Below, piece by piece: positions 1 to 64,000 of a stretch of DNA of 64,000 nt; positions within the stretch are counted from its first letter, which is position 1, and the number at the start of each line of letters is the position of its first letter. Location: positions 83,052-147,051 of the forward strand of contig CALJDU010000006.1 in assembly GCA_938024995.1 (NCBI GenBank), in the 5' to 3' direction. The DNA comes from an uncultured bacterium (GTDB lineage Bacteria > Myxococcota_A > Polyangia > Polyangiales > Houyiibacteriaceae). The position numbers and the translations under genes are program-made. The notes under the pieces were generated by a model. That model was not told the origin of the DNA, ran no database searches, and saw only the letters and a program-made list of their open reading frames with translations.

Positions 1-594
1 AGCCGGCTCATCTCGATGCCGCGCTCCACCAGCGCAGCGATCACGGTCTGCGCGCGTTGTTCGCCGAGTCGCTGAGGGCGCCGCTCGCCGCGACTAGCGT
101 GCCCTTGGATCTCGACGATGCGGATCTCGGCGTTTGCGACGAGTGCAGCCGCGATCTGGTCGACCACCGAGATCTGTTCCGCCGGCATGGTCGCCTCGTT
201 CCGACCAAAGCGGACCGTCTCCAGGATCCGAAGCTCGACGCGATCGTCGCCCACGCGCTGTTCCGAGTCTCGACAGCCGTCGTCGTCTTCGTGGCCGTTG
301 AACGGTTCTGGCTCGTTCGGGCAGTGGTCGCAAATGTCAGGAATGTGATCCTGATCGTTGTCGGGATCAGGGCAGCCGTCGCCATCTGCGAACCCGTCAC
401 GATCTTCTGCGTGGCATGGACATCGGTCGTCCACGTCGGGCACTCCGTCGTTGTCGAGGTCGCCTGGCTGTGCAGAACGAACATCTGTGTTCGAGGCTTC
501 TTCTTCGGTCGGGTCGCGGTCTCCAGAAACAGACGTCACGTATGAAGGCGCGCCGCACGAGATGACGAAACCCGCGATCATCAAGATGGGGAGC
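1..594 (-). CDS. OmpA-family lipoprotein with thrombospondin type-3 (TSP3) calcium-binding repeats; C-terminus truncated by window edge
   Basis: Minus-strand frame with no stop inside the window, so absent from the ORF track. It translates to a lipoprotein signal (…ALPILMIAGFVISCGAP), repeated DxDxDGxxDxxDxCP motifs (GDLDNDGVPDVDDRCP…DPDNDQDHIPDICDHCP) and an OmpA C-terminal-like segment (RIVEIQGHAS…RAQTVIAALVERGI). A GTG start lies near 591-594, 17 nt downstream of the SDR gene. Confidence 0.55.
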
Positions 595-610
595 GCCGTC
601 TGCCGCGCCT

Positions 611-1879
611 TCACCACGGCACCTCGGCGAAGTCTTTGAGGAGCACGCCAAAGACCGGCCGCCCCGAAACTCCGCGCGCGATCGGATCACAAATGCGCGC
701 GGCCGCGTCGATCGCGTCGAGCGGCGGACGGAAGCCTTGCTCGTGGGCCCGCTGCTTCTGCTCTTCGGGCGCCTCGTGCGACATCCAGCCTGGGTCCACG
801 CTCACCATATAAACGCCACGCTCCGCGTACGCGTTGGCGCTGGTCTTGGTGATCATGTTGAGCGCGGCCTTGGCCATGTTGGTGTGCGGGTGACGCGAGA
901 GCTTGTCGCCGCGCGTGAACTGACCCTCGAGCGCCGCGACGTTGATGATGTAGCGGTCCGGCGCCTGCGTCTTTTGCATCGCCGGCAAGAGTCGACTGCA
1001 GAGCATGAAGGGGACGATCGCGTTGACGACCTGGCACTCGACCATCTCGACCGTGGGGACGTCTTCGAGATCCAGCACCCAACTGTTCACGCGCCCGTGG
1101 TCAATGTTTCGCAGCGCGCAGGCGGAGGTGGGCAGGAGCGCGAGGGAGGAGGCGGGTTGGCTCTTGCGCTCGATCGGGAGCGCGGGCGCGCGCGTCTCGC
1201 CTTCGTCGAGCGCTTCGTAATAGCTCGGTGGGTGCCAGACCGTTTGAGCCGCGTTGTTGATCAGGATGTCGATCGGCGGACCGGACCGCCAGCGCTCGAC
1301 CTGCTCGATGACATCAGGGAGCGCGCGGAAGTCGAGGCCGACGATCGTCAGGCGATCTCGGAACGAGGCGATGTCCTGTTCGACAGCGTAGCGACGCGCC
1401 GCGTCGGTCGGGAAACGCGTGGTCACCGTGACCTCCGCGCCCGCGCGCAAGAGCCGGAGCGCGGTTTGGTATCCGATCTTGATGCGCCCGCCGGTCACGA
1501 TCGCGCGGCGTCCGCTGAGGTCGGCGGTCAGCTCCCGCTTCGCGCTCGAGACGTCGCCGCACGCCCGGCAGAGCAAGTGGTAAAAGTCGTGCACCTGTCG
1601 GTACGGCTGCTTGCAGACGTAGCAGTTCCGCTCGGCGTGGTACCGCGCGTGCTTCGTTTCGCGCCCTTCCGCGATCGCGACCCGTAGCTCGCGATCGCGG
1701 TTCGCCGCGGCGCGCCTTCGCTTTACCTTCCGCTTCTTCTTGGCTTGCTTGCGCAGAAACGCGGCGGCGTTCTCGACTCTGAGGAAGCGAGGGTCGCTCG
1801 GGTCGAGCGCGCGCAGCTTCTCAAGCGTCGCGAGGCACTCCGTGATCTCCTCGTCGCTCGGCTCTGGCGGATGGGGCAC
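611..1879 (-). CDS. Short-chain dehydrogenase/reductase (SDR) family oxidoreductase with N-terminal Cys-rich extension
   Basis: Rossmann motif AIVTGGRIKIGYQTALRLLRAGAEV; SDR-type NNAA motif. N-terminal ~100 aa are basic/coiled with CYVCK…CRACGD (4 Cys). GTG start. Confidence 0.7.
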   Translation of the reverse strand: MPHPPEPSDEEITECLATLEKLRALDPSDPRFLRVENAAAFLRKQAKKKRKVKRRRAAANRDRELRVAIAEGRETKHARYHAERNCYVCKQPYRQVHDFYHLLCRACGDVSSAKRELTADLSGRRAIVTGGRIKIGYQTALRLLRAGAEVTVTTRFPTDAARRYAVEQDIASFRDRLTIVGLDFRALPDVIEQVERWRSGPPIDILINNAAQTVWHPPSYYEALDEGETRAPALPIERKSQPASSLALLPTSACALRNIDHGRVNSWVLDLEDVPTVEMVECQVVNAIVPFMLCSRLLPAMQKTQAPDRYIINVAALEGQFTRGDKLSRHPHTNMAKAALNMITKTSANAYAERGVYMVSVDPGWMSHEAPEEQKQRAHEQGFRPPLDAIDAAARICDPIARGVSGRPVFGVLLKDFAEVPW

Positions 1880-1959
1880 GGAGCATCATCGCACGCGTCC
1901 GGCAACGTGATCATCTTCGCGTTCCGGAGCCGCGCGCGCGAGATCGATATCCTTCCGCG

Positions 1960-2045
1960 CTCAGCCGCGGGTTCCGGAGCACAGCGGAGAACGCGTGGCG
2001 ATGGCGCCGCAGATGCGGGAACCAACAATATCCTCAGGCCTCTTT
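1960..2045. repeat. Dispersed intergenic repeat, element X plus a truncated Y-like end (gcgggttccggagc.cagcggagaac…ggcgatggcgccgcag.tgcg)
   Basis: About 55 of 60 nt identical to 21304-21365; followed by aaccaacaatat, resembling the Y-element terminus. Confidence 0.5.
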
Positions 2046-2783
2046 GACCATCCGAACGAATGTCCGCATCCCGCGCAGCAGTTCGCGATCGTCCGTGAGT
2101 CGCTCGACCGACTTGGTCATCTCGTTGCAGACGCGGTCAACCTTGTGGTCGAAAGAAGCGAGCTGGGCTTGCTGATGTTGGACCTTGCGCGAGAACCCCG
2201 AGAGCTGCTCATCGGTGGTCTTCTTCTGCTGCTCCTGCATGTTCTCGAACGCGGCCTGGCGGGTCATCAAGGTGTCGACCTTGGTGAGGAGCGAGACGAC
2301 ATCTTCGCGGGGATAACGCGCGCGTTGCCGCATCTCGAGCAAGCGGACCTTGATGTGCGCGTAGACAATCGCGCTGGGTCGCAACAAGGTCGCGAGCAAG
2401 AAGAAGCCCGCGAACCAGTAGCCCAAAGACGAGAACGTCGTGACCGCCAGCGCGACCGCCGCGCAGAGCAGGTGACTCCCGAGAGAGAACGCGAGCAGCC
2501 AGCGCGCGGTCTTCTGCGCGTACTTGATGTCGCTCTGGCTGATCTCCATTTCGCGACGCTGGCTCTCGCGCTGATCGCGGTAAAGCCCACGTGCCTCCAT
2601 GTAGAGGTCCCACGGGAAGCGCAGCACGCTGTAGAGCATGACGACCCCAGCGGTCGCGATCGCGATGTCGAGCCAAGCGACGCCGTCGATGACCACGTTG
2701 GACCACTTGAGGATCGCCAGGCCGATCGCGCCGCATAGGAGCAAAGAGCCGAAGCCGAAAAGGGAGTTGTTGGCGCGTTTCAT
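2034..2783 (-). CDS. Hypothetical membrane protein with C-terminal coiled-coil
   Basis: Internal ATG at 2783 (MKRANNSLFGFGSLLLCGAIGLAI…) gives 249 aa with 4-5 TM segments then a Q/E-rich coiled coil. The upstream part of ORF 2034..3116 overlaps the next gene and is low-complexity. Confidence 0.45.
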   Translation of the reverse strand: MKRANNSLFGFGSLLLCGAIGLAILKWSNVVIDGVAWLDIAIATAGVVMLYSVLRFPWDLYMEARGLYRDQRESQRREMEISQSDIKYAQKTARWLLAFSLGSHLLCAAVALAVTTFSSLGYWFAGFFLLATLLRPSAIVYAHIKVRLLEMRQRARYPREDVVSLLTKVDTLMTRQAAFENMQEQQKKTTDEQLSGFSRKVQHQQAQLASFDHKVDRVCNEMTKSVERLTDDRELLRGMRTFVRMVKEA

Positions 2784-2826
2784 GAGGGGAGTGCCTAGGG
2801 TTGGAGAGAGTGGGAAAGGGAGCTGA

Positions 2827-4671
2827 CTACTCAGCGAGCATCTTGGCGACGACCTGCTCGAGCTCTTTCGCGCGGAGGCCCTCGGGCGCGATCGGGGCGC
2901 CGCACGCGACGCCGATCTTGGAGAACGCGCGGCGCGGCATGGCCCGCATCGGCTTCCCGTTCTTGAAGCTGAAGAAGCTGCCCCAGAGCCCCTTGAGGAC
3001 GACGGGGACGACGGGCACCTGGCGACGCGCGAGGATCTTCTCGACGCCGGGCTTGAAGGGGTTGAGCTGACCGTCGCGGGTGAGCTTTCCTTCCGGGAAG
3101 ATGCCGACCAGGTCACCGCTCGCGAGCGCGTGATCGATCTCGTCGAACGCGGCCTCGAGGAGCTCCGGGTCCTCGCGTCGCGACGCGATCGGGATGGCGC
3201 GCGTTACCTTGAAGAAGCTGTTGAGCACCGGCATCGAGAAGAAGTCGTTGCCCATGACGAAGCGGATCTGGCGCTCGGTCAGGCCGCCCAAGATGAAGGC
3301 GTCGACCCAGGAGACGTGGTTGCAGACGATGAGCGCCGCGCCTTCTTCCGGGATCTGATCGAGGCCCTGGACCTCGACGCGGTACATGAAGCGCACGAGG
3401 CGTCGAATCGCGACGTGGATGACCTCGCGGTGCGTGTGGATGAGACAGACGCCCGCGATGATGACGTTGAGCGAGAAGACCACCGCGAGGCGACCCGCGA
3501 CGCTGACCCCCGCCGCGGCGAGCGCGACCGCGAGGACGGTGGAGACGACCATGAAGCCGGCGTTCATGATGTTGTTGGCCGCGACCACGCGGGACTGCGC
3601 GCCTTCCGGAGCGCGGGCCTGCATCAAGGCGTAGAGCGGGACGATGAAGAGACCGCCCGCGGTGCCGACTCCGACCAGGTCGAGGTAAACGCGCCAGAGC
3701 TGATCACTCGTAAAGACCGAGGCCACGTACGCCAAGTCGAACCCGAAGGCGCTCAAGAGGAGCCCCGCGATCGGGACCAGGGCGACCTCGACTTTGCCGT
3801 GTGTCAGACGCTCACAGAGGATCGAGCCGAGGCCGACGCCCAGGCTGAAGACCGCGAGCAACGTGGTGACGCTCTGCTCGCCTGACGCGCCGGTGACCGC
3901 GAGCACCTCCTTGGCGAGCATCGGGAGCTGCCCAAGGAGGAACGCGCCGACGAACCAGAACCAGCTCGCGCCCAAGATGGAGAGGTGAACCGCCCGGTTC
4001 GAGCGACCGATCGCGAGCGCTTTCTGGGTCGCGCGGAACAGGTTGAGGTCAAGCGGAACCGAGCGCGCGGTGAGCGAAGGCGGCGCGTCGGGGATGAGGC
4101 GAGCGCTCGCGAAACCACAGAGCGCGGTGCCCAAAAGCGCGAGGGTCAGGGCGAGCGTCCCGATGGTCGGGAGCGCGATGATCATGCCGCCCGCGATCGT
4201 GCCGACCAGGATCGAGGTGAAGGTGCCGAGCTCGATCAAGGCGTTGCCCGCGACCAGCTCGCCGTCTTCCAGGTGCTGCGGCAAGACGCCGTACTTCACG
4301 GGTCCGAAGAACGCCGACTGGGAGCCCATCAAGAAGAGCGCGCCGAGTAGGAGCGGGACGCTCTCGATGAAGAAGCCGACGGTCGCGAGCGCCATGACGC
4401 CGACCTCCGCGAGCTTGAGGCCGCGGATGAGCTTCGCCTTGTCGACGCGGTCCGCGATCTGTCCCGCGAGCGCCGAGAACAAAAAGAACGGGAGAATGAG
4501 CAGGGCGGTGCACAGGTTGATCAAGAGCGAGAGCGACGCCCCCGACTGTGCCGCGGCACCAAACGTGAGGACGACAATCAGCGCGCTCTTGAGAACGTTG
4601 TCGTTCAGCGCTCCCAGGAACTGGGTGACAAAGAGCGGGGCGAAACGGCGAGTCTGGAGCAGGCGGAGCAT
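2827..4671 (-). CDS. MFS transporter fused to C-terminal lysophospholipid (PlsC-type) acyltransferase domain (LplT/Aas-like)
   Basis: N-terminal ~400 aa with 12 TM helices of MFS type. C-terminus has the HX4D motif (CNHVSWVDAFIL) and FPEGKLTRDG, an acyltransferase motif III. Confidence 0.65.
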   Translation of the reverse strand: MLRLLQTRRFAPLFVTQFLGALNDNVLKSALIVVLTFGAAAQSGASLSLLINLCTALLILPFFLFSALAGQIADRVDKAKLIRGLKLAEVGVMALATVGFFIESVPLLLGALFLMGSQSAFFGPVKYGVLPQHLEDGELVAGNALIELGTFTSILVGTIAGGMIIALPTIGTLALTLALLGTALCGFASARLIPDAPPSLTARSVPLDLNLFRATQKALAIGRSNRAVHLSILGASWFWFVGAFLLGQLPMLAKEVLAVTGASGEQSVTTLLAVFSLGVGLGSILCERLTHGKVEVALVPIAGLLLSAFGFDLAYVASVFTSDQLWRVYLDLVGVGTAGGLFIVPLYALMQARAPEGAQSRVVAANNIMNAGFMVVSTVLAVALAAAGVSVAGRLAVVFSLNVIIAGVCLIHTHREVIHVAIRRLVRFMYRVEVQGLDQIPEEGAALIVCNHVSWVDAFILGGLTERQIRFVMGNDFFSMPVLNSFFKVTRAIPIASRREDPELLEAAFDEIDHALASGDLVGIFPEGKLTRDGQLNPFKPGVEKILARRQVPVVPVVLKGLWGSFFSFKNGKPMRAMPRRAFSKIGVACGAPIAPEGLRAKELEQVVAKMLAE

Positions 4672-4781
4672 GCCCGTCGATATTGCGAATGCCGTGCCTC
4701 GCCGGAATGACTAAGGAATATTTGATTTACAAGGGGCGTCGAGCGTCGGGTGTACAGATCGATGTACGTTTTATGTACGCG

Positions 4782-5249
4782 CTAACGCTTGGCTTGAACG
4801 ATGTGGAAGAGCGCCATTCCAAGCACGGTGCCCGCGAGGACCACGAGCGCCTCTCGCTGAAGCGTGGCCGCGGTGGTGATCACCGGACCTGGGCAGAAGC
4901 CGCCAAGGCCCCAGCCGATTCCAAAGAGCGCGGCGCCGACGATGAGCGGTCGATCGATCACCGTCTTGGTCGGGAGGTGAAGCCGGCTCCGGAACACGGT
5001 CTCCTTCTTCTTCGCGATCGCGCGATAGACCGGCAGGTAGATCGCGATCGCGCCGCCCATGACGAGACCCAGGCTCGGGTCCCAGCTCTCGAGCCCGCGT
5101 GAGAAGTCGAAGAAGCCGATGACCTTGGACGCCTTTGTCATCCCAGCCAGCGCGAGCCCGATGCCAAAGATGCATCCAGACGCGAACACGGCGTACGCCT
5201 TTTGCGAGCGCTCCTTCTTTCGTTTGGACCTCTTCTTCGCCTTGCTCAT
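4782..5249 (-). CDS. YeeE/YedE family sulfur-compound transporter half (DUF395)
   Basis: GGFCPGP hallmark motif; 4 TM helices. Start taken at internal ATG 5249 (MSKAKKRSKR…); its ATGA overlaps the stop of the upstream paralog. Confidence 0.65.
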   Translation of the reverse strand: MSKAKKRSKRKKERSQKAYAVFASGCIFGIGLALAGMTKASKVIGFFDFSRGLESWDPSLGLVMGGAIAIYLPVYRAIAKKKETVFRSRLHLPTKTVIDRPLIVGAALFGIGWGLGGFCPGPVITTAATLQREALVVLAGTVLGMALFHIVQAKR

Positions 5250-5677
5250 GACAGGCCCCACACGGTGAACGCGGCGGTCGCCATGAAGGTGATGACCGCG
5301 ACGAGCGAACGACGAGAGAAGCGACTGAGCCCGCACACCCCATGACCGCTGGTGCACCCGCCGCCCAGCTGGGTACCGACGCCAACGAAGAGCCCGGCCG
5401 CGAAGAGCTGCGTGGTGCTGCGGTCAATGCCGAAGGTGTAGGCGTCGGGGACCATGGCCGAGATGCCGGCGCCCGAGAACACGAGCCCGATGATGAAGAG
5501 CGCGCGCCACGAGCGATCCGCGCTTCGGCCCGCCAAGAGCTGCCCCGTGATCCCGCTGATGCCCGCGATGCGCCCGTTGACGACCAAGAGCACCGCGGCC
5601 GCGAGGCCGATGAGGGCCCCGCCCGCGAGCGAGGCGTAGGGCGTGAAGTTCTCCATGCGCTTACGTTGCGGCACCAA
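5246..5677 (-). CDS. YeeE/YedE family sulfur-compound transporter half (DUF395)
   Basis: GGGCTSGHGVCG hallmark motif; 4 TM helices; 4-nt overlap with the downstream paralog. Confidence 0.65.
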   Translation of the reverse strand: MVPQRKRMENFTPYASLAGGALIGLAAAVLLVVNGRIAGISGITGQLLAGRSADRSWRALFIIGLVFSGAGISAMVPDAYTFGIDRSTTQLFAAGLFVGVGTQLGGGCTSGHGVCGLSRFSRRSLVAVITFMATAAFTVWGLS

Positions 5678-5730
5678 ACCGCCGCCGTCGAGTTCTCGCT
5701 GCGCTACCCTCTGCGGCTCAAGGAGACCAG

Positions 5731-6774
5731 ATGTTCTTTCGCCAACTTTTTGATCGTGACTCCTCGACCTTCACGTACTTGATCGCGGACGAGGAGACCC
5801 AGGAGGCGGCCTTGGTGGACCCGGTTCGGGATCAGATCGACCGTGACCTCTCGTTGATCGAAGAGCTCGGCTTCACGCTCAAGTACACGTTCGAGACCCA
5901 TGTCCACGCGGACCACATCGCGGCGTCCGGGATGCTCCGAAAGCGAGTCGGGAGCGAGTCCGTGATGGGCGCTCACGCGGGCGCGGCCTGTGCCGACCAC
6001 ATGCTGGGTCACGCGGATCGGTTTCAGTTGGGCAGCGTTGAGGTCGAAGCGCGACACACCCCGGGTCACACCAGCGGCTGCGTCAGCTTCGTCATTCCGG
6101 AAGAGCGCCTGGTCTTTACGGGGGACACGCTCTTGGTGCGCGGTTGTGGCCGGACGGACTTTCAGGAAGGCGACGCGGGGACGCTCTACGACTCGGTCCA
6201 TCAGCAGCTCTACTCGCTGCCGGATCACTTCGCGGTTTACCCAGGTCACGACTATCGCGGCCGAAGCGCGACCTCCATCGGAGAAGAGAAGCGCCACAAC
6301 CCGCGGCTCAAGAGCGAGGTGTCGCGCGACGCGTTCATCGAGATCATGGGCAACCTCAACCTCAGCCAGCCGCGCATGATCGCGGTCGCGGTGCCCGCCA
6401 ACCTGATGTGCGGCCTGGATCCCGAGACCACGCCGTGGGCGGTCGTCACGCACTCGGTCGATGGCGTCCCCGAGGTCGACGTCGCGTGGTTGCGAAGTCA
6501 CCGCGCGGAGGCGCTCCTGATCGATGTCCGCGAAGAAGAAGAGATCGTCGGTGAGCTCAAGATCTTGAGCGACGCCGAGCACGTCCCGCTTGGCATGCTG
6601 GGAGACGTCATGCGCAACGCCGACCGGGACGCGCCGGTCGTGATCATTTGCCGAAGCGGGCGCCGATCGGCCCGCGCGGTGGTCGAGCTCGGGGCGGCCG
6701 GGTTCTCGCGTTGTGCATCGCTCGCGGGTGGGATGATCGCTTGGTATGAGTCTCAGCCCGGCAGCTGCGGATAA
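5731..6774 (+). CDS. Persulfide dioxygenase (ETHE1-like MBL fold) fused to C-terminal rhodanese domain
   Basis: HVHADH metal-binding motif and an MBL fold (HxHxDH…H…D…H). C-terminal rhodanese with active-site loop CRSGRRS. Confidence 0.8.
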   Translation: MFFRQLFDRDSSTFTYLIADEETQEAALVDPVRDQIDRDLSLIEELGFTLKYTFETHVHADHIAASGMLRKRVGSESVMGAHAGAACADHMLGHADRFQLGSVEVEARHTPGHTSGCVSFVIPEERLVFTGDTLLVRGCGRTDFQEGDAGTLYDSVHQQLYSLPDHFAVYPGHDYRGRSATSIGEEKRHNPRLKSEVSRDAFIEIMGNLNLSQPRMIAVAVPANLMCGLDPETTPWAVVTHSVDGVPEVDVAWLRSHRAEALLIDVREEEEIVGELKILSDAEHVPLGMLGDVMRNADRDAPVVIICRSGRRSARAVVELGAAGFSRCASLAGGMIAWYESQPGSCG

Positions 6775-6802
6775 GCGCGGGCTGCCTCAGCAGGAGCGTT
6801 TC

Positions 6803-7948
6803 ATGAAGAAGATGAGTCTCTCGATCAGCCTGGCGTGCGCGCTTGGCTGCGGCAGCGCGACCACGCCCCCCACGTCGCGTGACCACGGGCACCACCACGC
6901 GCATGACGAGCATGACGACCACGGCTCACGGGAGGGCAACGCCGACGGACATCATCACGACTTCAGCGACGTCGCCCGTTACTCCGCGCGCTTCGACGCG
7001 CCGCAGCGCGAAGCGTGGCAACGCCCCGACGAGGTCGTCGCCGCGATGAACATCCAGCCGACCATGACCGTCGCGGATATCGGCGCGGGAACGGGCTACT
7101 TCCTCTCGCGCTTGTCGCGGGCCGCCAGCGAAGGTCAGGTGCTCGCGCTCGACGTCGAGCCGGCGATGGTCGCGCATATGCAAACGCGCGCGGCAGAAGA
7201 GTCGCTGGGTAACATCGAGGCGCGCGAGATCGCGCCCGACGATCCGGGGCTCGCGGCGGGGTCGATCGATCGCGTCTTGATCGTGAACACCTGGCACCAC
7301 ATCGGCGCGCGTGAGGCGTACGCGGCGAAGCTCAGGGAAGCGCTCAAGCCGGGCGGGGAGGTGATGATCGTCGACTTCAATCACGACGCGCCCTTCGGTC
7401 CGCCGGCCCATGCGCGTATCCCGCCCGAGCAGGTAATCGCGGAGCTGAGCGCGGGAGGCTTGGTCGCGACCGCGATCACCGAGTCGCTCCCGCATCAGTA
7501 CATCGTGATCGCGCGGAGCGGATTGGCGCTGCGGAACGAGCGATGGACGAGCGAGCGGATCACGACCTCGGGACAGCCGGACGCGGCGACGCTCGCGCGC
7601 GCTCAACAAGCGGGCGTGACGCAGGTGATCTCGTTGCGACGAGAGTCGGAGCCGGGGTTCGCAGAAGAGCAGGCCACCGCGGCGGAGCTTGGGCTCCAGT
7701 TCGTCTCGATCCCGGTTGATGATGTCGCGGGACTGACGCGCGAGAACGCCACCGCCCTTCACGAAGCGCTCTCCGCGCCGGGCCAGGCGCTCGTCCATTG
7801 CGGTTCCGGAAACCGCGCCGGAGCGCTCTTGGCGTTACGCGCGTTCTTGTTTCAGTCCGCGAGCGTCGAGGACGCGGTGGATGCGGGTCGACGGGCGGGG
7901 CTGACGCGCCTCAGCGGTGAAGTGACGGAGATCCTGACCGGCTGGTGA
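6803..7948 (+). CDS. Lipoprotein: His-rich N-terminal region + class I SAM-dependent methyltransferase + C-terminal DUF442/Blh-type phosphatase-like (CX5R) domain
   Basis: Lipobox LACALGC; HGHHHAHDEHDDHG…GHHHDF; SAM motif I VADIGAGTGYF; C-terminal VHCGSGNRAG (CX5R). Internal ATG 6803 chosen because the longer ORF start at 6746 overlaps the upstream gene. Confidence 0.6.
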   Translation: MKKMSLSISLACALGCGSATTPPTSRDHGHHHAHDEHDDHGSREGNADGHHHDFSDVARYSARFDAPQREAWQRPDEVVAAMNIQPTMTVADIGAGTGYFLSRLSRAASEGQVLALDVEPAMVAHMQTRAAEESLGNIEAREIAPDDPGLAAGSIDRVLIVNTWHHIGAREAYAAKLREALKPGGEVMIVDFNHDAPFGPPAHARIPPEQVIAELSAGGLVATAITESLPHQYIVIARSGLALRNERWTSERITTSGQPDAATLARAQQAGVTQVISLRRESEPGFAEEQATAAELGLQFVSIPVDDVAGLTRENATALHEALSAPGQALVHCGSGNRAGALLALRAFLFQSASVEDAVDAGRRAGLTRLSGEVTEILTGW

Positions 7949-9352
7949 TCAGCAAGCGCCGTGGAAACGCTTGGCCGACGCGGGGAAGATCTTGCCGGGG
8001 TTGAGGATCCCGCGCGGATCAAAGACGTCCTTGATGCGCTCTTGAAGACCGATGAGCGCCGGTGACTGCTCCAAGGGGAGGTAGGGCGCCTTCATGATGC
8101 CGATGCCGTGCTCTCCGCTTAATGTGCCGCGGAGCGTGACGACCTCTTCGAAGAGCGAGCGGATCGCTTGGTCGACCCCGGGTCGCTCATCTTCGTGGTT
8201 CCACAGGAAGTTGACGTGGAGGTTGCCGTCGCCCGCGTGTCCATACGTGGGCATGACGATCTCGTGCCGCTCGGCGAGACCGCGACAGCGCGACAACAAC
8301 GCGGCCATCTGGGATCGCGGCACGACCACGTCTTCGCTCAGCTTGTGGTTCGCTTGCTGACGCAAGGTGTAGCTCAGCTCGCGGCGCGCTCTCCACAGCT
8401 GCGCGCGCTCGCTCGGTGACGTGGCGACCAAGACCTCAAGCGCGCCGGCGTCGATCATCGTGTTGCCGCACGTCGCGACGATCTGGTCAAGCTGCTCTGC
8501 TTCTCCGTCGAGCTCGACCAGCAACATCGCGCGCGACCCCTCGGGAACGTCGAGGCCCACCTGCGGTTTGACGATCGAGAGGGCGACGCTGTCGAGGAGC
8601 TCCATGCAGCGCGGGACGATGCGCTTGGTGATGCTCTGCTGGATCGCGCGCGCGACCGTGTCGTGATCGGGCAAGAAGACGAGCAGGGTGGCGACCGCTT
8701 CGGGTTTCGCGATGAGGCGCAGGGTCGCCTCCGTGATCACGCCGAGCGTGCCTTCGCTTCCGACCATCAAAGACGTGAGGTCGTACCCGGTTACGCCTTT
8801 CACGGTTCGGCGCCCGAGCTGGAGGATCGTTCCATCCGCGAGCACGACCTCCATCCCGAGGACATACTCACGCGTCACGCCGTACTTGAAGGCGCGCGGT
8901 CCGCCAGCGTTCGCGGCGAGGTTCCCCCCCAGCGCGCACGCGTCGAGCGAGTTGGGGTCGGGCGGATAGAAGAGACCGCGCGCTTCCACGGACTCGTGCA
9001 GGTGACCGGTGATGCATCCCGGCTCCACGACCGCGAGAAGGTCGCTCTCTTCGATGCCCTTAAGGCGGTTCATCCCGCCGGTCGCTAAGACGATCCCGCC
9101 GGGGACCGGAACCGCGCCGCCCACTCGTCCGGTGCCTCCTGCGCGGGGCGTGACGGGAACCCGATGTTCATGTGCCGCGCGCAACACCGCAGAGACCTCT
9201 TGTGTGGAAGAGACCCGGACGACCGCGGCGGGAAGTTGTGGCGTGGCGTCGCTCTCGTCGCGGCTAAAGCTCTCCAAGATGTCGGTGTCGCGCACCACCG
9301 CGCCGCTTGGACACGCGCGAGCCATCGCGATCAAGGCTTGGTCGAGTGCCAC
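7949..9352 (-). CDS. glcD: FAD-linked oxidase (glycolate oxidase GlcD / D-lactate dehydrogenase family)
   Basis: FAD-binding PCMH domain (RAGGTG…GG) and a C-terminal FAD-oxidase domain ending …GEHGIG…LNPGKI. Confidence 0.75.
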   Translation of the reverse strand: MALDQALIAMARACPSGAVVRDTDILESFSRDESDATPQLPAAVVRVSSTQEVSAVLRAAHEHRVPVTPRAGGTGRVGGAVPVPGGIVLATGGMNRLKGIEESDLLAVVEPGCITGHLHESVEARGLFYPPDPNSLDACALGGNLAANAGGPRAFKYGVTREYVLGMEVVLADGTILQLGRRTVKGVTGYDLTSLMVGSEGTLGVITEATLRLIAKPEAVATLLVFLPDHDTVARAIQQSITKRIVPRCMELLDSVALSIVKPQVGLDVPEGSRAMLLVELDGEAEQLDQIVATCGNTMIDAGALEVLVATSPSERAQLWRARRELSYTLRQQANHKLSEDVVVPRSQMAALLSRCRGLAERHEIVMPTYGHAGDGNLHVNFLWNHEDERPGVDQAIRSLFEEVVTLRGTLSGEHGIGIMKAPYLPLEQSPALIGLQERIKDVFDPRGILNPGKIFPASAKRFHGAC

Positions 9353-9471
9353 GCCCTGAGCCTGGAGGCTTCCCTGCGATCGTCAAGGATCTTCGTGCAA
9401 ACTCGTTAGCCTCAAAGACACTCATTTGGCCGGATGTTTGAGCGCGGGCTTCCGCGGAGTATCCTGTGTCT

Positions 9472-10800
9472 ATGCGACTTAGAGTTTTGCTTGTCGCGCT
9501 GGCGCTCATGGCGTTCGCGTGTGGCGACGATGACACGTCAACCGACACGAACCCCCCGATGGACACGGGCGGCATCGATAGCAACGTCGACACTGGGGGC
9601 CCGGACGTCGTGGATTCGTCGATGGACGTGCCCGACGGTGACCTCCCCGACGTTCTGCCCGACGTGATGATTCCAGATGGCGGCGGCGGAGAGTGTGCGG
9701 AAGGAGAGATCATCTCGTTCTACGAGCTCGCGACCGGGTTCGCTTTTGACCAGCGACGAGTCGACATCTCGGGTCACTCCGGTGGGTTTGAGGTGACGTG
9801 GCGAGCGAACGATGGCGGGGACAACTTGTACGTCGCGCGGATCGCGCGAGAAGAGGGCGCCGAGCCTGTGATCACGCAGGTGACCGACGACTTCTCCATC
9901 TCAGGTTCACCCGCGATTCTCTCCATCGACACGACCAACTCGGTGCTCGCGTGGTTCGACAACTCGTCCGAGAACTTCGAGATCTACGCGCGGCAGCTCT
10001 CCTCTGGCTCCCCGCTCGCGCTTCGACGCATCACGAACACCGCGCTTCGCGAGGACAACCCCACTCTGATTTACAACGGCGCGAACCCGCTGCTCGGTTG
10101 GATTGAGGACTCGGGCGCGTCTCGCCAGATCAAGCTTCAGGAGCTCTCCGCAGCGGGTGCGCCGATGGGCACACCGACGGCGATCACATCGGCTGCAAAC
10201 TCTCCGCAGCGGATCGCGATGGCGCGCGCGGGCGACAACATCGCGGTGGCATGGACCGATACGACGAGCACCGGCACCAACGTCATGACGCAGATCGTGA
10301 CGCCTGAGGGAACTCCGATCGCCACGCCGACCACGATCACGTCCGAGGGGAACGCCTTGGGCGCGGTCGACATCACCGAGACCACCGCGGGCGCTGCCCT
10401 GGCGTACGGCGTCTCGATCGACGGCGTCCGCTCGGAGGTGCGCTTTCGCGTGATCGACGCCGCGGGGGCGACCGCCACGGGCGAGCGAATTTTGACGTTC
10501 GCGCCGGAGGAAGGCTCCGACCCGGGCATCGTTCAGCTCGCGGGTGGCTACGTGGTCGCGTATCGCGCGACGCGTGATGAGGGCCTCGAGTTCCCAGAGC
10601 TTCGGGTCGTCTTCGTCGACTCGGGTGGAGACATCATCGCGACTGACGAGCCCGGCTTCGCGATGAGCGAGCAGGGCGGACCGGTGTCGATCGCGACCTC
10701 AGGTCCGGGCTACGCGATGGCGTGGGCCGATGTGGACGAGTCCGGAACGACGATTCGCGCCGCGATGTTCCGCTGCCTCGTCTTGGGAGACGAAGGATGA
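9472..10800 (+). CDS. Secreted lipoprotein, hypothetical (repeat-rich, beta-propeller-like)
   Basis: Lipoprotein signal MRLRVLLVALALMAFAC|GDDD; D/G-rich linker; repeated ~45-aa units. The stop overlaps the next start (ATGA). Confidence 0.5.
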   Translation: MRLRVLLVALALMAFACGDDDTSTDTNPPMDTGGIDSNVDTGGPDVVDSSMDVPDGDLPDVLPDVMIPDGGGGECAEGEIISFYELATGFAFDQRRVDISGHSGGFEVTWRANDGGDNLYVARIAREEGAEPVITQVTDDFSISGSPAILSIDTTNSVLAWFDNSSENFEIYARQLSSGSPLALRRITNTALREDNPTLIYNGANPLLGWIEDSGASRQIKLQELSAAGAPMGTPTAITSAANSPQRIAMARAGDNIAVAWTDTTSTGTNVMTQIVTPEGTPIATPTTITSEGNALGAVDITETTAGAALAYGVSIDGVRSEVRFRVIDAAGATATGERILTFAPEEGSDPGIVQLAGGYVVAYRATRDEGLEFPELRVVFVDSGGDIIATDEPGFAMSEQGGPVSIATSGPGYAMAWADVDESGTTIRAAMFRCLVLGDEG

Positions 10801-11858
10801 CGCCGCGCATCGCTTTCCTCTGTACGTTGCTGGCCTGTCTCGTGGTTGTCGGCTGTGGCGACGACGACGCCTCACCACCGCCTCCACCCCCGATCGATAC
10901 CGGATCGCCACCGGACACGACCCCCAGTGACAGCGGGGTCGACAGCAACATGGACGCCCCCGATCCGATGGACGGAGATGTCGGAGATGCGGGCGACGCG
11001 GATGTCCCTGACGTGATGCTCGACACGAGCGTTGGGGACGGTGGTGAGCGTGACACGGGGCTTGTCTTTCCGGACGACACCGGGCTCTCGGACGACGTCT
11101 CGACCGATGTCGAGGGCGTGGATGCGTGCTCCACGGTGTTGGATGGCATTGTTTGCCCGGACCTTCCGGAGACGTGTGGACCCGGTCTGACCTGTGTCGA
11201 TGATGGCTGCGGAGGACGGGTCTGCATCCCGTCGTCTCACCGCTGCTCGACGGCAGAGGACTGCCCCGCGGGGAGCATGTGCATGGAGGTCGAGCCGGGC
11301 GCGGAGCCTACGTGCATTCGTGGGTCAGGCTGCGGTGACTCTCGTGATTGTGCGTTCGGCTTTGCGTGCGAAGCGGGAGCCTGCGTGGACCGGCGCGTGG
11401 GTTGCGACGCCCCGCCTGCGACGTGTCCGCAGGGCTACGTGTGCATGGACACCTCAGATTTTGGGACCGACCTCACGTGCGTCCCGGCGCACTACAAGTG
11501 CGACACCGATGTTGCCTGCGATGGGGTCCCGCTCTTCTCGATCTGCGCGGATGTGGATGGAGATGGAAACAATGAGTGTGTGAGTGAGACCGGGTCGTGC
11601 ACGACCTCAGAGATGTGCGGAGACCTCACCTGCATCTACGACACTCGCTTCGGCGGGATGAACTGCTCCAGCAGTGGCCTTTGTGCAGACGCCACCGATT
11701 GTGGCGCAGGTTACAGCTGCGTCGATCTGTGGGGTGACGGTCTCAAACAGTGTGTGGAGGCAGGATCATGCAGCTCCACGGCTGATTGTCCTGCACCTCA
11801 GATCTGTGCAGTGCCGTTCGGCGAAACCACCCCTCGTTGTTGGGGTGAAGGCATCTAG
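10797..11858 (+). CDS. Cysteine-rich secreted lipoprotein (repeated C-x-G-x-x-C modules)
   Basis: Signal MTPRIAFLCTLLACLVVVGC|GDDD; ~40 Cys in tandem modules (…CPAGSMCMEVEPGAEPTC…CGDSRDCAFGFACEAGAC…). Confidence 0.55.
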   Translation: MTPRIAFLCTLLACLVVVGCGDDDASPPPPPPIDTGSPPDTTPSDSGVDSNMDAPDPMDGDVGDAGDADVPDVMLDTSVGDGGERDTGLVFPDDTGLSDDVSTDVEGVDACSTVLDGIVCPDLPETCGPGLTCVDDGCGGRVCIPSSHRCSTAEDCPAGSMCMEVEPGAEPTCIRGSGCGDSRDCAFGFACEAGACVDRRVGCDAPPATCPQGYVCMDTSDFGTDLTCVPAHYKCDTDVACDGVPLFSICADVDGDGNNECVSETGSCTTSEMCGDLTCIYDTRFGGMNCSSSGLCADATDCGAGYSCVDLWGDGLKQCVEAGSCSSTADCPAPQICAVPFGETTPRCWGEGI

Positions 11859-12008
11859 GCCTCGCACTTTTTTCATACACATGAAGTTGATGCACTCGCG
11901 AGAGATAATTTTGTGAATGATTACAACGAGTATGGCTCGGCGTAATCGTTGCATTCTTCCTACGCGGGTGCGTCTGCATCCGTTCGGATTTCGAGATTGG
12001 GTGAGACG

Positions 12009-14621
12009 ATGAAGAGGGTCCTTTTTCTCGCGTTTTCCATGGCGCTTTTGGCGTCATGCACGGAAGGCGGCGATCCTGCGCCAGCTGCGCCGACGCCTGG
12101 AACCGAGTTTCCAGAAGCGCCGCAAGCCATCACTGGAGATGCGGGGTCTTGTGCAGAACCCGCACCAGGGTGTCCATGTTCCGAAGGCGCAGAGCCCGTG
12201 GACTGCTATCTCGATCCGATCGAGGTGGATGGAACGCTGACCTGCAACGCGGGCCAGATGTTCTGCGTGGATGGCACCTGGAGCGAGTGTCGCTCGCTTC
12301 GGTCGTTTGAGATCGAGAGCGAAGCCTCTCTCTCGGACGGTCCGCTCGAGTGCAACCCGTGCAACCCCGACTGCTCCCGTTCCACCGACTACCCCAGCGC
12401 CGACGATCTCACCCCGGAGCGAGCGGATGGAGTCGTCGCGGTACCTGGCGGTATCTCGCTCGAAGGCGAGACGATGACCGAGCTCCTCGACACGGACGGT
12501 GACGGGATTCCAGACGACGCAGACTCGTGTCGCACCACGCCAGGAACACCTGAGTACTTTGGTTGCCCTTCTGGGACCGAGAGCGGTTTCTACCACTCGC
12601 TCCCGTTTGGTGGTCCGGTGGAAGTCGACCCTCTCTCCTTCCCGATCACCGTCACCACGGCAGACGTCTACTTCCTGATGGACACGACCGGTTCGATGGG
12701 TGGTGAGATCTCCAACCTTCAGCGCGGCCTGACCTCCGGCACCTACGTCGCCGGGTGTGGCGGCGGCGTCATTGGCGGTATTGGATGCATCGTTCCCAAC
12801 GCCTGGTTCGGCGCGGCGTTCTTTGACGACTATCCCGTGAGCCCGTACGGCTCGAGCGGTTCTGGTGATGAGGTTTACCGGAACCGCCAGGACCTGACGT
12901 CAGACGCGGCGGCTGCGCAGCGCGCGGTGACCGGCTTGCGTCGTCACTACGGTCGGGACGGACCCGAGAGCAACAGCCAGGCGATCTGGGCAGTAACCAC
13001 GGGTCGCGGTCTCGGTCGTTACCTCACAAACCGAAGCAGCTGTCCGGATGGTCGCTGGGGTTGGCCATGTTTCCGCGCGGACACGATCCCGATCATCGTT
13101 CAGTTCACCGACGCGACCTATCACCAGGGTCCCAGCGGTCAGAACTACAACCCGCGCATCCTCGCGGGTGGCGGGAGTGCTGGAAGCGGTCCGTACGTGG
13201 ATCCCAGCCCGTTCCGATACGTTTACGGCAACCACGACCAGTCACGCGCGGTGTACGCTGGCGACGCGACCCGCGACTGGAACGGCTTTTCGGGCAACAC
13301 CTGCCTTCACAACAACGCCTACAACAACATCTACTGCAACGGGCTCTACTCGCCTGATGTGGTCTTCCGCTTCACCGCAACCAGTACGCGGAACATCTTG
13401 GTCTCGACCAAGGACTCCACCTACAACACCGTCGCGGGCATTCGTGACTACCGGTTCCGTTACCGTAGTTGCAACGACAACGACACGCGCGCCGGCAGCC
13501 TGAACTCGTACATGGACTACCGCGTGTCGGCAGGCACTTGGTACGTCATCGTCGACGGCTATGGCTGGCGTTCCCGCCGCCGCGTCTGCACCACCTACTA
13601 CTGGTGGGGTCGGCCGCGCACGTCGTGTCGCTACACCTACGTCTACAACTCCAGCTGCGGCAACTACAAGGTCGCGATCGGAACCCCTCCCCCGCCTGAG
13701 ACCGATACCGGATCGGGTCCGCTCCCCGTGACCTGGCCCGAGGTGGTTCGCGCGGTTCGTGAGCGCGGCATCAAGATGATCACCGTCGAGTCGAGCGGTG
13801 GTTGGGGCGGCGCGCGACCGGACTCGGTTGCGCTCGCGAACGCGACCGGGTCGACCGACGCGCGCGGAGCTCCCTTCGTGTTCTCGATCAGTTCGTCGGG
13901 GTCGGGCCTCGACCGCGCGGTCATCGACGCGGTCAGCATCCTCGCGAACAACTCTCGCTACGACGTGGCGGCGCGTGGGTCGGACAACCCAGCGACTGAG
14001 ATCGACGAGCGAAACTTCGTCGAGCGCGTCACCGCGGTGAGCTTCCCAGCAGGTCGCTGCACCGGAAAGACGGCGTCAACGTTCCTTCAGTGTCTCCCCG
14101 GCACCTCGGTTCGCTTCGACGTCGCCTTTAGAAACGACTTCGTACGTCCCACGACAACCGCCCAGGTGTTCAACTTCTTCATTGAGGTGACGCTCTCGGG
14201 CATTGTGCAGACGCGCGTCCCGGTCCGAATCGTGGTTCCGCCCGATGTCACGACCTACGAGCCGGGCTCGTTCTCCCGTGTCTACGACGCGAACACGCGG
14301 TGCGAGATTCCGCCGGAACGACCTGACTGGGGGACCTTCACCTACCGGTCCAACACACCGGATGACTCGAAGATTCGCTTCGTCTTCCAGACGGCGAACA
14401 CCGAGGCGGGGCTCGCTGGAGCCGATCCGCTCACCATCGCCGTTCCGCTTGCGGACGATGACGGGAGCTTTGACCTAGGTCAGTTCCTGGTCGACAACGG
14501 CCAGCAAAACTACAGACCGTACGTCAAGATGACAGCGTTCCTCGATCCTTCCTCGAGCCGAACCGCGGCCCCAACACTCACTGGGTTTGAGCAGACGTTT
14601 GTCTGCGCTGACGCGGAGTAA
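12009..14621 (+). CDS. Large secreted lipoprotein with von Willebrand factor A (VWA) domain
   Basis: Signal MKRVLFLAFSMALLASC; MIDAS motif in VYFLMDTTGSMGGEI; Cys-rich N-terminal region; ~870 aa. Confidence 0.6.
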   Translation: MKRVLFLAFSMALLASCTEGGDPAPAAPTPGTEFPEAPQAITGDAGSCAEPAPGCPCSEGAEPVDCYLDPIEVDGTLTCNAGQMFCVDGTWSECRSLRSFEIESEASLSDGPLECNPCNPDCSRSTDYPSADDLTPERADGVVAVPGGISLEGETMTELLDTDGDGIPDDADSCRTTPGTPEYFGCPSGTESGFYHSLPFGGPVEVDPLSFPITVTTADVYFLMDTTGSMGGEISNLQRGLTSGTYVAGCGGGVIGGIGCIVPNAWFGAAFFDDYPVSPYGSSGSGDEVYRNRQDLTSDAAAAQRAVTGLRRHYGRDGPESNSQAIWAVTTGRGLGRYLTNRSSCPDGRWGWPCFRADTIPIIVQFTDATYHQGPSGQNYNPRILAGGGSAGSGPYVDPSPFRYVYGNHDQSRAVYAGDATRDWNGFSGNTCLHNNAYNNIYCNGLYSPDVVFRFTATSTRNILVSTKDSTYNTVAGIRDYRFRYRSCNDNDTRAGSLNSYMDYRVSAGTWYVIVDGYGWRSRRRVCTTYYWWGRPRTSCRYTYVYNSSCGNYKVAIGTPPPPETDTGSGPLPVTWPEVVRAVRERGIKMITVESSGGWGGARPDSVALANATGSTDARGAPFVFSISSSGSGLDRAVIDAVSILANNSRYDVAARGSDNPATEIDERNFVERVTAVSFPAGRCTGKTASTFLQCLPGTSVRFDVAFRNDFVRPTTTAQVFNFFIEVTLSGIVQTRVPVRIVVPPDVTTYEPGSFSRVYDANTRCEIPPERPDWGTFTYRSNTPDDSKIRFVFQTANTEAGLAGADPLTIAVPLADDDGSFDLGQFLVDNGQQNYRPYVKMTAFLDPSSSRTAAPTLTGFEQTFVCADAE

Positions 14622-14654
14622 CCACTGAAGCGATCGCTCCTGTTCTTCGCCGTC

Positions 14655-16388
14655 GTGCTCCTCGTTGGGTGCGGCGGCGATGACGTTTCGGATACGTCAT
14701 CGGACACTGGTGATTCCGGAATGGACGCGCAAGTTCCGGATACGAGCGACGCGACAGACGCCACGACTGACGCCGTGCTGGCGGACGCCTCCGACACGGC
14801 GGTGTTTGATGGCGAGCCGCCAACCTTCGACGCCGCGGGGACCTGGTTCGAGGAGCGCGGTGACCTCGGCTTTCGTCGCCGCGCCAAAGACGGCTTCGCC
14901 TCGCTCGGCGATCGCATGTCGGGTGGCGTGTGCGTCATCGACGCGGATGGTCGACCTCCGCTCGATCTCTTCTTCGCGCTGCGTCCATGGGAAGACGACG
15001 ATGGAGCTCATGGCGCGAAGCTCTTCACCGCCGACGGCCCCTTCGACTACCGGCCCGCATCACCTGCGCTCTTCGGTGCGCTGGACACCATCACGGACGC
15101 GATCGGATGCCTGGCGTTCGACGCCGACGGTGACGGTGACGACGACCTCTTGGTCACCGAGTACGGCGGCCTTCGCTTCTTCGAGCGCGGAGCGTCTGGA
15201 TTCGTGGCGCGGCCTGACGCGTTTAGCCTCCCCGCCGATCCCCAAGCGGTCTACGCGAGCGCAGCGGCCGGCGACCTCGACCAGGACGGCGATCTCGACC
15301 TCGCGATCGCGGGCTTCTATCGCTGGGACGAGGAGCGCTTCATCGGCGTGGAGTGCAGCAGTATCGGTTGCTCCAACGAGCTCGTCTTACTCGAACCGTT
15401 GCCGAACCTCCTGCTGATCCGCGGGCCCGACGGTCGCTACACCTCGCGCCCCGATCTCGCGCCAGACATGACGCGGGAAGAGCCGACTCTGGTCGTGATG
15501 ATCGCGGACCTGGACGTCGACGGGCTCCCTGACATCTACGTCGGCAATGACCTCGGCACCACGTACGAGGATCGCCCGCTCAGTCGCGATGAGGACGGCA
15601 TCTTTCGCGACGTGTCGATCCAGATCGGGCTGGCGTTTAACGAGGCGCGCCGCGGGGTCGACACGATGGCGGCGACCCGAGGCGACATCGACGGCAACGG
15701 TCGCCTCGACCTGGTCTCGACGAGCTTCGAGGGCGACCGGACCGCGGTCTTCCTCTGCGGCGATGATGGCTATTGTGAAGACCGCGACATCGGGACCTCG
15801 ATCACCGAGCGATCGTTTCGCTGGGGCGCGGCGCTAGCGGACTTCGATCGTGACGGCTTCATCGATCTCTTCGAGGCCAGCGGGAACATCCTGAGCGAAG
15901 CGGAGATCTCGCTTGGCCGTGCGCTCGGTCCGCAATACCAACGGCCCAACGTCTACCAAAACCAAGCCGGTTCGTTGGTCCCGGTGACCATCAGCGGAGA
16001 CATCGCGACGCCTCGCGCGGCCCGCGGGATCACCGTCGCGGACCTCGATGACGATGGCGACCCGGACGTGGTCCTCGCGCCTTCGGAAGGTGCGCCCGTG
16101 ATGTTCGAGAACGTGCGCGCTCCCGCCGGACACTGGCTCCGCGTGGTCCTCGACGCGCCACCGCCGAACACTCGCGCGGTCGGGGCGATGGTACGGGTCG
16201 TGACGCCGCGGCAGACCTACCTCCGTGAGCAGAGCGCGGGAGAGGGCTATTTGGGTAACTTCGACTCGCGGATCCTGTTCGGGATCACCGACCCCGAACC
16301 CGTTACGGTCATTGTGCGCTGGCCAAACGGCGAGGAGACGATCGCGCGCGACATCGCGGTCGATCAAGAAGTAACGTTGTCCCCATGA
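14655..16388 (+). CDS. CRTAC1-family protein: FG-GAP/VCBS repeats + C-terminal ASPIC/UnbV domain (lipoprotein)
   Basis: GDLDQDGDLDLAIAG, DIDGNGRLDLVST and DDDGDPDVVLA are FG-GAP Ca-binding repeats. C-terminal VGAMVRVV…REQSAGEGYLGNFDSRILFGI is an ASPIC/UnbV signature. The true start may be an upstream CTG at 14625, giving LKRSLLFFAVVLLVGC as the lipoprotein signal. Confidence 0.7.
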   Translation: MLLVGCGGDDVSDTSSDTGDSGMDAQVPDTSDATDATTDAVLADASDTAVFDGEPPTFDAAGTWFEERGDLGFRRRAKDGFASLGDRMSGGVCVIDADGRPPLDLFFALRPWEDDDGAHGAKLFTADGPFDYRPASPALFGALDTITDAIGCLAFDADGDGDDDLLVTEYGGLRFFERGASGFVARPDAFSLPADPQAVYASAAAGDLDQDGDLDLAIAGFYRWDEERFIGVECSSIGCSNELVLLEPLPNLLLIRGPDGRYTSRPDLAPDMTREEPTLVVMIADLDVDGLPDIYVGNDLGTTYEDRPLSRDEDGIFRDVSIQIGLAFNEARRGVDTMAATRGDIDGNGRLDLVSTSFEGDRTAVFLCGDDGYCEDRDIGTSITERSFRWGAALADFDRDGFIDLFEASGNILSEAEISLGRALGPQYQRPNVYQNQAGSLVPVTISGDIATPRAARGITVADLDDDGDPDVVLAPSEGAPVMFENVRAPAGHWLRVVLDAPPPNTRAVGAMVRVVTPRQTYLREQSAGEGYLGNFDSRILFGITDPEPVTVIVRWPNGEETIARDIAVDQEVTLSP

Positions 16389-18091
16389 ACGCCAAGTCAT
16401 CACTCACGAGCGCGCTGGTCGCGTTCGCGCTCCTGACGGGGTGCGGAGATGACGACACTGGAGGCGTCTCGGACTCCGGCACGTTGGACACGGGAAGCGA
16501 CGTGATGACCGACACCGGCGAGGTCGACACCGGCCCCGTCGATCCGACCTGGTTCAACGAGGTCGGCGCGGACATCGGCGTCGACATTGAGTTCGTGAAC
16601 ACCTACGACACCTTGACGCGACGGATGCTCGCGGGGGTGTGCGTAATCGATGTCGACGGAGAGGCGCCCCTCGATCTCTTCTACGCGCTCGGCGACAAGA
16701 CCGGCGACAACCTCTCGCGCCTCTACGTTGGTCAGGGCGAGATGCGCTTCGCGGACGAGACGAGCGAGCGGATGGGCGAGCTGCCGATCGCGGGCGGTTG
16801 CCTCGCTTTCGACATCGATGGAGACCGCGACGACGACCTGATCCTCACGGGCCTCGGTTTGGTCACCGCGTACATCAACGACGGCGGAACCTTCACGCGT
16901 CGGGACGACCTCTTTGACGTGGAGGTCGATGAGTTCGACATGATGACCTCCGCGGCGGCCGGAGATCTCGACGGCGATGAAGATCTCGACCTCGTCGTGT
17001 CCGGCTTTATGAACCGAAGAGAGGCGCTCACGGTCGGCGGCACGTGTGGGTTCGTTCCGTGCGCGGTTGAGATCGCGCCCGAGACCGAGATCCGAAACTA
17101 CGTCTTCGCGTGGAACGGAGCGCGCTACGAGGACGTGACCGAGACCCTTGTGCCGGGGATGATGACGCCGGCCGCGACGCACACCGTCATGATCACGGAC
17201 ATCGGCGACGACGGGATCCAGAACATCTGGCAGGGCAACGACTTCGGCCACATCACGTTCAACGCGGTCTACGGTTATCGTGATGGGGTCTATGAAGATT
17301 TCTCGGAGCTCCACGGGATGATCTTCAACCGGCTGGAGTCGGGCCAGGACACAATGGGGTTCACCCAAGGCGACGTGAACAACGACGGCATCATGGACTT
17401 CGCGTCGACGGACTTCGAGCGTCGCGCGTCTGGGATCTACGTCTGTGATGAGGACCTCCACTGCGCCGACGCCTCGCGCAACATCGGCACCGAAGAGCTG
17501 GCCGACAGCTTTCGCTGGGGGAACGCGTTTGTGGATCTCGATCTCGACGGGTGGGTCGATCTGGTCGAGGCGACGGGTCAGATTTACTCCATCCTCGAGA
17601 CGAACGCGCTTGGGTTTAGCAGCCTCGCGCTGCAGCGACCGAACATCATGCGGAACCACCGCGGCACCTTTGAGCCCGCGGACCCGGTCGAAGGTGAAGC
17701 CCACGGAGAGGTGTACGCGACCCGCGGGATCAGCGTGACGGACCTCGATGACGATGGGCTGCCCGATGTCCTCTTCGCCCCCGTCTTCGGGCGCGCCCCG
17801 GTCTTTCACAACATCCGCGCGACCGATGGGCACTACCTGCGCGTGGTCCTCGAGGGGCGCGCTCCGAACACCGGCGCGGTCGGCGCCAAGGTGACCCTGC
17901 GCGGCGAGACGCAGACCTTGATCCGTCGCCGCCTGGCCGGCGAGGGCTACCTCGGGAACTTCGATCCGCGCATCTTTTTCGGCACCGTGGATGAGGGGCC
18001 CTACGAGGTCATCGTGAAGTGGCCGGACGGAACCACCACGACCCGAAGCGACGTCCCCGCGGACAGCGAAGCGGTCTTTCGCCAAGAGTGA
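16385..18091 (+). CDS. CRTAC1-family protein paralog (FG-GAP repeats + ASPIC/UnbV), lipoprotein
   Basis: Signal …ALVAFALLTGC|GDDD; same architecture as the upstream gene (VGAKVTL…LAGEGYLGNFDPRIFFG). ATGA overlap implies translational coupling. Confidence 0.7.
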   Translation: MNAKSSLTSALVAFALLTGCGDDDTGGVSDSGTLDTGSDVMTDTGEVDTGPVDPTWFNEVGADIGVDIEFVNTYDTLTRRMLAGVCVIDVDGEAPLDLFYALGDKTGDNLSRLYVGQGEMRFADETSERMGELPIAGGCLAFDIDGDRDDDLILTGLGLVTAYINDGGTFTRRDDLFDVEVDEFDMMTSAAAGDLDGDEDLDLVVSGFMNRREALTVGGTCGFVPCAVEIAPETEIRNYVFAWNGARYEDVTETLVPGMMTPAATHTVMITDIGDDGIQNIWQGNDFGHITFNAVYGYRDGVYEDFSELHGMIFNRLESGQDTMGFTQGDVNNDGIMDFASTDFERRASGIYVCDEDLHCADASRNIGTEELADSFRWGNAFVDLDLDGWVDLVEATGQIYSILETNALGFSSLALQRPNIMRNHRGTFEPADPVEGEAHGEVYATRGISVTDLDDDGLPDVLFAPVFGRAPVFHNIRATDGHYLRVVLEGRAPNTGAVGAKVTLRGETQTLIRRRLAGEGYLGNFDPRIFFGTVDEGPYEVIVKWPDGTTTTRSDVPADSEAVFRQE

Positions 18092-18146
18092 GTCGTTCGC
18101 CCGCTTCGTTTGACTTGCGTCCGCGCGCCCCTACCATCTCCGGCCG

Positions 18147-19112
18147 GTGAGCGTCGTACGAAAGTGGTGGTGGACTCTTCCTCTTCTCGCCGTCGTGATC
18201 GAGCTCATCGGGCATGTAAACGTTCGCGCGCGCGTCCCTTCCGATGCCCACTGGACCGCCGCGTCGGACTACATCCGCGCGAACTTCGACGAGGACGACA
18301 CGATCGGGGTCGCGCCGGCCTGGGCGGATCCCACGCTGCGCTATCACCTCGGCGATCTCATCCCGCTCTCGCACGCGGCCCGTTCTGACCTCGCGAGCGC
18401 GGACCGCTTCTGGGTCGTGTCTCTTCGCGGTCAGATCTCGCGCTACACGCCTCATCGTGACGGCGAGCCGGTTACGCCGGATCACATCGAGCGCTTCGGC
18501 CCCGTGTCGGTCCTTCGCTATGACCTCGGCGCGTCGCCGGTCATTTTTGATCTGACCTCGCACGTTGATGAGGCCACCGTTTCCATCACGGAGAACGATG
18601 AAGAGAAGCCGTGTCGATGGAGCGTCGCTCGAGAGCGCGGACGGGGCGGTCTCTCCACCAACACGATCCTCCCGAAGGGGCGCTTCCGCTGCGACCCGCG
18701 TCGCGATTGGTTGGCGGTCGCCGAGACCGCGATCGAGGATCTGGATCTGCAGCCGCGTCACTGCGTGTGGCAACACCCTCCGAACCGAGACGGCTTGGTC
18801 CGGACGGTCTACGAGGACGTCCCGCTCGGTGAGCGCATCGTGCTCTACACCGGCATCTACTACGAACACGAACGCACGCGGGAGCGACCTCCGTACTCCG
18901 TGCGCGTTCTGGTCGACGGTTCCGAGGTCGGGCGGCTCGATCATGAAGACGGGGACGGCTGGGCGCGCATCGAGCTCCCCACGCAGCTGCACGGGACCCG
19001 CAAAGAGCGCGGCGATATCGCGGTCGAGGTTTTCGCGGAGGTGAACCCGCACTTCAAGTCGGCGTGTTGGTCGGCGACGGTTCGCGGCCCTCGGCGCGAG
19101 GTCGGCGAGTGA
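18147..19112 (+). CDS. Hypothetical membrane-anchored (signal-anchor) protein
   Basis: N-terminal TM segment WWWTLPLLAVVIELIG; no recognisable motifs; its stop overlaps the GTG start of the next gene (GTGA). Confidence 0.4.
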   Translation: MSVVRKWWWTLPLLAVVIELIGHVNVRARVPSDAHWTAASDYIRANFDEDDTIGVAPAWADPTLRYHLGDLIPLSHAARSDLASADRFWVVSLRGQISRYTPHRDGEPVTPDHIERFGPVSVLRYDLGASPVIFDLTSHVDEATVSITENDEEKPCRWSVARERGRGGLSTNTILPKGRFRCDPRRDWLAVAETAIEDLDLQPRHCVWQHPPNRDGLVRTVYEDVPLGERIVLYTGIYYEHERTRERPPYSVRVLVDGSEVGRLDHEDGDGWARIELPTQLHGTRKERGDIAVEVFAEVNPHFKSACWSATVRGPRREVGE

Positions 19113-20827
19113 GCCAAGAAGTGACCCGATCGCGCGGCGTGATCACTGGCTGGCGCGATCATCTCATCGGGCTCGTGCTCGCGACCGCATACGTCGCGCT
19201 CTTGCTCGGGACGTCGACCGCGATCGGCATGTCGCGCGACGAGGGTTTCTACGTCACGGCCACGCACGCTTATGCGCGGTGGTTCGAGAAGCTCGCGGAG
19301 GACCCGACCGAGGCGCTCACCGATGACGCGATCGACCACGGCTGGACCTACAATCATGAGCACCCAGCGCTCATCAAGACGCTCTTCGCGTGGTCGTATC
19401 TCGCGAACAAGCACTTCGACATCTTCGACAAAGAGTCGATGGCGTATCGCTTCCCGGGAATGCTCAGCGCGGGCTTACTGCTCTGGCTGATCTACATCTT
19501 CGGCGCGCGCGTCTTCGGACGAGAAGCAGGGCTCTTCGCTGCGCTGGCGTACGGCTTGATGCCGAGGCCCTTTTATCACGCGCACCTCGACTGCTTTGAC
19601 GTGCCCATCGTCCTGATGCTGACGTGGGTCACGTATTGCTATTGGCGCTCGCTGACCCGGAGACGCTGGGCGGTGATGCTCGGGATCGCGTTTGGCGCGG
19701 CCCTCGCGACCAAGCACAACAGCTGGGTGATGCCGGGGATCTTCTTGATTCACTTCATCTGGATGCGACGAGGGCAGCGACGCTTCCCACAGGCGGCGCG
19801 GCTCGACGGAGCGCCTTGGTGGCTCCTCGCGATGGTCATCATCGGGCCGGTGCTCTTCCTGCTCTCGTGGCCGTGGCTCTACCACGACACGATGCTCCGG
19901 ATCGGCGCCTACGTCCGCTTCCACGTCGGCCACGTCTACTACAACATGGCGTACTTCGGTCATAACTACTTCCAGCCGCCGTTCCCGGTCGCCTTCCCCT
20001 TCGTGCTGACCCTCTTCACGGTGCCGCTCACGACGCTCGTGCTCTGCGTGCTCGCGCTTGTGTTCCGCGCCCGGACGTACGCGCCTCGTTTCCTTTCGCG
20101 CTTCGTCAGCGGGGCGACCCCCGACCGCGAACACACCGACGTGCTCTTGGTCGGCGTGTTGCTCGCTCCGCTCGTCATCATCGCGCTCCCGAGCTCACCG
20201 ATCTTCGGCGGGACCAAGCACTGGATCACCGGCTACCCGTTCCTCGCGATGTACGCCGGCTACGCGGTGACCCGCGTCGTCGATCGTCTCAAGACGTTCG
20301 AGTTCGGTCGCTTCATCCCGCGCTTCGCGGTCTCCGCGGTCTTGCTCCTTCCTTCGCTGGTCGAGAGCGAGCACAGCCACCCGTACGGGCTCTCGCACTA
20401 CACTTTCGCGGCCGGTGGTGTTCCCGGCGCCGCGGACTACGGGATGAACCGACAGTTCTGGGGCTTCACGACCGGGAGCGTGGTCGGCTTTCTCAACGAG
20501 CGCTTGAAGGACGGCGGGAGCGTCTACATTTGCGACACGGTCGGCGAGGCCTGGAACATGTTGCAGAAGGATGGACGGCTCGCGCAGAACATCCGCGTCA
20601 GCTGGGACATCACGCGCGCCGACCTTGTCCTCGTTCATCACGAGCACCACTTCGCCGAGGTCGACATTCAGACGTGGGTCGCCCACGGCGTGACGCAGCC
20701 GGTTCATGTTCTCGAGTACGACGGCGTCCCGCTCGTCACGATTTATGAGAACCCGCGTTCCAAGACCCAACGTGAGCAGCGGCGGCAGCGGCTTCAGCGC
20801 GCGGCCGAAGCGACGACGACCAAGTAG
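19109..20827 (+). CDS. GT-C fold membrane glycosyltransferase, PMT/ArnT-like (GT39/GT83-type dolichyl-phosphate-mannose-protein mannosyltransferase family)
   Basis: 10+ TM helices; first periplasmic loop GMSRDEGFY carries a DE motif; overall layout of the PMT_2 family. Putative GTG start at 19109. Confidence 0.55.
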   Translation: MSQEVTRSRGVITGWRDHLIGLVLATAYVALLLGTSTAIGMSRDEGFYVTATHAYARWFEKLAEDPTEALTDDAIDHGWTYNHEHPALIKTLFAWSYLANKHFDIFDKESMAYRFPGMLSAGLLLWLIYIFGARVFGREAGLFAALAYGLMPRPFYHAHLDCFDVPIVLMLTWVTYCYWRSLTRRRWAVMLGIAFGAALATKHNSWVMPGIFLIHFIWMRRGQRRFPQAARLDGAPWWLLAMVIIGPVLFLLSWPWLYHDTMLRIGAYVRFHVGHVYYNMAYFGHNYFQPPFPVAFPFVLTLFTVPLTTLVLCVLALVFRARTYAPRFLSRFVSGATPDREHTDVLLVGVLLAPLVIIALPSSPIFGGTKHWITGYPFLAMYAGYAVTRVVDRLKTFEFGRFIPRFAVSAVLLLPSLVESEHSHPYGLSHYTFAAGGVPGAADYGMNRQFWGFTTGSVVGFLNERLKDGGSVYICDTVGEAWNMLQKDGRLAQNIRVSWDITRADLVLVHHEHHFAEVDIQTWVAHGVTQPVHVLEYDGVPLVTIYENPRSKTQREQRRQRLQRAAEATTTK

Positions 20828-20845
20828 TAACGAAGTAGCGCGGAC

Positions 20846-21268
20846 ATGAAGACCTCAATGAAGACCCGCGTGAGCGCGTACGGGCTCGTGATCCGCGATG
20901 AGCAGATCTTACTGACGCAGCTCGCGGACTTTTGTTACCGGCCGGGTCATTGGACCTTGCCAGGTGGCGGCATGAAGCACGGCGAGCTGCCCGAGGAGAC
21001 GCTCGCCCGCGAGTTCAAAGAAGAGACCGGGCTCGACGCGCGGAACCTCTCGCTCTTTCATGTGCACGCTTTTTCGGAGAGCGAGCGTGGCCTCTTCATG
21101 GGCGTACAGATCGTTTATCGCGCGGAGGCGGAAGGCGAGCCTCAGGTGCTCGAGGTCGGCGGGAGCACCGCCGCGGTTCGCTGGGTCCCGCTCGCCGCGC
21201 TCTCGACGCTTCCGCGCGTTCCCGGGCTCGACATCGTGCTGGGCAAGTTGGGTCAGCTCCCTTCTTGA
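20846..21268 (+). CDS. NUDIX hydrolase
   Basis: Nudix box GGGMKHGELPEETLAREFKEETG. Confidence 0.8.
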   Translation: MKTSMKTRVSAYGLVIRDEQILLTQLADFCYRPGHWTLPGGGMKHGELPEETLAREFKEETGLDARNLSLFHVHAFSESERGLFMGVQIVYRAEAEGEPQVLEVGGSTAAVRWVPLAALSTLPRVPGLDIVLGKLGQLPS

Positions 21269-21295
21269 ACGTCGCTGTTAGATCATTTCCGCACA

Positions 21296-21480
21296 GGCGC
21301 TCAGGCGCGGGTTCCGGAGCGGAGCGGAGAACTCGCGGCGATGGCGCCGCAGGTGCGTAAACAAAGAATATTGGTTCCGAGCAGGCGCGTAGGCGCGAGG
21401 TCCGGAGCGAAGCGAAGACCGAGCGGCGTCAGCGCCGGCGGCGCGGAACAGAGAAATATCTCCTTTGACGAATTCGAGTT
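21296..21480. repeat. Composite intergenic repeat: element X (21304-21365) + MITE-like element Y (~21377-21470)
   Basis: The X part matches 1966-2025. The Y part is ~95% identical to the reverse complement of 46990-47100 and is flanked by aatatt…aaatat imperfect inverted ends. Confidence 0.55.
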
Positions 21481-21531
21481 GGGGCCCGAAGTTATCCCTC
21501 CGCGCTCGCGAAAGTTGAAAGGACAGCTGAC

Positions 21532-22089
21532 ATGCTTGTAGAGACCCCCGACGCCAAGATGGGCAGCCACGCGCCCTCGTTTTCCCTTCCGGACCTCGAC
21601 GGAGAGACCGTCACGCTCAAGAGCGCGCTCGGGACGCACGGGCTCGTTGTCGCGTTCATCTGCAATCACTGTCCCTACGTGAAAGCGATCGCCGACGAGC
21701 TGGCCGCGGACGCCGCGGCGCTCAAAGCGCTCGGCGTGAACACGGTCGCGATCATGTCGAACGACTACGAGACCTATCGCGCGGACAGCCCAGAGAACAT
21801 GAAGCGCTTCGCCGCTGCGCACAGCTTCGGCTTTCCCTACTTGCTCGATCAGACCCAAGCCGTGGCGCGCGCGTATGGCGCGGTCTGCACGCCTGACTTC
21901 TTTGGCTACGATCGCGAAGGGAAGCTCCGCTATCGCGGCCGGCTCGACAACGGAACGGTCAAGCGCCCCGCGGATCGAGAGCCAGAGCTCCTCAACGCGA
22001 TGCGACAGGTCGCCGAAACGGGGACCGGACCAAGCGAACAGCGCTACAGCATCGGCTGCTCGATCAAGTGGCGCGGCGACGCCTACTGA
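21532..22089 (+). CDS. Thioredoxin-fold protein (AhpC/TSA/redoxin-like thiol-disulfide oxidoreductase)
   Basis: CNHCPY (CxxC) in a thioredoxin-like fold; LVVAFICNHCPYVKA. Confidence 0.6.
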   Translation: MLVETPDAKMGSHAPSFSLPDLDGETVTLKSALGTHGLVVAFICNHCPYVKAIADELAADAAALKALGVNTVAIMSNDYETYRADSPENMKRFAAAHSFGFPYLLDQTQAVARAYGAVCTPDFFGYDREGKLRYRGRLDNGTVKRPADREPELLNAMRQVAETGTGPSEQRYSIGCSIKWRGDAY

Positions 22090-22099
22090 GAACAGCTCG

Positions 22100-22660
22100 T
22101 CAGCGATCGGGCGGAACGAAGCGCGCACCGATGCGGTAGGGCATCTCAAAGGAGGGCCCGCGGCAGGTCCCGCCGAGACAGGTCCCGGTCGTGCAGTTCG
22201 CGGGCGCCCGAGAGTCAAAGCGGACCGTGATCTCTTCGCGCGCGGAGAGCCGAGGGCCGACGAACACGTTGGGCACGCTCGCCTCGATGACTCCATCTTG
22301 CGCGACCGGGTCGCCGTTGCTCTCGCCGTCGTCTAAGAGCGTCGTGAGGTTGACGATCGACACGATCGGCTCACCCATCTCATCGATCATCCCGGTCTCC
22401 GAGATCGCGCGAACGATGATCTCGTGGGGGAAGGGCGCGGCGTCGCACTTGTCGAAGGTGACGCGGAAGTCGACCGCGGCCATGGGGTTGTCCAGCTCAA
22501 CGGCTTCTGGCGAGATGGTCGCGCCGGTGATCACCGAGTACTCGTAAGGCAGGCAGTTTGGGATGAGCTCTCCCGCGCAGCTCTCCTCAAGATCGCTCCC
22601 TGTGCACGCGGTGGTCAACATCGCGAGCGCGATCGCGGCGAGCAAAGTGGGCTTGGTCAT
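22100..22660 (-). CDS. Hypothetical lipoprotein
   Basis: Signal MTKPTLLAAIALAMLTTAC|TG; 6 Cys; no known motif. Confidence 0.5.
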   Translation of the reverse strand: MTKPTLLAAIALAMLTTACTGSDLEESCAGELIPNCLPYEYSVITGATISPEAVELDNPMAAVDFRVTFDKCDAAPFPHEIIVRAISETGMIDEMGEPIVSIVNLTTLLDDGESNGDPVAQDGVIEASVPNVFVGPRLSAREEITVRFDSRAPANCTTGTCLGGTCRGPSFEMPYRIGARFVPPDR

Positions 22661-22672
22661 CGAGTAGTCCGA

Positions 22673-23452
22673 CTAGGCAGTTTTGTCTTGGCGCGAACGA
22701 ACGCGACGTCGAACGGAGCGCCCCATGCTGAGGATCGCCTCGGCGATCCCGATCGCGACGTAGCTCGTGAGGAGCCAGACCAGCGCCACAGAGGCGTGGA
22801 AGCGGTATGCGATGAAGATGCTCGAGCCGATCGCGAGCGCGACGAAGCTGACCGAGCGCCAAGACATCTTGAGGTCCTTGAACGAGCGGAAGCGGATGGT
22901 GCTCACCATGAAGAAGGAGAGCGCGACCAAGACCGCCATCATGACCACCGGCGAGCCCTCGAGCTTTCCGGTCAAGGTGTTGGCGACCACGATCGAGATG
23001 AGGATGCCGGCGGCGGCCGGGATCGGGAGCCCCAGGATGTACTTGCCCGGCGTCTTGGGAGCGCCCGAGTCGGAGGTCGCGAGCACGTTGAAACGCGCGA
23101 GTCGAATCGTGCCGCAAGCGATGTAGGCGAACGAAGCGAGGAGGCCGACCGTGCCGAGCTCGTGCAGCGACCAGCGGAACACCAGCACTGCGGGCGCGAC
23201 CCCGAAACTGATGACATCGGCGAGCGAGTCGAGCTGAACGCCGATCGCGCTCTGGGTCTTGGTCAAGCGGGCGACGCGGCCGTCCACAGCATCGAAGAAC
23301 ATCGCGAAGATGATCAGCAGAGACGCCCGATAGAAATCGTCATCTGTCGCCTGCGTGGTGCACGTCAGGATCGCGTAGAACCCACAAAGCACGCTCGAGA
23401 GCGTGAAGAGGTTCGGTAGGATGAAGAGACTCTTCTTGAGGTCGACCTTCAT
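22673..23452 (-). CDS. pssA: CDP-diacylglycerol--serine O-phosphatidyltransferase (CDP-alcohol phosphatidyltransferase family)
   Basis: DAVDGRVAR…G…DSLADVISFG is the CDP-OH transferase motif. Start at internal ATG 23452; the rest of ORF 22673..24559 is antisense to the next gene. Confidence 0.75.
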   Translation of the reverse strand: MKVDLKKSLFILPNLFTLSSVLCGFYAILTCTTQATDDDFYRASLLIIFAMFFDAVDGRVARLTKTQSAIGVQLDSLADVISFGVAPAVLVFRWSLHELGTVGLLASFAYIACGTIRLARFNVLATSDSGAPKTPGKYILGLPIPAAAGILISIVVANTLTGKLEGSPVVMMAVLVALSFFMVSTIRFRSFKDLKMSWRSVSFVALAIGSSIFIAYRFHASVALVWLLTSYVAIGIAEAILSMGRSVRRRVRSRQDKTA

Positions 23453-23566
23453 CCGGGCACACCGCCGCGTACGCTGGCCGTCATGGCCGCAATCTACGAG
23501 ATGTCGCGCACACTGTCGAGTGGGCCGATTGGACGAACGCGCGCATTTCGTTAGGGTCAGCGCGCA

Positions 23567-25873
23567 ATGGATTCTGTCGACGAGCTGCCGACACTGCTCC
23601 TTATTGGACGCGGTGACCCCATCACATCGGCGCTTGAGCCCGCGCTGGTGCGTCACAACGTCGTCGTAGAGAAGTGCGAGGTGAAGGACGCGGCGACCGT
23701 CGCGCTGACCGCCGCGCCCGATTTGATCGTCTTGCTCGGCGACGCGGTCACGAATCACGCCTCGGTCGTGTCGAAGCTCGGCGCCAGTTCGATGACATCG
23801 GGTCTCCCGACCGCGCTCGTCGCGGGAGAGGTCTCGCTTGAGGTCCAGCTGCAAGCGCTCCGCGCGGGTCTCGCGATCGTCCCGCGCCTCGCGAGCGTAG
23901 ACGCGTTGGCGAGTCGCCTCTCCGAGCTCGCTCGCGATGCGTCCTGGCATGGCGAGGGCGTCGGCGGGGAGGTCTCGCTTCGAGAGGTCGTCGACCTTGT
24001 TCAAGACGCGCTCAACGTGAAGAGCGACAGCGCGCGGGTCTCGCTTCGTCCTGATGTCGACGACACGATCCGCGACTTCGTGACCCGGCTCAAACCGTTG
24101 GTGGACACCTCGCCGAACCAAGAGCTCACCGTGACGTCGGAGCTCGCCACGGTCTCCCCGCACGTCGCGACCCTTGATGGTCTCCGCGTCATGCTGGTGA
24201 CGAGCGACGCCGCGCTCGCCGACGAGGGCGCGGCTGAGCTCCGGGCGCGCGGCGCGACGGTCGTTGTCGTGAGTCACGAGGGACGCGGTTTGTCGCGCGC
24301 GCGCGCGTTGAACCCCTCGCTCATCGTGCTCGACGAGCACGACCTCTCCGAGTCGGACGAGCTGCTGAAGAAGGTGCGCCGCGACCTCACGTTGCGCTGG
24401 GCTTCGATCGTCGTGATCGACCTCAAGGTGATGCTCCCAGACGGTCAGGTGCCGCGGGTCGAGCTCCTGACCGGCCGGCTCGCGCCGATGTTCAAGTACG
24501 AGGAGAAGCTCGACCGGCTCGCGAAAGAGGAGACGCGTTTCGAGGTGCAGCTGGAGCACACCGGTCCGGCGCGGCTCCTACGCTCCCTCGCGTCGTCGCG
24601 GAAGACGTTTCACGTCGAGGTGAAGGCGGACCCCGCGACGGTCGAAGTGGACCTGGCGCAGGGCGTGATCGTCGCGGCCCGCGCGGAGCTACAGAACGAC
24701 ACCAAGCCGCTCGACGGTCCCAACGCGGTCGCCGCGTTGATGATGCTCGCGAAGGGCACGGTCACCGTCACGGAGCGCGCGCGGCCCAAGGCCGCGAACC
24801 TCTTGATGGCGGTGGACGACGCGGTCGTCGCGGTTGATTCCGCGAGCAAGGATCGCCCGATCGATCTTCCTTCGGATCCGCCGCGGGGTCTGGTCTCGCT
24901 TCCCTCGGTCCCGACGACCGACTACGCGCGCCTCGCGGCCGAGGTGCAAAAGCGGCGCGAGAGCACGCCCTCGCCCGCGCCTGCTCCCGCGAGCTCGCCC
25001 ACCCAAGATGCGCTCGAATCGGAGCTCCCGTTGGTTCCGCCGCAGGAACCCACGCTCGAGGCGGAAGAAGATCCCTCATCGGTTCAGTCGCTCTTGATCG
25101 CGGTCGCCGCGACGCTCCTCCTGAGCGCTGGCATCGGCGCGTTCGCGCTCTCGGGGCGCGCCGAAGAACCCGTCCCCGTGACCCCGGTTGTCGCGACGAC
25201 GGGAGAGCCGATCGTGAACGAAGAGGTTCAAGACGATGGGCCGTCCGAACCGATCGCGCGAAACGATGAGCCGACCGAGCGTGACTCGACGACGGCGATG
25301 GCCGGCGCGGCCGCGGGGACTGCGCCCGTCGCGATGGAGGCGACGGAACCGGCCGCGGGGACCGCGCCTGTCGCGATGGGGACGACGGAACCGGTCGCGA
25401 CCAACGCGGATGTGGGCATGGGCACCGGCGCGGCCGACACTAGAGCTGAAGACACTGCAGCCGCAGAGGCCGGCGCAGAGGCTGGCGCCGATACTGGCGC
25501 GTCAGACATGGGAACGGCGGCCCCAAGTCGCGCCGAGGAGCTCGCTCAGCTCTTGGACGAGGCGAGCCAGCTGCGTGGCCGACGGATGTTCGCCGCCGCC
25601 TCCAGTCGACTGGATCGCGCGCGTCGACTCTCACCTCGCAGCGGCAAGGTGCTGACCGCGTCGGCGCGCCTCGACATCGCCCGCGGGCGCGGGAGCGACG
25701 CGGTTCGCTGGACCCGAGAGCTCACGCAGCGCTACCCGCGCGCGGCGAACTACGTGCTCCACGGCGACGCGCTCAAGGCTGCAGGTCAAACCGAGGGCGC
25801 CCGACGCGCGTGGGAGCACGCGCTTCGCCTCAACGGCAACCACCGCGGCGCGCAGCGACGACTCGGCCGATAG
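23567..25873 (+). CDS. Multidomain regulatory protein: receiver-like domains, DUF4388/PATAN-like domain, TM segment, low-complexity A/T/G/E-rich linker, C-terminal TPR
   Basis: Two CheY-like segments (…LIVLDEHD…), a DUF4388-like block (TVEVDLAQGVIVAARAELQNDTKPLDGPNAVAALMML), a TM helix (LLIAVAATLLLSAGIGAFAL) and C-terminal TPR-like helices. Confidence 0.45.
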   Translation: MDSVDELPTLLLIGRGDPITSALEPALVRHNVVVEKCEVKDAATVALTAAPDLIVLLGDAVTNHASVVSKLGASSMTSGLPTALVAGEVSLEVQLQALRAGLAIVPRLASVDALASRLSELARDASWHGEGVGGEVSLREVVDLVQDALNVKSDSARVSLRPDVDDTIRDFVTRLKPLVDTSPNQELTVTSELATVSPHVATLDGLRVMLVTSDAALADEGAAELRARGATVVVVSHEGRGLSRARALNPSLIVLDEHDLSESDELLKKVRRDLTLRWASIVVIDLKVMLPDGQVPRVELLTGRLAPMFKYEEKLDRLAKEETRFEVQLEHTGPARLLRSLASSRKTFHVEVKADPATVEVDLAQGVIVAARAELQNDTKPLDGPNAVAALMMLAKGTVTVTERARPKAANLLMAVDDAVVAVDSASKDRPIDLPSDPPRGLVSLPSVPTTDYARLAAEVQKRRESTPSPAPAPASSPTQDALESELPLVPPQEPTLEAEEDPSSVQSLLIAVAATLLLSAGIGAFALSGRAEEPVPVTPVVATTGEPIVNEEVQDDGPSEPIARNDEPTERDSTTAMAGAAAGTAPVAMEATEPAAGTAPVAMGTTEPVATNADVGMGTGAADTRAEDTAAAEAGAEAGADTGASDMGTAAPSRAEELAQLLDEASQLRGRRMFAAASSRLDRARRLSPRSGKVLTASARLDIARGRGSDAVRWTRELTQRYPRAANYVLHGDALKAAGQTEGARRAWEHALRLNGNHRGAQRRLGR

Positions 25874-25879
25874 AGAACG

Positions 25880-26548
25880 CTACTCTTCGAGGTTGACCCA
25901 GTGGGCGTTCCCTTCGGGGGACCACTCCTTCTTCCAGATCGGGACCGTCTCTTTGATGCGATCGATCGCTGCGCGACACGCCGCGAATGCTTCCGCGCGA
26001 TGCGCTGAACTGGCCGCGACGACCACCGCGAGATCGCCGACCGCGAGTTGACCTACGCGATGCACCGCCGCGATCCGCGCGTCCGGAAAGTCTCGCGTGA
26101 CCGTACCGATCACGCGTTCCAGCTCCTTCGTCGCCAGGGTCGGGTGCGCTTCGTAGTCGAGCCGCCCGACCGCTTCCCCGTCGGCGTGATCGCGGACCAC
26201 GCCTGTGAAGATCGCGATGCCGCCCGCGCTTGGATGGGCGACCGCGGCGAAGGCCTCGTCGAGCGAGAGCGGCGTGTCCCGGATCGCGAGGAGCATCACG
26301 CGTTCGCTCGCGCCGCCGGCGACTGGCGGCAGGACATCCACTTCGTCACCCGGACGGATCTCCGCCGCGCCGCTGGTCACCTCGCCGTTGATCGCGAGCT
26401 TCATCCGGTCAAGGTAGCTCGCGAGTCCGGGGTGACGCGTGGCGATCACTTTCCGCAGCTCCGGCTCCGCGATCGCAGCGCTGAGGGACAGCTCTTCTTT
26501 CGCTCGTCCTGCGAGTTCTCGGGCCGCTGCCCAGTAGCGAATGATCAT
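25880..26548 (-). CDS. moaDE: Molybdopterin synthase MoaD-MoaE fusion protein
   Basis: N-terminal MoaD-like ubiquitin fold (MIIRYWAAARELAG…AINGE) and C-terminal MoaE (GGIAIFTGVVRD…PIWKKE). The longer ORF to 26686 would overlap the next gene. Confidence 0.65.
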   Translation of the reverse strand: MIIRYWAAARELAGRAKEELSLSAAIAEPELRKVIATRHPGLASYLDRMKLAINGEVTSGAAEIRPGDEVDVLPPVAGGASERVMLLAIRDTPLSLDEAFAAVAHPSAGGIAIFTGVVRDHADGEAVGRLDYEAHPTLATKELERVIGTVTRDFPDARIAAVHRVGQLAVGDLAVVVAASSAHRAEAFAACRAAIDRIKETVPIWKKEWSPEGNAHWVNLEE

Positions 26549-26604
26549 CGGCGCGATTGTGTCAGAAACGACCTCGTGCGCTAGCGCTCTCGCGGACCAC
26601 GTCT

Positions 26605-27801
26605 CTAGTGCATGCATCGCTGATGGCAGGTCACCGGGAGCTCGTTTTGGAAAAGCGAGGGGCCGCTTGGGTCGGGAAGCGCGCACAGGTCCGCCTCAAA
26701 CGCGCCCGCGCGATCATCGCCCGCGATCGGTCGCGCCGCGCCTTCGACGCAGAGCGCTTCGGCCTGCCCTCCAAGTGAACGTCGCGTGAGCAAGAGCTCC
26801 TGAAGCTCGGGCGGTGCGCTTCGCCAGCTCAAGTAGGGATCGAAGACCTGGGCGCCGCGCGGAACGAGAACGTGGTTCCAGCACGCGCGATCCGCTCGCA
26901 AGTTGCTCAGCATCGCGCCCGCGTGGTGGAACTGGAGACCAAGGTAGGGAGTCGCGCCGTTAAGCAACCAGAGCGCCAGCCAGATCGCCGGCAACACGCG
27001 GTTCGTTTTCGGGAAGCGCGAGGTCGCGTTGAAGAGGGCGGGGAGCGCGACCGCGACGAACCCGAAGGCGAGCCACAAGAGGAACTCCTTAAACTGCCAC
27101 AGGGGGTACGGGACCCAGTGGTCTTGAAAGTAGAGCGTCGCGCTGAGCACGCCGAGTGAACCACCGATCGCGAGGGCGAGTCGCCATCGCTCCTTCGCGC
27201 GCTTCACGAGTCGCGTGAACAGGTCCGCGTCCACGAACGCGATCCAGCCCGGTGCCATCACGTAAGCGAACGACGGCGCGAAGATGATCGTGAGCGGGAT
27301 GTGCATCACCAGGGCCCACGCCAGGCCCACGATAGGACGAACACGAAGCGCGACCAGCAGGCCGAGCTCTGCGGCTAAGAAGAGCGGCGGCCACAGCTCC
27401 ATCGCCGGCTCGAACGCCAGCCAGGGCAAGCTCCAGTTCCGCGCGAGGATCTGCATCCCGCCGGTCGCGCAGCTGAGCTCCGGGTTGAGGAAGTCCGCGT
27501 TGAGCTTGTGAAACGCCGCGATGAGGTACGCGCCTGCGGTGAGCGCGCGGAGGCACGCGGGGAAGGTCTGCCCCAAACGCGCGCGGCGACGCTTCGAAGG
27601 GAGCGCGCAGGAGAGCCCCGCGAGCGCGACCGCCAACATGAACGCGGACTGGGTGAGCTGGTCGCCGAGCAACAAGAGCGGCCAGGCGAGACCCACCGCG
27701 CACGCGAGGAAGGAGAGCGCCGCGAACTGCAGCGGCGCGAAGGCGAGACCCGCGGCGCCGGCGAAGAGCACGAGGTTGGCCGGCACCCAGGAGATCTGCA
27801 T
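26605..27801 (-). CDS. Polytopic integral membrane protein, hypothetical (HTTM-like?)
   Basis: About 10 TM helices; internal ATG 27801 chosen (MQISWVPANLVLFAGAAG…); no diagnostic catalytic motif identified. Confidence 0.4.
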   Translation of the reverse strand: MQISWVPANLVLFAGAAGLAFAPLQFAALSFLACAVGLAWPLLLLGDQLTQSAFMLAVALAGLSCALPSKRRRARLGQTFPACLRALTAGAYLIAAFHKLNADFLNPELSCATGGMQILARNWSLPWLAFEPAMELWPPLFLAAELGLLVALRVRPIVGLAWALVMHIPLTIIFAPSFAYVMAPGWIAFVDADLFTRLVKRAKERWRLALAIGGSLGVLSATLYFQDHWVPYPLWQFKEFLLWLAFGFVAVALPALFNATSRFPKTNRVLPAIWLALWLLNGATPYLGLQFHHAGAMLSNLRADRACWNHVLVPRGAQVFDPYLSWRSAPPELQELLLTRRSLGGQAEALCVEGAARPIAGDDRAGAFEADLCALPDPSGPSLFQNELPVTCHQRCMH

Positions 27802-27912
27802 GGCGTCGGGAAGGGTGAGGTGTGCGACCGCTCCGATCGCGTACGCGCGCGTGCACAACCGGTAGTGCGCCGTCGAAGGGGCGCGCGGTTCCGGCGATGG
27901 GTCCACGTCTCG

Positions 27913-29139
27913 GTGTACCATCGACCGGTGCGGACGTTCTTCACGATTGCGGGGTGCGTCGGCGTCATCTTGACGTTGTCCTTTGTCGCGATCCGCGTGA
28001 CGAGCCATCAAGACGGCGAACGTGACGTGTTTGGCGAGCCGCAGACGGCCGCGCAGGTGGCGCTGATTCGACCGCGTCACGAGCTGGTCGCGGCGCGGCT
28101 CGCGGCCGGTGACTCGACCTCCTTTGAGCTCTGCATCGGGGCCCCCTTGGTTTCCCCGTTGACGGTCGAGGTTTGGCATCGAGGCGACGCGGCCCGGGTG
28201 ACGACCGAAGTGATCGAAGGGGATCGCCTCGCGTCACTCAACGGGTTGGTGAACGCGCAACCGGAGGGAGCATGCGAAGCGCTGGCGCCGCTCGAGCTTC
28301 GGATGCCAGGGGAGTACGCGCTCGCGGTCACATGGGCCGATGACCCCGAGACCCCTCCGCCCGAAGCGCTCGCGGATGTTCCGCTCCGTGGTCATGTGAT
28401 CGGGCTGCGAGCGATCTCGTCGCTCGAGAAAGGGTCAGTCGTGCTCGCTCTCGTCCTGACGCTACTCGCGCTCATGGCGCAGCTGTTGAAGACGACGGCG
28501 TCCGGCTTGCCGCAGGAGCTTCGCAAAGCGAAGCGATCACCTTGGGTGACGGTCGCGCTTGCGCTCGGTTCCTTGCTCGGCGTCATGATCGCGACCGCCT
28601 TCCTCCCGATGCGCGGTGCGGTCGCCGGGCTGACCAGTGGAGCGCTCCTCGCCGGGGCACAGATCGTGGCGGTTCTCTTCTTGAGCGAGAGCCGGGAACA
28701 GCTCGCGCTGAAGCGTTCGCGATGGATCTACGTCGCGCCCGTGATCGGTGTGACCGTCTTCGTTGCAGGTCGCCTGGTCGCGAGCCTCATCCCCGCGACT
28801 GGCGTGGCACCCATCACGACGCTGGTGTCCTGGCCGAGCGGCATGCTCGCGGTGGCCGCGATCGCGGTGGTGGTGCCCGTGGTGGAAGAGCTCTTCTTTC
28901 GCGGCTTGCTCTACGGCGCGCTCTCCGAAAAGAGTGAAGCGCTCGCGATCGGGGGCACCATCGTCGCGTTCAGCGCGGCGCACCTCCCGCAGCAGTGGGG
29001 CGCATGGGGGGCCTGCGCAGCGGTGATGTTGACCGGAGTGGTGCTGACGCTCCTGCGTCGGGTCACAGGCTCCACAGTGGTGTGCGCGGTCGCTCATCTC
29101 GCGCACAACGCGGTCATCACATGGTTCGCGCTTCGTTAA
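27913..29139 (+). CDS. CPBP family intramembrane glutamic endopeptidase (CAAX protease-like)
   Basis: EELFFRG motif 1 and a downstream H…N motif (AHLAHN) in a TM context; putative GTG start. Confidence 0.6.
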   Translation: MYHRPVRTFFTIAGCVGVILTLSFVAIRVTSHQDGERDVFGEPQTAAQVALIRPRHELVAARLAAGDSTSFELCIGAPLVSPLTVEVWHRGDAARVTTEVIEGDRLASLNGLVNAQPEGACEALAPLELRMPGEYALAVTWADDPETPPPEALADVPLRGHVIGLRAISSLEKGSVVLALVLTLLALMAQLLKTTASGLPQELRKAKRSPWVTVALALGSLLGVMIATAFLPMRGAVAGLTSGALLAGAQIVAVLFLSESREQLALKRSRWIYVAPVIGVTVFVAGRLVASLIPATGVAPITTLVSWPSGMLAVAAIAVVVPVVEELFFRGLLYGALSEKSEALAIGGTIVAFSAAHLPQQWGAWGACAAVMLTGVVLTLLRRVTGSTVVCAVAHLAHNAVITWFALR

Positions 29140-29148
29140 CTCTTGGAG

Positions 29149-29450
29149 GGTCTTTTTCGAGCTTTTTCGAGACCCTCTCTCCCTTCGGTCGATTCACCCA
29201 AACGTTCGCTGCGCTCAAGTCTCGCTCCCGTGAGTTCGCCGAAGGTCTCTTGTTCGGCGCGGGTTTCGCGAACTCCCGTGAGCTCGGTTCCGAAGACTTT
29301 GTCTTCGGGGGTTCTTGCCGAGGTCGTTGGTTGGCGCTGGGGTCTTTTTCGAGACCCTCTCTCCCTTCGGTCGATTCACCCAAACGTTCGCTGCGCTCAA
29401 GTCTCGCTCCCGTGAGTTCGCCGAAGGTCTCCTGTTCGGCGCGAAGATCG
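29149..29450. repeat. Two direct copies (~105 bp, ~97% identical) of a hairpin + conserved-tail repeat (ggtctttttcgagaccc…cacccaaacgttcgctgcgctcaag)
   Basis: Copy 1 ~29149-29270, copy 2 ~29340-29450. Palindrome ggtctcgaaaaagacc; the tail is related to the tRNA-array repeat family. Confidence 0.6.
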
Positions 29451-29491
29451 GGGTTCTGGCTGATCGAGGATGTTTCTGACAGAGTCTGCCC

Positions 29492-30277
29492 ATGCTTTGG
29501 ATCTGCAGGGTGCGCTTCCTTCACGTGCTCGCGTGTGCACTTTTGGTGAGCGTGATGGTTGCTGGCTGCGCCTACCCGCGCCGCGGTACCGCGCTGTCGA
29601 CCGTTCGTGACTCCGCGGGCCTGAGCTCGCCCAGCGATGTGGTTCGCATTCGCTTCCTCTCGGCCCAGATCTCGCCTCGCGAGCGAAGCGGCCTGGAGTG
29701 GGACAGCGATGGAACCGGGCCGGACACGATCATTCGCATCTACCGCGACGACACCTTGATCTATGAGAGCGAGCCATACCCGAACTCGATCGCGCCTGAG
29801 TTTGGTTTCACCAGCGGCAACCTGAGCCTGCCCGCGAGCTCCGTGGTTCGGATCGAGCTCTGGGATGATGACGGGCTCACGGCGGCGACGATCGGCACCT
29901 GGCGCGGACGCGGGCTTCCGCAGAATGCCTTGCCGGGCGCAGACGCGGCGTTGATGCTCGAGGGGCGCTCCCAGTTGATGTTCCGCGTCGTTCACCCACA
30001 AGCGTTCCGCGGCGTCGGCATTGAAGAGTATGAGTACCGCGGCGAGTCGTTGAAGGTCCTCAGTGTCATTCGACGCTCCCCGGCGGGTCGCGCTGGCGTC
30101 GAAGTGGGCGATGAGATCGTCTCGGTGGGGACTCAAAAGATCGACGACCTCGATGAGGTGCGCGCAGCGAGCGCCATCTCCATGGCCGGCTCGCGACCCA
30201 CGACGATCACCGTTCAGCGGGGAACCGAACGCGAGGTTCTTGAGCTCGACGGCGGTTACACATGGACCGCGGACTGA
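29492..30277 (+). CDS. Lipoprotein with C-terminal PDZ domain
   Basis: Signal LLVSVMVAGC|AYP; PDZ-like GVEVGDEIVSVGTQKIDDLDEV. Confidence 0.5.
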   Translation: MLWICRVRFLHVLACALLVSVMVAGCAYPRRGTALSTVRDSAGLSSPSDVVRIRFLSAQISPRERSGLEWDSDGTGPDTIIRIYRDDTLIYESEPYPNSIAPEFGFTSGNLSLPASSVVRIELWDDDGLTAATIGTWRGRGLPQNALPGADAALMLEGRSQLMFRVVHPQAFRGVGIEEYEYRGESLKVLSVIRRSPAGRAGVEVGDEIVSVGTQKIDDLDEVRAASAISMAGSRPTTITVQRGTEREVLELDGGYTWTAD

Positions 30278-30849
30278 TCGCGGCTGGAGCGCTCTTCGGG
30301 GCGCTCCTCTTCGCGATCCCGAACACCGCTCTGGCGGACGCGCAGATCTCGGCGCGCCTGGTGACCGGGCTGGGGAGCTCGCTGGGGTCCCTTGATCGCG
30401 AGCTGTTGATCGATACGGGTCTCCGCTCGGAGGTGATGTTCGGCGCGCCGGGCGATGAGCACTTCCGTGTTGGCCCCGCGCTCGACATTCGGACGGCCGA
30501 CTTTCACACCCTCGAAGGGTCGCTTGGAGCCGCCGTGTTGCTCCCGATTGTTCGCGGGTTCCCGATCGTGCTGAGCGCCTCGGCGGGCTACGCGTTTCGG
30601 CGCGATCCGCAGGCGAGCGGCGCCATTTTCGTCGGCACGCTAGCGTGGGGCTACCGCAGCTACGACTTCCACGGTACCTATGGTCTTGCGTTTCAGGTGT
30701 ACTGCTCTGCGCGAGTTCATCTGAATGAGCCGAGCCGCTATGAAGTGACCGCAGGCATTGAACTGGATCTCGAGATCCTGGTTGGCGTTCCGTACGCCTT
30801 CTTTCGCTCGCTCGCCCGACGCGGGCGCCCCGAAGAACCCAACGAGTAG
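30262..30849 (+). CDS. Secreted hypothetical protein (possible small beta-barrel)
   Basis: Signal peptide ending ALA|DAQ; alternating hydrophobic pattern; C-terminal …YAFF. Confidence 0.4.
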   Translation: MDRGLIAAGALFGALLFAIPNTALADAQISARLVTGLGSSLGSLDRELLIDTGLRSEVMFGAPGDEHFRVGPALDIRTADFHTLEGSLGAAVLLPIVRGFPIVLSASAGYAFRRDPQASGAIFVGTLAWGYRSYDFHGTYGLAFQVYCSARVHLNEPSRYEVTAGIELDLEILVGVPYAFFRSLARRGRPEEPNE

Positions 30850-31456
30850 ACCTGCTCTCGTTCGCGCGTCGCGTAGCGAAAATGCTCGTGTGTGCGACGC
30901 GAACACTCTGTTTTTGAGGAGAATCGCGTCGGCACGCGGGTTGCTTTGTCCTGGGTCGCCGTCCTGCTCAAGGCACCCTCGAGCCCGCTCAGTGAATTGG
31001 TGGTGGGTGTACCTGGGACAGCACCGGACTGTTAATCCGATAACAATGGTTACTTCTTTAGGTAAGAAGCGAGGTTCGAAACCTCTTTGACTCCTCTGGG
31101 GTCGCATTTGGTCTTTCACACCGAAAACACAAATCGCTTGGTGGGTCTCTCGTCGAGTCGGTCAGGAGCGCTTGGGTTCGCCTTCGCCGTTCTCTCCGGC
31201 GCTGTCGTTACGCACCTGCAGCGGGACACGCGTTGATTTCGGTCTTCGCGCGGCCGCGAGTGTTTGGGATCAAGAGGTCCGAAAACATCTCGCCGCTCGT
31301 CCCGCTCCGTGCGTCCTGACAAGGCGAGGGACCACCCGAGCACAATCTCTTGCTGACGACCCCTCGTCTTCGGCGAATCGCTCAGCTCGTTCTCATCGTC
31401 GCGATCGCGTTACCGGTCGCCGGGGCGTTCCTGCGTCCATCACCAGGAGGTGAATC

Positions 31457-32545
31457 ATGTTGTTCAAGAACTACGACATCAACGACGACCAGTTTGGGGT
31501 GCTGACGCAGAAGGGTCGCGCGACGCGTTTCCTTTCGCCGGGACGCCACGTGGTCTGGTTCCCGGACGCGGCGACCAACGTTCAGAAGATCGACGCCGAC
31601 CGTGGTTACACCATCGCGCGTCCTGAGGTGGAGGCGCTCCTGCCGAGCGGGATCGCCGAGGTCCTCGAGGTCGGGCGCAGCGAGGTCGCGCTGATCTCGA
31701 TCGACGGGATCCCATCCGCGGTGTTGCGCCCGGGTCGCTACTTCCTTTGGAAGACGCGCGCGAACGTGACCGCGGACCTGGTCTCGACGTCAACGGTGCG
31801 GGCCAATCTATCGCCTCCGTTTCGTGTCCTCGCGCAAGCGGCTCGCGTGACGACGTCGGTCGCGGTGCAGTCATACCAGAGCGCGTTGGTCTACGTGGAC
31901 GGGGAGCACGTCGACACCGTCGCGGCGGGTATCCACAGCTTCTTCACGGTGGACACGCAGGTGCGCTTTCATCTCGTGGATCTCCGGCTCGCGGAGTTCT
32001 CGGTCGCGTCCCAAGAGGTCATGACAGCGGACAAGGTGACGCTGCGCGTGAACCTGCAGGGGCGCTACCGGGTCGTGGATCCGGTCGCGAGCGTGCATCA
32101 GGCGACCTCGCGTGAAGACACGATCTACGTGGCGGTTCAGCTCGCGGCGCGTCGCTACATCGCGGGTCACACCGTCGACCAGCTCCTCGAGGGGCGCGAC
32201 GAGGTGAGCCGCGTGATGCGGGCCGAGCTGGCGCCGCTCGCGAAGGAGCTCGGGCTCGAGATCGCCGACGTGGACGTCAAGGACATCATCTTGCCCGGCG
32301 AGATGAAGACGATCCTGAACCAGGTGATCGAGGCGCAAAAGCGCGCGGAGGCCCACGCGATCGCGCGTCGCGAGGAGACCGCGGCCACGCGTTCGCTCGC
32401 GAACACCGCGCGCGTTCTCGAGAACAACCCGATGCTGATGAAGCTGAAGGAGCTCGAGGCGCTCAAGGAGATCGCGGAGACCGTGGGCGAGGTGAAGCTC
32501 GTTGCGGGTCAGGACCTGCTGGCCAAGTTGAGCTTGTCGAGCTGA
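31457..32545 (+). CDS. SPFH/Band 7 (stomatin/HflC-like) domain protein
   Basis: Central SPFH region; C-terminal DVDVKDIILPGEMKTILNQVIEAQKRAEA coiled-coil typical of band 7 proteins. A strong RBS (aggagg) precedes the ATG. Confidence 0.6.
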   Translation: MLFKNYDINDDQFGVLTQKGRATRFLSPGRHVVWFPDAATNVQKIDADRGYTIARPEVEALLPSGIAEVLEVGRSEVALISIDGIPSAVLRPGRYFLWKTRANVTADLVSTSTVRANLSPPFRVLAQAARVTTSVAVQSYQSALVYVDGEHVDTVAAGIHSFFTVDTQVRFHLVDLRLAEFSVASQEVMTADKVTLRVNLQGRYRVVDPVASVHQATSREDTIYVAVQLAARRYIAGHTVDQLLEGRDEVSRVMRAELAPLAKELGLEIADVDVKDIILPGEMKTILNQVIEAQKRAEAHAIARREETAATRSLANTARVLENNPMLMKLKELEALKEIAETVGEVKLVAGQDLLAKLSLSS

Positions 32546-32669
32546 CGTCCGCGAGCGCTGAGCCAAAGAAGGAAAGAGAGCAAAGGGCCGATCGCGTTTG
32601 CGGTCTCCCTGTTCTCGTTGTCCGCTCTTTCTCTTTGTCGCGATCACGAAAACTGCGAACCTGGTTGGG

Positions 32670-33026
32670 ATGGAGACCGAACCGCTCATCTCGCGATTGG
32701 CGAGCGCGCAGCTCGCGGCATACAACGACGCGGACCTCGATCGTTTCTGTGCGTGCTACGCGGCCGACGTGGTCGTGCTGTCCGAGAGCGGCGATGTTGA
32801 GGTGACCGGGATCAGCGCGTTCCGCGAACGTTACGCAGCGCTGTTTGCGCGCGGGGCGACCGCGTTCGGCGCGAGCGTGGATCAACGCGTGATCAGCGGG
32901 CGTCACATCGTCGAGCGCGAGCAGTATTTCCGCGTGGACAACGCTGGCTCACGCATCGAAGGCGAGGTCCTCGTCCGCTACACCGAAAGAGACGGCAAAA
33001 TCGCGGTCGCCCAGTTCTTTTCCTAG
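32670..33026 (+). CDS. NTF2-like/SnoaL-like small protein
   Basis: 118 aa from ATG 32670; pattern …AAYNDADLDRFCACYAADVVV… is typical of the SnoaL_2/DUF4440 cone-shaped fold. Confidence 0.45.
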   Translation: METEPLISRLASAQLAAYNDADLDRFCACYAADVVVLSESGDVEVTGISAFRERYAALFARGATAFGASVDQRVISGRHIVEREQYFRVDNAGSRIEGEVLVRYTERDGKIAVAQFFS

Positions 33027-33177
33027 GCGTCGAGTTGTAGGCAAGTGTGCGAAAAGGTGGGGACAGTGCGCCCCATTTGAGCCAAATCGTCGCGTTTTCC
33101 GTTGTTCATGGTCTCAATAACATTAGCGTTATTGGTATTGGCGAGTTGGCTCGCCATTTGCTCTATTGGTGAGCGGC

Positions 33178-34323
33178 ATGGAACGGAACCCTCGATACAG
33201 ACTTATCTGCCTCTTGCTCGCGATCACTTGGATCGCGGCGGGCTGCATTGGAGACATCAGCCACGAGACGGCGAGCGATCGTCCCTATGACCCGGAGCCG
33301 GACATCGACGTGATGGAGGATCCGGATCCGATGGCAGACCCGGACCCGGACCCCGACCCCGAGCCAACGCCCGACCCGGATCCGGATCCGATGCCTGACC
33401 CCGATCCTGACCCCGAGCCCGAGCCTGATCCCGAGCCGACGCCCGATCCCGAGCCGATGCCGGATCCAGATCCGATGCCGGATCCAGATCCGATGCCCGA
33501 TCCGGACCCGACGCGTGAGTGTTACACAGAGGAGCTCCACCCCGAGGCGGACATCTCCGACATCGTCGCGCGCTACGGAGGCGCCGATTGGAAAGACGAG
33601 CTCATCCAGGCGGTCTCACGACGCCACCCAGCGAGCGGTTTCCTGCTCGAGGCACAGCGTGATGACAGCTACTTCACGACGTTCTCCGATCCGAGCAACT
33701 GGACGAACATGGTCGAGTGGCTCGACACGCTCGTTCACGAGCAGACGCACCTCTTCGACGCCTATCACGCGATCGCCCGCGGCGAGTACCACAGCATCTA
33801 CGTTCGTGAGGACGCGATTCACTACTTGGACTCGTCTATCGATGGCTTCCCGCGTCGCGAGATCCTCTCGATGGTCCGCGTTCACCCCAGCGGCCAGTAC
33901 GCGACGACGTACCTGACCGGCTACCAAGGGGATCGCGGTTTCATCCCGATGCTCGACGAGACCGCGTCGTACATCAACGAGCTCGCGACGCTCTCGGTGA
34001 TGGGTGAGTACTACCCAATGCACGGCGTCTCGCTCCGCGATGGCTCAGTCGCGTTTCTCTACTTCCTCCAGCTCTACCTGAAGCGCGCGCGCGAAGCGCA
34101 TCCGGAGTTTTACGATCGCATCCGCCGCAACGCGACGGTTCAGGAGATCGTGAAGACGCACTGGCTCCGCACGCACTTCTTCTTGGAGTACGCCGACCGC
34201 TTCCCGCGGCTCGGGATCAGCGATGGTGACTATCGTGAAGCCATGTACTGGCCGGAGAACCTGATGGAGATCGAGATGTTCCTCGGGCGTCGGGTCGGCG
34301 ACTCCAACTGCTTTCTCGACTGA
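33178..34323 (+). CDS. Lipoprotein with Pro-Asp repeat linker and C-terminal HExxH (zincin-like) domain
   Basis: Signal LICLLLAITWIAAGC; ~90-aa (P-D/E-P) repeat; HEQTHLFD matches HExxH. Confidence 0.5.
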   Translation: MERNPRYRLICLLLAITWIAAGCIGDISHETASDRPYDPEPDIDVMEDPDPMADPDPDPDPEPTPDPDPDPMPDPDPDPEPEPDPEPTPDPEPMPDPDPMPDPDPMPDPDPTRECYTEELHPEADISDIVARYGGADWKDELIQAVSRRHPASGFLLEAQRDDSYFTTFSDPSNWTNMVEWLDTLVHEQTHLFDAYHAIARGEYHSIYVREDAIHYLDSSIDGFPRREILSMVRVHPSGQYATTYLTGYQGDRGFIPMLDETASYINELATLSVMGEYYPMHGVSLRDGSVAFLYFLQLYLKRAREAHPEFYDRIRRNATVQEIVKTHWLRTHFFLEYADRFPRLGISDGDYREAMYWPENLMEIEMFLGRRVGDSNCFLD

Positions 34324-34375
34324 CCGGACTTGCCCAGCTCAAGGTCTGCACTCACGCACGAGACATGACGCTCTC

Positions 34376-34576
34376 GTGGTGCTTCGACAGGACGACAACG
34401 GAAACGTTTTTGAGGTGAAGCGGTTCGCCGACGAGTCCGCCGCGAACGAAGTCGCGGTCGCGATGGAGGCGAAGGGTCACAAGCAGATCTACTGGGTCGA
34501 GCGACTCGCAGATCATGCGCGGAAGAAAGATCACCTGAACGATCTCGAGACAGGCGCACAGATCTCCCGGTTTTGA
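34376..34576 (+). CDS. Small hypothetical protein (66 aa)
   Basis: GTG-start ORF; hydrophilic; opposite-strand alternatives are low-complexity. Weak call. Confidence 0.25.
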   Translation: MVLRQDDNGNVFEVKRFADESAANEVAVAMEAKGHKQIYWVERLADHARKKDHLNDLETGAQISRF

Positions 34577-34893
34577 GCTTCCAAGTGCGCAGACTTCGTA
34601 CGCGAGGGTTGACACTTCTCACACAGGCCCCATCCTTTAAATAGGGGATGACCGACCGCGACGAAAAAGGGCTGCTTGAGAAGGCCAAAGACGCGGTCCA
34701 GGGAATGGTCGACTCCATCGTCGAGACCGTCGCGGAGGTGCTCGCACCCGAGCCGCAGCTCATCCCGATCCCGGTTCGCCCCCGTCGTCCGAGGCGCCGC
34801 CGAACGCGACGTCGGTACTGACCGCGGTCTCGACGACCACGTCTCGACGACCACGTCTCGACGACCCGACTCGATTTCGCGCATCCTCCCGGC

Positions 34894-36213
34894 ATGCGCG
34901 TTTTTCTTTGGTCGGTAGGTCTGTGCTTCCTCAGCGTCGCGTGCGGCGATGACGATCGTCCGCGCGACGCGATGCCGTCGGACACGGGTTCCGATGCGGC
35001 CGACACCAACACGGCCGACACCGACACGGCCGACACCAACACGGACACGGAGGTTGCTGACGCGGACGCGGGAACGGCCGGATGCCGAGAGAGCTTGATC
35101 GCGAACATGACGTTCCCGGCGGCCCCTGGATTTCGTCGCACGCAGGTTCAGCCTGACTTCGCGTTTGATGGCGAGAAGTTCTGGGTGTCGCTCACGGTCG
35201 ACGAAGGCGAAGAGTCCTCCAAGCTGGATGTCTACGGTGTGCACGTACGGTGCGACGGCAGCACCGGCGAGCCGTTCCCGGTCGGGACCACGACGGAAGG
35301 AAATGACGGGGACGCCGCGGTCGCGATCGGCAACGACCGCGCGATGTTCGCGTGGCAGCTCGATGACGGAACCGGTGGCTCGGGCAACCTCGATATTCGC
35401 GTCCGCGCGTTCGCGCTCGACGGCACACCCCAAGGTGACGACGTCCTGGTGGAGACCACGTTGGATGGCGCGCCGTTCACCGGCTCGATGTGGATGGCGG
35501 AGATCGCGCCGACGGCGGACGGCTTCGTCGTGGTCGGGAGCCGCGCGGTCGAGTCCCGAAGCGCCTTCAATGTGTTCGCCTACAATGTGGGTCTCGATGG
35601 CGGCGCGGTCGGCGAGACGATTGACGTGATGCCCGCGATGGACAACCAGCTCGAGCCCTCGGTCGCGGTGAGCAGCGCGGGAGACGTTCACCTCGCTTGG
35701 AACGCGCAGCTCGACCCGAACGACGAAGCGCGTCACCTCGCGATCGGCGACTCCGAAGCGCGCCCGATCGTTGCCGACGTCTTGCTCTCCGGCGCGGCCG
35801 ACATCGCGATCGATCCTGCGCACCCAGAGCGACGGCTCGTCGCGGTTCAGGCGGGAGGCTCGAGCGATGCCGACATTCACATCGTCGATGTGGCTTCTGC
35901 CGCGCAGAACAGCGATTCGGTGGGCGCGCTTGGTCGACTGGACATCGCGCCTCAGATCGCGGCCATCGAAGATGGCGGCGCGGTCGTGTTCCTGCGCAAC
36001 GTCCGTGGCATCCGCAACGAGCTCTTCGTCGCGTTCTACGACTACGACGGGTCCACACTCACGATCGATGCGCCGATCCAGGTTGAAACGGTCGAGCCCG
36101 TCGCGACGTACGTTCCAGGTATCACGCACATGTTCGACGACACGTACGCCATCGTCTGGAGCGAAGGGATATCCCCCGGCTTCAAGGTCATGACGCGAAT
36201 CGTGGAGCGCTGA
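34894..36213 (+). CDS. Secreted lipoprotein, hypothetical (repeat-rich; loosely resembles the 9472-10800 protein)
   Basis: Signal MRVFLWSVGLCFLSVAC|GDDD; TD-rich linker (ADTNTADTDTADTNTDTE); repeated beta-strand-like units. Confidence 0.5.
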   Translation: MRVFLWSVGLCFLSVACGDDDRPRDAMPSDTGSDAADTNTADTDTADTNTDTEVADADAGTAGCRESLIANMTFPAAPGFRRTQVQPDFAFDGEKFWVSLTVDEGEESSKLDVYGVHVRCDGSTGEPFPVGTTTEGNDGDAAVAIGNDRAMFAWQLDDGTGGSGNLDIRVRAFALDGTPQGDDVLVETTLDGAPFTGSMWMAEIAPTADGFVVVGSRAVESRSAFNVFAYNVGLDGGAVGETIDVMPAMDNQLEPSVAVSSAGDVHLAWNAQLDPNDEARHLAIGDSEARPIVADVLLSGAADIAIDPAHPERRLVAVQAGGSSDADIHIVDVASAAQNSDSVGALGRLDIAPQIAAIEDGGAVVFLRNVRGIRNELFVAFYDYDGSTLTIDAPIQVETVEPVATYVPGITHMFDDTYAIVWSEGISPGFKVMTRIVER

Positions 36214-36223
36214 ACTCGGGCGG

Positions 36224-37102
36224 CTAGCGGAGGAAGCTCTCGAGGTCGCTGACGGACTCGAGGATCTTCGCTCGGGTCCCCTTGAAGCGGAGCGCGCCGC
36301 GTCCGCCAAATACAAGGTCGACGCCCACCGGGAGCTCTCGCGCGATCATCTCGACCTGCGTCTTGTTCTGTTCTGACTCGTTCACCAACGAGAGCATCAC
36401 GACGTTCGCGTTGGACTCGATCGCGGCGTAGAGGATCTCTTCGGCGGGGAGGTCGGCGCCGAGGTAGATGAGCTCCCAGCCGTGCGCTGCGGCGAGGAGA
36501 CCTACTGTCAAGATCCCGAACTCGTGTCGCTCGCCGCTCGGCGTCGCGACCACCACGCGTCGCGCGTTGCTCTTCGGATACGTGCGGGTCAACGAGATAA
36601 CGAGGCTGCGAATGCAAGTACACGCGATGTGCTGATGCACGATCCGCATGGCGCCGGCTTCCCACATTTCGCCGACGCGCTTGAGGATCGGGTTCACGAC
36701 CTGATCGATCAGCTCGTGGGGTCCAAGCGAGATCGAGGCGCGCCCGAGGATCTGCTCCGCGCCGCCCACGTCGAAGTTGAGGATCGAGTCGACGAATTCA
36801 TCCACGAGCTGCGGGGGCTCGGCACGTCGAAACGGCTTGGAACTCACCCGCTCCATCCGCTCCAGCTCCGGGGTCTGAAGCGTGGCGATGGTGCCGATGG
36901 AGTGGCCCCGATCCGTTAGGCGCTTCAGGAGAGCGAGACGCTCCACGTTCTCATCGTCGTAGAGACGACCGCCAGCGGGCGTACGGTCAGGAACAACAGC
37001 TGCGTAGCGCTTCTCCCACATCCGCAGGGTGTGAGTGGAAAGCCCCGTAAGTCGCGCGACCATGCCGACGCGGTACCGAGCGCTCTGCGCAGATGTTGTC
37101 AT
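36224..37102 (-). CDS. MerR-family transcriptional regulator with C-terminal cobalamin-binding domain (CarH/LitR-like)
   Basis: N-terminal MerR HTH (YRVGMVARLTGLSTHTLRMWEKRY). C-terminal B12-binding Rossmann segment VVVATPSGERHEFGILTVGLLAAAHGWELIYLGADLP (E/DxHxxG…G). Confidence 0.65.
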   Translation of the reverse strand: MTTSAQSARYRVGMVARLTGLSTHTLRMWEKRYAAVVPDRTPAGGRLYDDENVERLALLKRLTDRGHSIGTIATLQTPELERMERVSSKPFRRAEPPQLVDEFVDSILNFDVGGAEQILGRASISLGPHELIDQVVNPILKRVGEMWEAGAMRIVHQHIACTCIRSLVISLTRTYPKSNARRVVVATPSGERHEFGILTVGLLAAAHGWELIYLGADLPAEEILYAAIESNANVVMLSLVNESEQNKTQVEMIARELPVGVDLVFGGRGALRFKGTRAKILESVSDLESFLR

Positions 37103-37224
37103 ACTTAATGTCTAAGTTGAACTAGGGTTTGAGTCAACGCTGTGTCAGTTTTTTGAGTTTAAACCTTGACGCCCGTAGCACTTATGCCTAACTAAAATGC
37201 AACCATGCTTATACAGGAGTGTAA

Positions 37225-38625
37225 ATGCGTCTAAGTTTGATTCTAGGTTTGGCTCTCTCTCTCATGACCGTCGGCTGTGGCGACGATGATACGGGTGTTG
37301 AAGACACCGGTTCACCCGATGCGGGTGACACGGGTGGCGAAGACACTGGTGGGGGTGGTTCCGCGATGGTCCGCCTGCTTCATCTCTCGCCCGATGCGCC
37401 CGCGGTCGACATCTTCCTGAACGGCGAGCGAAGCCCGCTCACCGGTCTCGCGTTCCCGAACGGCACGCCGTACGCCGAGCTTCCCGCCGGCTCCTACGAC
37501 GTCGACATCGTCCCCGCGGGTGGCGAGATCGGCGACAGCGTCTTGACCGTTCAGGACCTCGCGCTCGAAGCCGACACCATGTACTCGGCCGCCGCCATCG
37601 GCACCGTTGCGGGTGACCCGGCTCTCGCGGCGCTCCCGATCGTTGACTCGGCCGCTGACCTCGACGCTGCGAACATCCGCGTTCGCGCGATTCACGCCGC
37701 GGCTGCGGTGGGCCAGGTCGACATCTGGAACATCACCGATCCCGCCGCGCCTGCTGCGCTCTACGAAGACGTCGACTTCGGCGTCGCCGGAGACGCGCTC
37801 GACGTACCGGCCGGTGCCTACACGATCGGTCTCGACGTCGACGACGACGCCACCCCCGACGTGATCTTCGAGCTCCCCGAGCTCGCGGGCGGCACGGTCG
37901 TCAATCTCTACGCTGTCAACGACATGGAGGGCAACGTCTTCATCCAGGCGGCGCTTCCGGACGGCACCTACGCGCGCATCGACCCGACCGAGGCCGGCTC
38001 CGCGATGGTCCGCCTCCTTCACATCGCGAACGACGCGCCCGCGGTCGACATCTTCATCAACGGTGAGCGCAGCCCGGTCACCGGTTTTGAGTTCGGCGAG
38101 ACCACGCCGTACGTAGAGCTCGACGCCGGCGCCTACGAGATCGACATCGTTCCGGCTGGCCTCGAGCTCGCTGACAGCGTGTTCAACATCCCGTCCCTCG
38201 CGCTCGAAGCGAACACCTCCTACTCCGCGGCGGCCATCGGTACGCTCGCGGGCGACCCGGCGTTCTCGGTTCTCCCGATCGTCGACAGCGGCGCCGACCT
38301 CGCGGACGGCAACATCCGGGTCCGCGCGATCCACGCGGCCTCCTCCGTCGGCCAGGTCGACATCTGGAACATCACCGACACCCCCGCGCCGCTCTACGAA
38401 GACGTGGATTTCGGCGTCGCGGGTGACGCGCTCGACGTGCCCGCGGGCGCCTACACCATCGGCTTCGATGTCGACGACGACGCGACCCCCGACGTGACCT
38501 TCGCGCTCCCGGATCTCCCGGCGGGCACGGTGGTCAACCTCTACGCCGCGAACGAGATGGACGGCACCGTCTTCCTCATCGCTGCGCTTCCCGACGGCAC
38601 CTCCGCGCGCATCGACGCGGAGTAA
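37225..38625 (+). CDS. Lipoprotein with two tandem DUF4397-like domains
   Basis: Signal LALSLMTVGC|GDDD; two ~205-aa repeats, each starting GSAMVRLLH(L/I)(S/A)(P/N)DAPAVDIF(L/I)NGERSP…. Confidence 0.55.
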   Translation: MRLSLILGLALSLMTVGCGDDDTGVEDTGSPDAGDTGGEDTGGGGSAMVRLLHLSPDAPAVDIFLNGERSPLTGLAFPNGTPYAELPAGSYDVDIVPAGGEIGDSVLTVQDLALEADTMYSAAAIGTVAGDPALAALPIVDSAADLDAANIRVRAIHAAAAVGQVDIWNITDPAAPAALYEDVDFGVAGDALDVPAGAYTIGLDVDDDATPDVIFELPELAGGTVVNLYAVNDMEGNVFIQAALPDGTYARIDPTEAGSAMVRLLHIANDAPAVDIFINGERSPVTGFEFGETTPYVELDAGAYEIDIVPAGLELADSVFNIPSLALEANTSYSAAAIGTLAGDPAFSVLPIVDSGADLADGNIRVRAIHAASSVGQVDIWNITDTPAPLYEDVDFGVAGDALDVPAGAYTIGFDVDDDATPDVTFALPDLPAGTVVNLYAANEMDGTVFLIAALPDGTSARIDAE

Positions 38626-38677
38626 CAAAGGCTCTGCAGCTCCCGCTGCGAGATTCCAATTCTCCTCTGCCGCGCCG

Positions 38678-39979
38678 GTGTCCTCACACCGGCGCGGCAT
38701 CTTTTTAAGCGTCACCGTGTTAGTCCGGCTCGTGGCGCGCGCGATCGTCAAAGCAAAGGGCTACCGAAAGCAGAACGCGGAGCTCACGTACCGCGCGAAC
38801 CAGAACCTGGAGCGGCACGGGTGGCTCCGCCTCACACCGGCGTACTCACGACGCCTGGTCGACGCGATCGTCAGCGAGCTTCCGGACGATGCGCGCGTGC
38901 TTGACCCGTTCTCGGGGACCGCGACCACCACGCTGACCGCGGCGCAGCGTGGTCTCGACGCGCTCTCGACCGATATCAACCCGTTCTTGGTGTGGCTCGG
39001 GAACGCGAAGCTGGCGACCTACACGCGACGCCAGCTCTCCTCCGCCGCGAAAAAGATCGATGCGATCTGTGAGCAAGCAAGTGACCCCGACGCGGGGAAA
39101 ATCGCGCGGCCGCCGATCTTCAATATCGAGCGCTGGTGGAGCGTCACGGCGATCGACGAGTTGTGCGCTCTCGCGTTCGCGCTGGGGACGCGCCCGAACA
39201 AGCGCCTCACCGCGCACCGACTTTTGTGGATCGCGTTCTGTCGCGTGGCGATTGAGTCCAGCCGCGCATCGTTTGGTCATCAGTCCATGTCCGTGTCCAA
39301 GAAGGGCGCTTCCCCAAACGAAACGGTTTCCCCCATCGCGCGGTTCCGAGAGCGGGCGACCGCGGTGCTGCAGAGCGCGGCCTCCGCGCCGAGCGGGAAC
39401 GGCGAGGTCCGGCTCGGTGACGCGCGCACCCTCGACGCGATCGACCCCGCGACCGACGCGCCCTTTAACGCGGTCGTGACCTCGCCGCCGTACGCGAACC
39501 GAATGTCCTACATCCGCGAGCTCCGTCCGTACATGTACTGGACCGGTTTCTTGAACGAGGCGCGGGAAGCGGGTGAGCTCGACTGGCAAGCGATCGGCGG
39601 GACCTGGGGGGTCGCCACTTCTCGTCTCAAGGACTGGGAACGAGACGGAGAGATCGCGTTGCCTCGTGGCCTGGTCCGCGCCGCGAACAAGATCGGTCGC
39701 GGTGATCACAAGAACGCCGAGATCATGAAGCGGTACGTCGCGCGTTACTTCGAAGACGCGGCGCGACACCTGCACGCGCTCAAGCCCCACCTCGCGCCTG
39801 GCGCGGAGCTTCACTACATCGTCGGGAATTCCAAATTCTACGATGTCGTCGTGAGCACCGAGAAGATCTACGCCGAGTTGATGGAGCAGGCCGGCTTTCG
39901 CGACGTCACCATCCGCGTCATTCGGAAACGCAACAGCAAGAAAGAGCTCTTCGAGTACGACGTGATCGCGCGTCGCTGA
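38678..39979 (+). CDS. DNA methyltransferase (N6-adenine/N4-cytosine amino-MTase, PF01555-like; motif I N-terminal, motif IV C-terminal)
   Basis: LDPFSGTATT (motif I, FxGxG type) and VVTSPPYANR (motif IV, S/DPPY). No adjacent restriction endonuclease, so it appears to be an orphan. Confidence 0.6.
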   Translation: MSSHRRGIFLSVTVLVRLVARAIVKAKGYRKQNAELTYRANQNLERHGWLRLTPAYSRRLVDAIVSELPDDARVLDPFSGTATTTLTAAQRGLDALSTDINPFLVWLGNAKLATYTRRQLSSAAKKIDAICEQASDPDAGKIARPPIFNIERWWSVTAIDELCALAFALGTRPNKRLTAHRLLWIAFCRVAIESSRASFGHQSMSVSKKGASPNETVSPIARFRERATAVLQSAASAPSGNGEVRLGDARTLDAIDPATDAPFNAVVTSPPYANRMSYIRELRPYMYWTGFLNEAREAGELDWQAIGGTWGVATSRLKDWERDGEIALPRGLVRAANKIGRGDHKNAEIMKRYVARYFEDAARHLHALKPHLAPGAELHYIVGNSKFYDVVVSTEKIYAELMEQAGFRDVTIRVIRKRNSKKELFEYDVIARR

Positions 39980-39994
39980 GACGCCCGTGACGCG

Positions 39995-41257
39995 TCACTC
40001 GGTGAGGGTGGTCGGCACGCAGATCTCGACCTCGTCACGCGGACCTTCTGCGCCTTCTCCGCCGAACACAAAAAGGACCCCTGAGAAAAGCGCGACTCCG
40101 CGCGCGTCGCGTCTTGGGTGGACCAGCTCGAACGCCGGTGTGATGTCGCCCGTCTCGACCACCTCGTCGACCGTCCGCGAGCCGTCGCCGCCCACGATGT
40201 AGCGACCGGCGACCGCAGCGCCCTCTCGCGGGAGGTACGCCATGCCTTCTTCTACGCACGCGCCGGGACAGTCGCGAAAGCGGAGCGCGCGGCCCGACTC
40301 TTGGTCGACATAGGTGACGCCGCTCGCGCGCGAGAACACCGCTCCAGAACCCGCGATGACTTCTTCGCGCAGGCTCTCGAGCGCGCCGCCGGCCGCGACC
40401 GTCTCGATGCCGCCGCCGCCGCCGAGCACCAGCGCGCTTCTCCCAAGCCAGGCGATCGCCGGCTCCGCGCGCTCGCTCATCAGCGCGACGGATTCGATGG
40501 AGCCGCGAGCGTCGATGAAGTGCGCCTGCGCGCCGTCGACCAGAACCGCGCCAGAGCCTCCCCGCGAGACGATCGCGCGGCTATCGCTCAAGAGGTCAAC
40601 CGGCGGCTCTCTCATGTCGAGGTTCGCGAGGTCGAACATCGTGACGCCGCGGAGCGCGCTCGTGATCAGCACTCGCGAGGCGGAGAGGGTGACCGCGCGG
40701 GCATCTCCGAAGGGCTCCGCGTCAGGCAAGGCATCGGTGGCGGCGCGGAGGAGATCAAAGAACTCGATCGCGCCGGATGGACCGTCTCGGTCGCTCCCGC
40801 CGGCGAGGAGCACAAAGGAGTCGGCGCGCGCGGCGCCGATGCTGTGCCGCGGAAAGGCGAGCTCTGCGCCGCGGAGGACGGCGCAAGATCCAGGCGCCGC
40901 GACCACGATGCGCGCGAGTCCACCGCTCACTGCGGGGATGAAGGAAGGGGACGCGCCGTGTGAGAGGAGCTCGTCTTCCGCGAAGAAGCGCACGCTGAGT
41001 CGAGTCTCTCGGGTTAACGAAGCGACCTCGATAGGGAGATCGAAGAGCCCGTCGGTGACGTCGCCTTCGACGACGAAGGGGTCACGATCCTCTTGCGCGA
41101 TTCGGATCTCGACGCGATCCGCTTCGGTCGCGGGGTTGTCGCCAAGCGCGTTGATGATCTCGATCACGACGGTCGGCGCCGCGGGAGGATCGTCGCAGCC
41201 GAGGGCTCCGCACAGCAGAACGAAGACGAACGCGAGCGCTCTTTGCGTGCTTCGCAT
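39995..41257 (-). CDS. Hypothetical secreted lipoprotein
   Basis: Start at internal ATG (MRSTQRALAFVFVLLCGALGC|DDP); Gly/Ala-rich; no motif. Confidence 0.5.
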   Translation of the reverse strand: MRSTQRALAFVFVLLCGALGCDDPPAAPTVVIEIINALGDNPATEADRVEIRIAQEDRDPFVVEGDVTDGLFDLPIEVASLTRETRLSVRFFAEDELLSHGASPSFIPAVSGGLARIVVAAPGSCAVLRGAELAFPRHSIGAARADSFVLLAGGSDRDGPSGAIEFFDLLRAATDALPDAEPFGDARAVTLSASRVLITSALRGVTMFDLANLDMREPPVDLLSDSRAIVSRGGSGAVLVDGAQAHFIDARGSIESVALMSERAEPAIAWLGRSALVLGGGGGIETVAAGGALESLREEVIAGSGAVFSRASGVTYVDQESGRALRFRDCPGACVEEGMAYLPREGAAVAGRYIVGGDGSRTVDEVVETGDITPAFELVHPRRDARGVALFSGVLFVFGGEGAEGPRDEVEICVPTTLTE

Positions 41258-41322
41258 GCCGTCGGTGTAGCACGTCGAGTAGATGTTCACGCGCCGGTCC
41301 GCTCGCCTGATAGAACGCCTGC

Positions 41323-42567
41323 GTGCACGTCCGTTTCCTCAATGAACAGAGCGAGGCCGCGCAGATCGCCGCTTCCCTCTCGCGCCGGGACGGTTTCGCT
41401 TGGTTGGACGGCGACGGGAGCGCGGCCGGGCGGTACTCCTTCCTCGCCTGTGATCCCGTCGAGCTCCTGAGCGCGTCTTCGCTCGACTCGCTCACGGCGC
41501 TCTCGCGGTTTGCGCGTCCGCGCCCGTCGACCGCTTGCGGCCACGTGCCCCGTTGGATCGGCTACCTCACCTACGACGCGGCTTCTCCGTTGCCGGGGCG
41601 GGTGGAGCCCGCGCTTTGGTTTGGTCGATACGACGCGGTGCTCGCTTTCGATCATCAAGAACGTGAACTGATCTTGGTCGCCGATGATCGCGCCGCGGCG
41701 GATCGTCTGCTCGAAAAAGCGATGGCGCCAGCACCGCCAGCGCCACCGCCTCGCGTAACGAACCTCGTAAGCGCTCCGTCCGCTGAGCACATCGACGCCG
41801 TCGAACAAGCGCTGGCGCACATCGCCGCCGGCGACATCTATCAGGTGAACCTCGCTCGTCGCTGGCGCGCTGACTTCGAGGGCGATCCGCTTTCGCTTTT
41901 CGTCGCCATGAAGCGCGCGAGCCCGGTTCCCTTTGGGATGTTCCTCGCGACGCCAGACCTCACGTTGTGCGCGCGAACCATGGAGCGGTTCCTCTCGTGG
42001 GATGAAGGTCGGCTTTGCTCGAGCCCGATCAAAGGGACGATCCCGCGGTCCGGGCGAGACGAAGCGGAAGCGACGGCGTTGCGAAGCGATGACAAGGAGC
42101 GCGCCGAGCACGCGATGATCGTGGATCTCGTACGGAACGACCTGAGCAGGGTCGCGGAGCTGGGCACCGTTCAAGTGGAGGGCCTGATGGCGGTCGAGCC
42201 GTACGCGAAGCTCTCACACTTGGTCACGACCGTTTCATGCCGCCCTCGCGTGGACACGCGTCTCGTGGATGTGGTGCGCGCGACGTTCCCGCCTGGCAGC
42301 GTCACCGGGGCGCCCAAGATCAGAGCCTTGGAGATCATCGCGGCGCTTGAGCCTGCTCCGCGCGGGGTCTACTGCGGCGCGGTAGGTCACGTGAATCGCG
42401 ACGGCGCGCTGCGGCTCGCGGTCGCGATTCGAACCGCGGTGCTGCGAGGGCGGGAACTCGTCTATCACGCCGGCGGAGGGCTGGTATCCGCAAGCGACCC
42501 GCAGCGCGAACTCGCTGAAACGGAGCTGAAGGCGCGGGTCTTCCTGGACGCGATCGAGAGCTTTTGA
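41323..42567 (+). CDS. pabB: Chorismate-binding enzyme, aminodeoxychorismate synthase component I (PabB)-like
   Basis: Chorismate-utilising C-terminal domain: …SSPIKGT…, …PPGSVTGAPKIRA…, …VYCGAVG…. Confidence 0.7.
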   Translation: MHVRFLNEQSEAAQIAASLSRRDGFAWLDGDGSAAGRYSFLACDPVELLSASSLDSLTALSRFARPRPSTACGHVPRWIGYLTYDAASPLPGRVEPALWFGRYDAVLAFDHQERELILVADDRAAADRLLEKAMAPAPPAPPPRVTNLVSAPSAEHIDAVEQALAHIAAGDIYQVNLARRWRADFEGDPLSLFVAMKRASPVPFGMFLATPDLTLCARTMERFLSWDEGRLCSSPIKGTIPRSGRDEAEATALRSDDKERAEHAMIVDLVRNDLSRVAELGTVQVEGLMAVEPYAKLSHLVTTVSCRPRVDTRLVDVVRATFPPGSVTGAPKIRALEIIAALEPAPRGVYCGAVGHVNRDGALRLAVAIRTAVLRGRELVYHAGGGLVSASDPQRELAETELKARVFLDAIESF

Positions 42568-42671
42568 GGGCAAGTAGCTCTGCATTTGCTGTCGAAGCAT
42601 CGCGCGAGAAACTAGATTAGAATTTAAAAGCCTGCGTTTCTGAGAAAAGATCAGAAACTTTGCTGATTCAG

Positions 42672-42699
42672 TTGACACGCGGGGAGGGCGGCGTTAAAT
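42672..42699 (+). promoter_or_regulatory. Sigma70-like promoter candidate (TTGACA-16 nt-TTAAAT) inside an AT-rich block at the left edge of the tRNA island
   Basis: ttgacacgcggggagggcggcgttaaat; the only strongly AT-rich patch (42600-42670) in a 68% GC context. Confidence 0.3.
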
Positions 42700-43594
42700 C
42701 AGAGACACGATGGTTCGCACCACTCAAACACAAAGTCCCAACACGAGGCGCTATGCGTCCGTAACGGCGACGAATGAGTGCCCTGAGGCCCTTCGACTCT
42801 CGTTCAAATCAATCAGATCCATGTTTTCCCCTTCGTTTATGTCGACCACGAGTCATCACGTTCCGAGCGAGCGTGAGGTTGCGCGTCAGGCCCTGGCCTG
42901 CGCGGACGCGGCTTGGGTGTTGGCCCAAACGTCCCCTGTTCAGAAGCCGAGCGTTCTTCGCGGTCTTGACCTCGACACCCACGGCATTTGTGATGGAGGA
43001 GAAAACTAGGCGGTTGCAGAAAAGACTCATGAAGTCCTTTCTCAAGCTGCCTCCCCCGAGGTGGCTTTTTTTGTGTTCGTCGTCTTCGGGCCATGTTCAC
43101 CACGCCTGACCGCTTGACCGCCTCTCCAGACCGATTTCAACAGCCTTCACCTCCACCACCCATCCTCAAGGACTCCGCCTTCCAGAGCGTCCCCCATGAA
43201 CTCCTCGCAGCCCTCGCAACCTCCAGATCTCATCGGCGCTCTGCCTGCTTCGCGCGGCTTGGGTCCAGATCGAGGACCGCTTTCAGCGTCGCTTTGGTGT
43301 CGGATCGTGGGCGTGAGGGCCACGAAGCGTATTTTGCGCGGTGGACAAACGGTGAATATGGATGTGACAAACAAAGAAGAGAGTCATATCAAACGATATA
43401 AAATGTCATTTGGAGACGTGAAAGTGCTCCAAAGCATCGAGAGCCACATGTCTGAGCCTTTCAGCCGCCTCGGCGGTACCGCAGCGCGCATCGCGTGTCT
43501 TCGCGGACAGGGAACGCTCCGCTCGGGTTAGCTACGAGGTCGCACCGCGATCCACGAGCCGCCCGAGCATTCGAGGCGGCTCTTTTTGTTCTCA

Positions 43595-43673
43595 ACGAGC
43601 GGAGCCGTTGGTGCGGCACGCGGGTTGTAACCCCGCCGGCTCTGTCCAAGGAGGTTCGATTCCTTCCCGCTCG
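43595..43673 (+). tRNA. tRNA-Tyr (anticodon GUA), class II with long variable arm
   Basis: Acceptor cgagcgg/ccgctcg perfect; anticodon arm gcggg-TTGTAAC-cccgc; 13-nt variable arm; T-arm ggagg-TTCGATT-ccttc; short D-loop. Confidence 0.5.
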
Positions 43674-43678
43674 ACTGG

Positions 43679-43836
43679 GTTTTGGGAGGGTCTGTTCGGA
43701 CCCTCCCTCCAAATAGCCAAGTGATTTGGAGCCTCCCTCCTACGTTCGCTTCGCTCAGTTTTTGGAGGGTCTGTTCGGACCCTCCCTCCAAATAACCAAG
43801 TGATTTGGAGCCTCCCTCCTACGTTCGCTTCGCTCA
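43679..43836. repeat. Two tandem 79-bp copies of array repeat family (hairpin ggagggtc-tgttcg-gaccctcc + tail ttggagcctccctcctacgttcgcttcgctcag)
   Basis: Directly visible; copies 43679-43757 and 43758-43836 are ~97% identical. Confidence 0.8.
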
Positions 43837-43941
43837 TCGCTCCTTCGTCGCTCTTGTTCGTGCTCGCGTGCGTTCGTTTCCTCGTCACTCGCTTCGCTCG
43901 TTTTCGCCAACCCAACCCAACCCAACCTCAACACACAACAC

Positions 43942-44013
43942 GGGGCATTAGCTCAAAGGCTAGAGCAGCCGGCTCTTAACCGGTCGATCAGGGTTCGAGT
44001 CCCTGATGCCCTA
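43942..44013 (+). tRNA. tRNA-Lys (anticodon CUU)
   Basis: Canonical cloverleaf: ggggcat / gctc-aaaggct-gagc / gccgg-CTCTTAA-ccggt / caggg-TTCGAGT-ccctg / atgccct. Confidence 0.75.
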
Positions 44014-44167
44014 CCGCGCTCACGCGATCTCCGGATCGCCGCGGCGCCACGGCCGAGGTGCGCGCTTCGCGAGCCTCACGACCCTCGGGTCACCGTTGTT
44101 CTCGTTCTTTTGAAAACTCATGGATCGGTCGCCATCGGGCGCTCGATCTCATCTGAAGCACACACGT

Positions 44168-44240
44168 TCCGGATTGGTCCATTTGGTGAGGGCGCACGGC
44201 TCTGAACCGTGAGGGCGGGGTTCAAATCCCTGATCCGGAT
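44168..44240 (+). tRNA. tRNA-Gln (anticodon CUG)
   Basis: U1-A72 acceptor (tccggat/atccgga); D stem gtcc/gggc; anticodon arm cacgg-CTCTGAA-ccgtg; T-arm cgggg-TTCAAAT-ccctg. Confidence 0.6.
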
Positions 44241-44572
44241 CTGGTGTTCGCCTCGGTCATGCACGGGCTGCGTATTCGCGCTTGTCATCGACCAAGGCTG
44301 TGCCGCGGGACTCGTCCCGTTTTCAACCTGCTCGTCTCTCGGAGGAGAGGCGGGTGGAGCAGGTCGCTCCCCAAGGGAACGTCCTGGTGCTTCAGAGCTC
44401 CTTGAAAATCTGGGGACGCAGGGCGGTGTAGCGCCTGCCCTGCTCAAGTTCATTCGGTCTCGTGCCGCGTGGAGAGTTCACGCTCTTCGCGCGGCACGTC
44501 AGACCGGTATTCGTCGGGCCACCGTCCCCATCGATCGCTTCACCGTGATCGATGGGAGGGCCCGGCGCGTAT

Positions 44573-44647
44573 TCCGCTGAAGCTCATTGGAAGAGCACCC
44601 GGCTGTTAACCGGAGGGGTGCAGGTTCGAGTCCTGCCGGCGGAGCCA
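44573..44647 (+). tRNA. tRNA-Asn (anticodon GUU)
   Basis: tccgctg…cggcgga-G-CCA; loop CTGTTAA; T-arm gcagg-TTCGAGT-cctgc; CCA encoded. Confidence 0.75.
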
Positions 44648-44650
44648 AAT

Positions 44651-44723
44651 GTTTGGGTGGCGTAGCTGGTGCGCGCGCTTGGTTGAAGCCCAGGAGGAGC
44701 TGGTTCGATCCCGGCCCCAAACA
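44651..44723 (+). tRNA. tRNA-Phe (anticodon GAA)
   Basis: gtttggg/cccaaac acceptor; D gcgt/gcgc; anticodon arm cttgg-TTGAAGC-ccagg; T gctgg-TTCGATC-ccggc. Confidence 0.7.
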
Positions 44724-44761
44724 CCGGTCGATGGCTGTCATGCAGCCAGCGACCAAAGCAA

Positions 44762-44837
44762 CCGCTTGTCGTCTAACGGTTTAGGACGCTCGTCTGATAC
44801 ACGGGCAATGGAAGTTCGATTCTTCCCAAGCGGACCA
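44762..44837 (+). tRNA. tRNA-Ile (anticodon GAU)
   Basis: ccgcttg/caagcgg acceptor; anticodon arm ctcgt-CTGATAC-acggg; T ggaag-TTCGATT-cttcc; CCA encoded. Confidence 0.6.
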
Positions 44838-44902
44838 TGTTCTGTTCGACGGAACGAAAAACGCGCCGCCGAGGCGACGCGTTCTACGCTCTTCCGAGCC
44901 GC

Positions 44903-45955
44903 CTACCAGCGCACGAAGCGCGAGATGCGGCGCACGCGGGAGTGGCTGGAGCCATCCGAGTCGAGCGAGAGCTCGGCGAGTGTGGTGGAGTTTACGTGCG
45001 GGCCCACCGAGCTGTCGGAGACCGGGCTGTTTGCGTCGGCGCCGAGGTTGTAGGACCAGCATGCGCTGTAGTGCTGAGTCACGCTTGCGTACGCGGTCGA
45101 GCAGTTCGTGGTCGGGGAAGTGTCGTCGTCGCGGTCGAACGAGGACCAGCCCGCGTTCACCTGCGAGTTGAAGACGCCCATCGAGCCCGAGACGAACGTC
45201 GCAGAGATGCGCATTCGAACGGGATCGAACGCGCTCATGTCCGCGCGGACCGCGATTCGCTCAACGCCTCGTCGGTCTTCGAACACATCCATGAGGTCTC
45301 CTGTCGCGGCGATCTCGTAGAGCGAGCCATCGTAGAAGTTGGAGTTGATGCTGGGGCGACCGCGTCGCTCGAGGCGATTGCCGTAGGGGATGCGCCAGAA
45401 CTGAAGGGTGTTCGTTCCGAGGAGCGAGTTGTAGAGAAGCGCCCAACCACCACCGTCGAGCTCTTGCTCGCAGTACACCTCGACGACTTCCGAGCCAAGC
45501 ATCAGCCAGGTCGGACCCGATCGCGTCAAGCCTGCGTCACGCGCGGCCGCACAGCTCGCGGCGGGGTTGTCCATCGTCAATCCAGGGAGCGCGGGACCGG
45601 CTGCACCCGGTGCGCCGTCCATTCCTGGAGTTCCGGCGGCACCTGGTTCACCCGGCGCACCATCCGCTCCGTTCGTTCCGTTGATGCCGTCGGTGCCGTT
45701 CATCCCGGGCATGCCGGGGGCGCCCGATTCGCCGTTACAGATGGCGACGATCTGCTCGCCCGCTTGTATCTCGGCACCACCGTTCGCGCATCGCGGATCA
45801 CCCATGGGGATCGGCGTGACGCTCGGTGCGGGACCTGGCGTACCCATCGTGCCCATCTCGCCCATCGCGCCCATCTCTCCAGGCGGACCTTCTGTGCCTG
45901 TGCAGGCAACCAACAGTGTGAGCGCCGCGAGGGCAACCAGCTTCAAGTTGTTCAT
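44903..45955 (-). CDS. Lipoprotein with collagen-like Gly-X-Y triple-helix repeats and C-terminal fibrinogen-related (FReD) domain (ficolin-like architecture)
   Basis: Signal MNNLKLVALAALTLLVAC|TG. Two interrupted GXY runs: GPPGEMGAMGEMGTMGTPGPAPS … GESGAPGMPGMNGTDGINGTNGADGAPGEPGAAGTPGMDGAPGAAGP (about 18 GXY triplets in total), then …YCEQELDGGGWALLYN…FWRIPYG…NCSTAYASVTQHYSACWSYNLGADANSP resembling the fibrinogen C-terminal domain. Start at internal ATG 45955. Confidence 0.6.
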   Translation of the reverse strand: MNNLKLVALAALTLLVACTGTEGPPGEMGAMGEMGTMGTPGPAPSVTPIPMGDPRCANGGAEIQAGEQIVAICNGESGAPGMPGMNGTDGINGTNGADGAPGEPGAAGTPGMDGAPGAAGPALPGLTMDNPAASCAAARDAGLTRSGPTWLMLGSEVVEVYCEQELDGGGWALLYNSLLGTNTLQFWRIPYGNRLERRGRPSINSNFYDGSLYEIAATGDLMDVFEDRRGVERIAVRADMSAFDPVRMRISATFVSGSMGVFNSQVNAGWSSFDRDDDTSPTTNCSTAYASVTQHYSACWSYNLGADANSPVSDSSVGPHVNSTTLAELSLDSDGSSHSRVRRISRFVRW

Positions 45956-46039
45956 GTCTAACGATCTCCGAAAACCGGGGATCGAAGCGTCCTCCAAATA
46001 GGTCACGTTGGTTCGATTTGACCTGCTCTGTACAGATTT

Positions 46040-46111
46040 GCTCTCGATGCTCGATGGACGAGCAACCGTCTTCTAAACGGCTCGCTGCGGGTTCGACTCC
46101 TGCCGAGAGCG
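46040..46111 (+). tRNA. tRNA-Arg (anticodon UCU)
   Basis: gctctcg/cgagagc; D gctc/gagc; loop CTTCTAA; T gcggg-TTCGACT-cctgc. Confidence 0.7.
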
Positions 46112-46115
46112 CCGG

Positions 46116-46189
46116 ACCTTCGTGGCTCAAAGGAAGAGCGCGCGTTTCCTAAACGCGTGATGAGAGTTCGAGTCTCTCCGAAGGTGCCA
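46116..46189 (+). tRNA. tRNA-Arg (anticodon CCU)
   Basis: accttcg/cgaaggt; D gctc/gagc; anticodon arm cgcgt-TTCCTAA-acgcg; T gagag-TTCGAGT-ctctc; CCA encoded. Confidence 0.75.
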
Positions 46190-46262
46190 ACGATCTGGTG
46201 GCTCTACGCGCAGCGCTATCGCTTCGCTCACGGGCTTGCTTGCAAGCTCATCAAGTTCTTTA

Positions 46263-46335
46263 CGCCGGGCTCTGGGAAAGCTGGTTGGTTTCCAAATCCG
46301 ACTGCAGGCGAGGTTCAACTCCTCGACTGTGTTTT
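46263..46335 (+). pseudogene. tRNA-Trp-like pseudogene (CCA anticodon loop, degraded acceptor/D-arm)
   Basis: Near-identical to the 46467-46541 copy but with a broken acceptor 3' strand and a T·T in the anticodon stem. Confidence 0.3.
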
Positions 46336-46412
46336 TTGGAGGGTCTGTTCGGACCCTCCCTCCCAACGAACAAGTAGTTGGGAGCCTCCCTCCTACGTTC
46401 GCTTCGCTCAGT
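46333..46412. repeat. Array repeat family copy (hairpin + tail)
   Basis: ttggagggtctgttcggaccctccctcccaacgaacaagtagttgggagcctccctcctacgttcgcttcgctcag. Confidence 0.8.
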
Positions 46413-46466
46413 CGGATTCGCTTCGCTCATGGCTTGCTTGCACGCAGCCGTCAGCACCTTTTACGC

Positions 46467-46541
46467 CGGGCTCTGGGAAAGCTGGTTGGACTCCAAATCC
46501 GACTGCAGGCGAGGTTCAACTCCTCGACGGCGTGCCGCGCT
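46467..46541 (+). pseudogene. tRNA-Trp-like element (anticodon CCA), non-canonical D-arm; possible pseudogene
   Basis: Acceptor acgccgg/acggcgt (6/7 bp); anticodon arm ttgga-CTCCAAA-tccga; T cgagg-TTCAACT-cctcg; no foldable D stem. Confidence 0.3.
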
Positions 46542-46567
46542 CAGATGAGCGTTCCTTTGCAGTGATG

Positions 46568-46636
46568 AGTGGTTCTGGGGAGGGTTCATACCCCTCCCTT
46601 CGTCAGTTCGATTCTGACCGCTGCATCTGAGTTTCT
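46568..46636 (+). pseudogene. tRNA-Met-like element (anticodon CAU) with truncated D-arm
   Basis: Acceptor tgcagtg/cgctgca; 7-bp anticodon helix with loop TTCATAC; T gtcag-TTCGATT-ctgac; 5' half is 4 nt short. Confidence 0.3.
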
Positions 46637-46710
46637 TGGAGGGTCTATCCGACCCTCCCTCCCAACGAGCAAGTAGTTGGGAGCCTCCCTCTTTTGTTCG
46701 CTTCGCTCAG
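46632..46710. repeat. Array repeat family copy
   Basis: ttggagggtctatccgaccctccctcccaacgagcaagtagttgggagcctccctcttttgttcgcttcgctcag. Confidence 0.8.
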
Positions 46711-46847
46711 CGGGTTCGCTTCGCTCACGTCGTGCTCGCTGGCGTCAGCTCGCGAGCAGGAGAGCAAAAAACTGTCGGTCGTTCGTCGACCATGGCGGCA
46801 CGGCGGGCCGTCGCGTGCATCGGTGCGAAAGCAACGGTGCGCGCTTT

Positions 46848-46919
46848 GCCTTTCAAGCGTAGATGGCGACGCCCTCCGCTCGTAACGGGGAGAGCTGGGT
46901 TCAAGTCCCAGGAAAGGCT
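46848..46919 (+). tRNA. tRNA-Thr (anticodon CGU)
   Basis: gcctttc/gaaaggc; D gcgt/acgc; anticodon arm ctccg-CTCGTAA-cgggg; T ctggg-TTCAAGT-cccag. Confidence 0.7.
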
Positions 46920-46926
46920 CTGAGTA

Positions 46927-47003
46927 TTTTGGAGGGGCTGTCCGCCCCTCCCTCCCAACGAACAAGTAGTTGGGAGCCTCCCACCCATGTTCGCTTCGCT
47001 CAA
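46927..47003. repeat. Array repeat family copy (ggagggg-ctgtccg-cccctcc variant)
   Basis: Followed directly by MITE-like element Y (46990-47100). Confidence 0.8.
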
Positions 47004-47110
47004 TATTCTTTGTTCCGCGCCGCCGGCGCTGACGCCGCTCGGTCTTCGCTTCGCTCCGGACCTCGCGCCTACGCGCCTGCTCGGAACCAATATCGTTCGC
47101 TTCGCGAACT
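46985..47110. repeat. MITE-like element Y (reverse-complement copy of 21377-21470)
   Basis: ~95% identity over ~95 bp to the rc of the 21.4-kb copy; imperfect inverted termini. Confidence 0.55.
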
Positions 47111-47254
47111 CGGCGGCGTACTTCTGGAGGGGCTGCCGGCCTTCACCACCACGCGAACTCGCCGCCGTCTTTCGCGTTGCGGTTTTGCTTTGCGGTTTTG
47201 CTTTGCGGTTGCGTCGCATGTCGCCTCAAGCGTTCGTTGCTCTTGCCTCTCAAG

Positions 47255-47325
47255 CGTAGATAGCGACGCGCTTGGCTTGTAACTGAGAGAGCTGGGCGCA
47301 CGTCCCAGGAGAGGCTCTGTTTGTG
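47255..47325 (+). pseudogene. Degenerate duplicate of tRNA-Thr(CGU) (T-loop and anticodon arm mutated)
   Basis: caagcgtagatagcgacgc…agctgggcgcacgtcccagg aligns to 46851-46919, but the T-loop is cgcacgt and the anticodon arm is lost. Confidence 0.3.
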
Positions 47326-47354
47326 TTCGCGTTGCCGCTCGCGGCAACGCTTTT

Positions 47355-47425
47355 GCGGGTGTCGTCTAACGGTAAGACACCGGTCTTCCAAACCGTGAAT
47401 GAGGGTTCGATCCCCTTCTCCCGCT
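47355..47425 (+). tRNA. tRNA-Gly (anticodon UCC)
   Basis: gcgggtg…ctcccgc-T-CC; loop CTTCCAA; T gaggg-TTCGATC-ccctt; close to canonical bacterial Gly-UCC. Confidence 0.65.
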
Positions 47426-47590
47426 CCGATCGCGCCGGGCTTAGCAACTCGGCAGGTGTTCGTGACTCGTTGACTCGCTGAGTTTTTGCGTCTGCGATCA
47501 CTGGGAGCTCTGTTCCTCGCACGGGCGGCGTGCGGGCTTGTGCAGAGTCTCTCTCCTTCGCGCATCCAGCTCACGTTGCGATGCGCCCAT

Positions 47591-47667
47591 GACGCGTTGG
47601 TCTAGTTGGCAAGGACGTCTGATTCTCAATCAGAAGGTCACGGGTTCGATCCCCGTACGCGTCACCA
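47591..47667 (+). tRNA. tRNA-Glu (anticodon CUC)
   Basis: gacgcgt/acgcgtc; D gtc-tagttggcaa-gga (Glu-type D-arm); anticodon arm tctga-TTCTCAA-tcaga; CCA encoded. Confidence 0.75.
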
Positions 47668-47672
47668 AACAT

Positions 47673-47745
47673 ACTGCGTTGCGCATCTGGGATGCGGCTC
47701 GGTTGTCTCCCGAGTGAGACGGGTTCGATTCCCGTACGCAGTGCC
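47673..47745 (+). tRNA. tRNA-Asp (anticodon GUC), copy 1
   Basis: actgcgt/acgcagt; D cgca/tgcg; anticodon arm ctcgg-TTGTCTC-ccgag (U37 unusual); T acggg-TTCGATT-cccgt. Confidence 0.55.
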
Positions 47746-47771
47746 GCGTGAGAGCGCTGTTCGAGATACTT

Positions 47772-47845
47772 GCTGCGTTGTGCATCTGGGATGCAGACCC
47801 ACTGTCTATGGGTTGAGACGGGTTCAATTCCCGTACGTAGCGCCA
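47772..47845 (+). tRNA. tRNA-Asp (anticodon GUC), copy 2 (diverged paralog)
   Basis: gctgcgt/acgtagc; D tgca/tgca; anticodon arm accca-CTGTCTA-tgggt; T-loop TTCAATT; CCA encoded. Confidence 0.55.
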
Positions 47846-47873
47846 CCACGTTCGCAACACGCGAGCAGGGTCT

Positions 47874-47947
47874 ACGGCGATGGTCCAACGGAAAGATCCA
47901 TGGTTGCCAGCCACGAGATAGGGGTTCGATTCCCCTTCGCCGTACCA
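47874..47947 (+). tRNA. tRNA-Gly (anticodon GCC), odd D-arm
   Basis: acggcga/tcgccgt; anticodon arm catgg-TTGCCAG-ccacg; T agggg-TTCGATT-cccct; CCA encoded. Confidence 0.5.
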
Positions 47948-47951
47948 AACG

Positions 47952-48027
47952 TTTTGGAGGGTCAGTCGGACCCTCCCTCCCAACGGCTCTAGTTGGAAGC
48001 CACCCTCCTACGTTCGCTTCGCTCAGA
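47952..48027. repeat. Array repeat family copy
   Basis: ttggagggtcagtcggaccctccctcccaacggctctagttggaagccaccctcctacgttcgcttcgctcag. Confidence 0.8.
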
Positions 48028-48095
48028 GGATTCGCTTCGCTCATCTGCTTGCTCGCAGGGAGCGTGTCACGCGAAGCGTTCGCTGGAGGTTTCTT

Positions 48096-48182
48096 GGAAG
48101 GAGAATCGGCTAGGAGCCGGACTGGATTGCTAATCCATGTGTGCGTCTGTTGGCGCATGGGGATCGAGACCTCTTCCTTCCT
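48096..48182 (+). tRNA. tRNA-Ser-like (anticodon GCU), class II, non-canonical D-hairpin and T-loop
   Basis: Acceptor ggaagga/tccttcc perfect; 5-bp D hairpin cggct-agg-agccg; anticodon arm tgga-TTGCTAA-tcca; variable-arm hairpin tgcg/cgca; T-loop ATCGAGA lacks TΨC. Confidence 0.35.
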
Positions 48183-48187
48183 CCTTT

Positions 48188-48346
48188 TTATTGGAGGGTC
48201 TGTTCGGACCCTCCCTCCAAGTAAGTAAATGACTTGGAGCCTCCCTCCCACGTTCGCTTCGCTCTGTTTTTTGGAGGGTCAATCGGACCCTCCCTCCAAG
48301 TAAGTAAATGACTTGGAGCCTCCCTCCCACGTTCGCTTCGCTCTGA
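48188..48346. repeat. Two tandem copies of array repeat family
   Basis: 48188-48266 and 48268-48346; hairpin loops tgttcg vs aatcg. Confidence 0.8.
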
Positions 48347-48417
48347 CTCGCTCCGCTCGTCTTTGCGTGCTCGCGTGCATGGCAACGTTCGTTCTGGCCT
48401 CGCGAGAGGCAACACTT

Positions 48418-48490
48418 GGTGGTCTCGCACAGGTGTGTCCGCGCGGATGTGACCCGCGTCGGCAACGGGTTCAAGTCCCGCCGATCACCC
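48418..48490 (+). tRNA. tRNA-His-like (anticodon GUG), copy 1; lacks canonical G-1
   Basis: ggtggtc/gatcacc-C; anticodon arm cgcgg-ATGTGAC-ccgcg perfect; T (a)cggg-TTCAAGT-cccg; short D-loop. Confidence 0.4.
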
Positions 48491-48536
48491 CACTGTTCAC
48501 AGTTCACAACTGCTCTCCGAATTTCGGTGAGCACCC

Positions 48537-48607
48537 GGGCCTGTATTTCAACGGGAGAATGCTTGTTTCGCACGCAGGCGATGAGGGTTCGATTCCCTCC
48601 TGGTCCA
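48537..48607 (+). tRNA. tRNA-Ala (anticodon CGC) with G3·U70
   Basis: gggcctg/ctggtcc gives G3·U70 (the Ala identity pair) and U6·U67; D gttc/gaat-like; loop TTCGCAC; T gaggg-TTCGATT-ccctc. Confidence 0.6.
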
Positions 48608-48650
48608 CTGTCGCTTCGTCGCTCGCGTCGAAGCGAAGTTCGTTTCACTT

Positions 48651-48724
48651 GGTGGTCGCGCACAGGTGTGTCCGCGCGGATGTGACCCGCGTCGGCGTTC
48701 GGGTTCAAGTCCCGCCGATCACCC
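48651..48724 (+). tRNA. tRNA-His-like (anticodon GUG), copy 2
   Basis: Same structure as 48418-48490 with point differences; no CCA. Confidence 0.35.
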
Positions 48725-48863
48725 CGGGCTCTTCGGAGTCAACCTCAGGCTGAGGGCTCAGTAGGGAGCTTCCCGATTTGGACTCGGGCGGTGCAGGTGC
48801 AACTCCTGTCAGCTTGACCGGTGCGCCGCGTCTTCGTTCGACGAGATGCGGTGCGCTTGATCC

Positions 48864-48936
48864 TGGGCATGTAGTTCAACGGGAGAATGTCTGTCTTGCA
48901 CACAGCGGATGAGGGTTCGATCCCCTCCTTGTCCAC
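48864..48936 (+). tRNA. tRNA-Ala (anticodon UGC) with G3·U70
   Basis: gggcatg/cttgtcc; compensatory C5-G68 to A5-U68 change versus the CGC paralog; loop CTTGCAC; T gaggg-TTCGATC-ccctc. Confidence 0.6.
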
Positions 48937-49129
48937 CGGTTTTCTAGGGTCTTTTTTCGAAGACCCTCTCCGCTTCGCGGATTCACCCAAAACGTTCGCT
49001 TCGCTCTCTGCGCGCCCGCGTTAGCCAAAAGTCGTCCGCTCTGGTCGCAGCGCTCCCGGCGCTCCAGACGTTTTGGCGTCGCGGAGCTTGCTGTCTCAAT
49101 CTGTTGGGTCGTCTTCGAAAGACCCGTTT

Positions 49130-49200
49130 GCCCTTGCAGCACGATGGTCGTGCACTCCTCCGGTACAGGAGCGGAACGGGTTCGATTCCCGTCGAGGGCT
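49130..49200 (+). tRNA. tRNA-Thr (anticodon GGU)
   Basis: gcccttg/cgagggc; D gcac/gtgc; anticodon arm ctcct-CCGGTAC-aggag; T acggg-TTCGATT-cccgt. Confidence 0.65.
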
Positions 49201-49205
49201 CCGTG

Positions 49206-49284
49206 TTTTTTGGAGGGGCTGTCCGCCCCTCCCTCCAAACGAGCAAGTAGTTTGGAGCCTCCCTCCCATGTTCGCTTCGCTCAG
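49206..49284. repeat. Array repeat family copy (start of 240-bp tandem unit)
   Basis: ttggaggggctgtccgcccctccctccaaacgagcaagtagtttggagcctccctcccatgttcgcttcgctcag. Confidence 0.8.
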
Positions 49285-49366
49285 TATCGTTCGCTTCGCG
49301 AACTCGGATCCGTCTTTCGGGTTGCCTGGTTCGCCGGGCTGCAGGGGCAGAGCGTTCTCTGCTCTC

Positions 49367-49438
49367 GCGGGGTTTGTAGTCTGGGACTGCGCCACTCTTA
49401 CAAAGTGATTCAGCAGGGTTCGATTCCCTGACTCCGCA
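49367..49438 (+). tRNA. tRNA-Val (anticodon UAC), copy 1
   Basis: gcggggt/actccgc; D gtag/ctgc; anticodon arm ccact-CTTACAA-agtga; T caggg-TTCGATT-ccctg. Confidence 0.7.
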
Positions 49439-49602
49439 CCGCTGTGCTTTTGGAGGGGCTGTCCGCCCCTCCCTCCAAACGAGCAAGTAGTTTGGAGCCT
49501 CCCTCCCGTGTTCGCTCAGTATCGTTCGCTTCGCGAACTCGGCTCCGTCTTTCGGGTTGCCTGGTTCGCTGGGCTGCAGGGGGCAGAGCGTTCTTCGACT
49601 TC

Positions 49603-49674
49603 GCGGGGTTTGTAGTCTGGGACTGCGCCACTCTTACAAAGTGATTCAGCAGGGTTCGATTCCCTGACCCCGCA
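49603..49674 (+). tRNA. tRNA-Val (anticodon UAC), copy 2 (tandem duplicate)
   Basis: Identical to copy 1 except acceptor accccgc (perfect pairing); part of a ~240-bp tandem repeat. Confidence 0.7.
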
Positions 49675-49863
49675 CCGCTGTGTTTTTGGAGGGGCTGTCC
49701 GCCCTCCAAACGACTCTAGTTTGGAGCCTCCCTCCCATGTTCGCTTCGCTCAGTATCGTTCGCTTCGCGAACTCGGCTCCGTCTTTCGGGTTACCGGGTT
49801 CGACGGCCGCGCGGGAGCAGAGCGCTCCTCGACTTCGTCCTTCGTCGCTCTCTTCGTCTTCTT

Positions 49864-49938
49864 CTGGGCCTGTAGCTAAGCGGGAAAGCAGCCGGCTTTT
49901 AACCGGCAGATCGTGAGTTCAAATCTCACCGGGCCTAC
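49864..49938 (+). tRNA. tRNA-Lys (anticodon UUU)
   Basis: gggcctg/cgggcct; anticodon arm gccgg-CTTTTAA-ccggc; T gtgag-TTCAAAT-ctcac; CCA encoded. Confidence 0.7.
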
Positions 49939-49944
49939 CAATAA

Positions 49945-50020
49945 ATACTCTCGAAGCTCAACTGGATGAGCGCTCGGCTACGGACTGAGAGGGTGCAGGT
50001 TCGACTCCTGCCGAGAGTGC
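49945..50020 (+). tRNA. tRNA-Arg (anticodon ACG)
   Basis: actctcg/cgagagt; D gctc/gagc; anticodon arm ctcgg-CTACGGA-ctgag; T gcagg-TTCGACT-cctgc; CCA encoded. Confidence 0.8.
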
Positions 50021-50093
50021 CATGTCTCTTTACCCAAGTAAGCGGAGCAAGCAAGAAGGCGAGTCACGCGAAGACGTCAGCCCAGTTCGCGAA

Positions 50094-50180
50094 GCGAACG
50101 ATACTGAGCGAAGCGAACATGGGAGGGAGGCTCCAAACCATTTACTTGTTTGGAGGGAGGGGCGGACAGCCCCTCCAGAA
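50094..50180. repeat. Array repeat family copy, inverted orientation
   Basis: gagcgaagcgaacatgggagggaggctccaaacc…ggagggaggggcggacagcccctccag. Confidence 0.75.
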
Positions 50181-50186
50181 AGCATT

Positions 50187-50259
50187 GTGCTGGAGTACAG
50201 GCGCGACCGTCTCGGCTGCAACCCGATATGTGTGAGTTCAATTCTCACCCAGCACTCCA
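50187..50259 (+). tRNA. tRNA-Cys (anticodon GCA)
   Basis: gtgctgg/ccagcac-T-CCA; loop CTGCAAC; T gtgag-TTCAATT-ctcac; compact D region. Confidence 0.55.
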
Positions 50260-50260
50260 A

Positions 50261-50334
50261 GCTCCCATAGTGAAACGGAATCACGCTGGTCTCCGAAACC
50301 GGTAGTCCAAGTTCGAGCCTTGGTGGGAGTGCCA
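50261..50334 (+). tRNA. tRNA-Arg (anticodon CCG)
   Basis: gctccca/tgggagt; D gtga/tcac; anticodon arm ctggt-CTCCGAA-accgg; T ccaag-TTCGAGC-cttgg; CCA encoded. Confidence 0.7.
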
Positions 50335-50351
50335 ATCACGCAGTGAATTAA

Positions 50352-50421
50352 CGCTATGCGCCGCGGCCGGCAGACGCCTCTCATACGGGCGAGCTCGAAG
50401 GTTCAACTCCCTCCATAGCGA
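50352..50421 (+). tRNA. tRNA-Met (anticodon CAU), weak D-arm
   Basis: cgctatg/catagcg perfect; anticodon arm cgcct-CTCATAC-gggcg; T-loop TTCAACT. Confidence 0.45.
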
Positions 50422-50453
50422 CTGGGTCTCCGGACCTTAACATCCGAGTGTAG

Positions 50454-50530
50454 CTCAGCCTGGAAGAGCACACCGTTCGGGACGGTGAGGTCGCAGGTTC
50501 GGATCCTGTCACTCGGACCATTCTATCCGC
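50454..50530 (+). tRNA. tRNA-Pro (anticodon CGG)
   Basis: Fully canonical: ccgagtg / gctc-agcctggaa-gagc / caccg-TTCGGGA-cggtg / gcagg-TTCGGAT-cctgt / cactcgg-A-CCA. Confidence 0.85.
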
Positions 50531-50565
50531 GTCGCAAACATCACTGGCGTCGCGAGCACGTCGAT

Positions 50566-50660
50566 GAGCGAAGCGAATCCGCTGAGCGAAGCGAACATGG
50601 GAGGGAGGCTCCCAACTACTTGCTCGTTGGGAGGGAGGGGCGGACAGCCCCTCCAAAAAG
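50566..50660. repeat. Array repeat family copy, inverted orientation
   Basis: gagcgaagcgaatccgctgagcgaagcgaacatgggagggaggctcccaactacttgctcgttgggagggaggggcggacagcccctccaa. Confidence 0.75.
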
Positions 50661-50665
50661 CACAG

Positions 50666-50741
50666 CAGGGTGAAGTCTTGTCGGGAAGACGCTCGTCTGG
50701 GAGGCGAGAGGTTGCTGGTTCAACTCCAGCCACCCTGACCA
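50666..50741 (+). tRNA. tRNA-Pro (anticodon GGG)
   Basis: cagggtg/caccctg; anticodon arm ctcgt-CTGGGAG-gcgag; T gctgg-TTCAACT-ccagc; CCA encoded. Confidence 0.8.
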
Positions 50742-50746
50742 ATTTG

Positions 50747-50820
50747 GTTTCCATAGTGAAAAGGAATCACACGAGCTTGCGGAGCTCGCATTCTAGGTTC
50801 GAGTCCTAGTGGAAACGCCA
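50747..50820 (+). tRNA. tRNA-Arg (anticodon GCG)
   Basis: gtttcca/tggaaac; D gtga/tcac (same D-arm as Arg-CCG); anticodon arm cgagc-TTGCGGA-gctcg; T ctagg-TTCGAGT-cctag; CCA encoded. Confidence 0.7.
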
Positions 50821-50881
50821 ATCGAGCCTGCTCGAGTCGACGCACGCTTGGAGAGAGCCGGCGAGCATGAGAGCAAGCTGC

Positions 50882-51050
50882 TCGCTGATGCGGACTAGGG
50901 ACGCGCAAAGCGCGAACCGAAGGGAGCATCAATCACGCGGCGCGATGGGGGTGAATGCCGAAGGCAGAGGGGGGAACGCCCTGCAAGCGGTCGTGGTGAT
51001 GCGGACAAGGTACGCGCAAAGCGCGAACCGAAGGGAGCATCGCGCACTGC
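50882..51050. repeat. Two direct ~50-bp repeats (gatgcggac.agg.acgcgcaaagcgcgaaccgaagggagcatc) separated by ~70 bp
   Basis: 50882-50931 and 50999-51049 differ at about 3 positions. Confidence 0.6.
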
Positions 51051-51124
51051 CGCGCGCAGCAGAGCGAAGCGAACGGCGGGAAGCGCGAAGCGCTGGGGTC
51101 TGCGACTCAGACCCCATAGATTTA

Positions 51125-51205
51125 GCCTAGGTGGCGGAACGGTTTACGCAGCGGTCTCAGACTCCGTGCCCTCAAGGGATGCAGGTTCGACTCCTGTCCT
51201 AGGTA
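51125..51205 (+). tRNA. tRNA-Leu (anticodon CAG), class II
   Basis: gcctagg/cctaggt; 3-bp D stem gcg/cgc; loop CTCAGAC; variable-arm hairpin ccc-tcaa-ggg; T gcagg-TTCGACT-cctgt; A73. Confidence 0.6.
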
Positions 51206-51337
51206 CCGCGCTCAGCGATGAGCGTTACACGATCGAAATGGTTCGGTCGTGGTCAGTCGCGCTCGGATCCTCTCCGAGCCGATGCTGTTCGCGTTTGCGA
51301 GCGGCGCCATTTGGCGCGCGCGTGACCACGTGCGCGC

Positions 51338-51880
51338 ATGAAACGCGCAAACCGCGCGAGGAGGTGGCCCATGCGCACGCTCGTACTGGACCAAGGTTAC
51401 CAACCGCACCGCATCGTCTCCTGGGAGAAGGCGGTCACCATGCTCTACGTCGGAAAGGCCGACCTCGTGGAGCACTACGACGACGAGATCCGCTCGACCA
51501 GCATGACGATGTTCATGCCGGCGGTCGTTCGGCTCACCCGCGGGCTCAAGTACCGCAAGAAGTCGATCAAGTTCTCGCGGCTCAACGTCATGATGCGTGA
51601 CGGATTCTCCTGCCAGTACTGCGGCACCGAGATGAAGATGCGCGACCTCACGTACGACCACGTCCTGCCGCGCGCGCGCGGAGGGAAGACCACGTGGACG
51701 AACATCGTGACCGCGTGCCGTGACTGCAACGAGCAGAAGGCCGACCGCACTCCGAAGGAGGCAGGGATGCCCCTTCTGAAGAAGCCCATCAAGCCGCTCT
51801 GGCTGCCGACAGGATCGTTTCACGTAGACGACCTCCGGCTCCCCGAGACCTGGCGGAACTGGGTGTCGTGGGCTGCCTAA
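51338..51880 (+). CDS. HNH endonuclease
   Basis: HNH motif YDHVLPRARGGKTTWTNIVTACRDCNEQK (His-Asn-His plus a Cys zinc finger); sits inside the tRNA array. Confidence 0.75.
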   Translation: MKRANRARRWPMRTLVLDQGYQPHRIVSWEKAVTMLYVGKADLVEHYDDEIRSTSMTMFMPAVVRLTRGLKYRKKSIKFSRLNVMMRDGFSCQYCGTEMKMRDLTYDHVLPRARGGKTTWTNIVTACRDCNEQKADRTPKEAGMPLLKKPIKPLWLPTGSFHVDDLRLPETWRNWVSWAA

Positions 51881-51928
51881 AGCAGCACTTGTTCTCGCTC
51901 GCTTGAGCTTGTCTCGAGCGAGCATCCA

Positions 51929-52002
51929 CACCACTGTGGCCCAACTGGAAGAGGCGTCTGACTAAGGATCAGAAGGTTGTGAGTTCGAATCTCACCAGTG
52001 GT
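51929..52002 (+). tRNA. Class-I-length tRNA with Leu anticodon AAG and A73 (unusual)
   Basis: accactg/cagtggt; D gcc(c)/ggc; perfect anticodon arm tctga-CTAAGGA-tcaga; 5-nt variable loop; T gtgag-TTCGAAT-ctcac. Confidence 0.5.
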
Positions 52003-52006
52003 ACCG

Positions 52007-52079
52007 AACCATCGTGGCCCAACGGAAGAGGCACCTGTTTCAAACTCAGGGTGTTGTGAGTTCGACTCTCACCGATGGT
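52007..52079 (+). tRNA. Class-I-length tRNA with Leu anticodon CAA and A73 (paralog of previous)
   Basis: accatcg/cgatggt; same D-arm; anticodon arm cctgt-TTCAAAC-tcagg (U·U closing pair); T gtgag-TTCGACT-ctcac. Confidence 0.45.
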
Positions 52080-52087
52080 ACCGATTA

Positions 52088-52400
52088 CTTGGGGGGATTT
52101 TTCGATCCCCCTCTCTCCCGTTGGTCGACTCACCCCAAACGTTCGCTCCGCTCTGGCTGCGCGCGAAGTGCGCGCCGCTCCTCGACCGGTCGCTTTGCTC
52201 CCCATCTCGTTGCGTCACCACGTCGCTTGCTCTTGTTTCCTAAGGGGATTTTTCGAGACCCTTCTCGGCTTCGCCGATTCATCCCAAACGTTCGCTTCGC
52301 TCTGCTGCGCACACAAATGCGCGACGCTCTCTTCGGTCAGCGCTTTGCGCTTCCCTTGTCGTGTCACCAATTGTGTTTGCTTCATGCTTGCTCGCTCGTC
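52088..52400. repeat. Two ~150-bp direct repeats of hairpin + conserved tail (ggggattttcgatcccc… / ggggatttttcgagaccc… …ccaaacgttcgct(c/t)cgctctg(g)ctgcgc)
   Basis: 52088-52240 and 52245-52400 share ~70% identity, including the palindromic head and acgttcgcttcgctc tail. Confidence 0.6.
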
Positions 52401-52515
52401 TCTGCACCTTTGGTGCGTTCGACTTGCTTTGCGGCTCCGAAACTACGCGTCGCATTCCGCGGCGCTTCGCGTTCGTGTTCTTTCTGTTGCCGCGGGTGGA
52501 CGCGAACGTGAATCT

Positions 52516-52599
52516 CGAAGGTAATTTGATCTGGAGATCAACGCCGCCTTGAAAGCGGAGGGAGCCGAGAGGCTTGGAGTTCAATTCTTCTACCTTCGG
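52516..52599 (+). tRNA. tRNA-Ser (anticodon UGA), class II with unusual 5-bp D-hairpin
   Basis: cgaaggt/accttcg perfect; D hairpin tgatc-tgga-gatca; anticodon arm ccgc-CTTGAAA-gcgg; variable hairpin gcc-gaga-ggc; T-loop TTCAATT. Confidence 0.45.
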
Positions 52600-52604
52600 C
52601 AAGT

Positions 52605-52688
52605 GGAAGAGGATCTGATCCGGGATCAGGGCCGAGTGGAAATCGGTGCGCGCCTTCTCGGCGTGGGGTTCGACTCCTCTCTCTTCCT
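52605..52688 (+). tRNA. tRNA-Ser (anticodon GGA), class II with unusual D-hairpin
   Basis: ggaagag/ctcttcc perfect; D hairpin ctgat-ccggg-atcag; anticodon arm ccga-GTGGAAA-tcgg; 6-bp variable hairpin cgcgcc/ggcgtg; T gggg-TTCGACT-cctc. Confidence 0.45.
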
Positions 52689-52859
52689 CCCTTCCCAACA
52701 ACAACCGTCGCGAGCCCTCGCGCGGCAGCCACCGCGGAGCGAGCGTTCAAACACCAAAGCGAAGCGACGTGTTTGGACTGTCGCGGAGCGGGCGAACGAA
52801 TGTGAGCGTGGGTGAATGCGCGAAGCGCAGAGGGGCGCAATCGCCCCTTCAAACAACAT

Positions 52860-52947
52860 CGAAGACAAACTGATCTGGGATCAGGCCTGCCTCGAAAACA
52901 GTGCGCGCCTTGATCGGCGTGAGGTTCGATTCCTCTGTCTTCGGCCA
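52860..52947 (+). tRNA. tRNA-Ser (anticodon CGA), class II with unusual D-hairpin
   Basis: cgaagac/gtcttcg-G-CCA; D hairpin ctgatc-tggg-gatcag; anticodon stem ctg(c)/(a)cag with compensatory C-G to U-A change versus the GGA paralog; loop CTCGAAA; T gagg-TTCGATT-cctc. Confidence 0.45.
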
Positions 52948-53060
52948 CTGCCCGCGGAGCTCGGCAACGAGACCTGCAAGAGCTCCTCCCGTCACTCGCG
53001 GTTCACCGGCACCTCATCAGGTCCGGTCGCTTCGCACCCACGCGCTCATCTGCGCTCTTT

Positions 53061-53137
53061 GTCCTTGTCGTCTAATGGTTCAGGATTTTCCGGCTTTCAA
53101 CCGGTGGATGCGGGTTCGAATCCCGCCGGGGACGCCA
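53061..53137 (+). tRNA. tRNA-Glu (anticodon UUC)
   Basis: gtccttg…cggggac-G-CCA; D gtct-aatggttc-agga; loop CTTTCAA; T gcggg-TTCGAAT-cccgc; closely matches the E. coli Glu pattern. Confidence 0.8.
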
Positions 53138-53188
53138 TTCTCATCGCGCCATCGCGCATCACTTTTCACCGCTCACCTTGAGGTCGTC

Positions 53189-54589
53189 ATGGAATCGCTC
53201 GTCCACGCCGCGCCGACTGAGGTGCGCAAACGAAATGAACACACGTCCCCAGAGTCGCGCGTCGCGCTTTACGCGGCGATCGGCAGCCCGCGTTCCATTC
53301 TCAGAGCGCGACCCACAACGGAAGAGCGACGGATCGAAGACGCGGAAGTGGTCTCGGCCGCCGCGCGTGTGTCCCCCAAGTTCCTCGCTGCCCACGCGCT
53401 CGCCTCGCGCGCGCTCGGGGAGTCTTCCCGTGCGCCCGCGCTCTTGTGCGCGCTCCTCTCTCATCGGGATCCGGCTCTCCTCGCGGAGGTCTTCCCATGC
53501 GTCATCAATACGCCCGCGCTCGTGCGTCGCTTCGTCGGCGTTGTGCGCTCGGGCGTGAGCGGTCGTCGCTCGCTCGGGAGCGCGCCGAAACGCTTGATCG
53601 CGCGTTGGCTGCGATCGCTGTCAGACGACGCGGTGCTGACGAACGGCGCGAAGCTGCGCGACGTGATCCGCTTGTCTCATCCGCGACCTCGGTCCCGTGC
53701 CCGTGCGGCGCTGTATCGGCTTCTGCTCTCACGTCCATACGATGCCCATCGCTTGCCGAGATTGGCGAGCATGTGGGTCGCGTCCCAGAGCGGTGGCGAT
53801 ATCGACGAGCTCCCGCTCTCGCTCTGTCGCGTTAAGAAGGTCGGGATCCGCGCTCCGAGCGAGTATCTCCCTGCAGTCGCGCGAGCGTCTGCGCATGAGC
53901 TCGTGACGTCGCTCGATTGGCTGCGCGGGTTCGCCGACGACGCGCTCGTGGCCGCGGTCGCGACGCGACTTCGTGAGGCACGGGCCGAAGATGTGCGTCC
54001 CTACGCGCTGCTCCGTCTCCTTCGCGCGACGAGCTCACCCCGCGAGTGGGTGGACGCTGGGTTTTCACTTCTCGATCGCGCGAGTGAACGATCGAGCGAG
54101 GTTCGCGGGACGCTCGTCGTGGACACGAGCGCTTCGATGACCGCGCCCCTCTTCGCTACGCGAGGTGAGCGTCGAGATCCGATCGATGGACTGGATGTCG
54201 CGGCGCTCCTCATGACGACCCTCCGGGGACCTCATTTGCACGTGGTCGACTTCGCGGGTCGCCCGCTCTCGTCCGAGGGCGGCGTCCAAGATGTTCGCGG
54301 TCGTCTGGGGAATCTCCTCAGCTCGCCGCGTTCTGTCTCAAGCGCGATCGAGCAGCGGAGCGGAGAAATGATCGTGGTCACCGACGACGTCGGCTCGGAG
54401 CGCGCCTTGGCGCGTCTTGGTCAACGTCATGGCGCCGCGCTCAGCGTCGTCGACCTGTGCCCGACGAGCGTGGGTCAAGTGGCCGTCCGCTCCACCCGTT
54501 TCGCGGGTTTCAACGACATCTCGCTTCAGGTCCTGATGGACCGCGCCCAGCAAAAGACCTCTGTCCAGGAGGCCCGCTGGGCGTCTTAA
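53189..54589 (+). CDS. rsr: Ro60/TROVE-domain protein with C-terminal vWA domain (Rsr, Ro sixty-related RNA-binding protein)
   Basis: Recalled TROVE-like motifs: GRRSLGSAPKRLIARWL resembles GWGRGLR.AVA.WY, and NGAKLRDVIRLSHPRP resembles GWSHRDLLRLAHPKP. C-terminal MIDAS motif in LVVDTSASMTAP. Start ATG 53189 (an alternative TTG at 53177); the longer ORF 52901.. overlaps the tRNAs. Confidence 0.65.
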   Translation: MESLVHAAPTEVRKRNEHTSPESRVALYAAIGSPRSILRARPTTEERRIEDAEVVSAAARVSPKFLAAHALASRALGESSRAPALLCALLSHRDPALLAEVFPCVINTPALVRRFVGVVRSGVSGRRSLGSAPKRLIARWLRSLSDDAVLTNGAKLRDVIRLSHPRPRSRARAALYRLLLSRPYDAHRLPRLASMWVASQSGGDIDELPLSLCRVKKVGIRAPSEYLPAVARASAHELVTSLDWLRGFADDALVAAVATRLREARAEDVRPYALLRLLRATSSPREWVDAGFSLLDRASERSSEVRGTLVVDTSASMTAPLFATRGERRDPIDGLDVAALLMTTLRGPHLHVVDFAGRPLSSEGGVQDVRGRLGNLLSSPRSVSSAIEQRSGEMIVVTDDVGSERALARLGQRHGAALSVVDLCPTSVGQVAVRSTRFAGFNDISLQVLMDRAQQKTSVQEARWAS

Positions 54590-54706
54590 ACACCTCACGT
54601 CTCTTTTCCGTCGCGCCGCCCGCGATGGCTTGGATCCGCGTGAGTCACTTGAGAGCACTCCTGGATGGCGTTGAGATCGCGCCCGTGCTAATCCCGTCCC
54701 CGATTT

Positions 54707-54780
54707 TCCGGAGTCGTCTAATGGCAGGACAGCGGACTTTGAATCCGTGAATGGTGGTTCGAATCCACCCTCTGGAACCA
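54707..54780 (+). tRNA. tRNA-Gln (anticodon UUG)
   Basis: U1-A72 acceptor tccggag/ctctgga-A-CCA; anticodon arm gcgga-CTTTGAA-tccgt; T ggtgg-TTCGAAT-ccacc. Confidence 0.8.
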
Positions 54781-54918
54781 AACCCAGCGCGAACCTCGCG
54801 CTGGGTCTTTTAATGGCGTGGTGTCTTCTCATGGCGTGCTTGGGCCAGCGTCCGCTTTGGCGGAGAGATTCGCTTCGTGAATCGCGACGTGTAGACTTAG
54901 CGCAGGAGGCTCTCTTTC

Positions 54919-55716
54919 ATGCGCTACGCGATCTCGCTTTGCTTTGCTCTTTCGTTGTTCACTGTTGGCTGTGGCGACGATGACCCACCGCCGCCGCCGC
55001 CGCCGACCGACACAGGTGGTGACACCAGCCTTCCTGACACTGGACCGGGTCCCGATACCGGTCCGGGAATGGACACCGGCATGGGCATGGACTCCGGCAT
55101 GGACACCGGTTCGGGCATGGACACCGGTCCGGGCATGGACACAGGCACGGGCGACACGGATCTTCCTGATCCGCCCGACGGTGGAACAACCGTCGCGCTC
55201 GAGTTCTCGGATGCGTGCGACGCCTTCGCTTCGTGCGAGAGCGACATCGTCGGGACGTGGACCTACACCAGCGCGTGTGCGCCGCTCGCTGTAAGTGTTC
55301 CTTCCATGTTCGATGTCTGCGCCGATCCGGAGACGGGCGAGGTGGCCTATGAAGTGCGGACGCGGAGCGGGAGCGTGAGCGGGTTCGTGATGGCGAGCGC
55401 GACCGAGATCACGCGGATGGTTTCGGTCGAGACGCAGCTCGAGATCTTCATCCCGGACAGCTGCATCATGGGTGTGGAGTGCTCGTTCATCGAGACGATG
55501 TCAGGGTACAGCTGTCCTGCCGTTGCCGGCGGTTGCCTCTGCACGGTCGAACAGACCGACGTCGTGAACGAGAGCGAGGCGTACACGATCTCCGGGACGA
55601 CCGTCATGATGGCCGGCGGCGACACCTTTGAGGTGTGCGTCGATGGAGACAACCTGACGTACGTGAACACGACGCTGTCGGCAGGCGACACCGCCATCTA
55701 CAACATGACTCGCTAA
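54919..55716 (+). CDS. Secreted lipoprotein, hypothetical (DTG/MDTG repeat linker, Cys-rich C-terminal domain)
   Basis: Signal ISLCFALSLFTVGC|GDDD; PPPPPPP; (G)MDTG × 8; 10 Cys. Confidence 0.5.
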   Translation: MRYAISLCFALSLFTVGCGDDDPPPPPPPTDTGGDTSLPDTGPGPDTGPGMDTGMGMDSGMDTGSGMDTGPGMDTGTGDTDLPDPPDGGTTVALEFSDACDAFASCESDIVGTWTYTSACAPLAVSVPSMFDVCADPETGEVAYEVRTRSGSVSGFVMASATEITRMVSVETQLEIFIPDSCIMGVECSFIETMSGYSCPAVAGGCLCTVEQTDVVNESEAYTISGTTVMMAGGDTFEVCVDGDNLTYVNTTLSAGDTAIYNMTR

Positions 55717-55736
55717 CGCGACGTCTCGCGGAACGA

Positions 55737-55770
55737 AAAAAGCCAGGCGGTGACGCCTGGCTTTTTTTGG
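55737..55770. terminator. Bidirectional rho-independent terminator hairpin
   Basis: aaaaagccaggcg-gtga-cgcctggcttttttt: 9-bp GC stem flanked by an A-run and a T-run, between convergent genes. Confidence 0.65.
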
Positions 55771-55811
55771 ACCGCAACTTGAGTCGAAGCGGCCGACGCA
55801 GAACGCAGAGC

Positions 55812-56120
55812 TCAGAACGCCGACGTCTGCTCCGCGGCGGCCTTCGCTTCATGGTCCGCGGCGCAGCGGGGGCACGCGACAGCTTCCTTCGCGATCTCGT
55901 AACCGGCGCCGCCGGGATCGTCGAAGTGCTTGGCCTTGCGGCCAATGCGGAGCTTGTTGGCCTTGGGTCGGCTCGGGTATTCGGTCGGACGGGTCTCAGT
56001 GGTGACGCGGACCGAAGGGGTCCGGGCCGGCATGACCATGTCGCAAAGTTCACAGCGGTACATTCGAAAAGATTCCTCCAGGAAGGGCGGTGGTCTAACA
56101 GCCTCGTCCCATGTGGGCAA
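55812..56120 (-). CDS. Zinc-ribbon small protein (FmdB-family-like putative regulator)
   Basis: YRCELCD…ACPRCAAD gives CxxC…CxxC. The functional start is probably internal at MYRCEL, giving ~83 aa. Confidence 0.4.
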   Translation of the reverse strand: MPTWDEAVRPPPFLEESFRMYRCELCDMVMPARTPSVRVTTETRPTEYPSRPKANKLRIGRKAKHFDDPGGAGYEIAKEAVACPRCAADHEAKAAAEQTSAF

Positions 56121-56181
56121 GCGACGGGCTGCAATGGTTTGAGCTGGCCCTGCGCGCGGCTCGGCGGGGCGCCAAAGGCCG

Positions 56182-56676
56182 TTAGCGGCCCTGTGTAAGT
56201 ACCTTCATGCGGCGCGCCTGAACATGCGTCAATGCCACAGCGAGCGCATCGGTGGCGTCTTCGCCTGGGAGTTCCCGTAGCCCAAGCATCGCCGCCACGA
56301 TTCGCGCGACCTGTGCTTTGTCCGCGCGCCCTCGTCCTGTCACGGTCTTCTTGACGAGGGCCGGCGGGTACTCGTGGACCGGGAGACCCGCACGGGCCGC
56401 GATCAACAGCGCGACCCCACGTGCGTGACCGAGCTTGATCGCCGCGTTTGCGTACTTCGCGAAGAAGATCTGCTCGACCGCGACCTCCGTCGGCTGGTGA
56501 AGCGCGATCGCTTCGGTCAGCCCGCGGTCGATGTTGAGGAGGCGCTCCGGAAGCGGCTTCTTGGTCCCCGCTTTCACGACCCCTGCGGCGATGACCTTAC
56601 AGCGCGGCCCGTGCGGCTCCACGATTCCCCAACCGGTGAGTCGAGAGCCAGGGTCAATTCCGAGGACGCGCGCCAC
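56182..56676 (-). CDS. ruvC: Crossover junction endodeoxyribonuclease RuvC
   Basis: MARVLGIDPGSRLTGWGIVE… is the RuvC N-terminus with the catalytic Asp. Full-length 164 aa with a conserved C-terminal …DALAVALTH. Confidence 0.85.
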   Translation of the reverse strand: MARVLGIDPGSRLTGWGIVEPHGPRCKVIAAGVVKAGTKKPLPERLLNIDRGLTEAIALHQPTEVAVEQIFFAKYANAAIKLGHARGVALLIAARAGLPVHEYPPALVKKTVTGRGRADKAQVARIVAAMLGLRELPGEDATDALAVALTHVQARRMKVLTQGR

Positions 56677-56763
56677 GGGTCAACCTATCAGGTCAGGACA
56701 GGTTTGGAGCCGCTGGAACGCGAGGCGGGAACTTCTCGCTCCGGGCCGCGTCTATAGTGTCTT

Positions 56764-58767
56764 GTGCCGTCCCGCGCGCCGTTCCGCGTCCCCGTCCTGC
56801 CGCTCATCGTGGTGATCGCCGCTGCGCTCTTGCTCGGCTTGGTCGTCCACCGATTGCGAGACAAGCGCGGCGCGGCGTCGCTCACGGTTCGTGTCCTGGG
56901 ATGCTCACCGCGTTGCCAGGAAGGCCTCGGTCGTCGACTTCGCTTTCAGCTGGAGCAGGTCGGCTTCGCGGTGAGCCTTTCGTCGTTCCCTTCGGAGGAG
57001 CACGCGAGCTGGGTCGCGCGCGAGACCCAAGAGGACCACTTCCTCACGCTCTCCGTGACCGAGTCGAGCCGACGCGAGAGCGTGCTCGAGGGCAGGGCGT
57101 CGCGTGGAGTGCGGCTGACCTCGTCGCTCCGCGCGCGTACCGGTGAGCTCCTCCACACCAGCACGCTGGAGGTGCAAGAAGAGTCGGCGGACGAAGACGC
57201 CGCGCTCTTCAACGGCGGACTGAAGATCATCGACGCGACCAGCGCGGAGCTCAGCGCGGCGCTCCTTGTCCGCGAACCCGTTCAGCGGTTCGTCGACACC
57301 GTTCCGCGTGCCCAAGACATCTTTCGCCACGATCGGATCGCGCGCGCACGACAAGCGCTTGAGGCGAGGCGCGACGCGATGGCGGCGTTTGCGACGTCGT
57401 GCGAAGCCGCGCGGACGGCGGCGGAAGGAGACGCGCGATGCGTCACCGCGGCCTGTGGCGAGGAGTACCTGCTCGGCGTCCTCGCCAATGGCGACGCGGT
57501 GGTCCAGGTCGATCCCGCCGCGGCGATTTTTCCGATCGGGTCCGCGAACGATGTGGGTCGCCTCGACCTCCCAGAGCGCATCGAGGTCGTGTCTCCCGAT
57601 GGCGCGCGACGAACCGTGAGCGTCGCCGGTCGCTATGCACCCTACGGCGGTGTCTCTCGGGACGGTCGTTTCGCGACCGTGATCGAGCGCGCGGAGAACC
57701 GAAGCGCGCTCGTGATGCTGGACCTGTCGAGCGGAGCGCGTTGGGAGGTGCTCCACGTCGACGCGCCTGCTCGGATCATGCGCCCTCAGCCGTCGCCCGA
57801 CGGAAGCACGATCGCGTTCGTCTTTCGTGAGTTCACGCGGGACGACGACCGCGTGATGATCGTCTCCGCGCGCGGCGGTACGCCCACGGAGCCGGTTCCC
57901 TTTGGACGAGCCGCGCGGTTCGTGGAGGTGGCGGGCGAGACGCTCTTGGCGGTGAGCGTTCCAGAAGAGATGAGCGAGGGCGGAAGAGGTTCGCGCGCGC
58001 GCGACCTGGACCTCTCCGATGTGGTGGACGATCTCGAAGACACGGTCGCGAGCGAGACCCTGCCGAAGCGGGCGCACCTCACGATCGTTCGCCTCTTGCC
58101 TACGCTCGAAGTGGTCGCGCGGATCGGCGGTGTGAACGTCGATGCGCGCGCGCTCGCCGGAGCCAAAGAGCAGAGCTTGTTCTTCACGACCGGAGATCGC
58201 GCTTCGTGTGGGGTTGGCCGTTTTGATCTCGTCCGCCGCGCGACCACGCTTCGGACCGCGCCCTGTCTTGGCTACCCCACGCTGGTGGGTGAGCAGCTTG
58301 TCGCGATGGTCGCGTCGATGGAGGATGGATCGACCGGCGCTCCCAATGAGGTCGTCCTGGAAGAAGAAGAGAACCGCGAACGTCCCGACGCTGCGCCCGA
58401 CGCGAGCTCACGCGATGGTGACGCGGGACCCGACGCAGGCGACGCGGATGACGACACGTTGAACGAAAGCTCGACCGCGCGCGGATCGTCGGTCGAGCTC
58501 GCCTCGTTCCCGCTGACGCTCTTGTTCGAGCGTATGGACGCGTCTCACACAGCGCGAGAACGCGTTGTGGAGAGCGACGCGCAGAACGTGAACGAGACTG
58601 AGACGATCTCGCTCTACGCTGTGACGGACAACGATGTGCTTGAGCGTTTTCCAAAAGCGCATCCCGATGGAGATCTCCGCGCCGTCTGGCATGAACGCGT
58701 CGCGCCGCCTCGTTTCGCGCGCCACCCCATGGTGTCGGTCTGCCTCACGACGGTTGCCGAGGACTGA
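56764..58767 (+). CDS. Hypothetical membrane-anchored protein with beta-propeller-like (TolB/WD40-like) middle region and acidic C-terminal segment
   Basis: N-terminal TM helix VLPLIVVIAAALLLGLVV; …PDGSTIAFV…SARGG… resembles TolB-type repeats; no catalytic motif. Confidence 0.4.
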   Translation: MPSRAPFRVPVLPLIVVIAAALLLGLVVHRLRDKRGAASLTVRVLGCSPRCQEGLGRRLRFQLEQVGFAVSLSSFPSEEHASWVARETQEDHFLTLSVTESSRRESVLEGRASRGVRLTSSLRARTGELLHTSTLEVQEESADEDAALFNGGLKIIDATSAELSAALLVREPVQRFVDTVPRAQDIFRHDRIARARQALEARRDAMAAFATSCEAARTAAEGDARCVTAACGEEYLLGVLANGDAVVQVDPAAAIFPIGSANDVGRLDLPERIEVVSPDGARRTVSVAGRYAPYGGVSRDGRFATVIERAENRSALVMLDLSSGARWEVLHVDAPARIMRPQPSPDGSTIAFVFREFTRDDDRVMIVSARGGTPTEPVPFGRAARFVEVAGETLLAVSVPEEMSEGGRGSRARDLDLSDVVDDLEDTVASETLPKRAHLTIVRLLPTLEVVARIGGVNVDARALAGAKEQSLFFTTGDRASCGVGRFDLVRRATTLRTAPCLGYPTLVGEQLVAMVASMEDGSTGAPNEVVLEEEENRERPDAAPDASSRDGDAGPDAGDADDDTLNESSTARGSSVELASFPLTLLFERMDASHTARERVVESDAQNVNETETISLYAVTDNDVLERFPKAHPDGDLRAVWHERVAPPRFARHPMVSVCLTTVAED

Positions 58768-58782
58768 AAACAACCTCACATC

Positions 58783-59784
58783 GTGACGGTGCGTAGGTAT
58801 GTCGGCATCGCGCTCTACGCTTTCGTCTTCGCGTCGCTCACGCTCGGCTTCCCGCTTTGGATCTCCTTTGCGTTGATTCGCGACGTGATCCGCTCCGCAC
58901 GTTTCGCGAGCGCGCGGGTGCTCTGCTTTGCGTGGGTGTACTTCGGCGCGGAGCTTCTCGGCGTGATCGCCGCGGGCTGGATCTGGGTGACCACGTCTCC
59001 GCGGGACGAGGAGGGCTTCCAAGAGCAGAACCTCGCGTTGCAGGCATGGTGGGCAGATCTTCTGTTGCGAACGGTGAAGCGCACCCTCGGCATCGACTTC
59101 GTGGTGGAGTCGAGCGACTTGAGCGGGCCGCTCCTCGTTTTCATGCGGCACTCGAGCATCATCGACACGCTGCTCCCAGGCGCCTTCGTTTCCCGAGCCG
59201 GCGGGATTCGTCTTCGCTACGTCTTGAAACGTGAGCTGTTGGTCGACCCATGTCTCGAGATCGTGGGGAAACGGCTCCCCAACTACTTCGTCGACCGGAG
59301 CGGTGAGACGCGTGAGGAGCTCGCCGGGATCGCGGCGCTCGCGACCGACCTGGGGGAGCGCGACGGCGTCGTGATTTATCCCGAAGGCACCCGGTTCTCG
59401 TTCGCGAAACGGAAGCGCGCGCTCGCTGCCATCAAGAAAAAGTCGCCGCAGCTGCTCTCCCGCGCAGAGGCGATGACCTCGGTGCTCCCGCCGCGCTTGG
59501 GAGGGCCGCTCACGCTTTTGGGATCGTCGTCGGCAGATGTTGTGATCTGCGCTCATCGAGGTCTCGAGGGCTTTGAGCAGGTCCGCGACATGCTGAGCGG
59601 CTCCTTGGTGGGCTCCACGGTTTGGGTGCGGTTTTCTCGGTTTTCGCGGGCCGAGATTCCAGCTGAGAGCGAAGACCAGGTGGATTGGCTCTTCGCGCGC
59701 TGGGCAGAGGTGGACCAGTTTTGCCGCGATGATTCCGCAACGGAGCGCACGTCAGCGCAAGATGATGAAAGCAGCGCAAGATGA
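58783..59784 (+). CDS. Lysophospholipid acyltransferase (PlsC/LPLAT family)
   Basis: HX4D motif MRHSSIIDTL and motif III VIYPEGTRF; N-terminal TM helices. Confidence 0.65.
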   Translation: MTVRRYVGIALYAFVFASLTLGFPLWISFALIRDVIRSARFASARVLCFAWVYFGAELLGVIAAGWIWVTTSPRDEEGFQEQNLALQAWWADLLLRTVKRTLGIDFVVESSDLSGPLLVFMRHSSIIDTLLPGAFVSRAGGIRLRYVLKRELLVDPCLEIVGKRLPNYFVDRSGETREELAGIAALATDLGERDGVVIYPEGTRFSFAKRKRALAAIKKKSPQLLSRAEAMTSVLPPRLGGPLTLLGSSSADVVICAHRGLEGFEQVRDMLSGSLVGSTVWVRFSRFSRAEIPAESEDQVDWLFARWAEVDQFCRDDSATERTSAQDDESSAR

Positions 59785-60029
59785 TGAAAGCATTGCGTAA
59801 ACGCGAAGTGGGCGGACACTGGCCGCTCAGCCGGAATTAGCGCTCCAATTTTCTTTCTGATGAATCGTCTACGATCCTCATGGGTTAGCGATGGAGGGAT
59901 CAATCGCGATGGACTCATTTGGGCCAGCCTGCTAGCTTCGCCGTCCTCGAAACCCCCGCGTCCCATCGTTCCTTTGAGCGATTTTTTGGCTGAATCGGTG
60001 CTTTTCGAGTGACTGTCTAAGGCTCCATC

Positions 60030-60062
60030 CACACCTGTGGATAACTTGTGGACCCAACCCTG
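60030..60062 (+). promoter_or_regulatory. DnaA box cluster upstream of dnaA (autoregulatory/oriC-proximal)
   Basis: ccatccacacc, ctgtggataac (exact rc of TTATCCACA) and ttgtggac within 33 bp. Confidence 0.55.
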
Positions 60063-60073
60063 CTCCGTCCTTT

Positions 60074-61504
60074 TTGAGGCTAAATTTGATGGAAATCCCG
60101 ATGGACACCGTGTGGAAAACTGCTCTGACGTCGCTGCGCGGAAAGCTCTCTTCGGAGAACTTCGGCACTTGGCTTGCGCCGATCGTCTTTGATGGGCTGT
60201 CCGATCGCACCCTGTCCCTTCGAATCCCAAATCGCTTCTATCAAGACTGGATCACCAATCATTACCAAGACTTGCTCTTCGAGTCGCTCAAGGCAGAGCT
60301 GCCGGAAGGCGAGGCGCCGACCAAGATCGCGTGGACGGTGGACGAGGCGCTCCAAGAGAAGGTGAAAGATCGTGCTGCCGACCTGAAGCGCTCTGAGCAG
60401 AGAAACGATGTTCAGGTCGCCGCCGCTCCGGTTGCGGCTGTCGCGTCACGCAAGGAGTCGCCCCTCACGCGCCCCTTCGCGGACCTCAACCCCAAGTACC
60501 GCTTTGACAACTTCGTCGTGGGGCCAAGCAACCAGCTCGCGCACGCGGCCAGCAAGGCGGTTGGTTCAGCGCCGGGTCGTCGCTACAACCCGCTCTTCAT
60601 CTATGGTGGCGTGGGTCTTGGCAAGACCCACCTGATGAACGCCATGGGTCACGAGATGCTTCGCTCCAACCCGGACGCCTGCATCCTCTACCTCTCCGCG
60701 GAGCGGTTCACGAACGAGTTCATCTGGTCTCTGCAGAACCACTGCATCGATGAGTTCCGCAAGCAGTACCGCGAGAACTGCGACCTCCTCTTGATGGACG
60801 ACATTCAGTTCTTGGCCGGTCGCGATCAGACGCAGGAAGAGTTCTTCCACACGTTCAACGCGCTCTACCACCAGGACCGCCAGATCGTCGTGACCTCGGA
60901 TGTCTACCCGCACGAGATCTCGAAGATGGAAGAGCGGCTCATCAGTCGCTTCCAGTCCGGCATGGTCGCCGACATCCAGCCGCCAGAGCTCGACACCCGC
61001 GTCGCGATTCTTCAGAAGAAGGCGGAGGTGGAAGACATCAACCTGCCCGGCGACGTCGCGCACTACCTCGCGCAGGTCGTGAAGAGCAACGTTCGCGAGC
61101 TCGAGGGCACGCTGCTGCGTCTCGCGGTGAAAGCCGATCTCTTGGCGCGCCCGATCGACCTCAACCTCGCGCGCGAGTCGATGCGCGCGGTCTTGCCTCC
61201 GCCCGACCAAGCGATGTCGGTCGAGGACATTCAGCGCGCGGTCTGCCACTACTTCAACCTCAAGCTGAGCGACATCAAATCGAAGCGCCGGCACCGCAAC
61301 ATCAGCTACCCGCGGCAGGTCGCGATGTACATCGCGCGTGAGCGTCTCGGCACCAGCTACCCCGAGCTGGGCGAGCGCTTCGGCGGCAAGGATCACACGA
61401 CCGTGATCAGCGCGGTCCGGAAGATCTCAGGGCTCCTCGAGCACGAAGACGAGAGCACCGGGACCGCGATCGAAGCGATCGAGCGCAAGCTCGGCCTCGC
61501 CTGA
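60074..61504 (+). CDS. dnaA: Chromosomal replication initiator protein DnaA
   Basis: AAA+ Walker A GGVGLGKTHL, Walker B LLMDDIQF, sensor motifs, and C-terminal DNA-binding helix …YPRQVAMYIARE…GGKDHTTV. The functional start is likely internal (MDTVWK…). Confidence 0.9.
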   Translation: MRLNLMEIPMDTVWKTALTSLRGKLSSENFGTWLAPIVFDGLSDRTLSLRIPNRFYQDWITNHYQDLLFESLKAELPEGEAPTKIAWTVDEALQEKVKDRAADLKRSEQRNDVQVAAAPVAAVASRKESPLTRPFADLNPKYRFDNFVVGPSNQLAHAASKAVGSAPGRRYNPLFIYGGVGLGKTHLMNAMGHEMLRSNPDACILYLSAERFTNEFIWSLQNHCIDEFRKQYRENCDLLLMDDIQFLAGRDQTQEEFFHTFNALYHQDRQIVVTSDVYPHEISKMEERLISRFQSGMVADIQPPELDTRVAILQKKAEVEDINLPGDVAHYLAQVVKSNVRELEGTLLRLAVKADLLARPIDLNLARESMRAVLPPPDQAMSVEDIQRAVCHYFNLKLSDIKSKRRHRNISYPRQVAMYIARERLGTSYPELGERFGGKDHTTVISAVRKISGLLEHEDESTGTAIEAIERKLGLA

Positions 61505-61522
61505 TCACCTTCGGCCTACCCG

Positions 61523-62263
61523 TCAGCGTCGAGAACGTTGTTGGAGCCGAAGCTCCGGCGTCTTGCCGTTAAGCCGCACGTCATAGAAGCGCGACTTGTT
61601 GAAGAACTTCGAGTGCGTCGAGCGGACGTCGAGCTGACGAAAGAAGCGTCCCGCCGGATGCCGAAGGATGGAACGCAAGTAGTGCATGCGCGTGTCCCAT
61701 GGGCTTGAGGGCTCGACCGCCTCAAACCCGGCTCCGTCCGGGTACGAACCGCTCTCGAACGTCTTCATCGACGCCAAGAACCCATAGCGCCACGTGTAGC
61801 CAGAGCGGAAGGCGTTTCGGTAGCTCCACAACGGGCGAATGAACGAGAGCGGTTGGTCGTGCGCCAAACGCTCGAACTCTTCGGCGTCCGCTTTGCGTTT
61901 CGTCAGGGTCGCCTGGATGCCCGCGCGGATAACCGGCGCGCGTGGATCGCCGGCCTCTTCCAGCCAGTCCGCGTAGACCTCGTACAGCTCTGCGCGCTCC
62001 GGGTCGGCGGCGATCTGCTGCACGAGCGTCTCGTTTTCGGCGTGACTCGCGAGCAGGTAGCCCTTGCGCATGAGGTGGTGAACGCGGCGCTGGAAGTGGA
62101 CCGCCGGCGGAGAGGCTGGCTCGGTCGGGAGCTCGTCGATGCGCTCGCTGAGCGCGTGCCCAAGACGTCCATAGCGCTGAACCAAAACACCTCGGCGCAA
62201 CCTGATGTCGATGACAGAGCACCCACGCCGAAGCTCAACGTGTTGGTGGTGCTCGCTGGTCAT
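61523..62263 (-). CDS. TIGR02996 (repeat-companion core) domain protein, paralog 1
   Basis: YEVYADWLEEAGDPRAPVIRAGIQAT signature; start at internal ATG 62263 (MTSEHHQ…), which overlaps the stop of the upstream paralog. Confidence 0.5.
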   Translation of the reverse strand: MTSEHHQHVELRRGCSVIDIRLRRGVLVQRYGRLGHALSERIDELPTEPASPPAVHFQRRVHHLMRKGYLLASHAENETLVQQIAADPERAELYEVYADWLEEAGDPRAPVIRAGIQATLTKRKADAEEFERLAHDQPLSFIRPLWSYRNAFRSGYTWRYGFLASMKTFESGSYPDGAGFEAVEPSSPWDTRMHYLRSILRHPAGRFFRQLDVRSTHSKFFNKSRFYDVRLNGKTPELRLQQRSRR

Positions 62264-62982
62264 GCGCGCTTCCTCAGCTCGATCACGCCGTCGTTCTTCC
62301 GCACGTCGTAAGTGAACGCTTCGGTCGAGCGACGCGCGCTCACGTGGAGCGTGCGCAAGAAGCGTCCCGCGGGATGCGAGAGCGTGATCCGCAAGCGCTG
62401 CAGAACCGCTCGTCGTACCCAACCGTATTCGTGCTTCACGGGCCCGAACGTGTGGTCGTTGTCGAGCGGAGCGTGGACTGTGGTCGAGATCTCCGCGATG
62501 AACCCAAAGCGCCAAACCGCGTCGAGCCGGAGCCGCCGTCCGTCGCACCACTCCGGATGGGTAAAGGCGAAGCGCTGCGTGAAAACGAGCCGCTCGAATG
62601 CGTCCGCGTCCGACGCTCGCTGCGTCTGCGTGGCCTTGATCCCCGCGCGGATCACGATCGCGCGCGGGTCGCCTTCCTGCTCGAGCCAGTCCGCGTAGAC
62701 CTCGTACGGCTCGACGTTCTCAGGGTCCTCCGCGATTTGAACGAGCAGCGCGTCGTTGTCGACCTGGTGGAGGGCGTAGCCTTTGCGCATGAGGTGACGG
62801 ACGCGCGTCCCGAGGTGATCGAAGTCGCCGGAGACTCGCGTCGTGGATTCGCGAAGCGCGTGGCCCACACGTCCAAAGCGATGCGTCAGCTGATCCGCGT
62901 GCCTCTCGACGATCAGCGCAGACTCGCCGCGCCGAAGCGCGACGTGCTCATCGTCAGGTCCTGTGTGGTCGCCGCGCGTCAT
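62260..62982 (-). CDS. TIGR02996 (repeat-companion core) domain protein, paralog 2
   Basis: YEVYADWLEQEGDPRAIVIRAGIKAT; ~45% identical to paralog 1 over the whole length. Confidence 0.5.
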   Translation of the reverse strand: MTRGDHTGPDDEHVALRRGESALIVERHADQLTHRFGRVGHALRESTTRVSGDFDHLGTRVRHLMRKGYALHQVDNDALLVQIAEDPENVEPYEVYADWLEQEGDPRAIVIRAGIKATQTQRASDADAFERLVFTQRFAFTHPEWCDGRRLRLDAVWRFGFIAEISTTVHAPLDNDHTFGPVKHEYGWVRRAVLQRLRITLSHPAGRFLRTLHVSARRSTEAFTYDVRKNDGVIELRKRA

Positions 62983-63037
62983 CGCCGGTTGAACGTTCGC
63001 ACGCGTTCGATCGACGTCAACGTTCGCGCGTCGCGTT

Positions 63038-63982
63038 CTAACGGATCGCCGCGAGGACTTGGGGGAGGCGCGCGAGGAGGTCCTCGCTGAGGAACGGGGG
63101 CTCGCCCGCGATGAGCTCGGCGTCTTCGATCTGGTAGGCGCTTCGCGCGCCGAGGACCGCGGTGGCGATCATGTCGTTGGCCAACACGAAGCGCATCGCG
63201 GCGGTGGTCATACTGTGGACGTCGCCGCGCACGAGGAAGCGGAGCTGGTTGACCTCGCGGACGCGGATGCGAAGCGCGTCACGGTTCCAGCGGTGCGAGC
63301 GATGGTCGTCCTCTTGAAAGCGCCGGGTCGCGGGCCAACGACCGGCGAGCAAACCGTGGAAGAGCGGGCTCCGCGCGATGACGCTGCAGCCTGCCTCTTT
63401 GAGCTCAAAGGAGAGGTCGTGGACCGCGTCGTGGTTGAGCAAGTTGTACGGGAGGCAGACCGCGTCGAGCTTCGCGTCGATCACCGCGCGCGCTTCATCG
63501 ACCGAGGCCACGCTCGCTCCGGCCGCGCCGATCTTCCCGTCGCGCTTGAGGGTCTCGAACGCTTCGCGATAGCCGTCCTGCTGGAGCTCATCTTCCGTCG
63601 GACCGTGAAGCAAGAAGACTTCGATGCGCTCACGATGAAGCCGACGCAGCGACGCCTCGCACTCTTCGATCAGCTCGTCCTTCTTGAACCCCCGACGCAC
63701 CTTCGCGCCGTCGACGGAGACGCCCGCGCGCGAAATGATCTGAACCTCTTCCGCTTCATCCTCGAGCTCGCGCAAAACGCGACCGACCACCTCTTCACTT
63801 CGGCCATGACCCCAGAGCGGCGCGACATCGATCGTGGTGACTCCGGTTCGGATCGCCGCGCGGACGACCCGCTCAAACCGCTCGTCTTCCACCACCCCGT
63901 ACGCATTGGCCGCGAGCCCGAAGGTCCCGAGCGAGACCTCACTAAGCTCAACCTTGGTGTTCCCCACGGGACGAGTGCGCAT
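63038..63982 (-). CDS. Aldo/keto reductase family oxidoreductase
   Basis: AKR fold motifs: …IDVAPLWGHGRSEE…, …LLHGP…, …KIGAAGASV…; ~314 aa. Confidence 0.75.
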   Translation of the reverse strand: MRTRPVGNTKVELSEVSLGTFGLAANAYGVVEDERFERVVRAAIRTGVTTIDVAPLWGHGRSEEVVGRVLRELEDEAEEVQIISRAGVSVDGAKVRRGFKKDELIEECEASLRRLHRERIEVFLLHGPTEDELQQDGYREAFETLKRDGKIGAAGASVASVDEARAVIDAKLDAVCLPYNLLNHDAVHDLSFELKEAGCSVIARSPLFHGLLAGRWPATRRFQEDDHRSHRWNRDALRIRVREVNQLRFLVRGDVHSMTTAAMRFVLANDMIATAVLGARSAYQIEDAELIAGEPPFLSEDLLARLPQVLAAIR

Positions 63983-64000
63983 GACCCTGTTGTAGACGCG

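What the first reader, a model, noticed from the sequence alone, without database searches (positions are those of the whole stretch)
52516..52947. Family of class II tRNA-Ser genes (anticodons UGA, GGA, CGA; plus a GCU-like copy at 48096) with a non-canonical 5-6 bp D-hairpin
Perfect 7-bp acceptor stems, long variable-arm hairpins and Ser anticodons fit tRNA-Ser. The D region, however, is replaced by a tight palindromic hairpin (tgatc-tgga-gatca, ctgat-ccggg-atcag, ctgatc-tggg-gatcag). This differs from the canonical 3-bp stem with a large loop. The GGA and CGA paralogs show a compensatory C-G to U-A change in the anticodon stem. Together the four genes cover all six Ser codons. SerRS recognises the variable arm rather than the anticodon, so these could be functional but structurally novel tRNA-Ser species.
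Basis: seen in the sequence. Interest (0 to 1): 0.6.

Follow-up and report, generated by a model that had tools for sequence, protein, structure and literature searches.

The report
Sec-shaped serine tRNAs in tRNA array
Four serine tRNA genes in a roughly 40-gene tRNA array on a myxobacterial chromosome do have an unusual shape (8-bp acceptor stem, 4-bp T stem, long D stem), but this '8/4' or allo-tRNA shape was described in 2017, so they are new members of a known oddity rather than a new kind of tRNA.

Summary
The tight D hairpin is real. The acceptor stem, however, is 8 bp, not 7, and the T stem is 4 bp. This is the '8/4' architecture with a tRNA-Sec-like D arm. Covariation across 33 relatives decides it: the 8/4-specific pair forms in 31 of 33 sequences, the rival 7/5 pair in 3 of 33, and all six D-stem pairs covary. 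The fold matches the (8/4) tRNA-Ser / allo-tRNA class of Mukai et al. 2017 (NAR), so it is not structurally novel. The genes sit in a roughly 40-tRNA, single-strand array (43596-54780) with an embedded HNH endonuclease, about 5 kb from dnaA, in a Polyangia (Sandaracinus-like) genome. Close relatives have no array at that site, so it fits the horizontally spread 'L-array' type. Homologous arrays with 8/4 Ser sets occur in other Myxococcota, and some Polyangia carry Ser-only 8/4 clusters at a conserved chromosomal locus. Most likely these are functional serine isoacceptors charged by SerRS. Verdict: new member of a known kind, moderate interest.

The parts
52516..52599 (+). (8/4) tRNA-Ser(UGA). 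Acceptor 52516-52523 pairs with 52591-52598. D arm is 6 bp with loop UGGA. Anticodon loop CUUGAAA. V arm is 5 bp. T arm is GGAG-UUCAAUU-CUUC. Discriminator is G at 52599. CCA is not encoded (CAA follows).
   Evidence: Rfam tRNA-Sec 53.3 bits, above its gathering score. ARAGORN -ps90 calls it. MFE and centroid are both the 8/4 cloverleaf, z -2.1. R1 score 77.6 bits.
52605..52688 (+). (8/4) tRNA-Ser(GGA). The 8-bp acceptor ends in a G8.U pair. D arm is CUGAUC-CGG-GAUCAG. Anticodon loop GUGGAAA. T arm is GGGG-UUCGACU-CCUC. Discriminator is U at 52688.
   Evidence: ARAGORN default call. Rfam tRNA-Sec 38.9 bits. The explicit 8/4 fold is -35.2 kcal/mol against -33.0 for 7/5. R1 score 83.5 bits.
52860..52947 (+). 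(8/4) tRNA-Ser(CGA), with discriminator G at 52944 and an encoded CCA at 52945-52947. The anticodon stem has a C31.A39 mismatch and one bulged U.
   Evidence: ARAGORN default call. Rfam tRNA-Sec 42.8 bits. The MFE is the 8/4 cloverleaf, frequency 0.68 in the ensemble, z -2.8. R1 score 86.6 bits.
48096..48182 (+). (8/4) tRNA-Ser(GCU). D arm is UCGGCU-AGG-AGCCGG. Anticodon loop UUGCUAA. The T loop is the variant AUCGAGA (A54 instead of U54). Discriminator is U at 48182.
   Evidence: ARAGORN -ps90 calls it. The MFE is an 8/4 cloverleaf, z -3.5. The same AUCGAGA T loop occurs in the GCU genes of independent arrays, L094:5776-5860 and L088:3614-3699. Rfam gives no hit.
43596..54780 (+). tRNA array (L-array / tRNA array unit). 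About 40 tRNA genes, all on the + strand, covering all 20 amino acids, at about 3.6 genes per kb. It contains repeated intergenic hairpin modules and decayed duplicates.
   Evidence: ARAGORN finds 34 genes at default and 41 at -ps90. Homologous arrays with the same partial gene order are L088, L094, L008 and L014.
51338..51880 (+). HNH homing-type endonuclease gene embedded in the array, between Leu(CAG) and Leu(AAG).
   Evidence: PHROG 16726, 1e-36. Pfam HNH_5 and HNH. Orthologs at 41-61% identity sit at the same place in arrays L094, L088, L008 and L014, and at 35-39% in Acidobacteriota and Pirellulales arrays.
60074..61504 (+). dnaA, the chromosomal replication initiator. It serves as a context marker showing that the array is on a bacterial chromosome.
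   Evidence: Pfam Bac_DnaA, 1e-66. Nearest homologs are Myxococcota, Polyangiales and Sandaracinus. The dnaA loci of relatives have no array.

Best explanation
The four genes encode serine tRNA isoacceptors of the (8/4) tRNA-Ser / allo-tRNA structural class. Each has an 8-bp acceptor stem stacked on a 4-bp T stem. That still gives the 12-bp acceptor branch that EF-Tu measures. Each also has two linker nucleotides, a tRNA-Sec-like 6-bp D stem with a 3-4-nt loop, an anticodon stem extended by an outer pair across a bulge or mismatch, and a long variable arm that abuts the T stem.

Inferred mechanism: SerRS charges them through the long variable arm, G73/U73 and the conserved G2:C71 and A3:U70 pairs, without reading the anticodon. 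EF-Tu then delivers them, and they decode UCN (UGA, GGA, CGA) and AGY (GCU).

They belong to a roughly 40-gene, HNH-endonuclease-associated tRNA array of the horizontally transferred L-array kind, inserted about 5 kb from dnaA in a Polyangia genome. They are therefore most likely a supernumerary, array-borne Ser set rather than the ancestral housekeeping genes of this organism.

Shown here: the architecture, its conservation by covariation, the array context, and the absence of the array at the same site in relatives. Inferred: serylation, use in translation, and supernumerary status.
For: Architecture. RNAfold gives the 8/4 cloverleaf as MFE for three of the four genes. The explicit 8/4 fold is 2.2-2.9 kcal/mol better than 7/5 in all four.

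Covariation on the unfitted MAFFT alignment A2 (12 sequences): 91.7% of cells are paired, 25 of 29 pairs change on both sides, and the score is 0.638 against 0.232 in shuffles (0 of 500) and 0.09-0.16 when partners are slid.

Covariation on 33 sequences (A3): the 8/4-specific pair 8:66 forms in 31 of 33 (GC 17, AU 8, GU 4, UA 2). The 7/5-specific pair 49:65 forms in 3 of 33. The D stem is 98% paired and all 6 pairs covary. The T stem is 100% paired. The outer anticodon-stem pair across a bulge forms in 27 of 33.

Controls. Canonical Ser tRNAs in homologous arrays (L089, L001, L061) parse as clean 7/5.

Identity-type features. G2:C71 is present in 33 of 33 and A3:U70 in 32 of 33. U33, A37 and a G or U discriminator are conserved. 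T is at position -1 in 14 of 14.

Match to the published class. Mukai et al. 2017 define (8/4) tRNA-Ser by these features, found them in tRNA gene clusters, and showed that 8/4 and 9/3 allo-tRNAs insert Ser in E. coli.

Array context. Relatives' dnaA loci lack the array. The L-array concept and its HNH association come from PMC8421152 and PMC5966550.
Against: There are no expression, processing or aminoacylation data for these genes. Several irregularities could reduce activity: a C31.A39 mismatch and bulge in CGA, a G.A mismatch in UGA, G32 in GGA, A54 in the GCU T loop, C1:G72 starts in UGA and CGA, and CCA encoded in only one gene. The array also contains decayed duplicates, so some genes may be drifting. 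Supernumerary status is not shown, because only 64 kb of the genome was available and no canonical tRNA-Ser could be looked for elsewhere. Some Polyangia carry the same 8/4 Ser set as a conserved chromosomal cluster, which argues that in those lineages it may be the main set. Alignment A3 was fitted to the 8/4 model, and the sequences are related, so the shuffle statistics overstate significance. The 8/4 versus 7/5 comparison uses identical columns and is not affected by this.
Confidence: 0.8

Rival explanations
1. The genes are otherwise canonical 7/5 class II tRNA-Ser genes in which only the D arm has been replaced by a tight hairpin, making a new structural type.
For: ARAGORN draws them in a 7/5 frame. 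The first seven acceptor pairs are perfect.
Against: In the 7/5 frame the 49:65 pair is a U.U mismatch in all four window genes and is unpaired in 30 of 33 family members. Nucleotide 8 pairs with the same 3' base in 31 of 33, with AU, GC, GU and UA variants. The 7/5 fold is 2.2-2.9 kcal/mol worse. The combination is already described in the literature.
Confidence: 0.03
2. The genes are selenocysteine tRNAs, or Sec-pathway tRNAs with sense anticodons, as the Rfam tRNA-Sec hit suggests.
For: RF01852 is the best Rfam family for three of the genes, and the UGA gene exceeds its gathering score. The 6-bp D stem, small D loop, 8-bp acceptor and long V arm are tRNA-Sec hallmarks.
Against: The anticodons are UGA, GGA, CGA and GCU, a complete Ser set, and not UCA. 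The acceptor branch is 12 bp (8/4), not the 13 bp (8/5 or 9/4) that marks tRNA-Sec for SelB and excludes EF-Tu (definition in PMC5389517). The family occurs as four-isoacceptor sets in many arrays.
Confidence: 0.02
3. The genes are non-translating relics or regulatory tRNA-like RNAs. They would be decaying passengers of a selfish HNH-driven array, or substrates or decoys for toxins, as was proposed for inactive allo-tRNA(UAU) species.
For: The array holds decayed duplicates and repeat modules. Several genes carry stem mismatches. L-arrays studied elsewhere are transcribed at very low levels under standard conditions (PMC8421152). Some allo-tRNAs were inactive in E. coli.
Against: There is strong compensatory conservation of all five helices across diverged arrays. 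Anticodon-loop rules are conserved (U33, A37, and A36-A37-A38 in the UCN decoders). Complete Ser isoacceptor sets are retained. In Anabaena, 23 of 26 array tRNAs are aminoacylated once the array is induced.
Confidence: 0.1
4. The identity is the same (8/4 tRNA-Ser) but the role differs. These would be the organism's only, housekeeping tRNA-Ser genes, with Polyangia having replaced canonical tRNA-Ser by the 8/4 form.
For: Ser-only clusters of 3-4 8/4 isoacceptors lie directly after a conserved ThiF-family gene in three organisms with 70-77% ThiF identity, on contigs of 544 and 808 kb, with no HNH gene. No canonical tRNA-Ser is seen in the window.
Against: In this window the genes lie in an HNH-bearing array that is absent from the same locus in relatives, which is the signature of supernumerary L-arrays. 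One related array (L089) carries a canonical 7/5 Ser next to an 8/4 Ser. Only 64 kb of this genome could be examined.
Confidence: 0.15

Closest known systems
(8/4) tRNA-Ser, a subgroup of allo-tRNAs (Mukai et al. 2017, Nucleic Acids Res 45:2776; PMC5389517)
   Same: 8-bp acceptor plus 4-bp T stem, giving a 12-bp branch. tRNA-Sec-like long D stem with a small loop. Long V arm. G73 or U73. Ser anticodons. Occurrence inside tRNA gene clusters. The same scaffold carries non-Ser anticodons (GAC, GAU) in related loci L095 and L096.
   Different: Mukai reported them in phages, 'proteobacteria' and rumen Clostridia, together with an (8/4) tRNA-His that lacks G-1. Here the host is a Polyangia chromosome, and no phage match was found. 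The His genes keep G-1:C73 with a 7-bp acceptor. All four Ser isoacceptors are 8/4. The D loop is mostly 3 nt (YGG) rather than a tetraloop.
Bacterial tRNA-Sec (Rfam RF01852)
   Same: 8-bp acceptor, 6-bp D stem with a very small loop, two-nucleotide linker, extended anticodon stem, long V arm. It is the best-scoring Rfam family for three of the genes.
   Different: tRNA-Sec has a 13-bp branch (8/5) and a UCA anticodon, and it uses SelA and SelB. These genes have a 12-bp branch (8/4) and Ser anticodons.
Canonical bacterial class II tRNA-Ser (7/5)
   Same: Long variable arm, G73, G2:C71, A3:U70, the same anticodon set, and A36-A37-A38 in the UCN decoders.
   Different: Canonical tRNA-Ser has a 7-bp acceptor, a 5-bp T stem, U8, and a 3-4-bp D stem with a large loop. 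Canonical examples in homologous arrays (L001, L061, L089) score on RF00005 and parse as 7/5.
L-arrays / tRNA array units (Tran et al. 2015, PMC4758250; Morgado & Vicente 2018, PMC5966550; Santamaria-Gomez et al. 2021, PMC8421152)
   Same: More than 20 co-oriented tRNA genes at more than 2 per kb, all 20 isotypes, an embedded HNH homing endonuclease, patchy distribution, and absence from the same locus in relatives.
   Different: The array papers read here do not report arrays in Myxococcota, and they do not mention non-canonical tRNA architectures such as 8/4 Ser, compact D arms or short-arm Leu.

Membership tests
(8/4) tRNA-Ser / allo-tRNA (Mukai 2017) | 8-bp acceptor stem | tested here: met
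   All four window genes have 8 of 8 pairs. Pair 8:66 forms in 31 of 33 relatives with changes on both sides.
(8/4) tRNA-Ser / allo-tRNA (Mukai 2017) | 4-bp T stem, so the acceptor branch totals 12 bp | tested here: met
   The four T-stem pairs are 100% paired. The would-be fifth pair, 49:65, is unpaired in 30 of 33.
(8/4) tRNA-Ser / allo-tRNA (Mukai 2017) | tRNA-Sec-like D arm: long stem and tetraloop | tested here: met
   The 6-bp D stem is 98% paired and all pairs covary. The loop is 3-4 nt (UGGA, CGG, UGG, AGG), so it is mostly a triloop, a minor deviation.
(8/4) tRNA-Ser / allo-tRNA (Mukai 2017) | Long variable arm and G73 or U73 discriminator (SerRS identity) | tested here: met
   The 5-bp or longer V stem is 94.5% paired. 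Discriminators in the window are G, U, G, U. Across the family they are G in 25 and U in 8.
(8/4) tRNA-Ser / allo-tRNA (Mukai 2017) | Serine anticodon, which separates (8/4) tRNA-Ser from the other allo-tRNAs | tested here: met
   The anticodons are UGA, GGA, CGA and GCU.
(8/4) tRNA-Ser / allo-tRNA (Mukai 2017) | Serylated by SerRS and active in translation | not testable with these tools
   This is inferred only from identity elements and from Mukai's E. coli assays on other allo-tRNAs.
(8/4) tRNA-Ser / allo-tRNA (Mukai 2017) | Co-occurrence with an (8/4) tRNA-His lacking G-1 and having A73 (reported association, not a defining feature) | tested here: not met
   The His genes at 48419 and 48652 have an encoded G-1, C73, a 7-bp acceptor, and a 4-bp T stem plus a 49:65 mismatch.
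Bacterial tRNA-Sec | UCA anticodon reading UGA | tested here: not met
   The anticodons are UGA, GGA, CGA and GCU.
Bacterial tRNA-Sec | 13-bp acceptor branch (8/5) | tested here: not met
   The branch is 8+4 = 12 bp.
Bacterial tRNA-Sec | Rfam RF01852 gathering score of 47 bits | tested here: inconclusive
   UGA scores 53.3 and passes. CGA (42.8) and GGA (38.9) fail. GCU gives no hit.
Canonical 7/5 class II tRNA-Ser | 7-bp acceptor, 5-bp T stem, and a 3-4-bp D stem with a large loop | tested here: not met
   There is no RF00005 match for any of the four genes, while canonical Ser genes in arrays L001 and L044 do match.
L-array / tRNA array unit | At least 20 tRNA genes at 2 or more per kb, co-oriented | tested here: met
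   About 40 genes in 11.2 kb, all on the + strand. The definition is from PMC4758250.
L-array / tRNA array unit | Patchy distribution and horizontal transfer; absent from close relatives | tested here: met
   dnaA loci of relatives with 70-73% DnaA identity lack any array. Homologous HNH-bearing arrays occur in three phyla.
L-array / tRNA array unit | Contributes supernumerary tRNAs on top of a housekeeping set | not testable with these tools
   Only 64 kb of the genome is available.

The most novel reading that the evidence does not exclude
Myxococcota carry a lineage of HNH-driven tRNA arrays that encode a near-complete, structurally divergent tRNA set: 8/4 Ser, compact Sec-like D arms on several 7/5 tRNAs, class-I-length Leu tRNAs, and T-loop variants. 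This set would act as a back-up or nuclease-evading tRNA pool. In some Polyangia the 8/4 Ser set would have been domesticated at a fixed chromosomal locus after a ThiF-family gene and may have displaced canonical tRNA-Ser altogether. That would be the first bacterial clade whose standard serine tRNAs are non-7/5.
Probability: 0.15. Interest if true: 0.65.

Novelty: new member of a known kind. Interest (0 to 1): 0.35.

Why it matters
The finding extends the little-studied (8/4) tRNA-Ser / allo-tRNA class to Myxococcota chromosomes. It also supplies 33 or more natural sequence variants with clear covariation, which is useful for engineering allo-tRNA scaffolds such as those used for EF-Tu-driven selenocysteine insertion. 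It raises a testable question: do some Polyangia use 8/4 tRNAs as their normal serine tRNAs? For annotation, it shows that ARAGORN forces these genes into a wrong 7/5 frame, and that Rfam labels one of them tRNA-Sec and misses another.

Tried and rejected
Searches that found nothing:
- Megablast of the array against phage genomes: no match.
- Viral-contig scan with the Ser pattern: 0 hits. No direct phage link could be shown.
- First exact-protein look-up, FAD oxidase: not on record.
- Mukai's supplementary sequences are not held, so no direct sequence comparison with their (8/4) tRNA-Ser was possible.
- Literature searches for allo-tRNA together with Myxococcota or tRNA arrays found nothing.

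Searches that were noisy or uninformative:
- The genome contigs pattern scan returned mostly irrelevant canonical tRNAs, chiefly Gln, whose acceptor stem contains TCCGGGATC. Only three Myxococcota loci (four matches) were true relatives.
- The promoter and terminator scan of the array was uninformative: 0 promoters, and terminator-like sites were not enriched.
- The in-array ORFs of 374, 466, 165 and 265 aa have no Pfam or PHROG match and no homolog in the related arrays. They are probably spurious or lineage-specific.

Ideas considered and rejected:
- RuvC at 56182-56676 was considered as a phage marker, but it is a full-length housekeeping-type match.
- A 9/4 reading of UGA and CGA (U-1 pairing with G73) was considered. 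Rfam aligns them that way. I rejected it because 8/4 gives G73 plus the encoded CCA in the CGA gene, and T at -1 is universal in the family, including genes where it cannot pair.
- (8/4) tRNA-His was tested and not found.

Full report
**What is at the coordinates.**
The window is 64% GC. It carries a dense, single-strand tRNA array from 43596 to 54780. ARAGORN finds 34 genes at default settings and 41 at a 90% threshold, one of which (53515-53603) is probably false. Together they cover all 20 amino acids.

Inside the flagged interval lie three Ser-anticodon genes, and a fourth lies at 48096:

| Gene | Coordinates | Discriminator | Note |
|---|---|---|---|
| tRNA-Ser(UGA) | 52516-52599 | G | CCA not encoded |
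| tRNA-Ser(GGA) | 52605-52688 | U | |
| tRNA-Ser(CGA) | 52860-52944 | G | CCA encoded to 52947 |
| tRNA-Ser(GCU) | 48096-48182 | U | variant T loop AUCGAGA |

Rfam does not match any of them to the generic tRNA model. It matches UGA, CGA and GGA to tRNA-Sec instead (53.3, 42.8 and 38.9 bits; the gathering score is 47) and misses GCU. A pattern made of the D hairpin plus the T loop occurs twice in the window and never in 100 shuffles.

Unconstrained folding gives the same cloverleaf for each gene:
- an 8-bp acceptor stem
- two linker nucleotides
- a 6-bp D stem with a 3-4-nt loop
- an anticodon arm
- a long variable arm that abuts the T stem
- a T stem of only 4 bp

ARAGORN forces a 7/5 frame, and every copy then shows a U.U mismatch at 49:65. 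In the 8/4 frame the same 3' base pairs with nucleotide 8. The explicit 8/4 fold is 2.2-2.9 kcal/mol better than 7/5 in all four genes. It is both MFE and centroid for UGA and CGA, and GCU's MFE has the same 8/4 topology (z-scores -2.1, -2.8 and -3.5).

**Comparative test.**
A pattern scan of GTDB genomes gave true relatives only in Myxococcota MAGs: L014, L027 and L041. L008 came in through an unrelated tRNA but also holds family members. A metagenome scan added L088-L097.

On an unfitted MAFFT alignment of 12 genes (A2), the 8/4 structure has 91.7% of cells paired. 25 of 29 pairs change on both sides. The covariation score is 0.638, against 0.232 in shuffles (0 of 500) and 0.09-0.16 when partners are slid.

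A covariance model built from A2 (R1) finds exactly four strong hits in the window (70-87 bits; the next best are the Val genes at 32-35 bits). Across the loci it finds 33 family members (A3). On A3:

| Test | Result |
|---|---|
| 8/4-specific pair (nt 8 with first 3' acceptor base) | forms in 31 of 33 (GC 17, AU 8, GU 4, UA 2) |
| 7/5-specific pair (49:65) | forms in 3 of 33 |
| D stem (6 pairs) | 98% paired, all covary |
| T stem (4 pairs) | 100% paired |
| Outer anticodon-stem pair across a 1-nt bulge | forms in 27 of 33 |

As a control, Ser tRNAs in homologous arrays from Acidobacteriota (L001), Pirellulales (L061) and one mixed array (L089) parse as clean 7/5 with a normal D arm, and the L001 and L044 Ser genes score on RF00005.

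Two caveats apply. A3 is fitted to the model, and the sequences are related. The 8/4 versus 7/5 contrast uses the same columns, and the result also holds on A2.

**What it is.**
These features are the published definition of (8/4) tRNA-Ser. Mukai et al. 2017 place it within the allo-tRNAs: a 12-bp acceptor branch split 8/4, a D stem-loop resembling that of tRNA-Sec, a long V arm and G73 or U73. They found such genes in tRNA gene clusters, and they showed that 8/4 and 9/3 allo-tRNAs insert serine in E. coli (PMC5389517; review PMC7609411).

The family here also includes classic allo-tRNAs with non-Ser anticodons, GAC and GAU, in L095 and L096.

It is not tRNA-Sec. The anticodons form a complete Ser set, and the branch is 12 bp, not 13.

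Features consistent with working decoders are conserved:
- U33 and A37
- A36-A37-A38 in the UCN readers
- G2:C71 in 33 of 33 and A3:U70 in 32 of 33. From my own recollection these are SerRS identity positions in E. coli; I did not test this here.
- T at position -1 in 14 of 14

The odd AUCGAGA T loop of the GCU gene recurs in the GCU genes of two independent arrays. It is therefore a conserved variant, not decay.

**Genomic context.**
Flanking genes are ordinary chromosomal genes. dnaA lies at 60074-61504. Its nearest homologs (69-73% identity) are from Myxococcota, Polyangiales and Sandaracinus MAGs, and the window's own DnaA lies on a 289-kb contig. The dnaA neighbourhoods of three relatives, one on a 9.07-Mb contig, contain no array and no R1 hit. 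The array is therefore an insertion, not ancestral synteny.

An HNH endonuclease gene (51338-51880) is embedded in the array. Orthologs sit at the same position in L094, L088, L008 and L014 (41-61% identity). More distant ones (35-39%) sit in 17-31-gene arrays of Acidobacteriota and Pirellulales.

This fits the 'L-array' / 'tRNA array unit' concept: long, horizontally spread arrays that add supernumerary tRNAs, with HNH homing endonucleases as their most common companion gene. The Anabaena example is silent until translation is stressed (PMC8421152, PMC5966550, PMC4758250). No phage match was found.

**A second context.**
In L027 (Polyangiaceae, 544-kb contig), L097 and L101 (808-kb contig), three or four 8/4 Ser isoacceptors form a Ser-only cluster directly after a ThiF-family gene. 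The ThiF orthologs are 70-77% identical, and no HNH gene is present. More distant ThiF loci lack the cluster. This leaves open that some Polyangia use 8/4 tRNAs as their regular serine tRNAs. It cannot be decided without whole genomes.

**Mechanism.**
- Shown: the secondary structure, its selective maintenance, and the genomic setting.
- Inferred from the literature on allo-tRNA and tRNA-Sec: SerRS recognises the V arm and discriminator independently of the anticodon. The 12-bp branch allows EF-Tu binding. The long D stem with a small loop replaces the usual 8-14 / 15-48 core contacts, as in tRNA-Sec. Cryo-EM of a 9/3 allo-tRNA shows that such scaffolds occupy the A, P and E sites but are sensitive to variable-arm rigidity (PMC9561287).
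- Speculative: arrays may keep structurally divergent tRNAs because these escape tRNA-targeting nucleases or serve as a stress-induced reserve.

**Verdict.**
The 'structurally novel' interpretation is wrong. These genes are new members of a known kind. The moderately interesting additions are the Myxococcota host range, the link to HNH-bearing L-arrays, and the conserved chromosomal Ser-only clusters.

Noticed in passing
window 47673-47745, 47772-47845 (Asp); 49367-49440, 49603-49676 (Val); 49130-49202 (Thr GGU); 46040-46113 (Arg UCU): Several non-Ser tRNAs in the array also have a compact 6-7-bp D stem with a 3-nt UGG-type loop, while keeping a 7-bp acceptor and 5-bp T stem. The two Val genes score higher on Rfam tRNA-Sec than on the generic tRNA model.
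   Followed up: partly
window 51930-52005 (Leu AAG), 52008-52082 (Leu CAA); also L014 1444-1810, L008 2229-2472, L094 4443-4679, L061 1433-1757: These Leu-anticodon tRNAs are only 74-78 nt long, with a short 5-nt variable region and A73. That makes them class-I-length leucine tRNAs, which is unusual for bacteria. Only Leu(CAG) 51125-51207 has a long arm. In array L088 the Leu genes are the normal 88-90 nt.
   Followed up: partly
window 48419-48492 and 48652-48725: Two tRNA-His(GUG) genes are missed by default ARAGORN. Each has an encoded G-1 opposite C73, a compact D arm, and a 4-bp T stem with a 49:65 mismatch. They differ from Mukai's (8/4) tRNA-His, which lacks G-1 and has A73.
   Followed up: partly
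window 43654-49800 (about 12 copies, e.g. 46927-46960, 47952-47985, 48189-48222, 49208-49241); inverted copies at 50104-50184 and 50582-50662: A repeated intergenic module lies between tRNA genes. It consists of a hairpin, TTTTGGAGGG-N-CCCTCCCTCC, followed by TTGGGAGCCTCCCTCC..GTTCGCTTCGCTCA. Its function is unknown; it could be a processing signal, a terminator, a promoter, or a miniature mobile repeat.
   Followed up: partly
window 47243-47342 and 46259-46332: These are decayed or duplicated tRNA copies. One is a 77%-identical copy of tRNA-Thr(CGU) with a destroyed T loop. The other is a 95%-identical copy of the Trp gene with a changed anticodon region. The array has undergone recent local duplications.
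   Followed up: no
window 51338-51880; L094 4723-5226, L088 2754-3257, L008 1640-2116, L014 1929-2435, L001 4107-4628, L005, L044, L074, L061 2889-3431: One HNH endonuclease family is conserved inside large tRNA arrays of Myxococcota, Acidobacteriota (Terracidiphilus and relatives) and Pirellulales. In the Myxococcota arrays it sits at the same position, between the Leu block and the Pro/Ser block.
   Followed up: partly
L027 2059-3254, L097 12951-13487, L101 4001-5270: A conserved chromosomal locus runs VWA ... ThiF-family gene, then 3-4 tRNA-Ser genes of the 8/4 type (CGA, UGA, GGA, GCU), with no HNH gene and no large array. It may be the housekeeping Ser set of those Polyangia.
   Followed up: partly
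L027 3286-3347, L014 2964-3026, L041 5891-5952 (-), L101 4829-4901, L102 5329-5400, L104 5828-5895: A small family of tRNA-like elements lies next to the Ser clusters. They share a conserved 5' CACACGCAAG, a stub acceptor stem of only 3-5 bp, normal D and T arms, and varying anticodons (GCA, GAU, UCU, UGA, GGA). None is present in the window.
   Followed up: no
L014 2524-2665 (also 539-670, 673-801, 1601-1733): These tRNA genes carry an insertion of about 58 nt. In the 8/4 Ser(CGA) gene it sits inside the T loop and folds as its own hairpins. It could be an intron-like or mobile insertion.
   Followed up: no
L095 3205-3293 and 3516-3605; L096 1765-1853 and 2229-2315: The same 8/4 scaffold with a long V arm carries Val (GAC) and Ile (GAU) anticodons. 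These are classic allo-tRNAs that would put Ser at non-Ser codons if they are charged by SerRS.
   Followed up: no
window 38678-39979: This is a D12-class N6-adenine DNA methyltransferase-like ORF. The D stems of most 8/4 Ser genes contain two GATC sites (GATC-YGG-GATC). This is probably coincidence.
   Followed up: no
window 52515, 52604, 52859, 48095 and the equivalent positions in relatives: T is at position -1 in 14 of 14 family members examined. From recollection, this is consistent with a preferred RNase P cleavage context.
   Followed up: no

What the first reader, a model, noticed from the sequence alone, without database searches (positions are those of the whole stretch)
53061..54790. 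Ro60/TROVE-vWA (Rsr) gene embedded in the tRNA array, with a candidate Y-RNA-like locus downstream
The 466-aa protein carries TROVE-like motifs (…KLRDVIRLSHPRP…; GRRSLGSAPKRLIARWL) and a C-terminal vWA MIDAS motif (VVDTSASM). This is the architecture of bacterial Rsr. Rsr proteins are known to partner with Y RNAs, and these frequently contain tRNA-like modules and sit next to rsr. Here rsr is bracketed by tRNA-Glu(UUC) 52 nt upstream and tRNA-Gln(UUG) 118 nt downstream. The 117-nt ORF-free gap at 54590-54706 contains a GC-rich imperfect inverted repeat (gcgatggcttggatccgcg … ctcctggatggcgttgagatcgc) and is a reasonable Y-RNA candidate. Some of the odd tRNA-like elements could alternatively be Ro ligands. 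An Rsr placed inside a tRNA array suggests an RNA surveillance or tRNA-processing module carried by the island.
Basis: partly seen in the sequence, partly recalled or inferred. Interest (0 to 1): 0.8.

Follow-up and report, generated by a model that had tools for sequence, protein, structure and literature searches.

The report
Divergent Ro60 gene in tRNA array
A real but very divergent Ro60 (Rsr) RNA-binding protein gene sits near the end of a phage-type array of about 41 tRNA genes in a myxobacterial chromosome, but the Y RNA proposed next to it is not supported.

Summary
A 466-aa ORF (53189-54589, +) lies 51 nt after tRNA-Glu(UUC) and 117 nt before tRNA-Gln(UUG), at the 3' end of a same-strand tRNA array.

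Pfam and NCBIfam do not recognise the protein. It is still a Ro60/Rsr homologue. Its nearest relatives are TROVE+vWA_Ro60 proteins (E 3e-37). A family profile matches D. radiodurans Rsr (E 1.5e-36). The AlphaFold model matches only Ro60 structures.

It is an orphan on a long branch. It is at most about 37% identical to any full-length protein among 1.84 billion cluster representatives. It has lost 39 of 94 positions that are invariant in its relatives, including two MIDAS loops.

The array matches phage tRNA arrays in gene order and in its HNH endonuclease (52-58% identical). Of 78 viral Ro60 loci, 53 have tRNAs within about 6 kb, and 463 of 464 of those tRNAs are on the Ro60 strand. In 26 of 37 tRNA-bearing loci, YrlA/YrlB-like RNAs lie near the Ro60 gene.

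No Y RNA is detectable in the window. Rfam YrlA/YrlB/Y_RNA and two custom models, run without filters, found only tRNA junctions. The 117-nt spacer has none of the defining motifs.

Verdict: a new, divergent member of a known cassette. The Y-RNA part is unsupported. Interest is moderate.

The parts
43596..54780 (+). Long tRNA array. ARAGORN finds 34 tRNA genes, all on the + strand. About 7 more divergent tRNA-like genes bring the total to roughly 41 in 11.2 kb and cover all 20 amino acids.
   Evidence: ARAGORN. Rfam. Manual reading of orphan T-arms. GC is 0.61 against 0.64-0.65 in the flanks. The best terminator-like sites bracket the array, at 43044-43067 and 54782-54806.
51338..51880 (+). 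HNH homing-endonuclease gene between tRNA-Leu(cag) and tRNA-Leu(aag). It is a hallmark of mobile tRNA arrays.
   Evidence: Pfam HNH_5/HNH. phrog_16726, E 1e-36. It is 52-58% identical in protein, and 66-71% in DNA over about 430 nt, to HNH genes beside tRNA-Leu in viral loci L016/L023/L024/L026/L033. It is 47-51% identical to the HNH of Myxococcus phage Mx1.
53061..53137 (+). tRNA-Glu(UUC), with CCA encoded. Its 3' processing would create the 5' end of the Ro60 mRNA.
   Evidence: ARAGORN. Rfam tRNA, 49.3 bits.
53138..53188 (+). 51-nt leader with a GAGG Shine-Dalgarno-like sequence 5 nt before the ATG.
   Evidence: Sequence. The only YrlA-model hit near the gene, 53090-53190, scores 16 bits with E 7.7 and is noise driven by the tRNA T-arm.
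53189..54589 (+). Divergent Ro60/Rsr homologue of 466 aa. Residues 1-300 form a helical TROVE-like ring. Residues 305-455 form a vWA-like domain with an incomplete MIDAS motif.
   Evidence: phmmer hits to TROVE+vWA_Ro60 proteins, E 3e-37 to 3e-19. Family profile against PDB 2nvo Rsr, E 1.5e-36. AF2 pLDDT 78.8. The top 10 Foldseek hits are all Ro60, at E 8e-11 to 2e-8, and the next hit is E 0.018. phrog_850, E 3.4e-7. No Pfam or NCBIfam hit. Long-branch evidence.
54590..54706 (+). It is most simply the 3' UTR and inter-tRNA spacer, with two local hairpins at about 54594-54644 and 54663-54699.
   Evidence: Fold z = -0.99. No Rfam hit at E<=10. No hit of models R1 or R2 with filters off. No GNCGAAN0-1G motif. 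No GAAYGY..RACTAY signature.
54707..54780 (+). tRNA-Gln(UUG), the last gene of the array. It has a U1-A72 pair and an encoded CCA.
   Evidence: ARAGORN. Rfam, 63.2 bits. It is 85-89% identical over 52-55 nt to the terminal tRNA-Gln(UUG) of viral arrays L033, L024 and L048.
54782..54812 (+). Intrinsic-terminator-like hairpin (11 bp, 8 of them G-C) followed by CTTTT. It is the likely end of the array transcript.
   Evidence: Top-ranked site in the terminator scan.

Best explanation
The gene encodes a highly divergent member of the Ro60/Rsr family. It belongs to a horizontally acquired, phage-type long tRNA array. The cassette holds about 41 tRNA genes, an HNH homing endonuclease and Ro60 as the last protein gene, followed by tRNA-Gln(UUG). 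It sits in the chromosome of a Polyangiales (Myxococcota) bacterium about 5 kb from dnaA.

Shown:
- the Ro60 homology and fold;
- the homology of the cassette with phage arrays;
- the absence of any recognisable Y RNA.

Inferred, expression: the gene is transcribed with the tRNAs. Its mRNA would be cut out by tRNA 3' processing of tRNA-Glu and RNase P cleavage at tRNA-Gln. It is translated from the GAGG/ATG start. The spacer hairpins act as 3'-UTR ends rather than as a Y RNA.

Inferred, ancestral role: in the phage cassettes, Ro60 works with Y RNAs encoded in or beside the array. By analogy with the Ro60-Y RNA-PNPase and rsr-yrlBA-rtcBA systems, the complex would act as an RNA quality-control, decay or repair module. 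It would accompany a large load of foreign, often non-canonical tRNAs.

Inferred, this copy: the Y RNA genes are gone. The protein keeps its RNA-binding core: the basic GRRSLGSAPKR helix, the His that aligns with X. laevis H187, and PYxL. It has lost the MIDAS loops and many other invariant residues. The 466-codon frame is intact despite about 70% divergence. I therefore think it is still a working RNA-binding ring with altered partners, probably acting directly on misfolded or unprocessed array transcripts. I rate this about 0.65, against about 0.3 for a decaying relic.
For: Ro60 identity:
- 18 relatives at E 3e-37 to 3e-19, nearly all with PF05731+PF25045.
- Family profile against Rsr 2nvo, E 1.5e-36.
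- AF2 model, pLDDT 78.8.
- Foldseek top 10 hits are all Ro60/Rsr, TM 0.57-0.65, and the next hit is E 0.018.
- phrog_850, E 3.4e-7.
- H164 aligns with X. laevis H187. H187S abolishes Y RNA binding (PMC11277228).

Phage-type cassette:
- HNH is 52-58% identical to HNH genes at the same place in viral arrays.
- The order is shared...Arg(acg)/Cys/Arg(ccg)/Met/Pro(cgg)...Leu x3 + HNH...Ser...[Ro60]...Glu(ttc)-Gln(ttg)-end.
- Myxococcus phage Mx1 has a TROVE protein, an HNH gene between two tRNA-Leu genes, and tRNAs in one region.
- Streptomyces phage Wofford carries a 'Ro-like RNA binding protein' among tRNAs.
- 53 of 78 viral Ro60 loci have tRNAs within about 6 kb, and 463 of 464 tRNAs are on the Ro60 strand.
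- L-arrays with a linked HNH gene and RNA-processing neighbours are described in PMC8421152.

Host and setting:
- DnaA is 71-73% identical to Sandaracinus/Polyangiales MAG proteins.
- The flanks hold ordinary metabolic genes.

No Y RNA:
- Rfam scans.
- R1 and R2 with filters off give at most 20.9 bits, all at tRNA T-arms or tRNA-tRNA junctions.
- The motif scan finds nothing in 64 kb.
- Positive controls work: YrlA at 71 and 69.5 bits beside canonical rsr, and Yrl RNAs in 26 of 37 tRNA-bearing phage loci.

Still coding:
- GC by codon position is 0.72/0.54/0.74.
- An SD-like sequence precedes the ATG.
- The alignment stays in frame along its whole length.
Against: - No Pfam or NCBIfam hit to the protein itself.
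- 39 of 94 family-invariant columns are lost, against 0-7 in every other member.
- The protein is 50-120 aa shorter than its relatives.
- It is an outlier in the tree, at mean distance 0.79 against 0.50 among the others. There is no closer relative among 1.84e9 representatives.
- These points also fit a decaying gene.
- Co-transcription, mRNA processing and any RNA ligand are inferred. There are no expression data.
- No promoter-like site was found.
- Phage origin rests partly on IMG/VR contigs whose viral nature I did not verify beyond Mx1 and the cultured actinophages.
- A Y RNA could be encoded elsewhere in the genome, or be of an unknown type.
Confidence: 0.62

Rival explanations
1. This is a working Rsr-Y RNA particle whose Y RNA is transcribed from the 117-nt gap 54590-54706, or is one of the odd tRNA-like elements.
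For: - Y RNAs normally lie within 4 kb of rsr on the same strand (PMC4201824).
- The gap is ORF-free and contains a 51-nt bulged hairpin.
- The His that aligns with the Y-RNA-binding H187 is conserved.
- In a Myxococcales MAG (L086), Y-like RNAs really are tRNA-shaped.
- The folding z-score cannot exclude the model. A likely genuine Y-like RNA in L086 scores only z = -1.22.
Against: - The gap has no GNCGAAN0-1G motif, no T-, D- or AS-like hairpins and no GAAYGY..RACTAY signature.
- No Rfam YrlA/YrlB/Y_RNA hit at E<=10.
- No R1 or R2 hit in the gap with filters off.
- The same models detect Y RNAs in the control loci.
- All odd tRNA-like elements are 70-88 nt with ordinary anticodon loops (Ser-UGA, Cys, His, Trp, Met-like). 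None has an inserted Ro-binding helix.
Confidence: 0.05
2. The Ro60 ORF is a decaying relic. The array was captured from a phage. The tRNAs, or nothing at all, are under selection, and the Ro60 gene, having lost its Y RNA partners, is drifting towards loss.
For: - 41% of family-invariant positions are lost, including the MIDAS Thr and Asp loops and the ASWQxTRMNLNTF block.
- The protein is truncated at both the N-terminal region and the vWA domain.
- Its branch is far longer than that of the neighbouring HNH gene relative to the same phage homologues.
- It is an orphan with no close relatives.
- No Y RNA is present.
- The array also holds clearly degenerate elements, such as a dead copy of tRNA-Thr at 47243-47342.
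Against: - Neutral drift to about 30% identity should have broken a 466-codon frame. The frame is intact and aligns end to end without frameshifts.
- The retained residues cluster in the RNA-binding motifs.
- The codon-position GC pattern and the SD-like site are gene-like.
- AF2 gives a confident Ro60-like fold.
- The sequence is identical in three samples.
Confidence: 0.28
3. The gene is the host's own housekeeping rsr, and the tRNA array is the host's native tRNA operon, with no link to phages.
For: - The locus lies in a normal chromosomal setting, with chorismate-binding enzyme, RuvC and DnaA genes nearby.
- By raw similarity the top full-length hit, P0002, is a bacterial rsr in an rtcR/rtcA/Hen1 context.
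Against: - Canonical bacterial rsr loci, including two Myxococcota MAGs (L086, L096), have no tRNA arrays. At least L086, L088 and L089 carry YrlA/YrlB-like RNAs or rtc genes.
- The window's HNH gene, tRNA order and Ro60 position match the phage arrays.
- The array has lower GC than its flanks.
- The array contains many non-canonical tRNAs.
- Related Polyangiales dnaA regions show no such array within 10 kb.
Confidence: 0.05

Closest known systems
Bacterial Ro60 orthologue Rsr (D. radiodurans Rsr, PDB 2NVO; S. Typhimurium rsr-yrlBA-rtcBA operon)
   Same: Same protein family and fold. A HEAT-repeat ring is closed by a vWA domain. The basic GR+SLGSxP+R helix, the HPxP histidine, and the PYxL, DxSxSM and DVAAL motifs are conserved.
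   Different: - No Y RNA within 64 kb.
- No rtcR/rtcB/rtcA neighbours.
- The gene is embedded in a tRNA array.
- The MIDAS Thr and Asp loops are deleted.
- It is about 50 aa shorter.
- 41% of family-invariant positions are lost.
- Pfam models do not recognise it.
Phage Ro60 homologues: 'Ro-like RNA binding protein' of cluster C mycobacteriophages and cluster BE Streptomyces phages; Myxococcus phage Mx1 TROVE protein WNM70118; Thermus phage phiLo Ro60, PDB 9KOP/9L5Y
   Same: - The Ro60 gene lies on the same strand as, and among, many tRNA genes.
- An HNH endonuclease lies beside tRNA-Leu genes.
- Ro60 is near the 3' end of the array, before Gln(UUG).
- The phiLo protein is among the best structural matches.
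   Different: - The phage proteins are 43-94% identical to one another but only 28-34% to the window protein.
- Many phage arrays also encode YrlA/YrlB-like RNAs, and phiLo Ro60 binds two phage Yrl RNAs and host PNPase (PMC12135203). The window has none.
- The window copy sits in a bacterial chromosome with no phage structural genes nearby.
[quoted passage not shown] 2021; 'tRNA array units', Tran et al. 2015; Morgado & Vicente 2018)
   Same: - More than 20 same-strand tRNA genes at more than 2 per kb.
- The tRNAs are supernumerary and partly non-canonical.
- An HNH homing endonuclease is linked.
- There are signs of horizontal origin.
- RNA-processing genes lie in the neighbourhood.
   Different: None of the papers I could search links Ro60/TROVE with the term 'tRNA array'. 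The host phylum, Myxococcota, is absent from the top-ranked tRNA-array papers I listed (occurrence counts). I did not read them in full.
YrlA/YrlB bacterial Y RNAs (Rfam RF02553, RF02565)
   Same: Only the location matches: an ORF-free stretch on the rsr strand, right after the gene and flanked by tRNA-like sequence.
   Different: The spacer lacks every defining element: the GNCGAAN0-1G motif, the T-like, AS and D-like hairpins, and the terminal Ro-binding stem sequence. It scores nothing with the covariance models.

Membership tests
Ro60/Rsr (TROVE + vWA_Ro60) | Match to Pfam TROVE (PF05731) and vWA_Ro60 (PF25045) models | tested here: not met
   hmmscan of the 466-aa protein found 0 families at E<=1, and NCBIfam found 0 at E<=10. 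Even canonical relatives have only 'faint' TROVE hits.
Ro60/Rsr (TROVE + vWA_Ro60) | Significant full-length sequence homology to established Ro60/Rsr proteins | tested here: met
   phmmer E 3e-37 to 3e-19 to 18 proteins, 12 of them carrying PF05731 together with PF25045 and all 18 carrying PF25045. There are 406 hits at E<=1e-10 among 1.84e9 representatives. The family profile matches 2nvo Rsr (E 1.5e-36), human Ro60 (2e-24) and X. laevis Ro60 (1.4e-22). phrog_850, E 3.4e-7.
Ro60/Rsr (TROVE + vWA_Ro60) | Fold: alpha-helical HEAT-repeat ring closed by a vWA alpha/beta domain | tested here: met
   AF2 pLDDT 78.8, pTM 0.68, with helices to residue 300 and then an alpha/beta domain. The top 10 Foldseek PDB hits are all Ro60/Rsr at TM 0.57-0.65. 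This is a predicted model, not an experimental structure.
Ro60/Rsr (TROVE + vWA_Ro60) | Complete MIDAS motif, DxSxS...T...D | tested here: not met
   DTSAS (D312, S314, S316) is present. The GGGGT loop is deleted and SDNESW is reduced to VTD--D.
Ro60/Rsr (TROVE + vWA_Ro60) | Conserved Y-RNA-binding histidine (X. laevis/mouse H187) and adjacent basic helix | tested here: met
   H164 in RLSHPRP aligns with RLSHIKP H187. The role of H187 is taken from PMC11277228. GRRSLGSAPKR aligns with GMWGRALRKAV.
Ro60/Rsr (TROVE + vWA_Ro60) | Partner Y RNA gene within about 4 kb on the same strand (Chen et al. 2014) | tested here: not met
   Rfam scans. R1 and R2 with filters off. Motif scan. Positive controls work.
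Ro60/Rsr (TROVE + vWA_Ro60) | RNA binding, and association with PNPase or other exonucleases | not testable with these tools
   This needs purified protein, RIP-seq or pull-downs.
YrlA/YrlB Y RNA (for spacer 54590-54706) | 5' GNCGAAN0-1G Ro-binding motif | tested here: not met
   The regex finds no hit in 54590-54706. The nearest intergenic hit on the + strand is 52791.
YrlA/YrlB Y RNA (for spacer 54590-54706) | tRNA-like module: T-like, acceptor-like and D-like hairpins | tested here: not met
   The T-arm scan finds no + strand T-arm-like hairpin in the spacer; its only hit there is a weak 4-pair minus-strand match at 54579-54595 over the stop codon. The MFE structure is two plain hairpins.
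YrlA/YrlB Y RNA (for spacer 54590-54706) | Covariance-model score | tested here: not met
   No Rfam YrlA, YrlB or Y_RNA hit in the spacer at E<=10. R1 and R2 with filters off give no hit in the spacer.
YrlA/YrlB Y RNA (for spacer 54590-54706) | Conserved structure with covariation across relatives | not testable with these tools
   No related copy of this locus exists in the collections. Only identical contigs were found.
Long tRNA array (L-array / tRNA array unit) | At least 20 tRNA genes at 2 or more per kb, in the same orientation | tested here: met
   34 tRNAs from ARAGORN plus about 7 divergent ones in 11.2 kb, all on the + strand.
Long tRNA array (L-array / tRNA array unit) | Linked HNH homing endonuclease | tested here: met
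   ORF 51338-51880, Pfam HNH_5/HNH.
Long tRNA array (L-array / tRNA array unit) | Horizontal origin | tested here: inconclusive
   For: homology and synteny with viral arrays, lower GC, and no array near dnaA in two relatives. Against a firm call: no empty site, integrase or att sites were identified.

The most novel reading that the evidence does not exclude
This chromosomal Ro60 has swapped RNA partners. It lost the YrlA/YrlB genes that related phage arrays place between their tRNAs, and its sequence changed radically. It may now act on the array's own transcripts. The most specific version is that its ligands are the 13-14 copies of an array-specific double-hairpin RNA. That element follows tRNA 3' ends, shows compensatory base changes between copies, and occurs nowhere else in the window or in 95 other loci. 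If so, this would be a previously unknown class of Ro60 ligand.
Probability: 0.1. Interest if true: 0.7.

Novelty: new member of a known kind. Interest (0 to 1): 0.4.

Why it matters
For this locus, the result corrects an attractive but unsupported call of a Y RNA. It reclassifies the gene as part of a phage-type tRNA-array cassette, captured by a myxobacterial chromosome and now much altered.

More broadly, the comparison set shows that Ro60 genes in phages are typically built into tRNA arrays: 463 of 464 nearby tRNAs are on the same strand. Y-like RNAs are often interleaved with the tRNAs at spacings of a few nucleotides. This suggests they mature by the tRNA-processing machinery. I found no paper stating this in the searchable library.

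If the window protein is active without a Y RNA, it offers a natural experiment on what the Ro60 ring does on its own.

Tried and rejected
1. Pfam, NCBIfam and PDB phmmer on the single protein gave no hits. Homology had to be shown through relatives, a profile and the fold.

It returned 7 canonical rsr loci, none in a tRNA array (only L093 has two opposite-strand tRNAs nearby). The window's own genome is not in that collection.

3. Rfam at gathering threshold on 12 loci showed only tRNA and tmRNA hits in the 150 rows printed. Phage Yrl RNAs score below the YrlA gathering cut-off, so they had to be found with E-value thresholds and custom models.

4. Six viral loci without tRNAs gave no Rfam hit at E<=0.1.

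5. The folding-energy z-score was rejected as a test. It was -0.99 for the spacer, but only -1.22 for a likely genuine Y-like RNA.

6. Orphan T-arm hairpins were examined as possible permuted tRNA-like Y modules. They turned out to be divergent His, Cys, Trp, Ser or Met-like tRNAs.

7. Weak full-length model hits were rejected: 48552-48652 (17.9 bits), 52809-52850 (11.6 bits) and 52310-52368 (10.3 bits). Phage short forms score 33-46 bits.

8. A synteny check at dnaA in two relatives found no conserved neighbourhood, so no empty site could be defined.

9. Cluster look-ups gave no organism names. Taxonomy was inferred from DnaA homologues.

10. Three papers on Ro60 structure and reviews were not held.
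Full report
**1. What is there**

The window carries a same-strand array of tRNA genes from 43596 to 54780. ARAGORN finds 34. Rfam and manual reading of orphan T-arm hairpins add about seven divergent ones:
- Ser(UGA) at 52517-52599;
- Cys(GCA) at about 50187-50256;
- His(GUG) twice;
- Trp(CCA) twice;
- a Met-like element.

Together the array covers all 20 amino acids.

The ORF in question is 53189-54589 (+), 466 aa. It lies 51 nt after tRNA-Glu(UUC) and 117 nt before tRNA-Gln(UUG), the last gene of the array. A GAGG sequence sits 5 nt before the ATG. The best terminator-like hairpin of the region follows tRNA-Gln directly, at 54782-54806. Gene callers produced the identical 466-aa product on three metagenome contigs.

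**2. Is it Ro60?**

There is no Pfam family at E<=1, no NCBIfam family and no PDB sequence hit. The homology is nevertheless solid.
- A search of 5.8 billion proteins returns 18 relatives at E 3e-37 to 3e-19 and 28-35% identity. Nearly all carry TROVE (PF05731) and vWA_Ro60 (PF25045).
- A profile of these sequences matches D. radiodurans Rsr (2nvo, E 1.5e-36), the Thermus phage phiLo Ro60, and human and Xenopus Ro60 over nearly the full length.
- The AlphaFold2 model has pLDDT 78.8. It is helical to residue 300 and alpha/beta after that.
- Its ten best Foldseek matches in the PDB are all Ro60/Rsr structures (E 8e-11 to 2e-8, TM 0.57-0.65). The eleventh match is at E 0.018.
- PHROGs gives phrog_850 'RNA-binding protein' at E 3.4e-7.
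- The quoted motifs fall on the family's most conserved columns. The His of SHPRP aligns with X. laevis H187, whose mutation abolishes Y RNA binding (PMC11277228).

**3. It is an unusual member**

- Among 1.84 billion cluster representatives, no full-length protein other than itself is more than about 37% identical, and only short fragments reach 40-56% over 100-190 residues. The best E-value is 5e-31.
- 94 alignment columns are invariant in its 17 nearest relatives. It keeps 55, substitutes 31 and deletes 8. Each other full-length member, left out in turn, loses 0-7.
- The losses include the GGGGT and SDNESW loops that supply the MIDAS Thr and Asp, and the ASWQxTRMNLNTF block.
- In a distance tree it joins no group. 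Its mean distance to the others is 0.79, against 0.50 among them.
- The frame is intact over 466 codons, and GC by codon position is gene-like at 0.72/0.54/0.74.
- Drift to about 30% identity would be expected to break the frame. I therefore read this as changed constraint rather than simple decay, though decay is not excluded.

**4. The surroundings identify the cassette**

The window outside the array holds ordinary chromosomal genes, including a chorismate-binding enzyme, RuvC and DnaA. DnaA is 71-73% identical to proteins of Sandaracinus and Polyangiales MAGs. So the host is a myxobacterium.

Inside the array lies an HNH endonuclease gene, 51338-51880 (Pfam).

A scan of IMG/VR found 80 loci with Ro60 homologues. 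Among the 78 distinct ones:
- 53 have at least one tRNA within about 6 kb;
- 38 have three or more;
- 24 have tRNAs on both sides;
- 463 of 464 tRNAs are on the Ro60 strand.

A subset (L016, L023, L024, L026, L030, L033, L050) shares the window's order. It runs through a Leu(aag/cag/caa) block with an HNH gene, then Pro(ggg) and Ser, then Ro60 as the last protein gene. The array then ends with Glu(ttc)-Gln(ttg).

The window's HNH protein is 52-58% identical to theirs, and 66-71% at the DNA level over about 430 nt. Its tRNA-Gln is 85-89% identical to theirs.

Cultured phages show the same theme:
- Myxococcus phage Mx1 has a TROVE protein, a vWA protein, a peptidyl-tRNA hydrolase, and an HNH gene between two tRNA-Leu genes in its tRNA region.
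- Of the phage records matched, 121 are Streptomyces phages, and those listed annotate a 'Ro-like RNA binding protein'. In phage Wofford the gene lies among tRNAs.

The phage Ro60 proteins are 43-94% identical to one another but only 28-34% to the window protein. The HNH distances are comparable throughout. The Ro60 gene has therefore evolved much faster than its neighbour.

The array fits the published 'L-array' or 'tRNA array unit' concept. These are long, horizontally spread arrays with a linked HNH homing endonuclease and RNA-processing genes nearby (PMC8421152).

**5. The Y RNA question**

Chen et al. (PMC4201824) define YrlA by four features:
- a 5' GNCGAAN0-1G motif;
- T-like, acceptor-like and D-like hairpins;
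- a terminal stem;
- a location within 4 kb of rsr on the same strand.

They warn that tandem tRNAs give false positives.

Positive controls worked.
- Rfam YrlA scores 71 bits, plus two weaker copies, between rsr and rtcB in a Stenotrophomonas genome.
- It scores 69.5 bits beside the window protein's best full-length relative.
- In a Myxococcales MAG, rsr is followed by a YrlB-like RNA. Two 118-123-nt tRNA-shaped RNAs follow it. Their anticodon-arm position holds a GCGAAUGC...GGACUAC Ro-binding helix.

I built two covariance models. R1 came from four bacterial YrlA sequences, and R2 from 33 hits.
- R1, which had seen no phage sequence, found Y-like RNAs in many viral loci, all on the Ro60 strand.
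- R2 found 66 hits at E<1e-3 in 26 of 37 tRNA-bearing loci.
- In L024, seven such RNAs sit between tRNAs with spacers of 1-6 nt. Rfam's own YrlA model confirms two of them, at 48 and 34 bits.

In the window, nothing comparable exists.
- Rfam over 42000-57000 (E<=1) and over 52690-55000 (E<=10) gives only tRNAs. The one YrlA hit, at 16 bits and E 7.7, overlaps the T-arm of tRNA-Glu.
- R1 and R2 with filters off over 42500-56500 peak at 16.9 and 20.9 bits. Both peaks are on tRNA-tRNA junctions, the known false-positive type. Neither model hits 54590-54706.
- The composite signature GAAYGY(3-14 nt)RACTAY is absent from all 64 kb on both strands. It is present two to four times in each of L024, L086, L088 and L089.
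- The spacer folds into two local hairpins with an unexceptional energy (z = -0.99). That statistic is weak evidence either way, because a likely genuine Y-like RNA gives -1.22.
- No related copy of the locus exists, so covariation cannot be tested.

The Y-RNA candidate is therefore unsupported. A novel type of ligand RNA cannot be excluded.

**6. How it most likely works**

Shown:
- the family and fold of the protein;
- its position inside a phage-type tRNA array;
- the loss of recognisable Y RNA genes and of the MIDAS loops.

Inferred:
- The gene is transcribed with the tRNAs and released by tRNA end-processing.
- The spacer hairpins are ordinary 3'-UTR or spacer structures.
- In the ancestral phage cassette, Ro60 plus array-encoded Y RNAs form an RNA surveillance, decay or repair module. 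This is by analogy with Ro60-Y RNA-PNPase (PMC12135203) and rsr-yrlBA-rtcBA.
- That module accompanies a burst of foreign tRNAs.
- In this chromosomal copy, the protein keeps its RNA-binding core but has changed partners. It probably acts directly on misfolded or unprocessed array transcripts. Several of these are non-canonical tRNAs.

**7. Novelty and score**

Ro60 in phage genomes, phage Y RNAs, tRNA arrays and their HNH genes are all known. I did not find two things described: a myxobacterial chromosomal array carrying the cassette, and this orphan Ro60 lineage. No held paper combines 'tRNA array' with Ro60 or TROVE.

I class the finding as a new, aberrant member of a known kind, with moderate interest (0.4). 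The most novel reading still open is that the array-specific double-hairpin repeats are the new ligands (13 aligned copies, compensatory changes). I rate it at about 0.1.

Noticed in passing
window 43679-50660; for example 46925-47016, with inverted copies at 50091-50182 and 50569-50660: A double-hairpin repeat specific to the array. Thirteen copies align: GGAGGGKC-loop-GMCCCTCC, then CTCCMAAY-9 nt-RTTKGGAG, then CCTCCCTCCCATGTTCGCTTCGCTCAG. Four of 16 base pairs show compensatory changes between copies. The GGAGGG..CCCTCC hairpin occurs 14 times, all inside the array, and 9 of them start 5-11 nt after a tRNA 3' end. It occurs nowhere in the 52 kb of flanks or in 95 other loci. Its function is unknown; it could be a processing signal, a small RNA or a MITE-like element.
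   Followed up: partly
window 52517-52599, about 50187-50256, about 48417-48490, 48651-48723, 46259-46332, 46460-46533, about 46551-46630: Seven divergent tRNA-like genes that ARAGORN missed: Ser(UGA), Cys(GCA), His(GUG) x2, Trp(CCA) x2 (95% identical duplicates), and a Met-like(CAU) element. The anticodon arm of the Met-like element is itself a GGAGGG..CCCTCC hairpin. With these, the array covers all 20 amino acids.
   Followed up: partly
window 52515-52599, 52605-52690, 52860-52947: The three Ser tRNAs have 6-bp D stems and score better with the Rfam tRNA-Sec model than with the tRNA model. One scores 53.3 bits, above the tRNA-Sec gathering cut-off. Their anticodons are UGA, GGA and CGA, which are Ser and not Sec.
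   Followed up: partly
window 48939-49007, 52086-52154, 52235-52303: A second spacer repeat family of three copies. Its hairpin stem differs between copies (7, 5 and 8 bp), while the TTTTCGA loop and a CCCAAACGTTCGCTYCGCTCT tail are conserved (sequence).
   Followed up: no
window 47243-47342: A degenerate copy of tRNA-Thr(cgt), 77% identical to 46846-46945. Its T-loop is destroyed (GGGCGCACGTCCC), which shows decay inside the array.
   Followed up: no
window 44903-46006 (- strand): An opposite-strand gene inside the array. It encodes a lipoprotein-like signal, a collagen triple-helix repeat and a fibrinogen C-terminal-like domain (Pfam Collagen E 4e-11, Fibrinogen_C E 1.6e-5).
   Followed up: partly
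L024 42-2233; also L034, L047, L050, L054, L010, L022 and others: In phage tRNA arrays that carry Ro60, YrlA-like RNAs (about 105-140 nt) and YrlB-like RNAs (about 60-75 nt) are interleaved with tRNAs at spacings of 1-6 nt, all on the Ro60 strand. There are 66 hits at E<1e-3 in 26 of 37 loci. Rfam's YrlA model confirms two in L024, below its gathering score. This suggests Y RNAs are matured by tRNA-processing enzymes.
   Followed up: partly
L086 6552-7165 (Deltaproteobacteria/Myxococcales MAG, JACKEN010000003.1): Downstream of a canonical rsr lie a YrlB-like RNA and two 118-123-nt RNAs with full tRNA topology: acceptor stem, D arm and T arm. Their anticodon-arm position is replaced by a closed Ro-binding helix (GCGAAUGC...GGACUAC). 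Repeated partial units lie between them.
   Followed up: partly
L018 5446-5522, L027 and L036 5477-5548, L059 2952-3043, L016 8084-8176: Several phage arrays carry suppressor-like or odd tRNAs close to the Ro60 gene. They include anticodon CUA ('Pyl', amber), UUA (ochre) and 8-nt anticodon loops.
   Followed up: no
window 54780-60089: The array ends only about 5.3 kb upstream of dnaA (60089-61504), with RuvC at 56182-56676 in between. A large foreign tRNA array therefore sits close to dnaA, where the replication origin would usually lie (position inferred, oriC not mapped).
   Followed up: no
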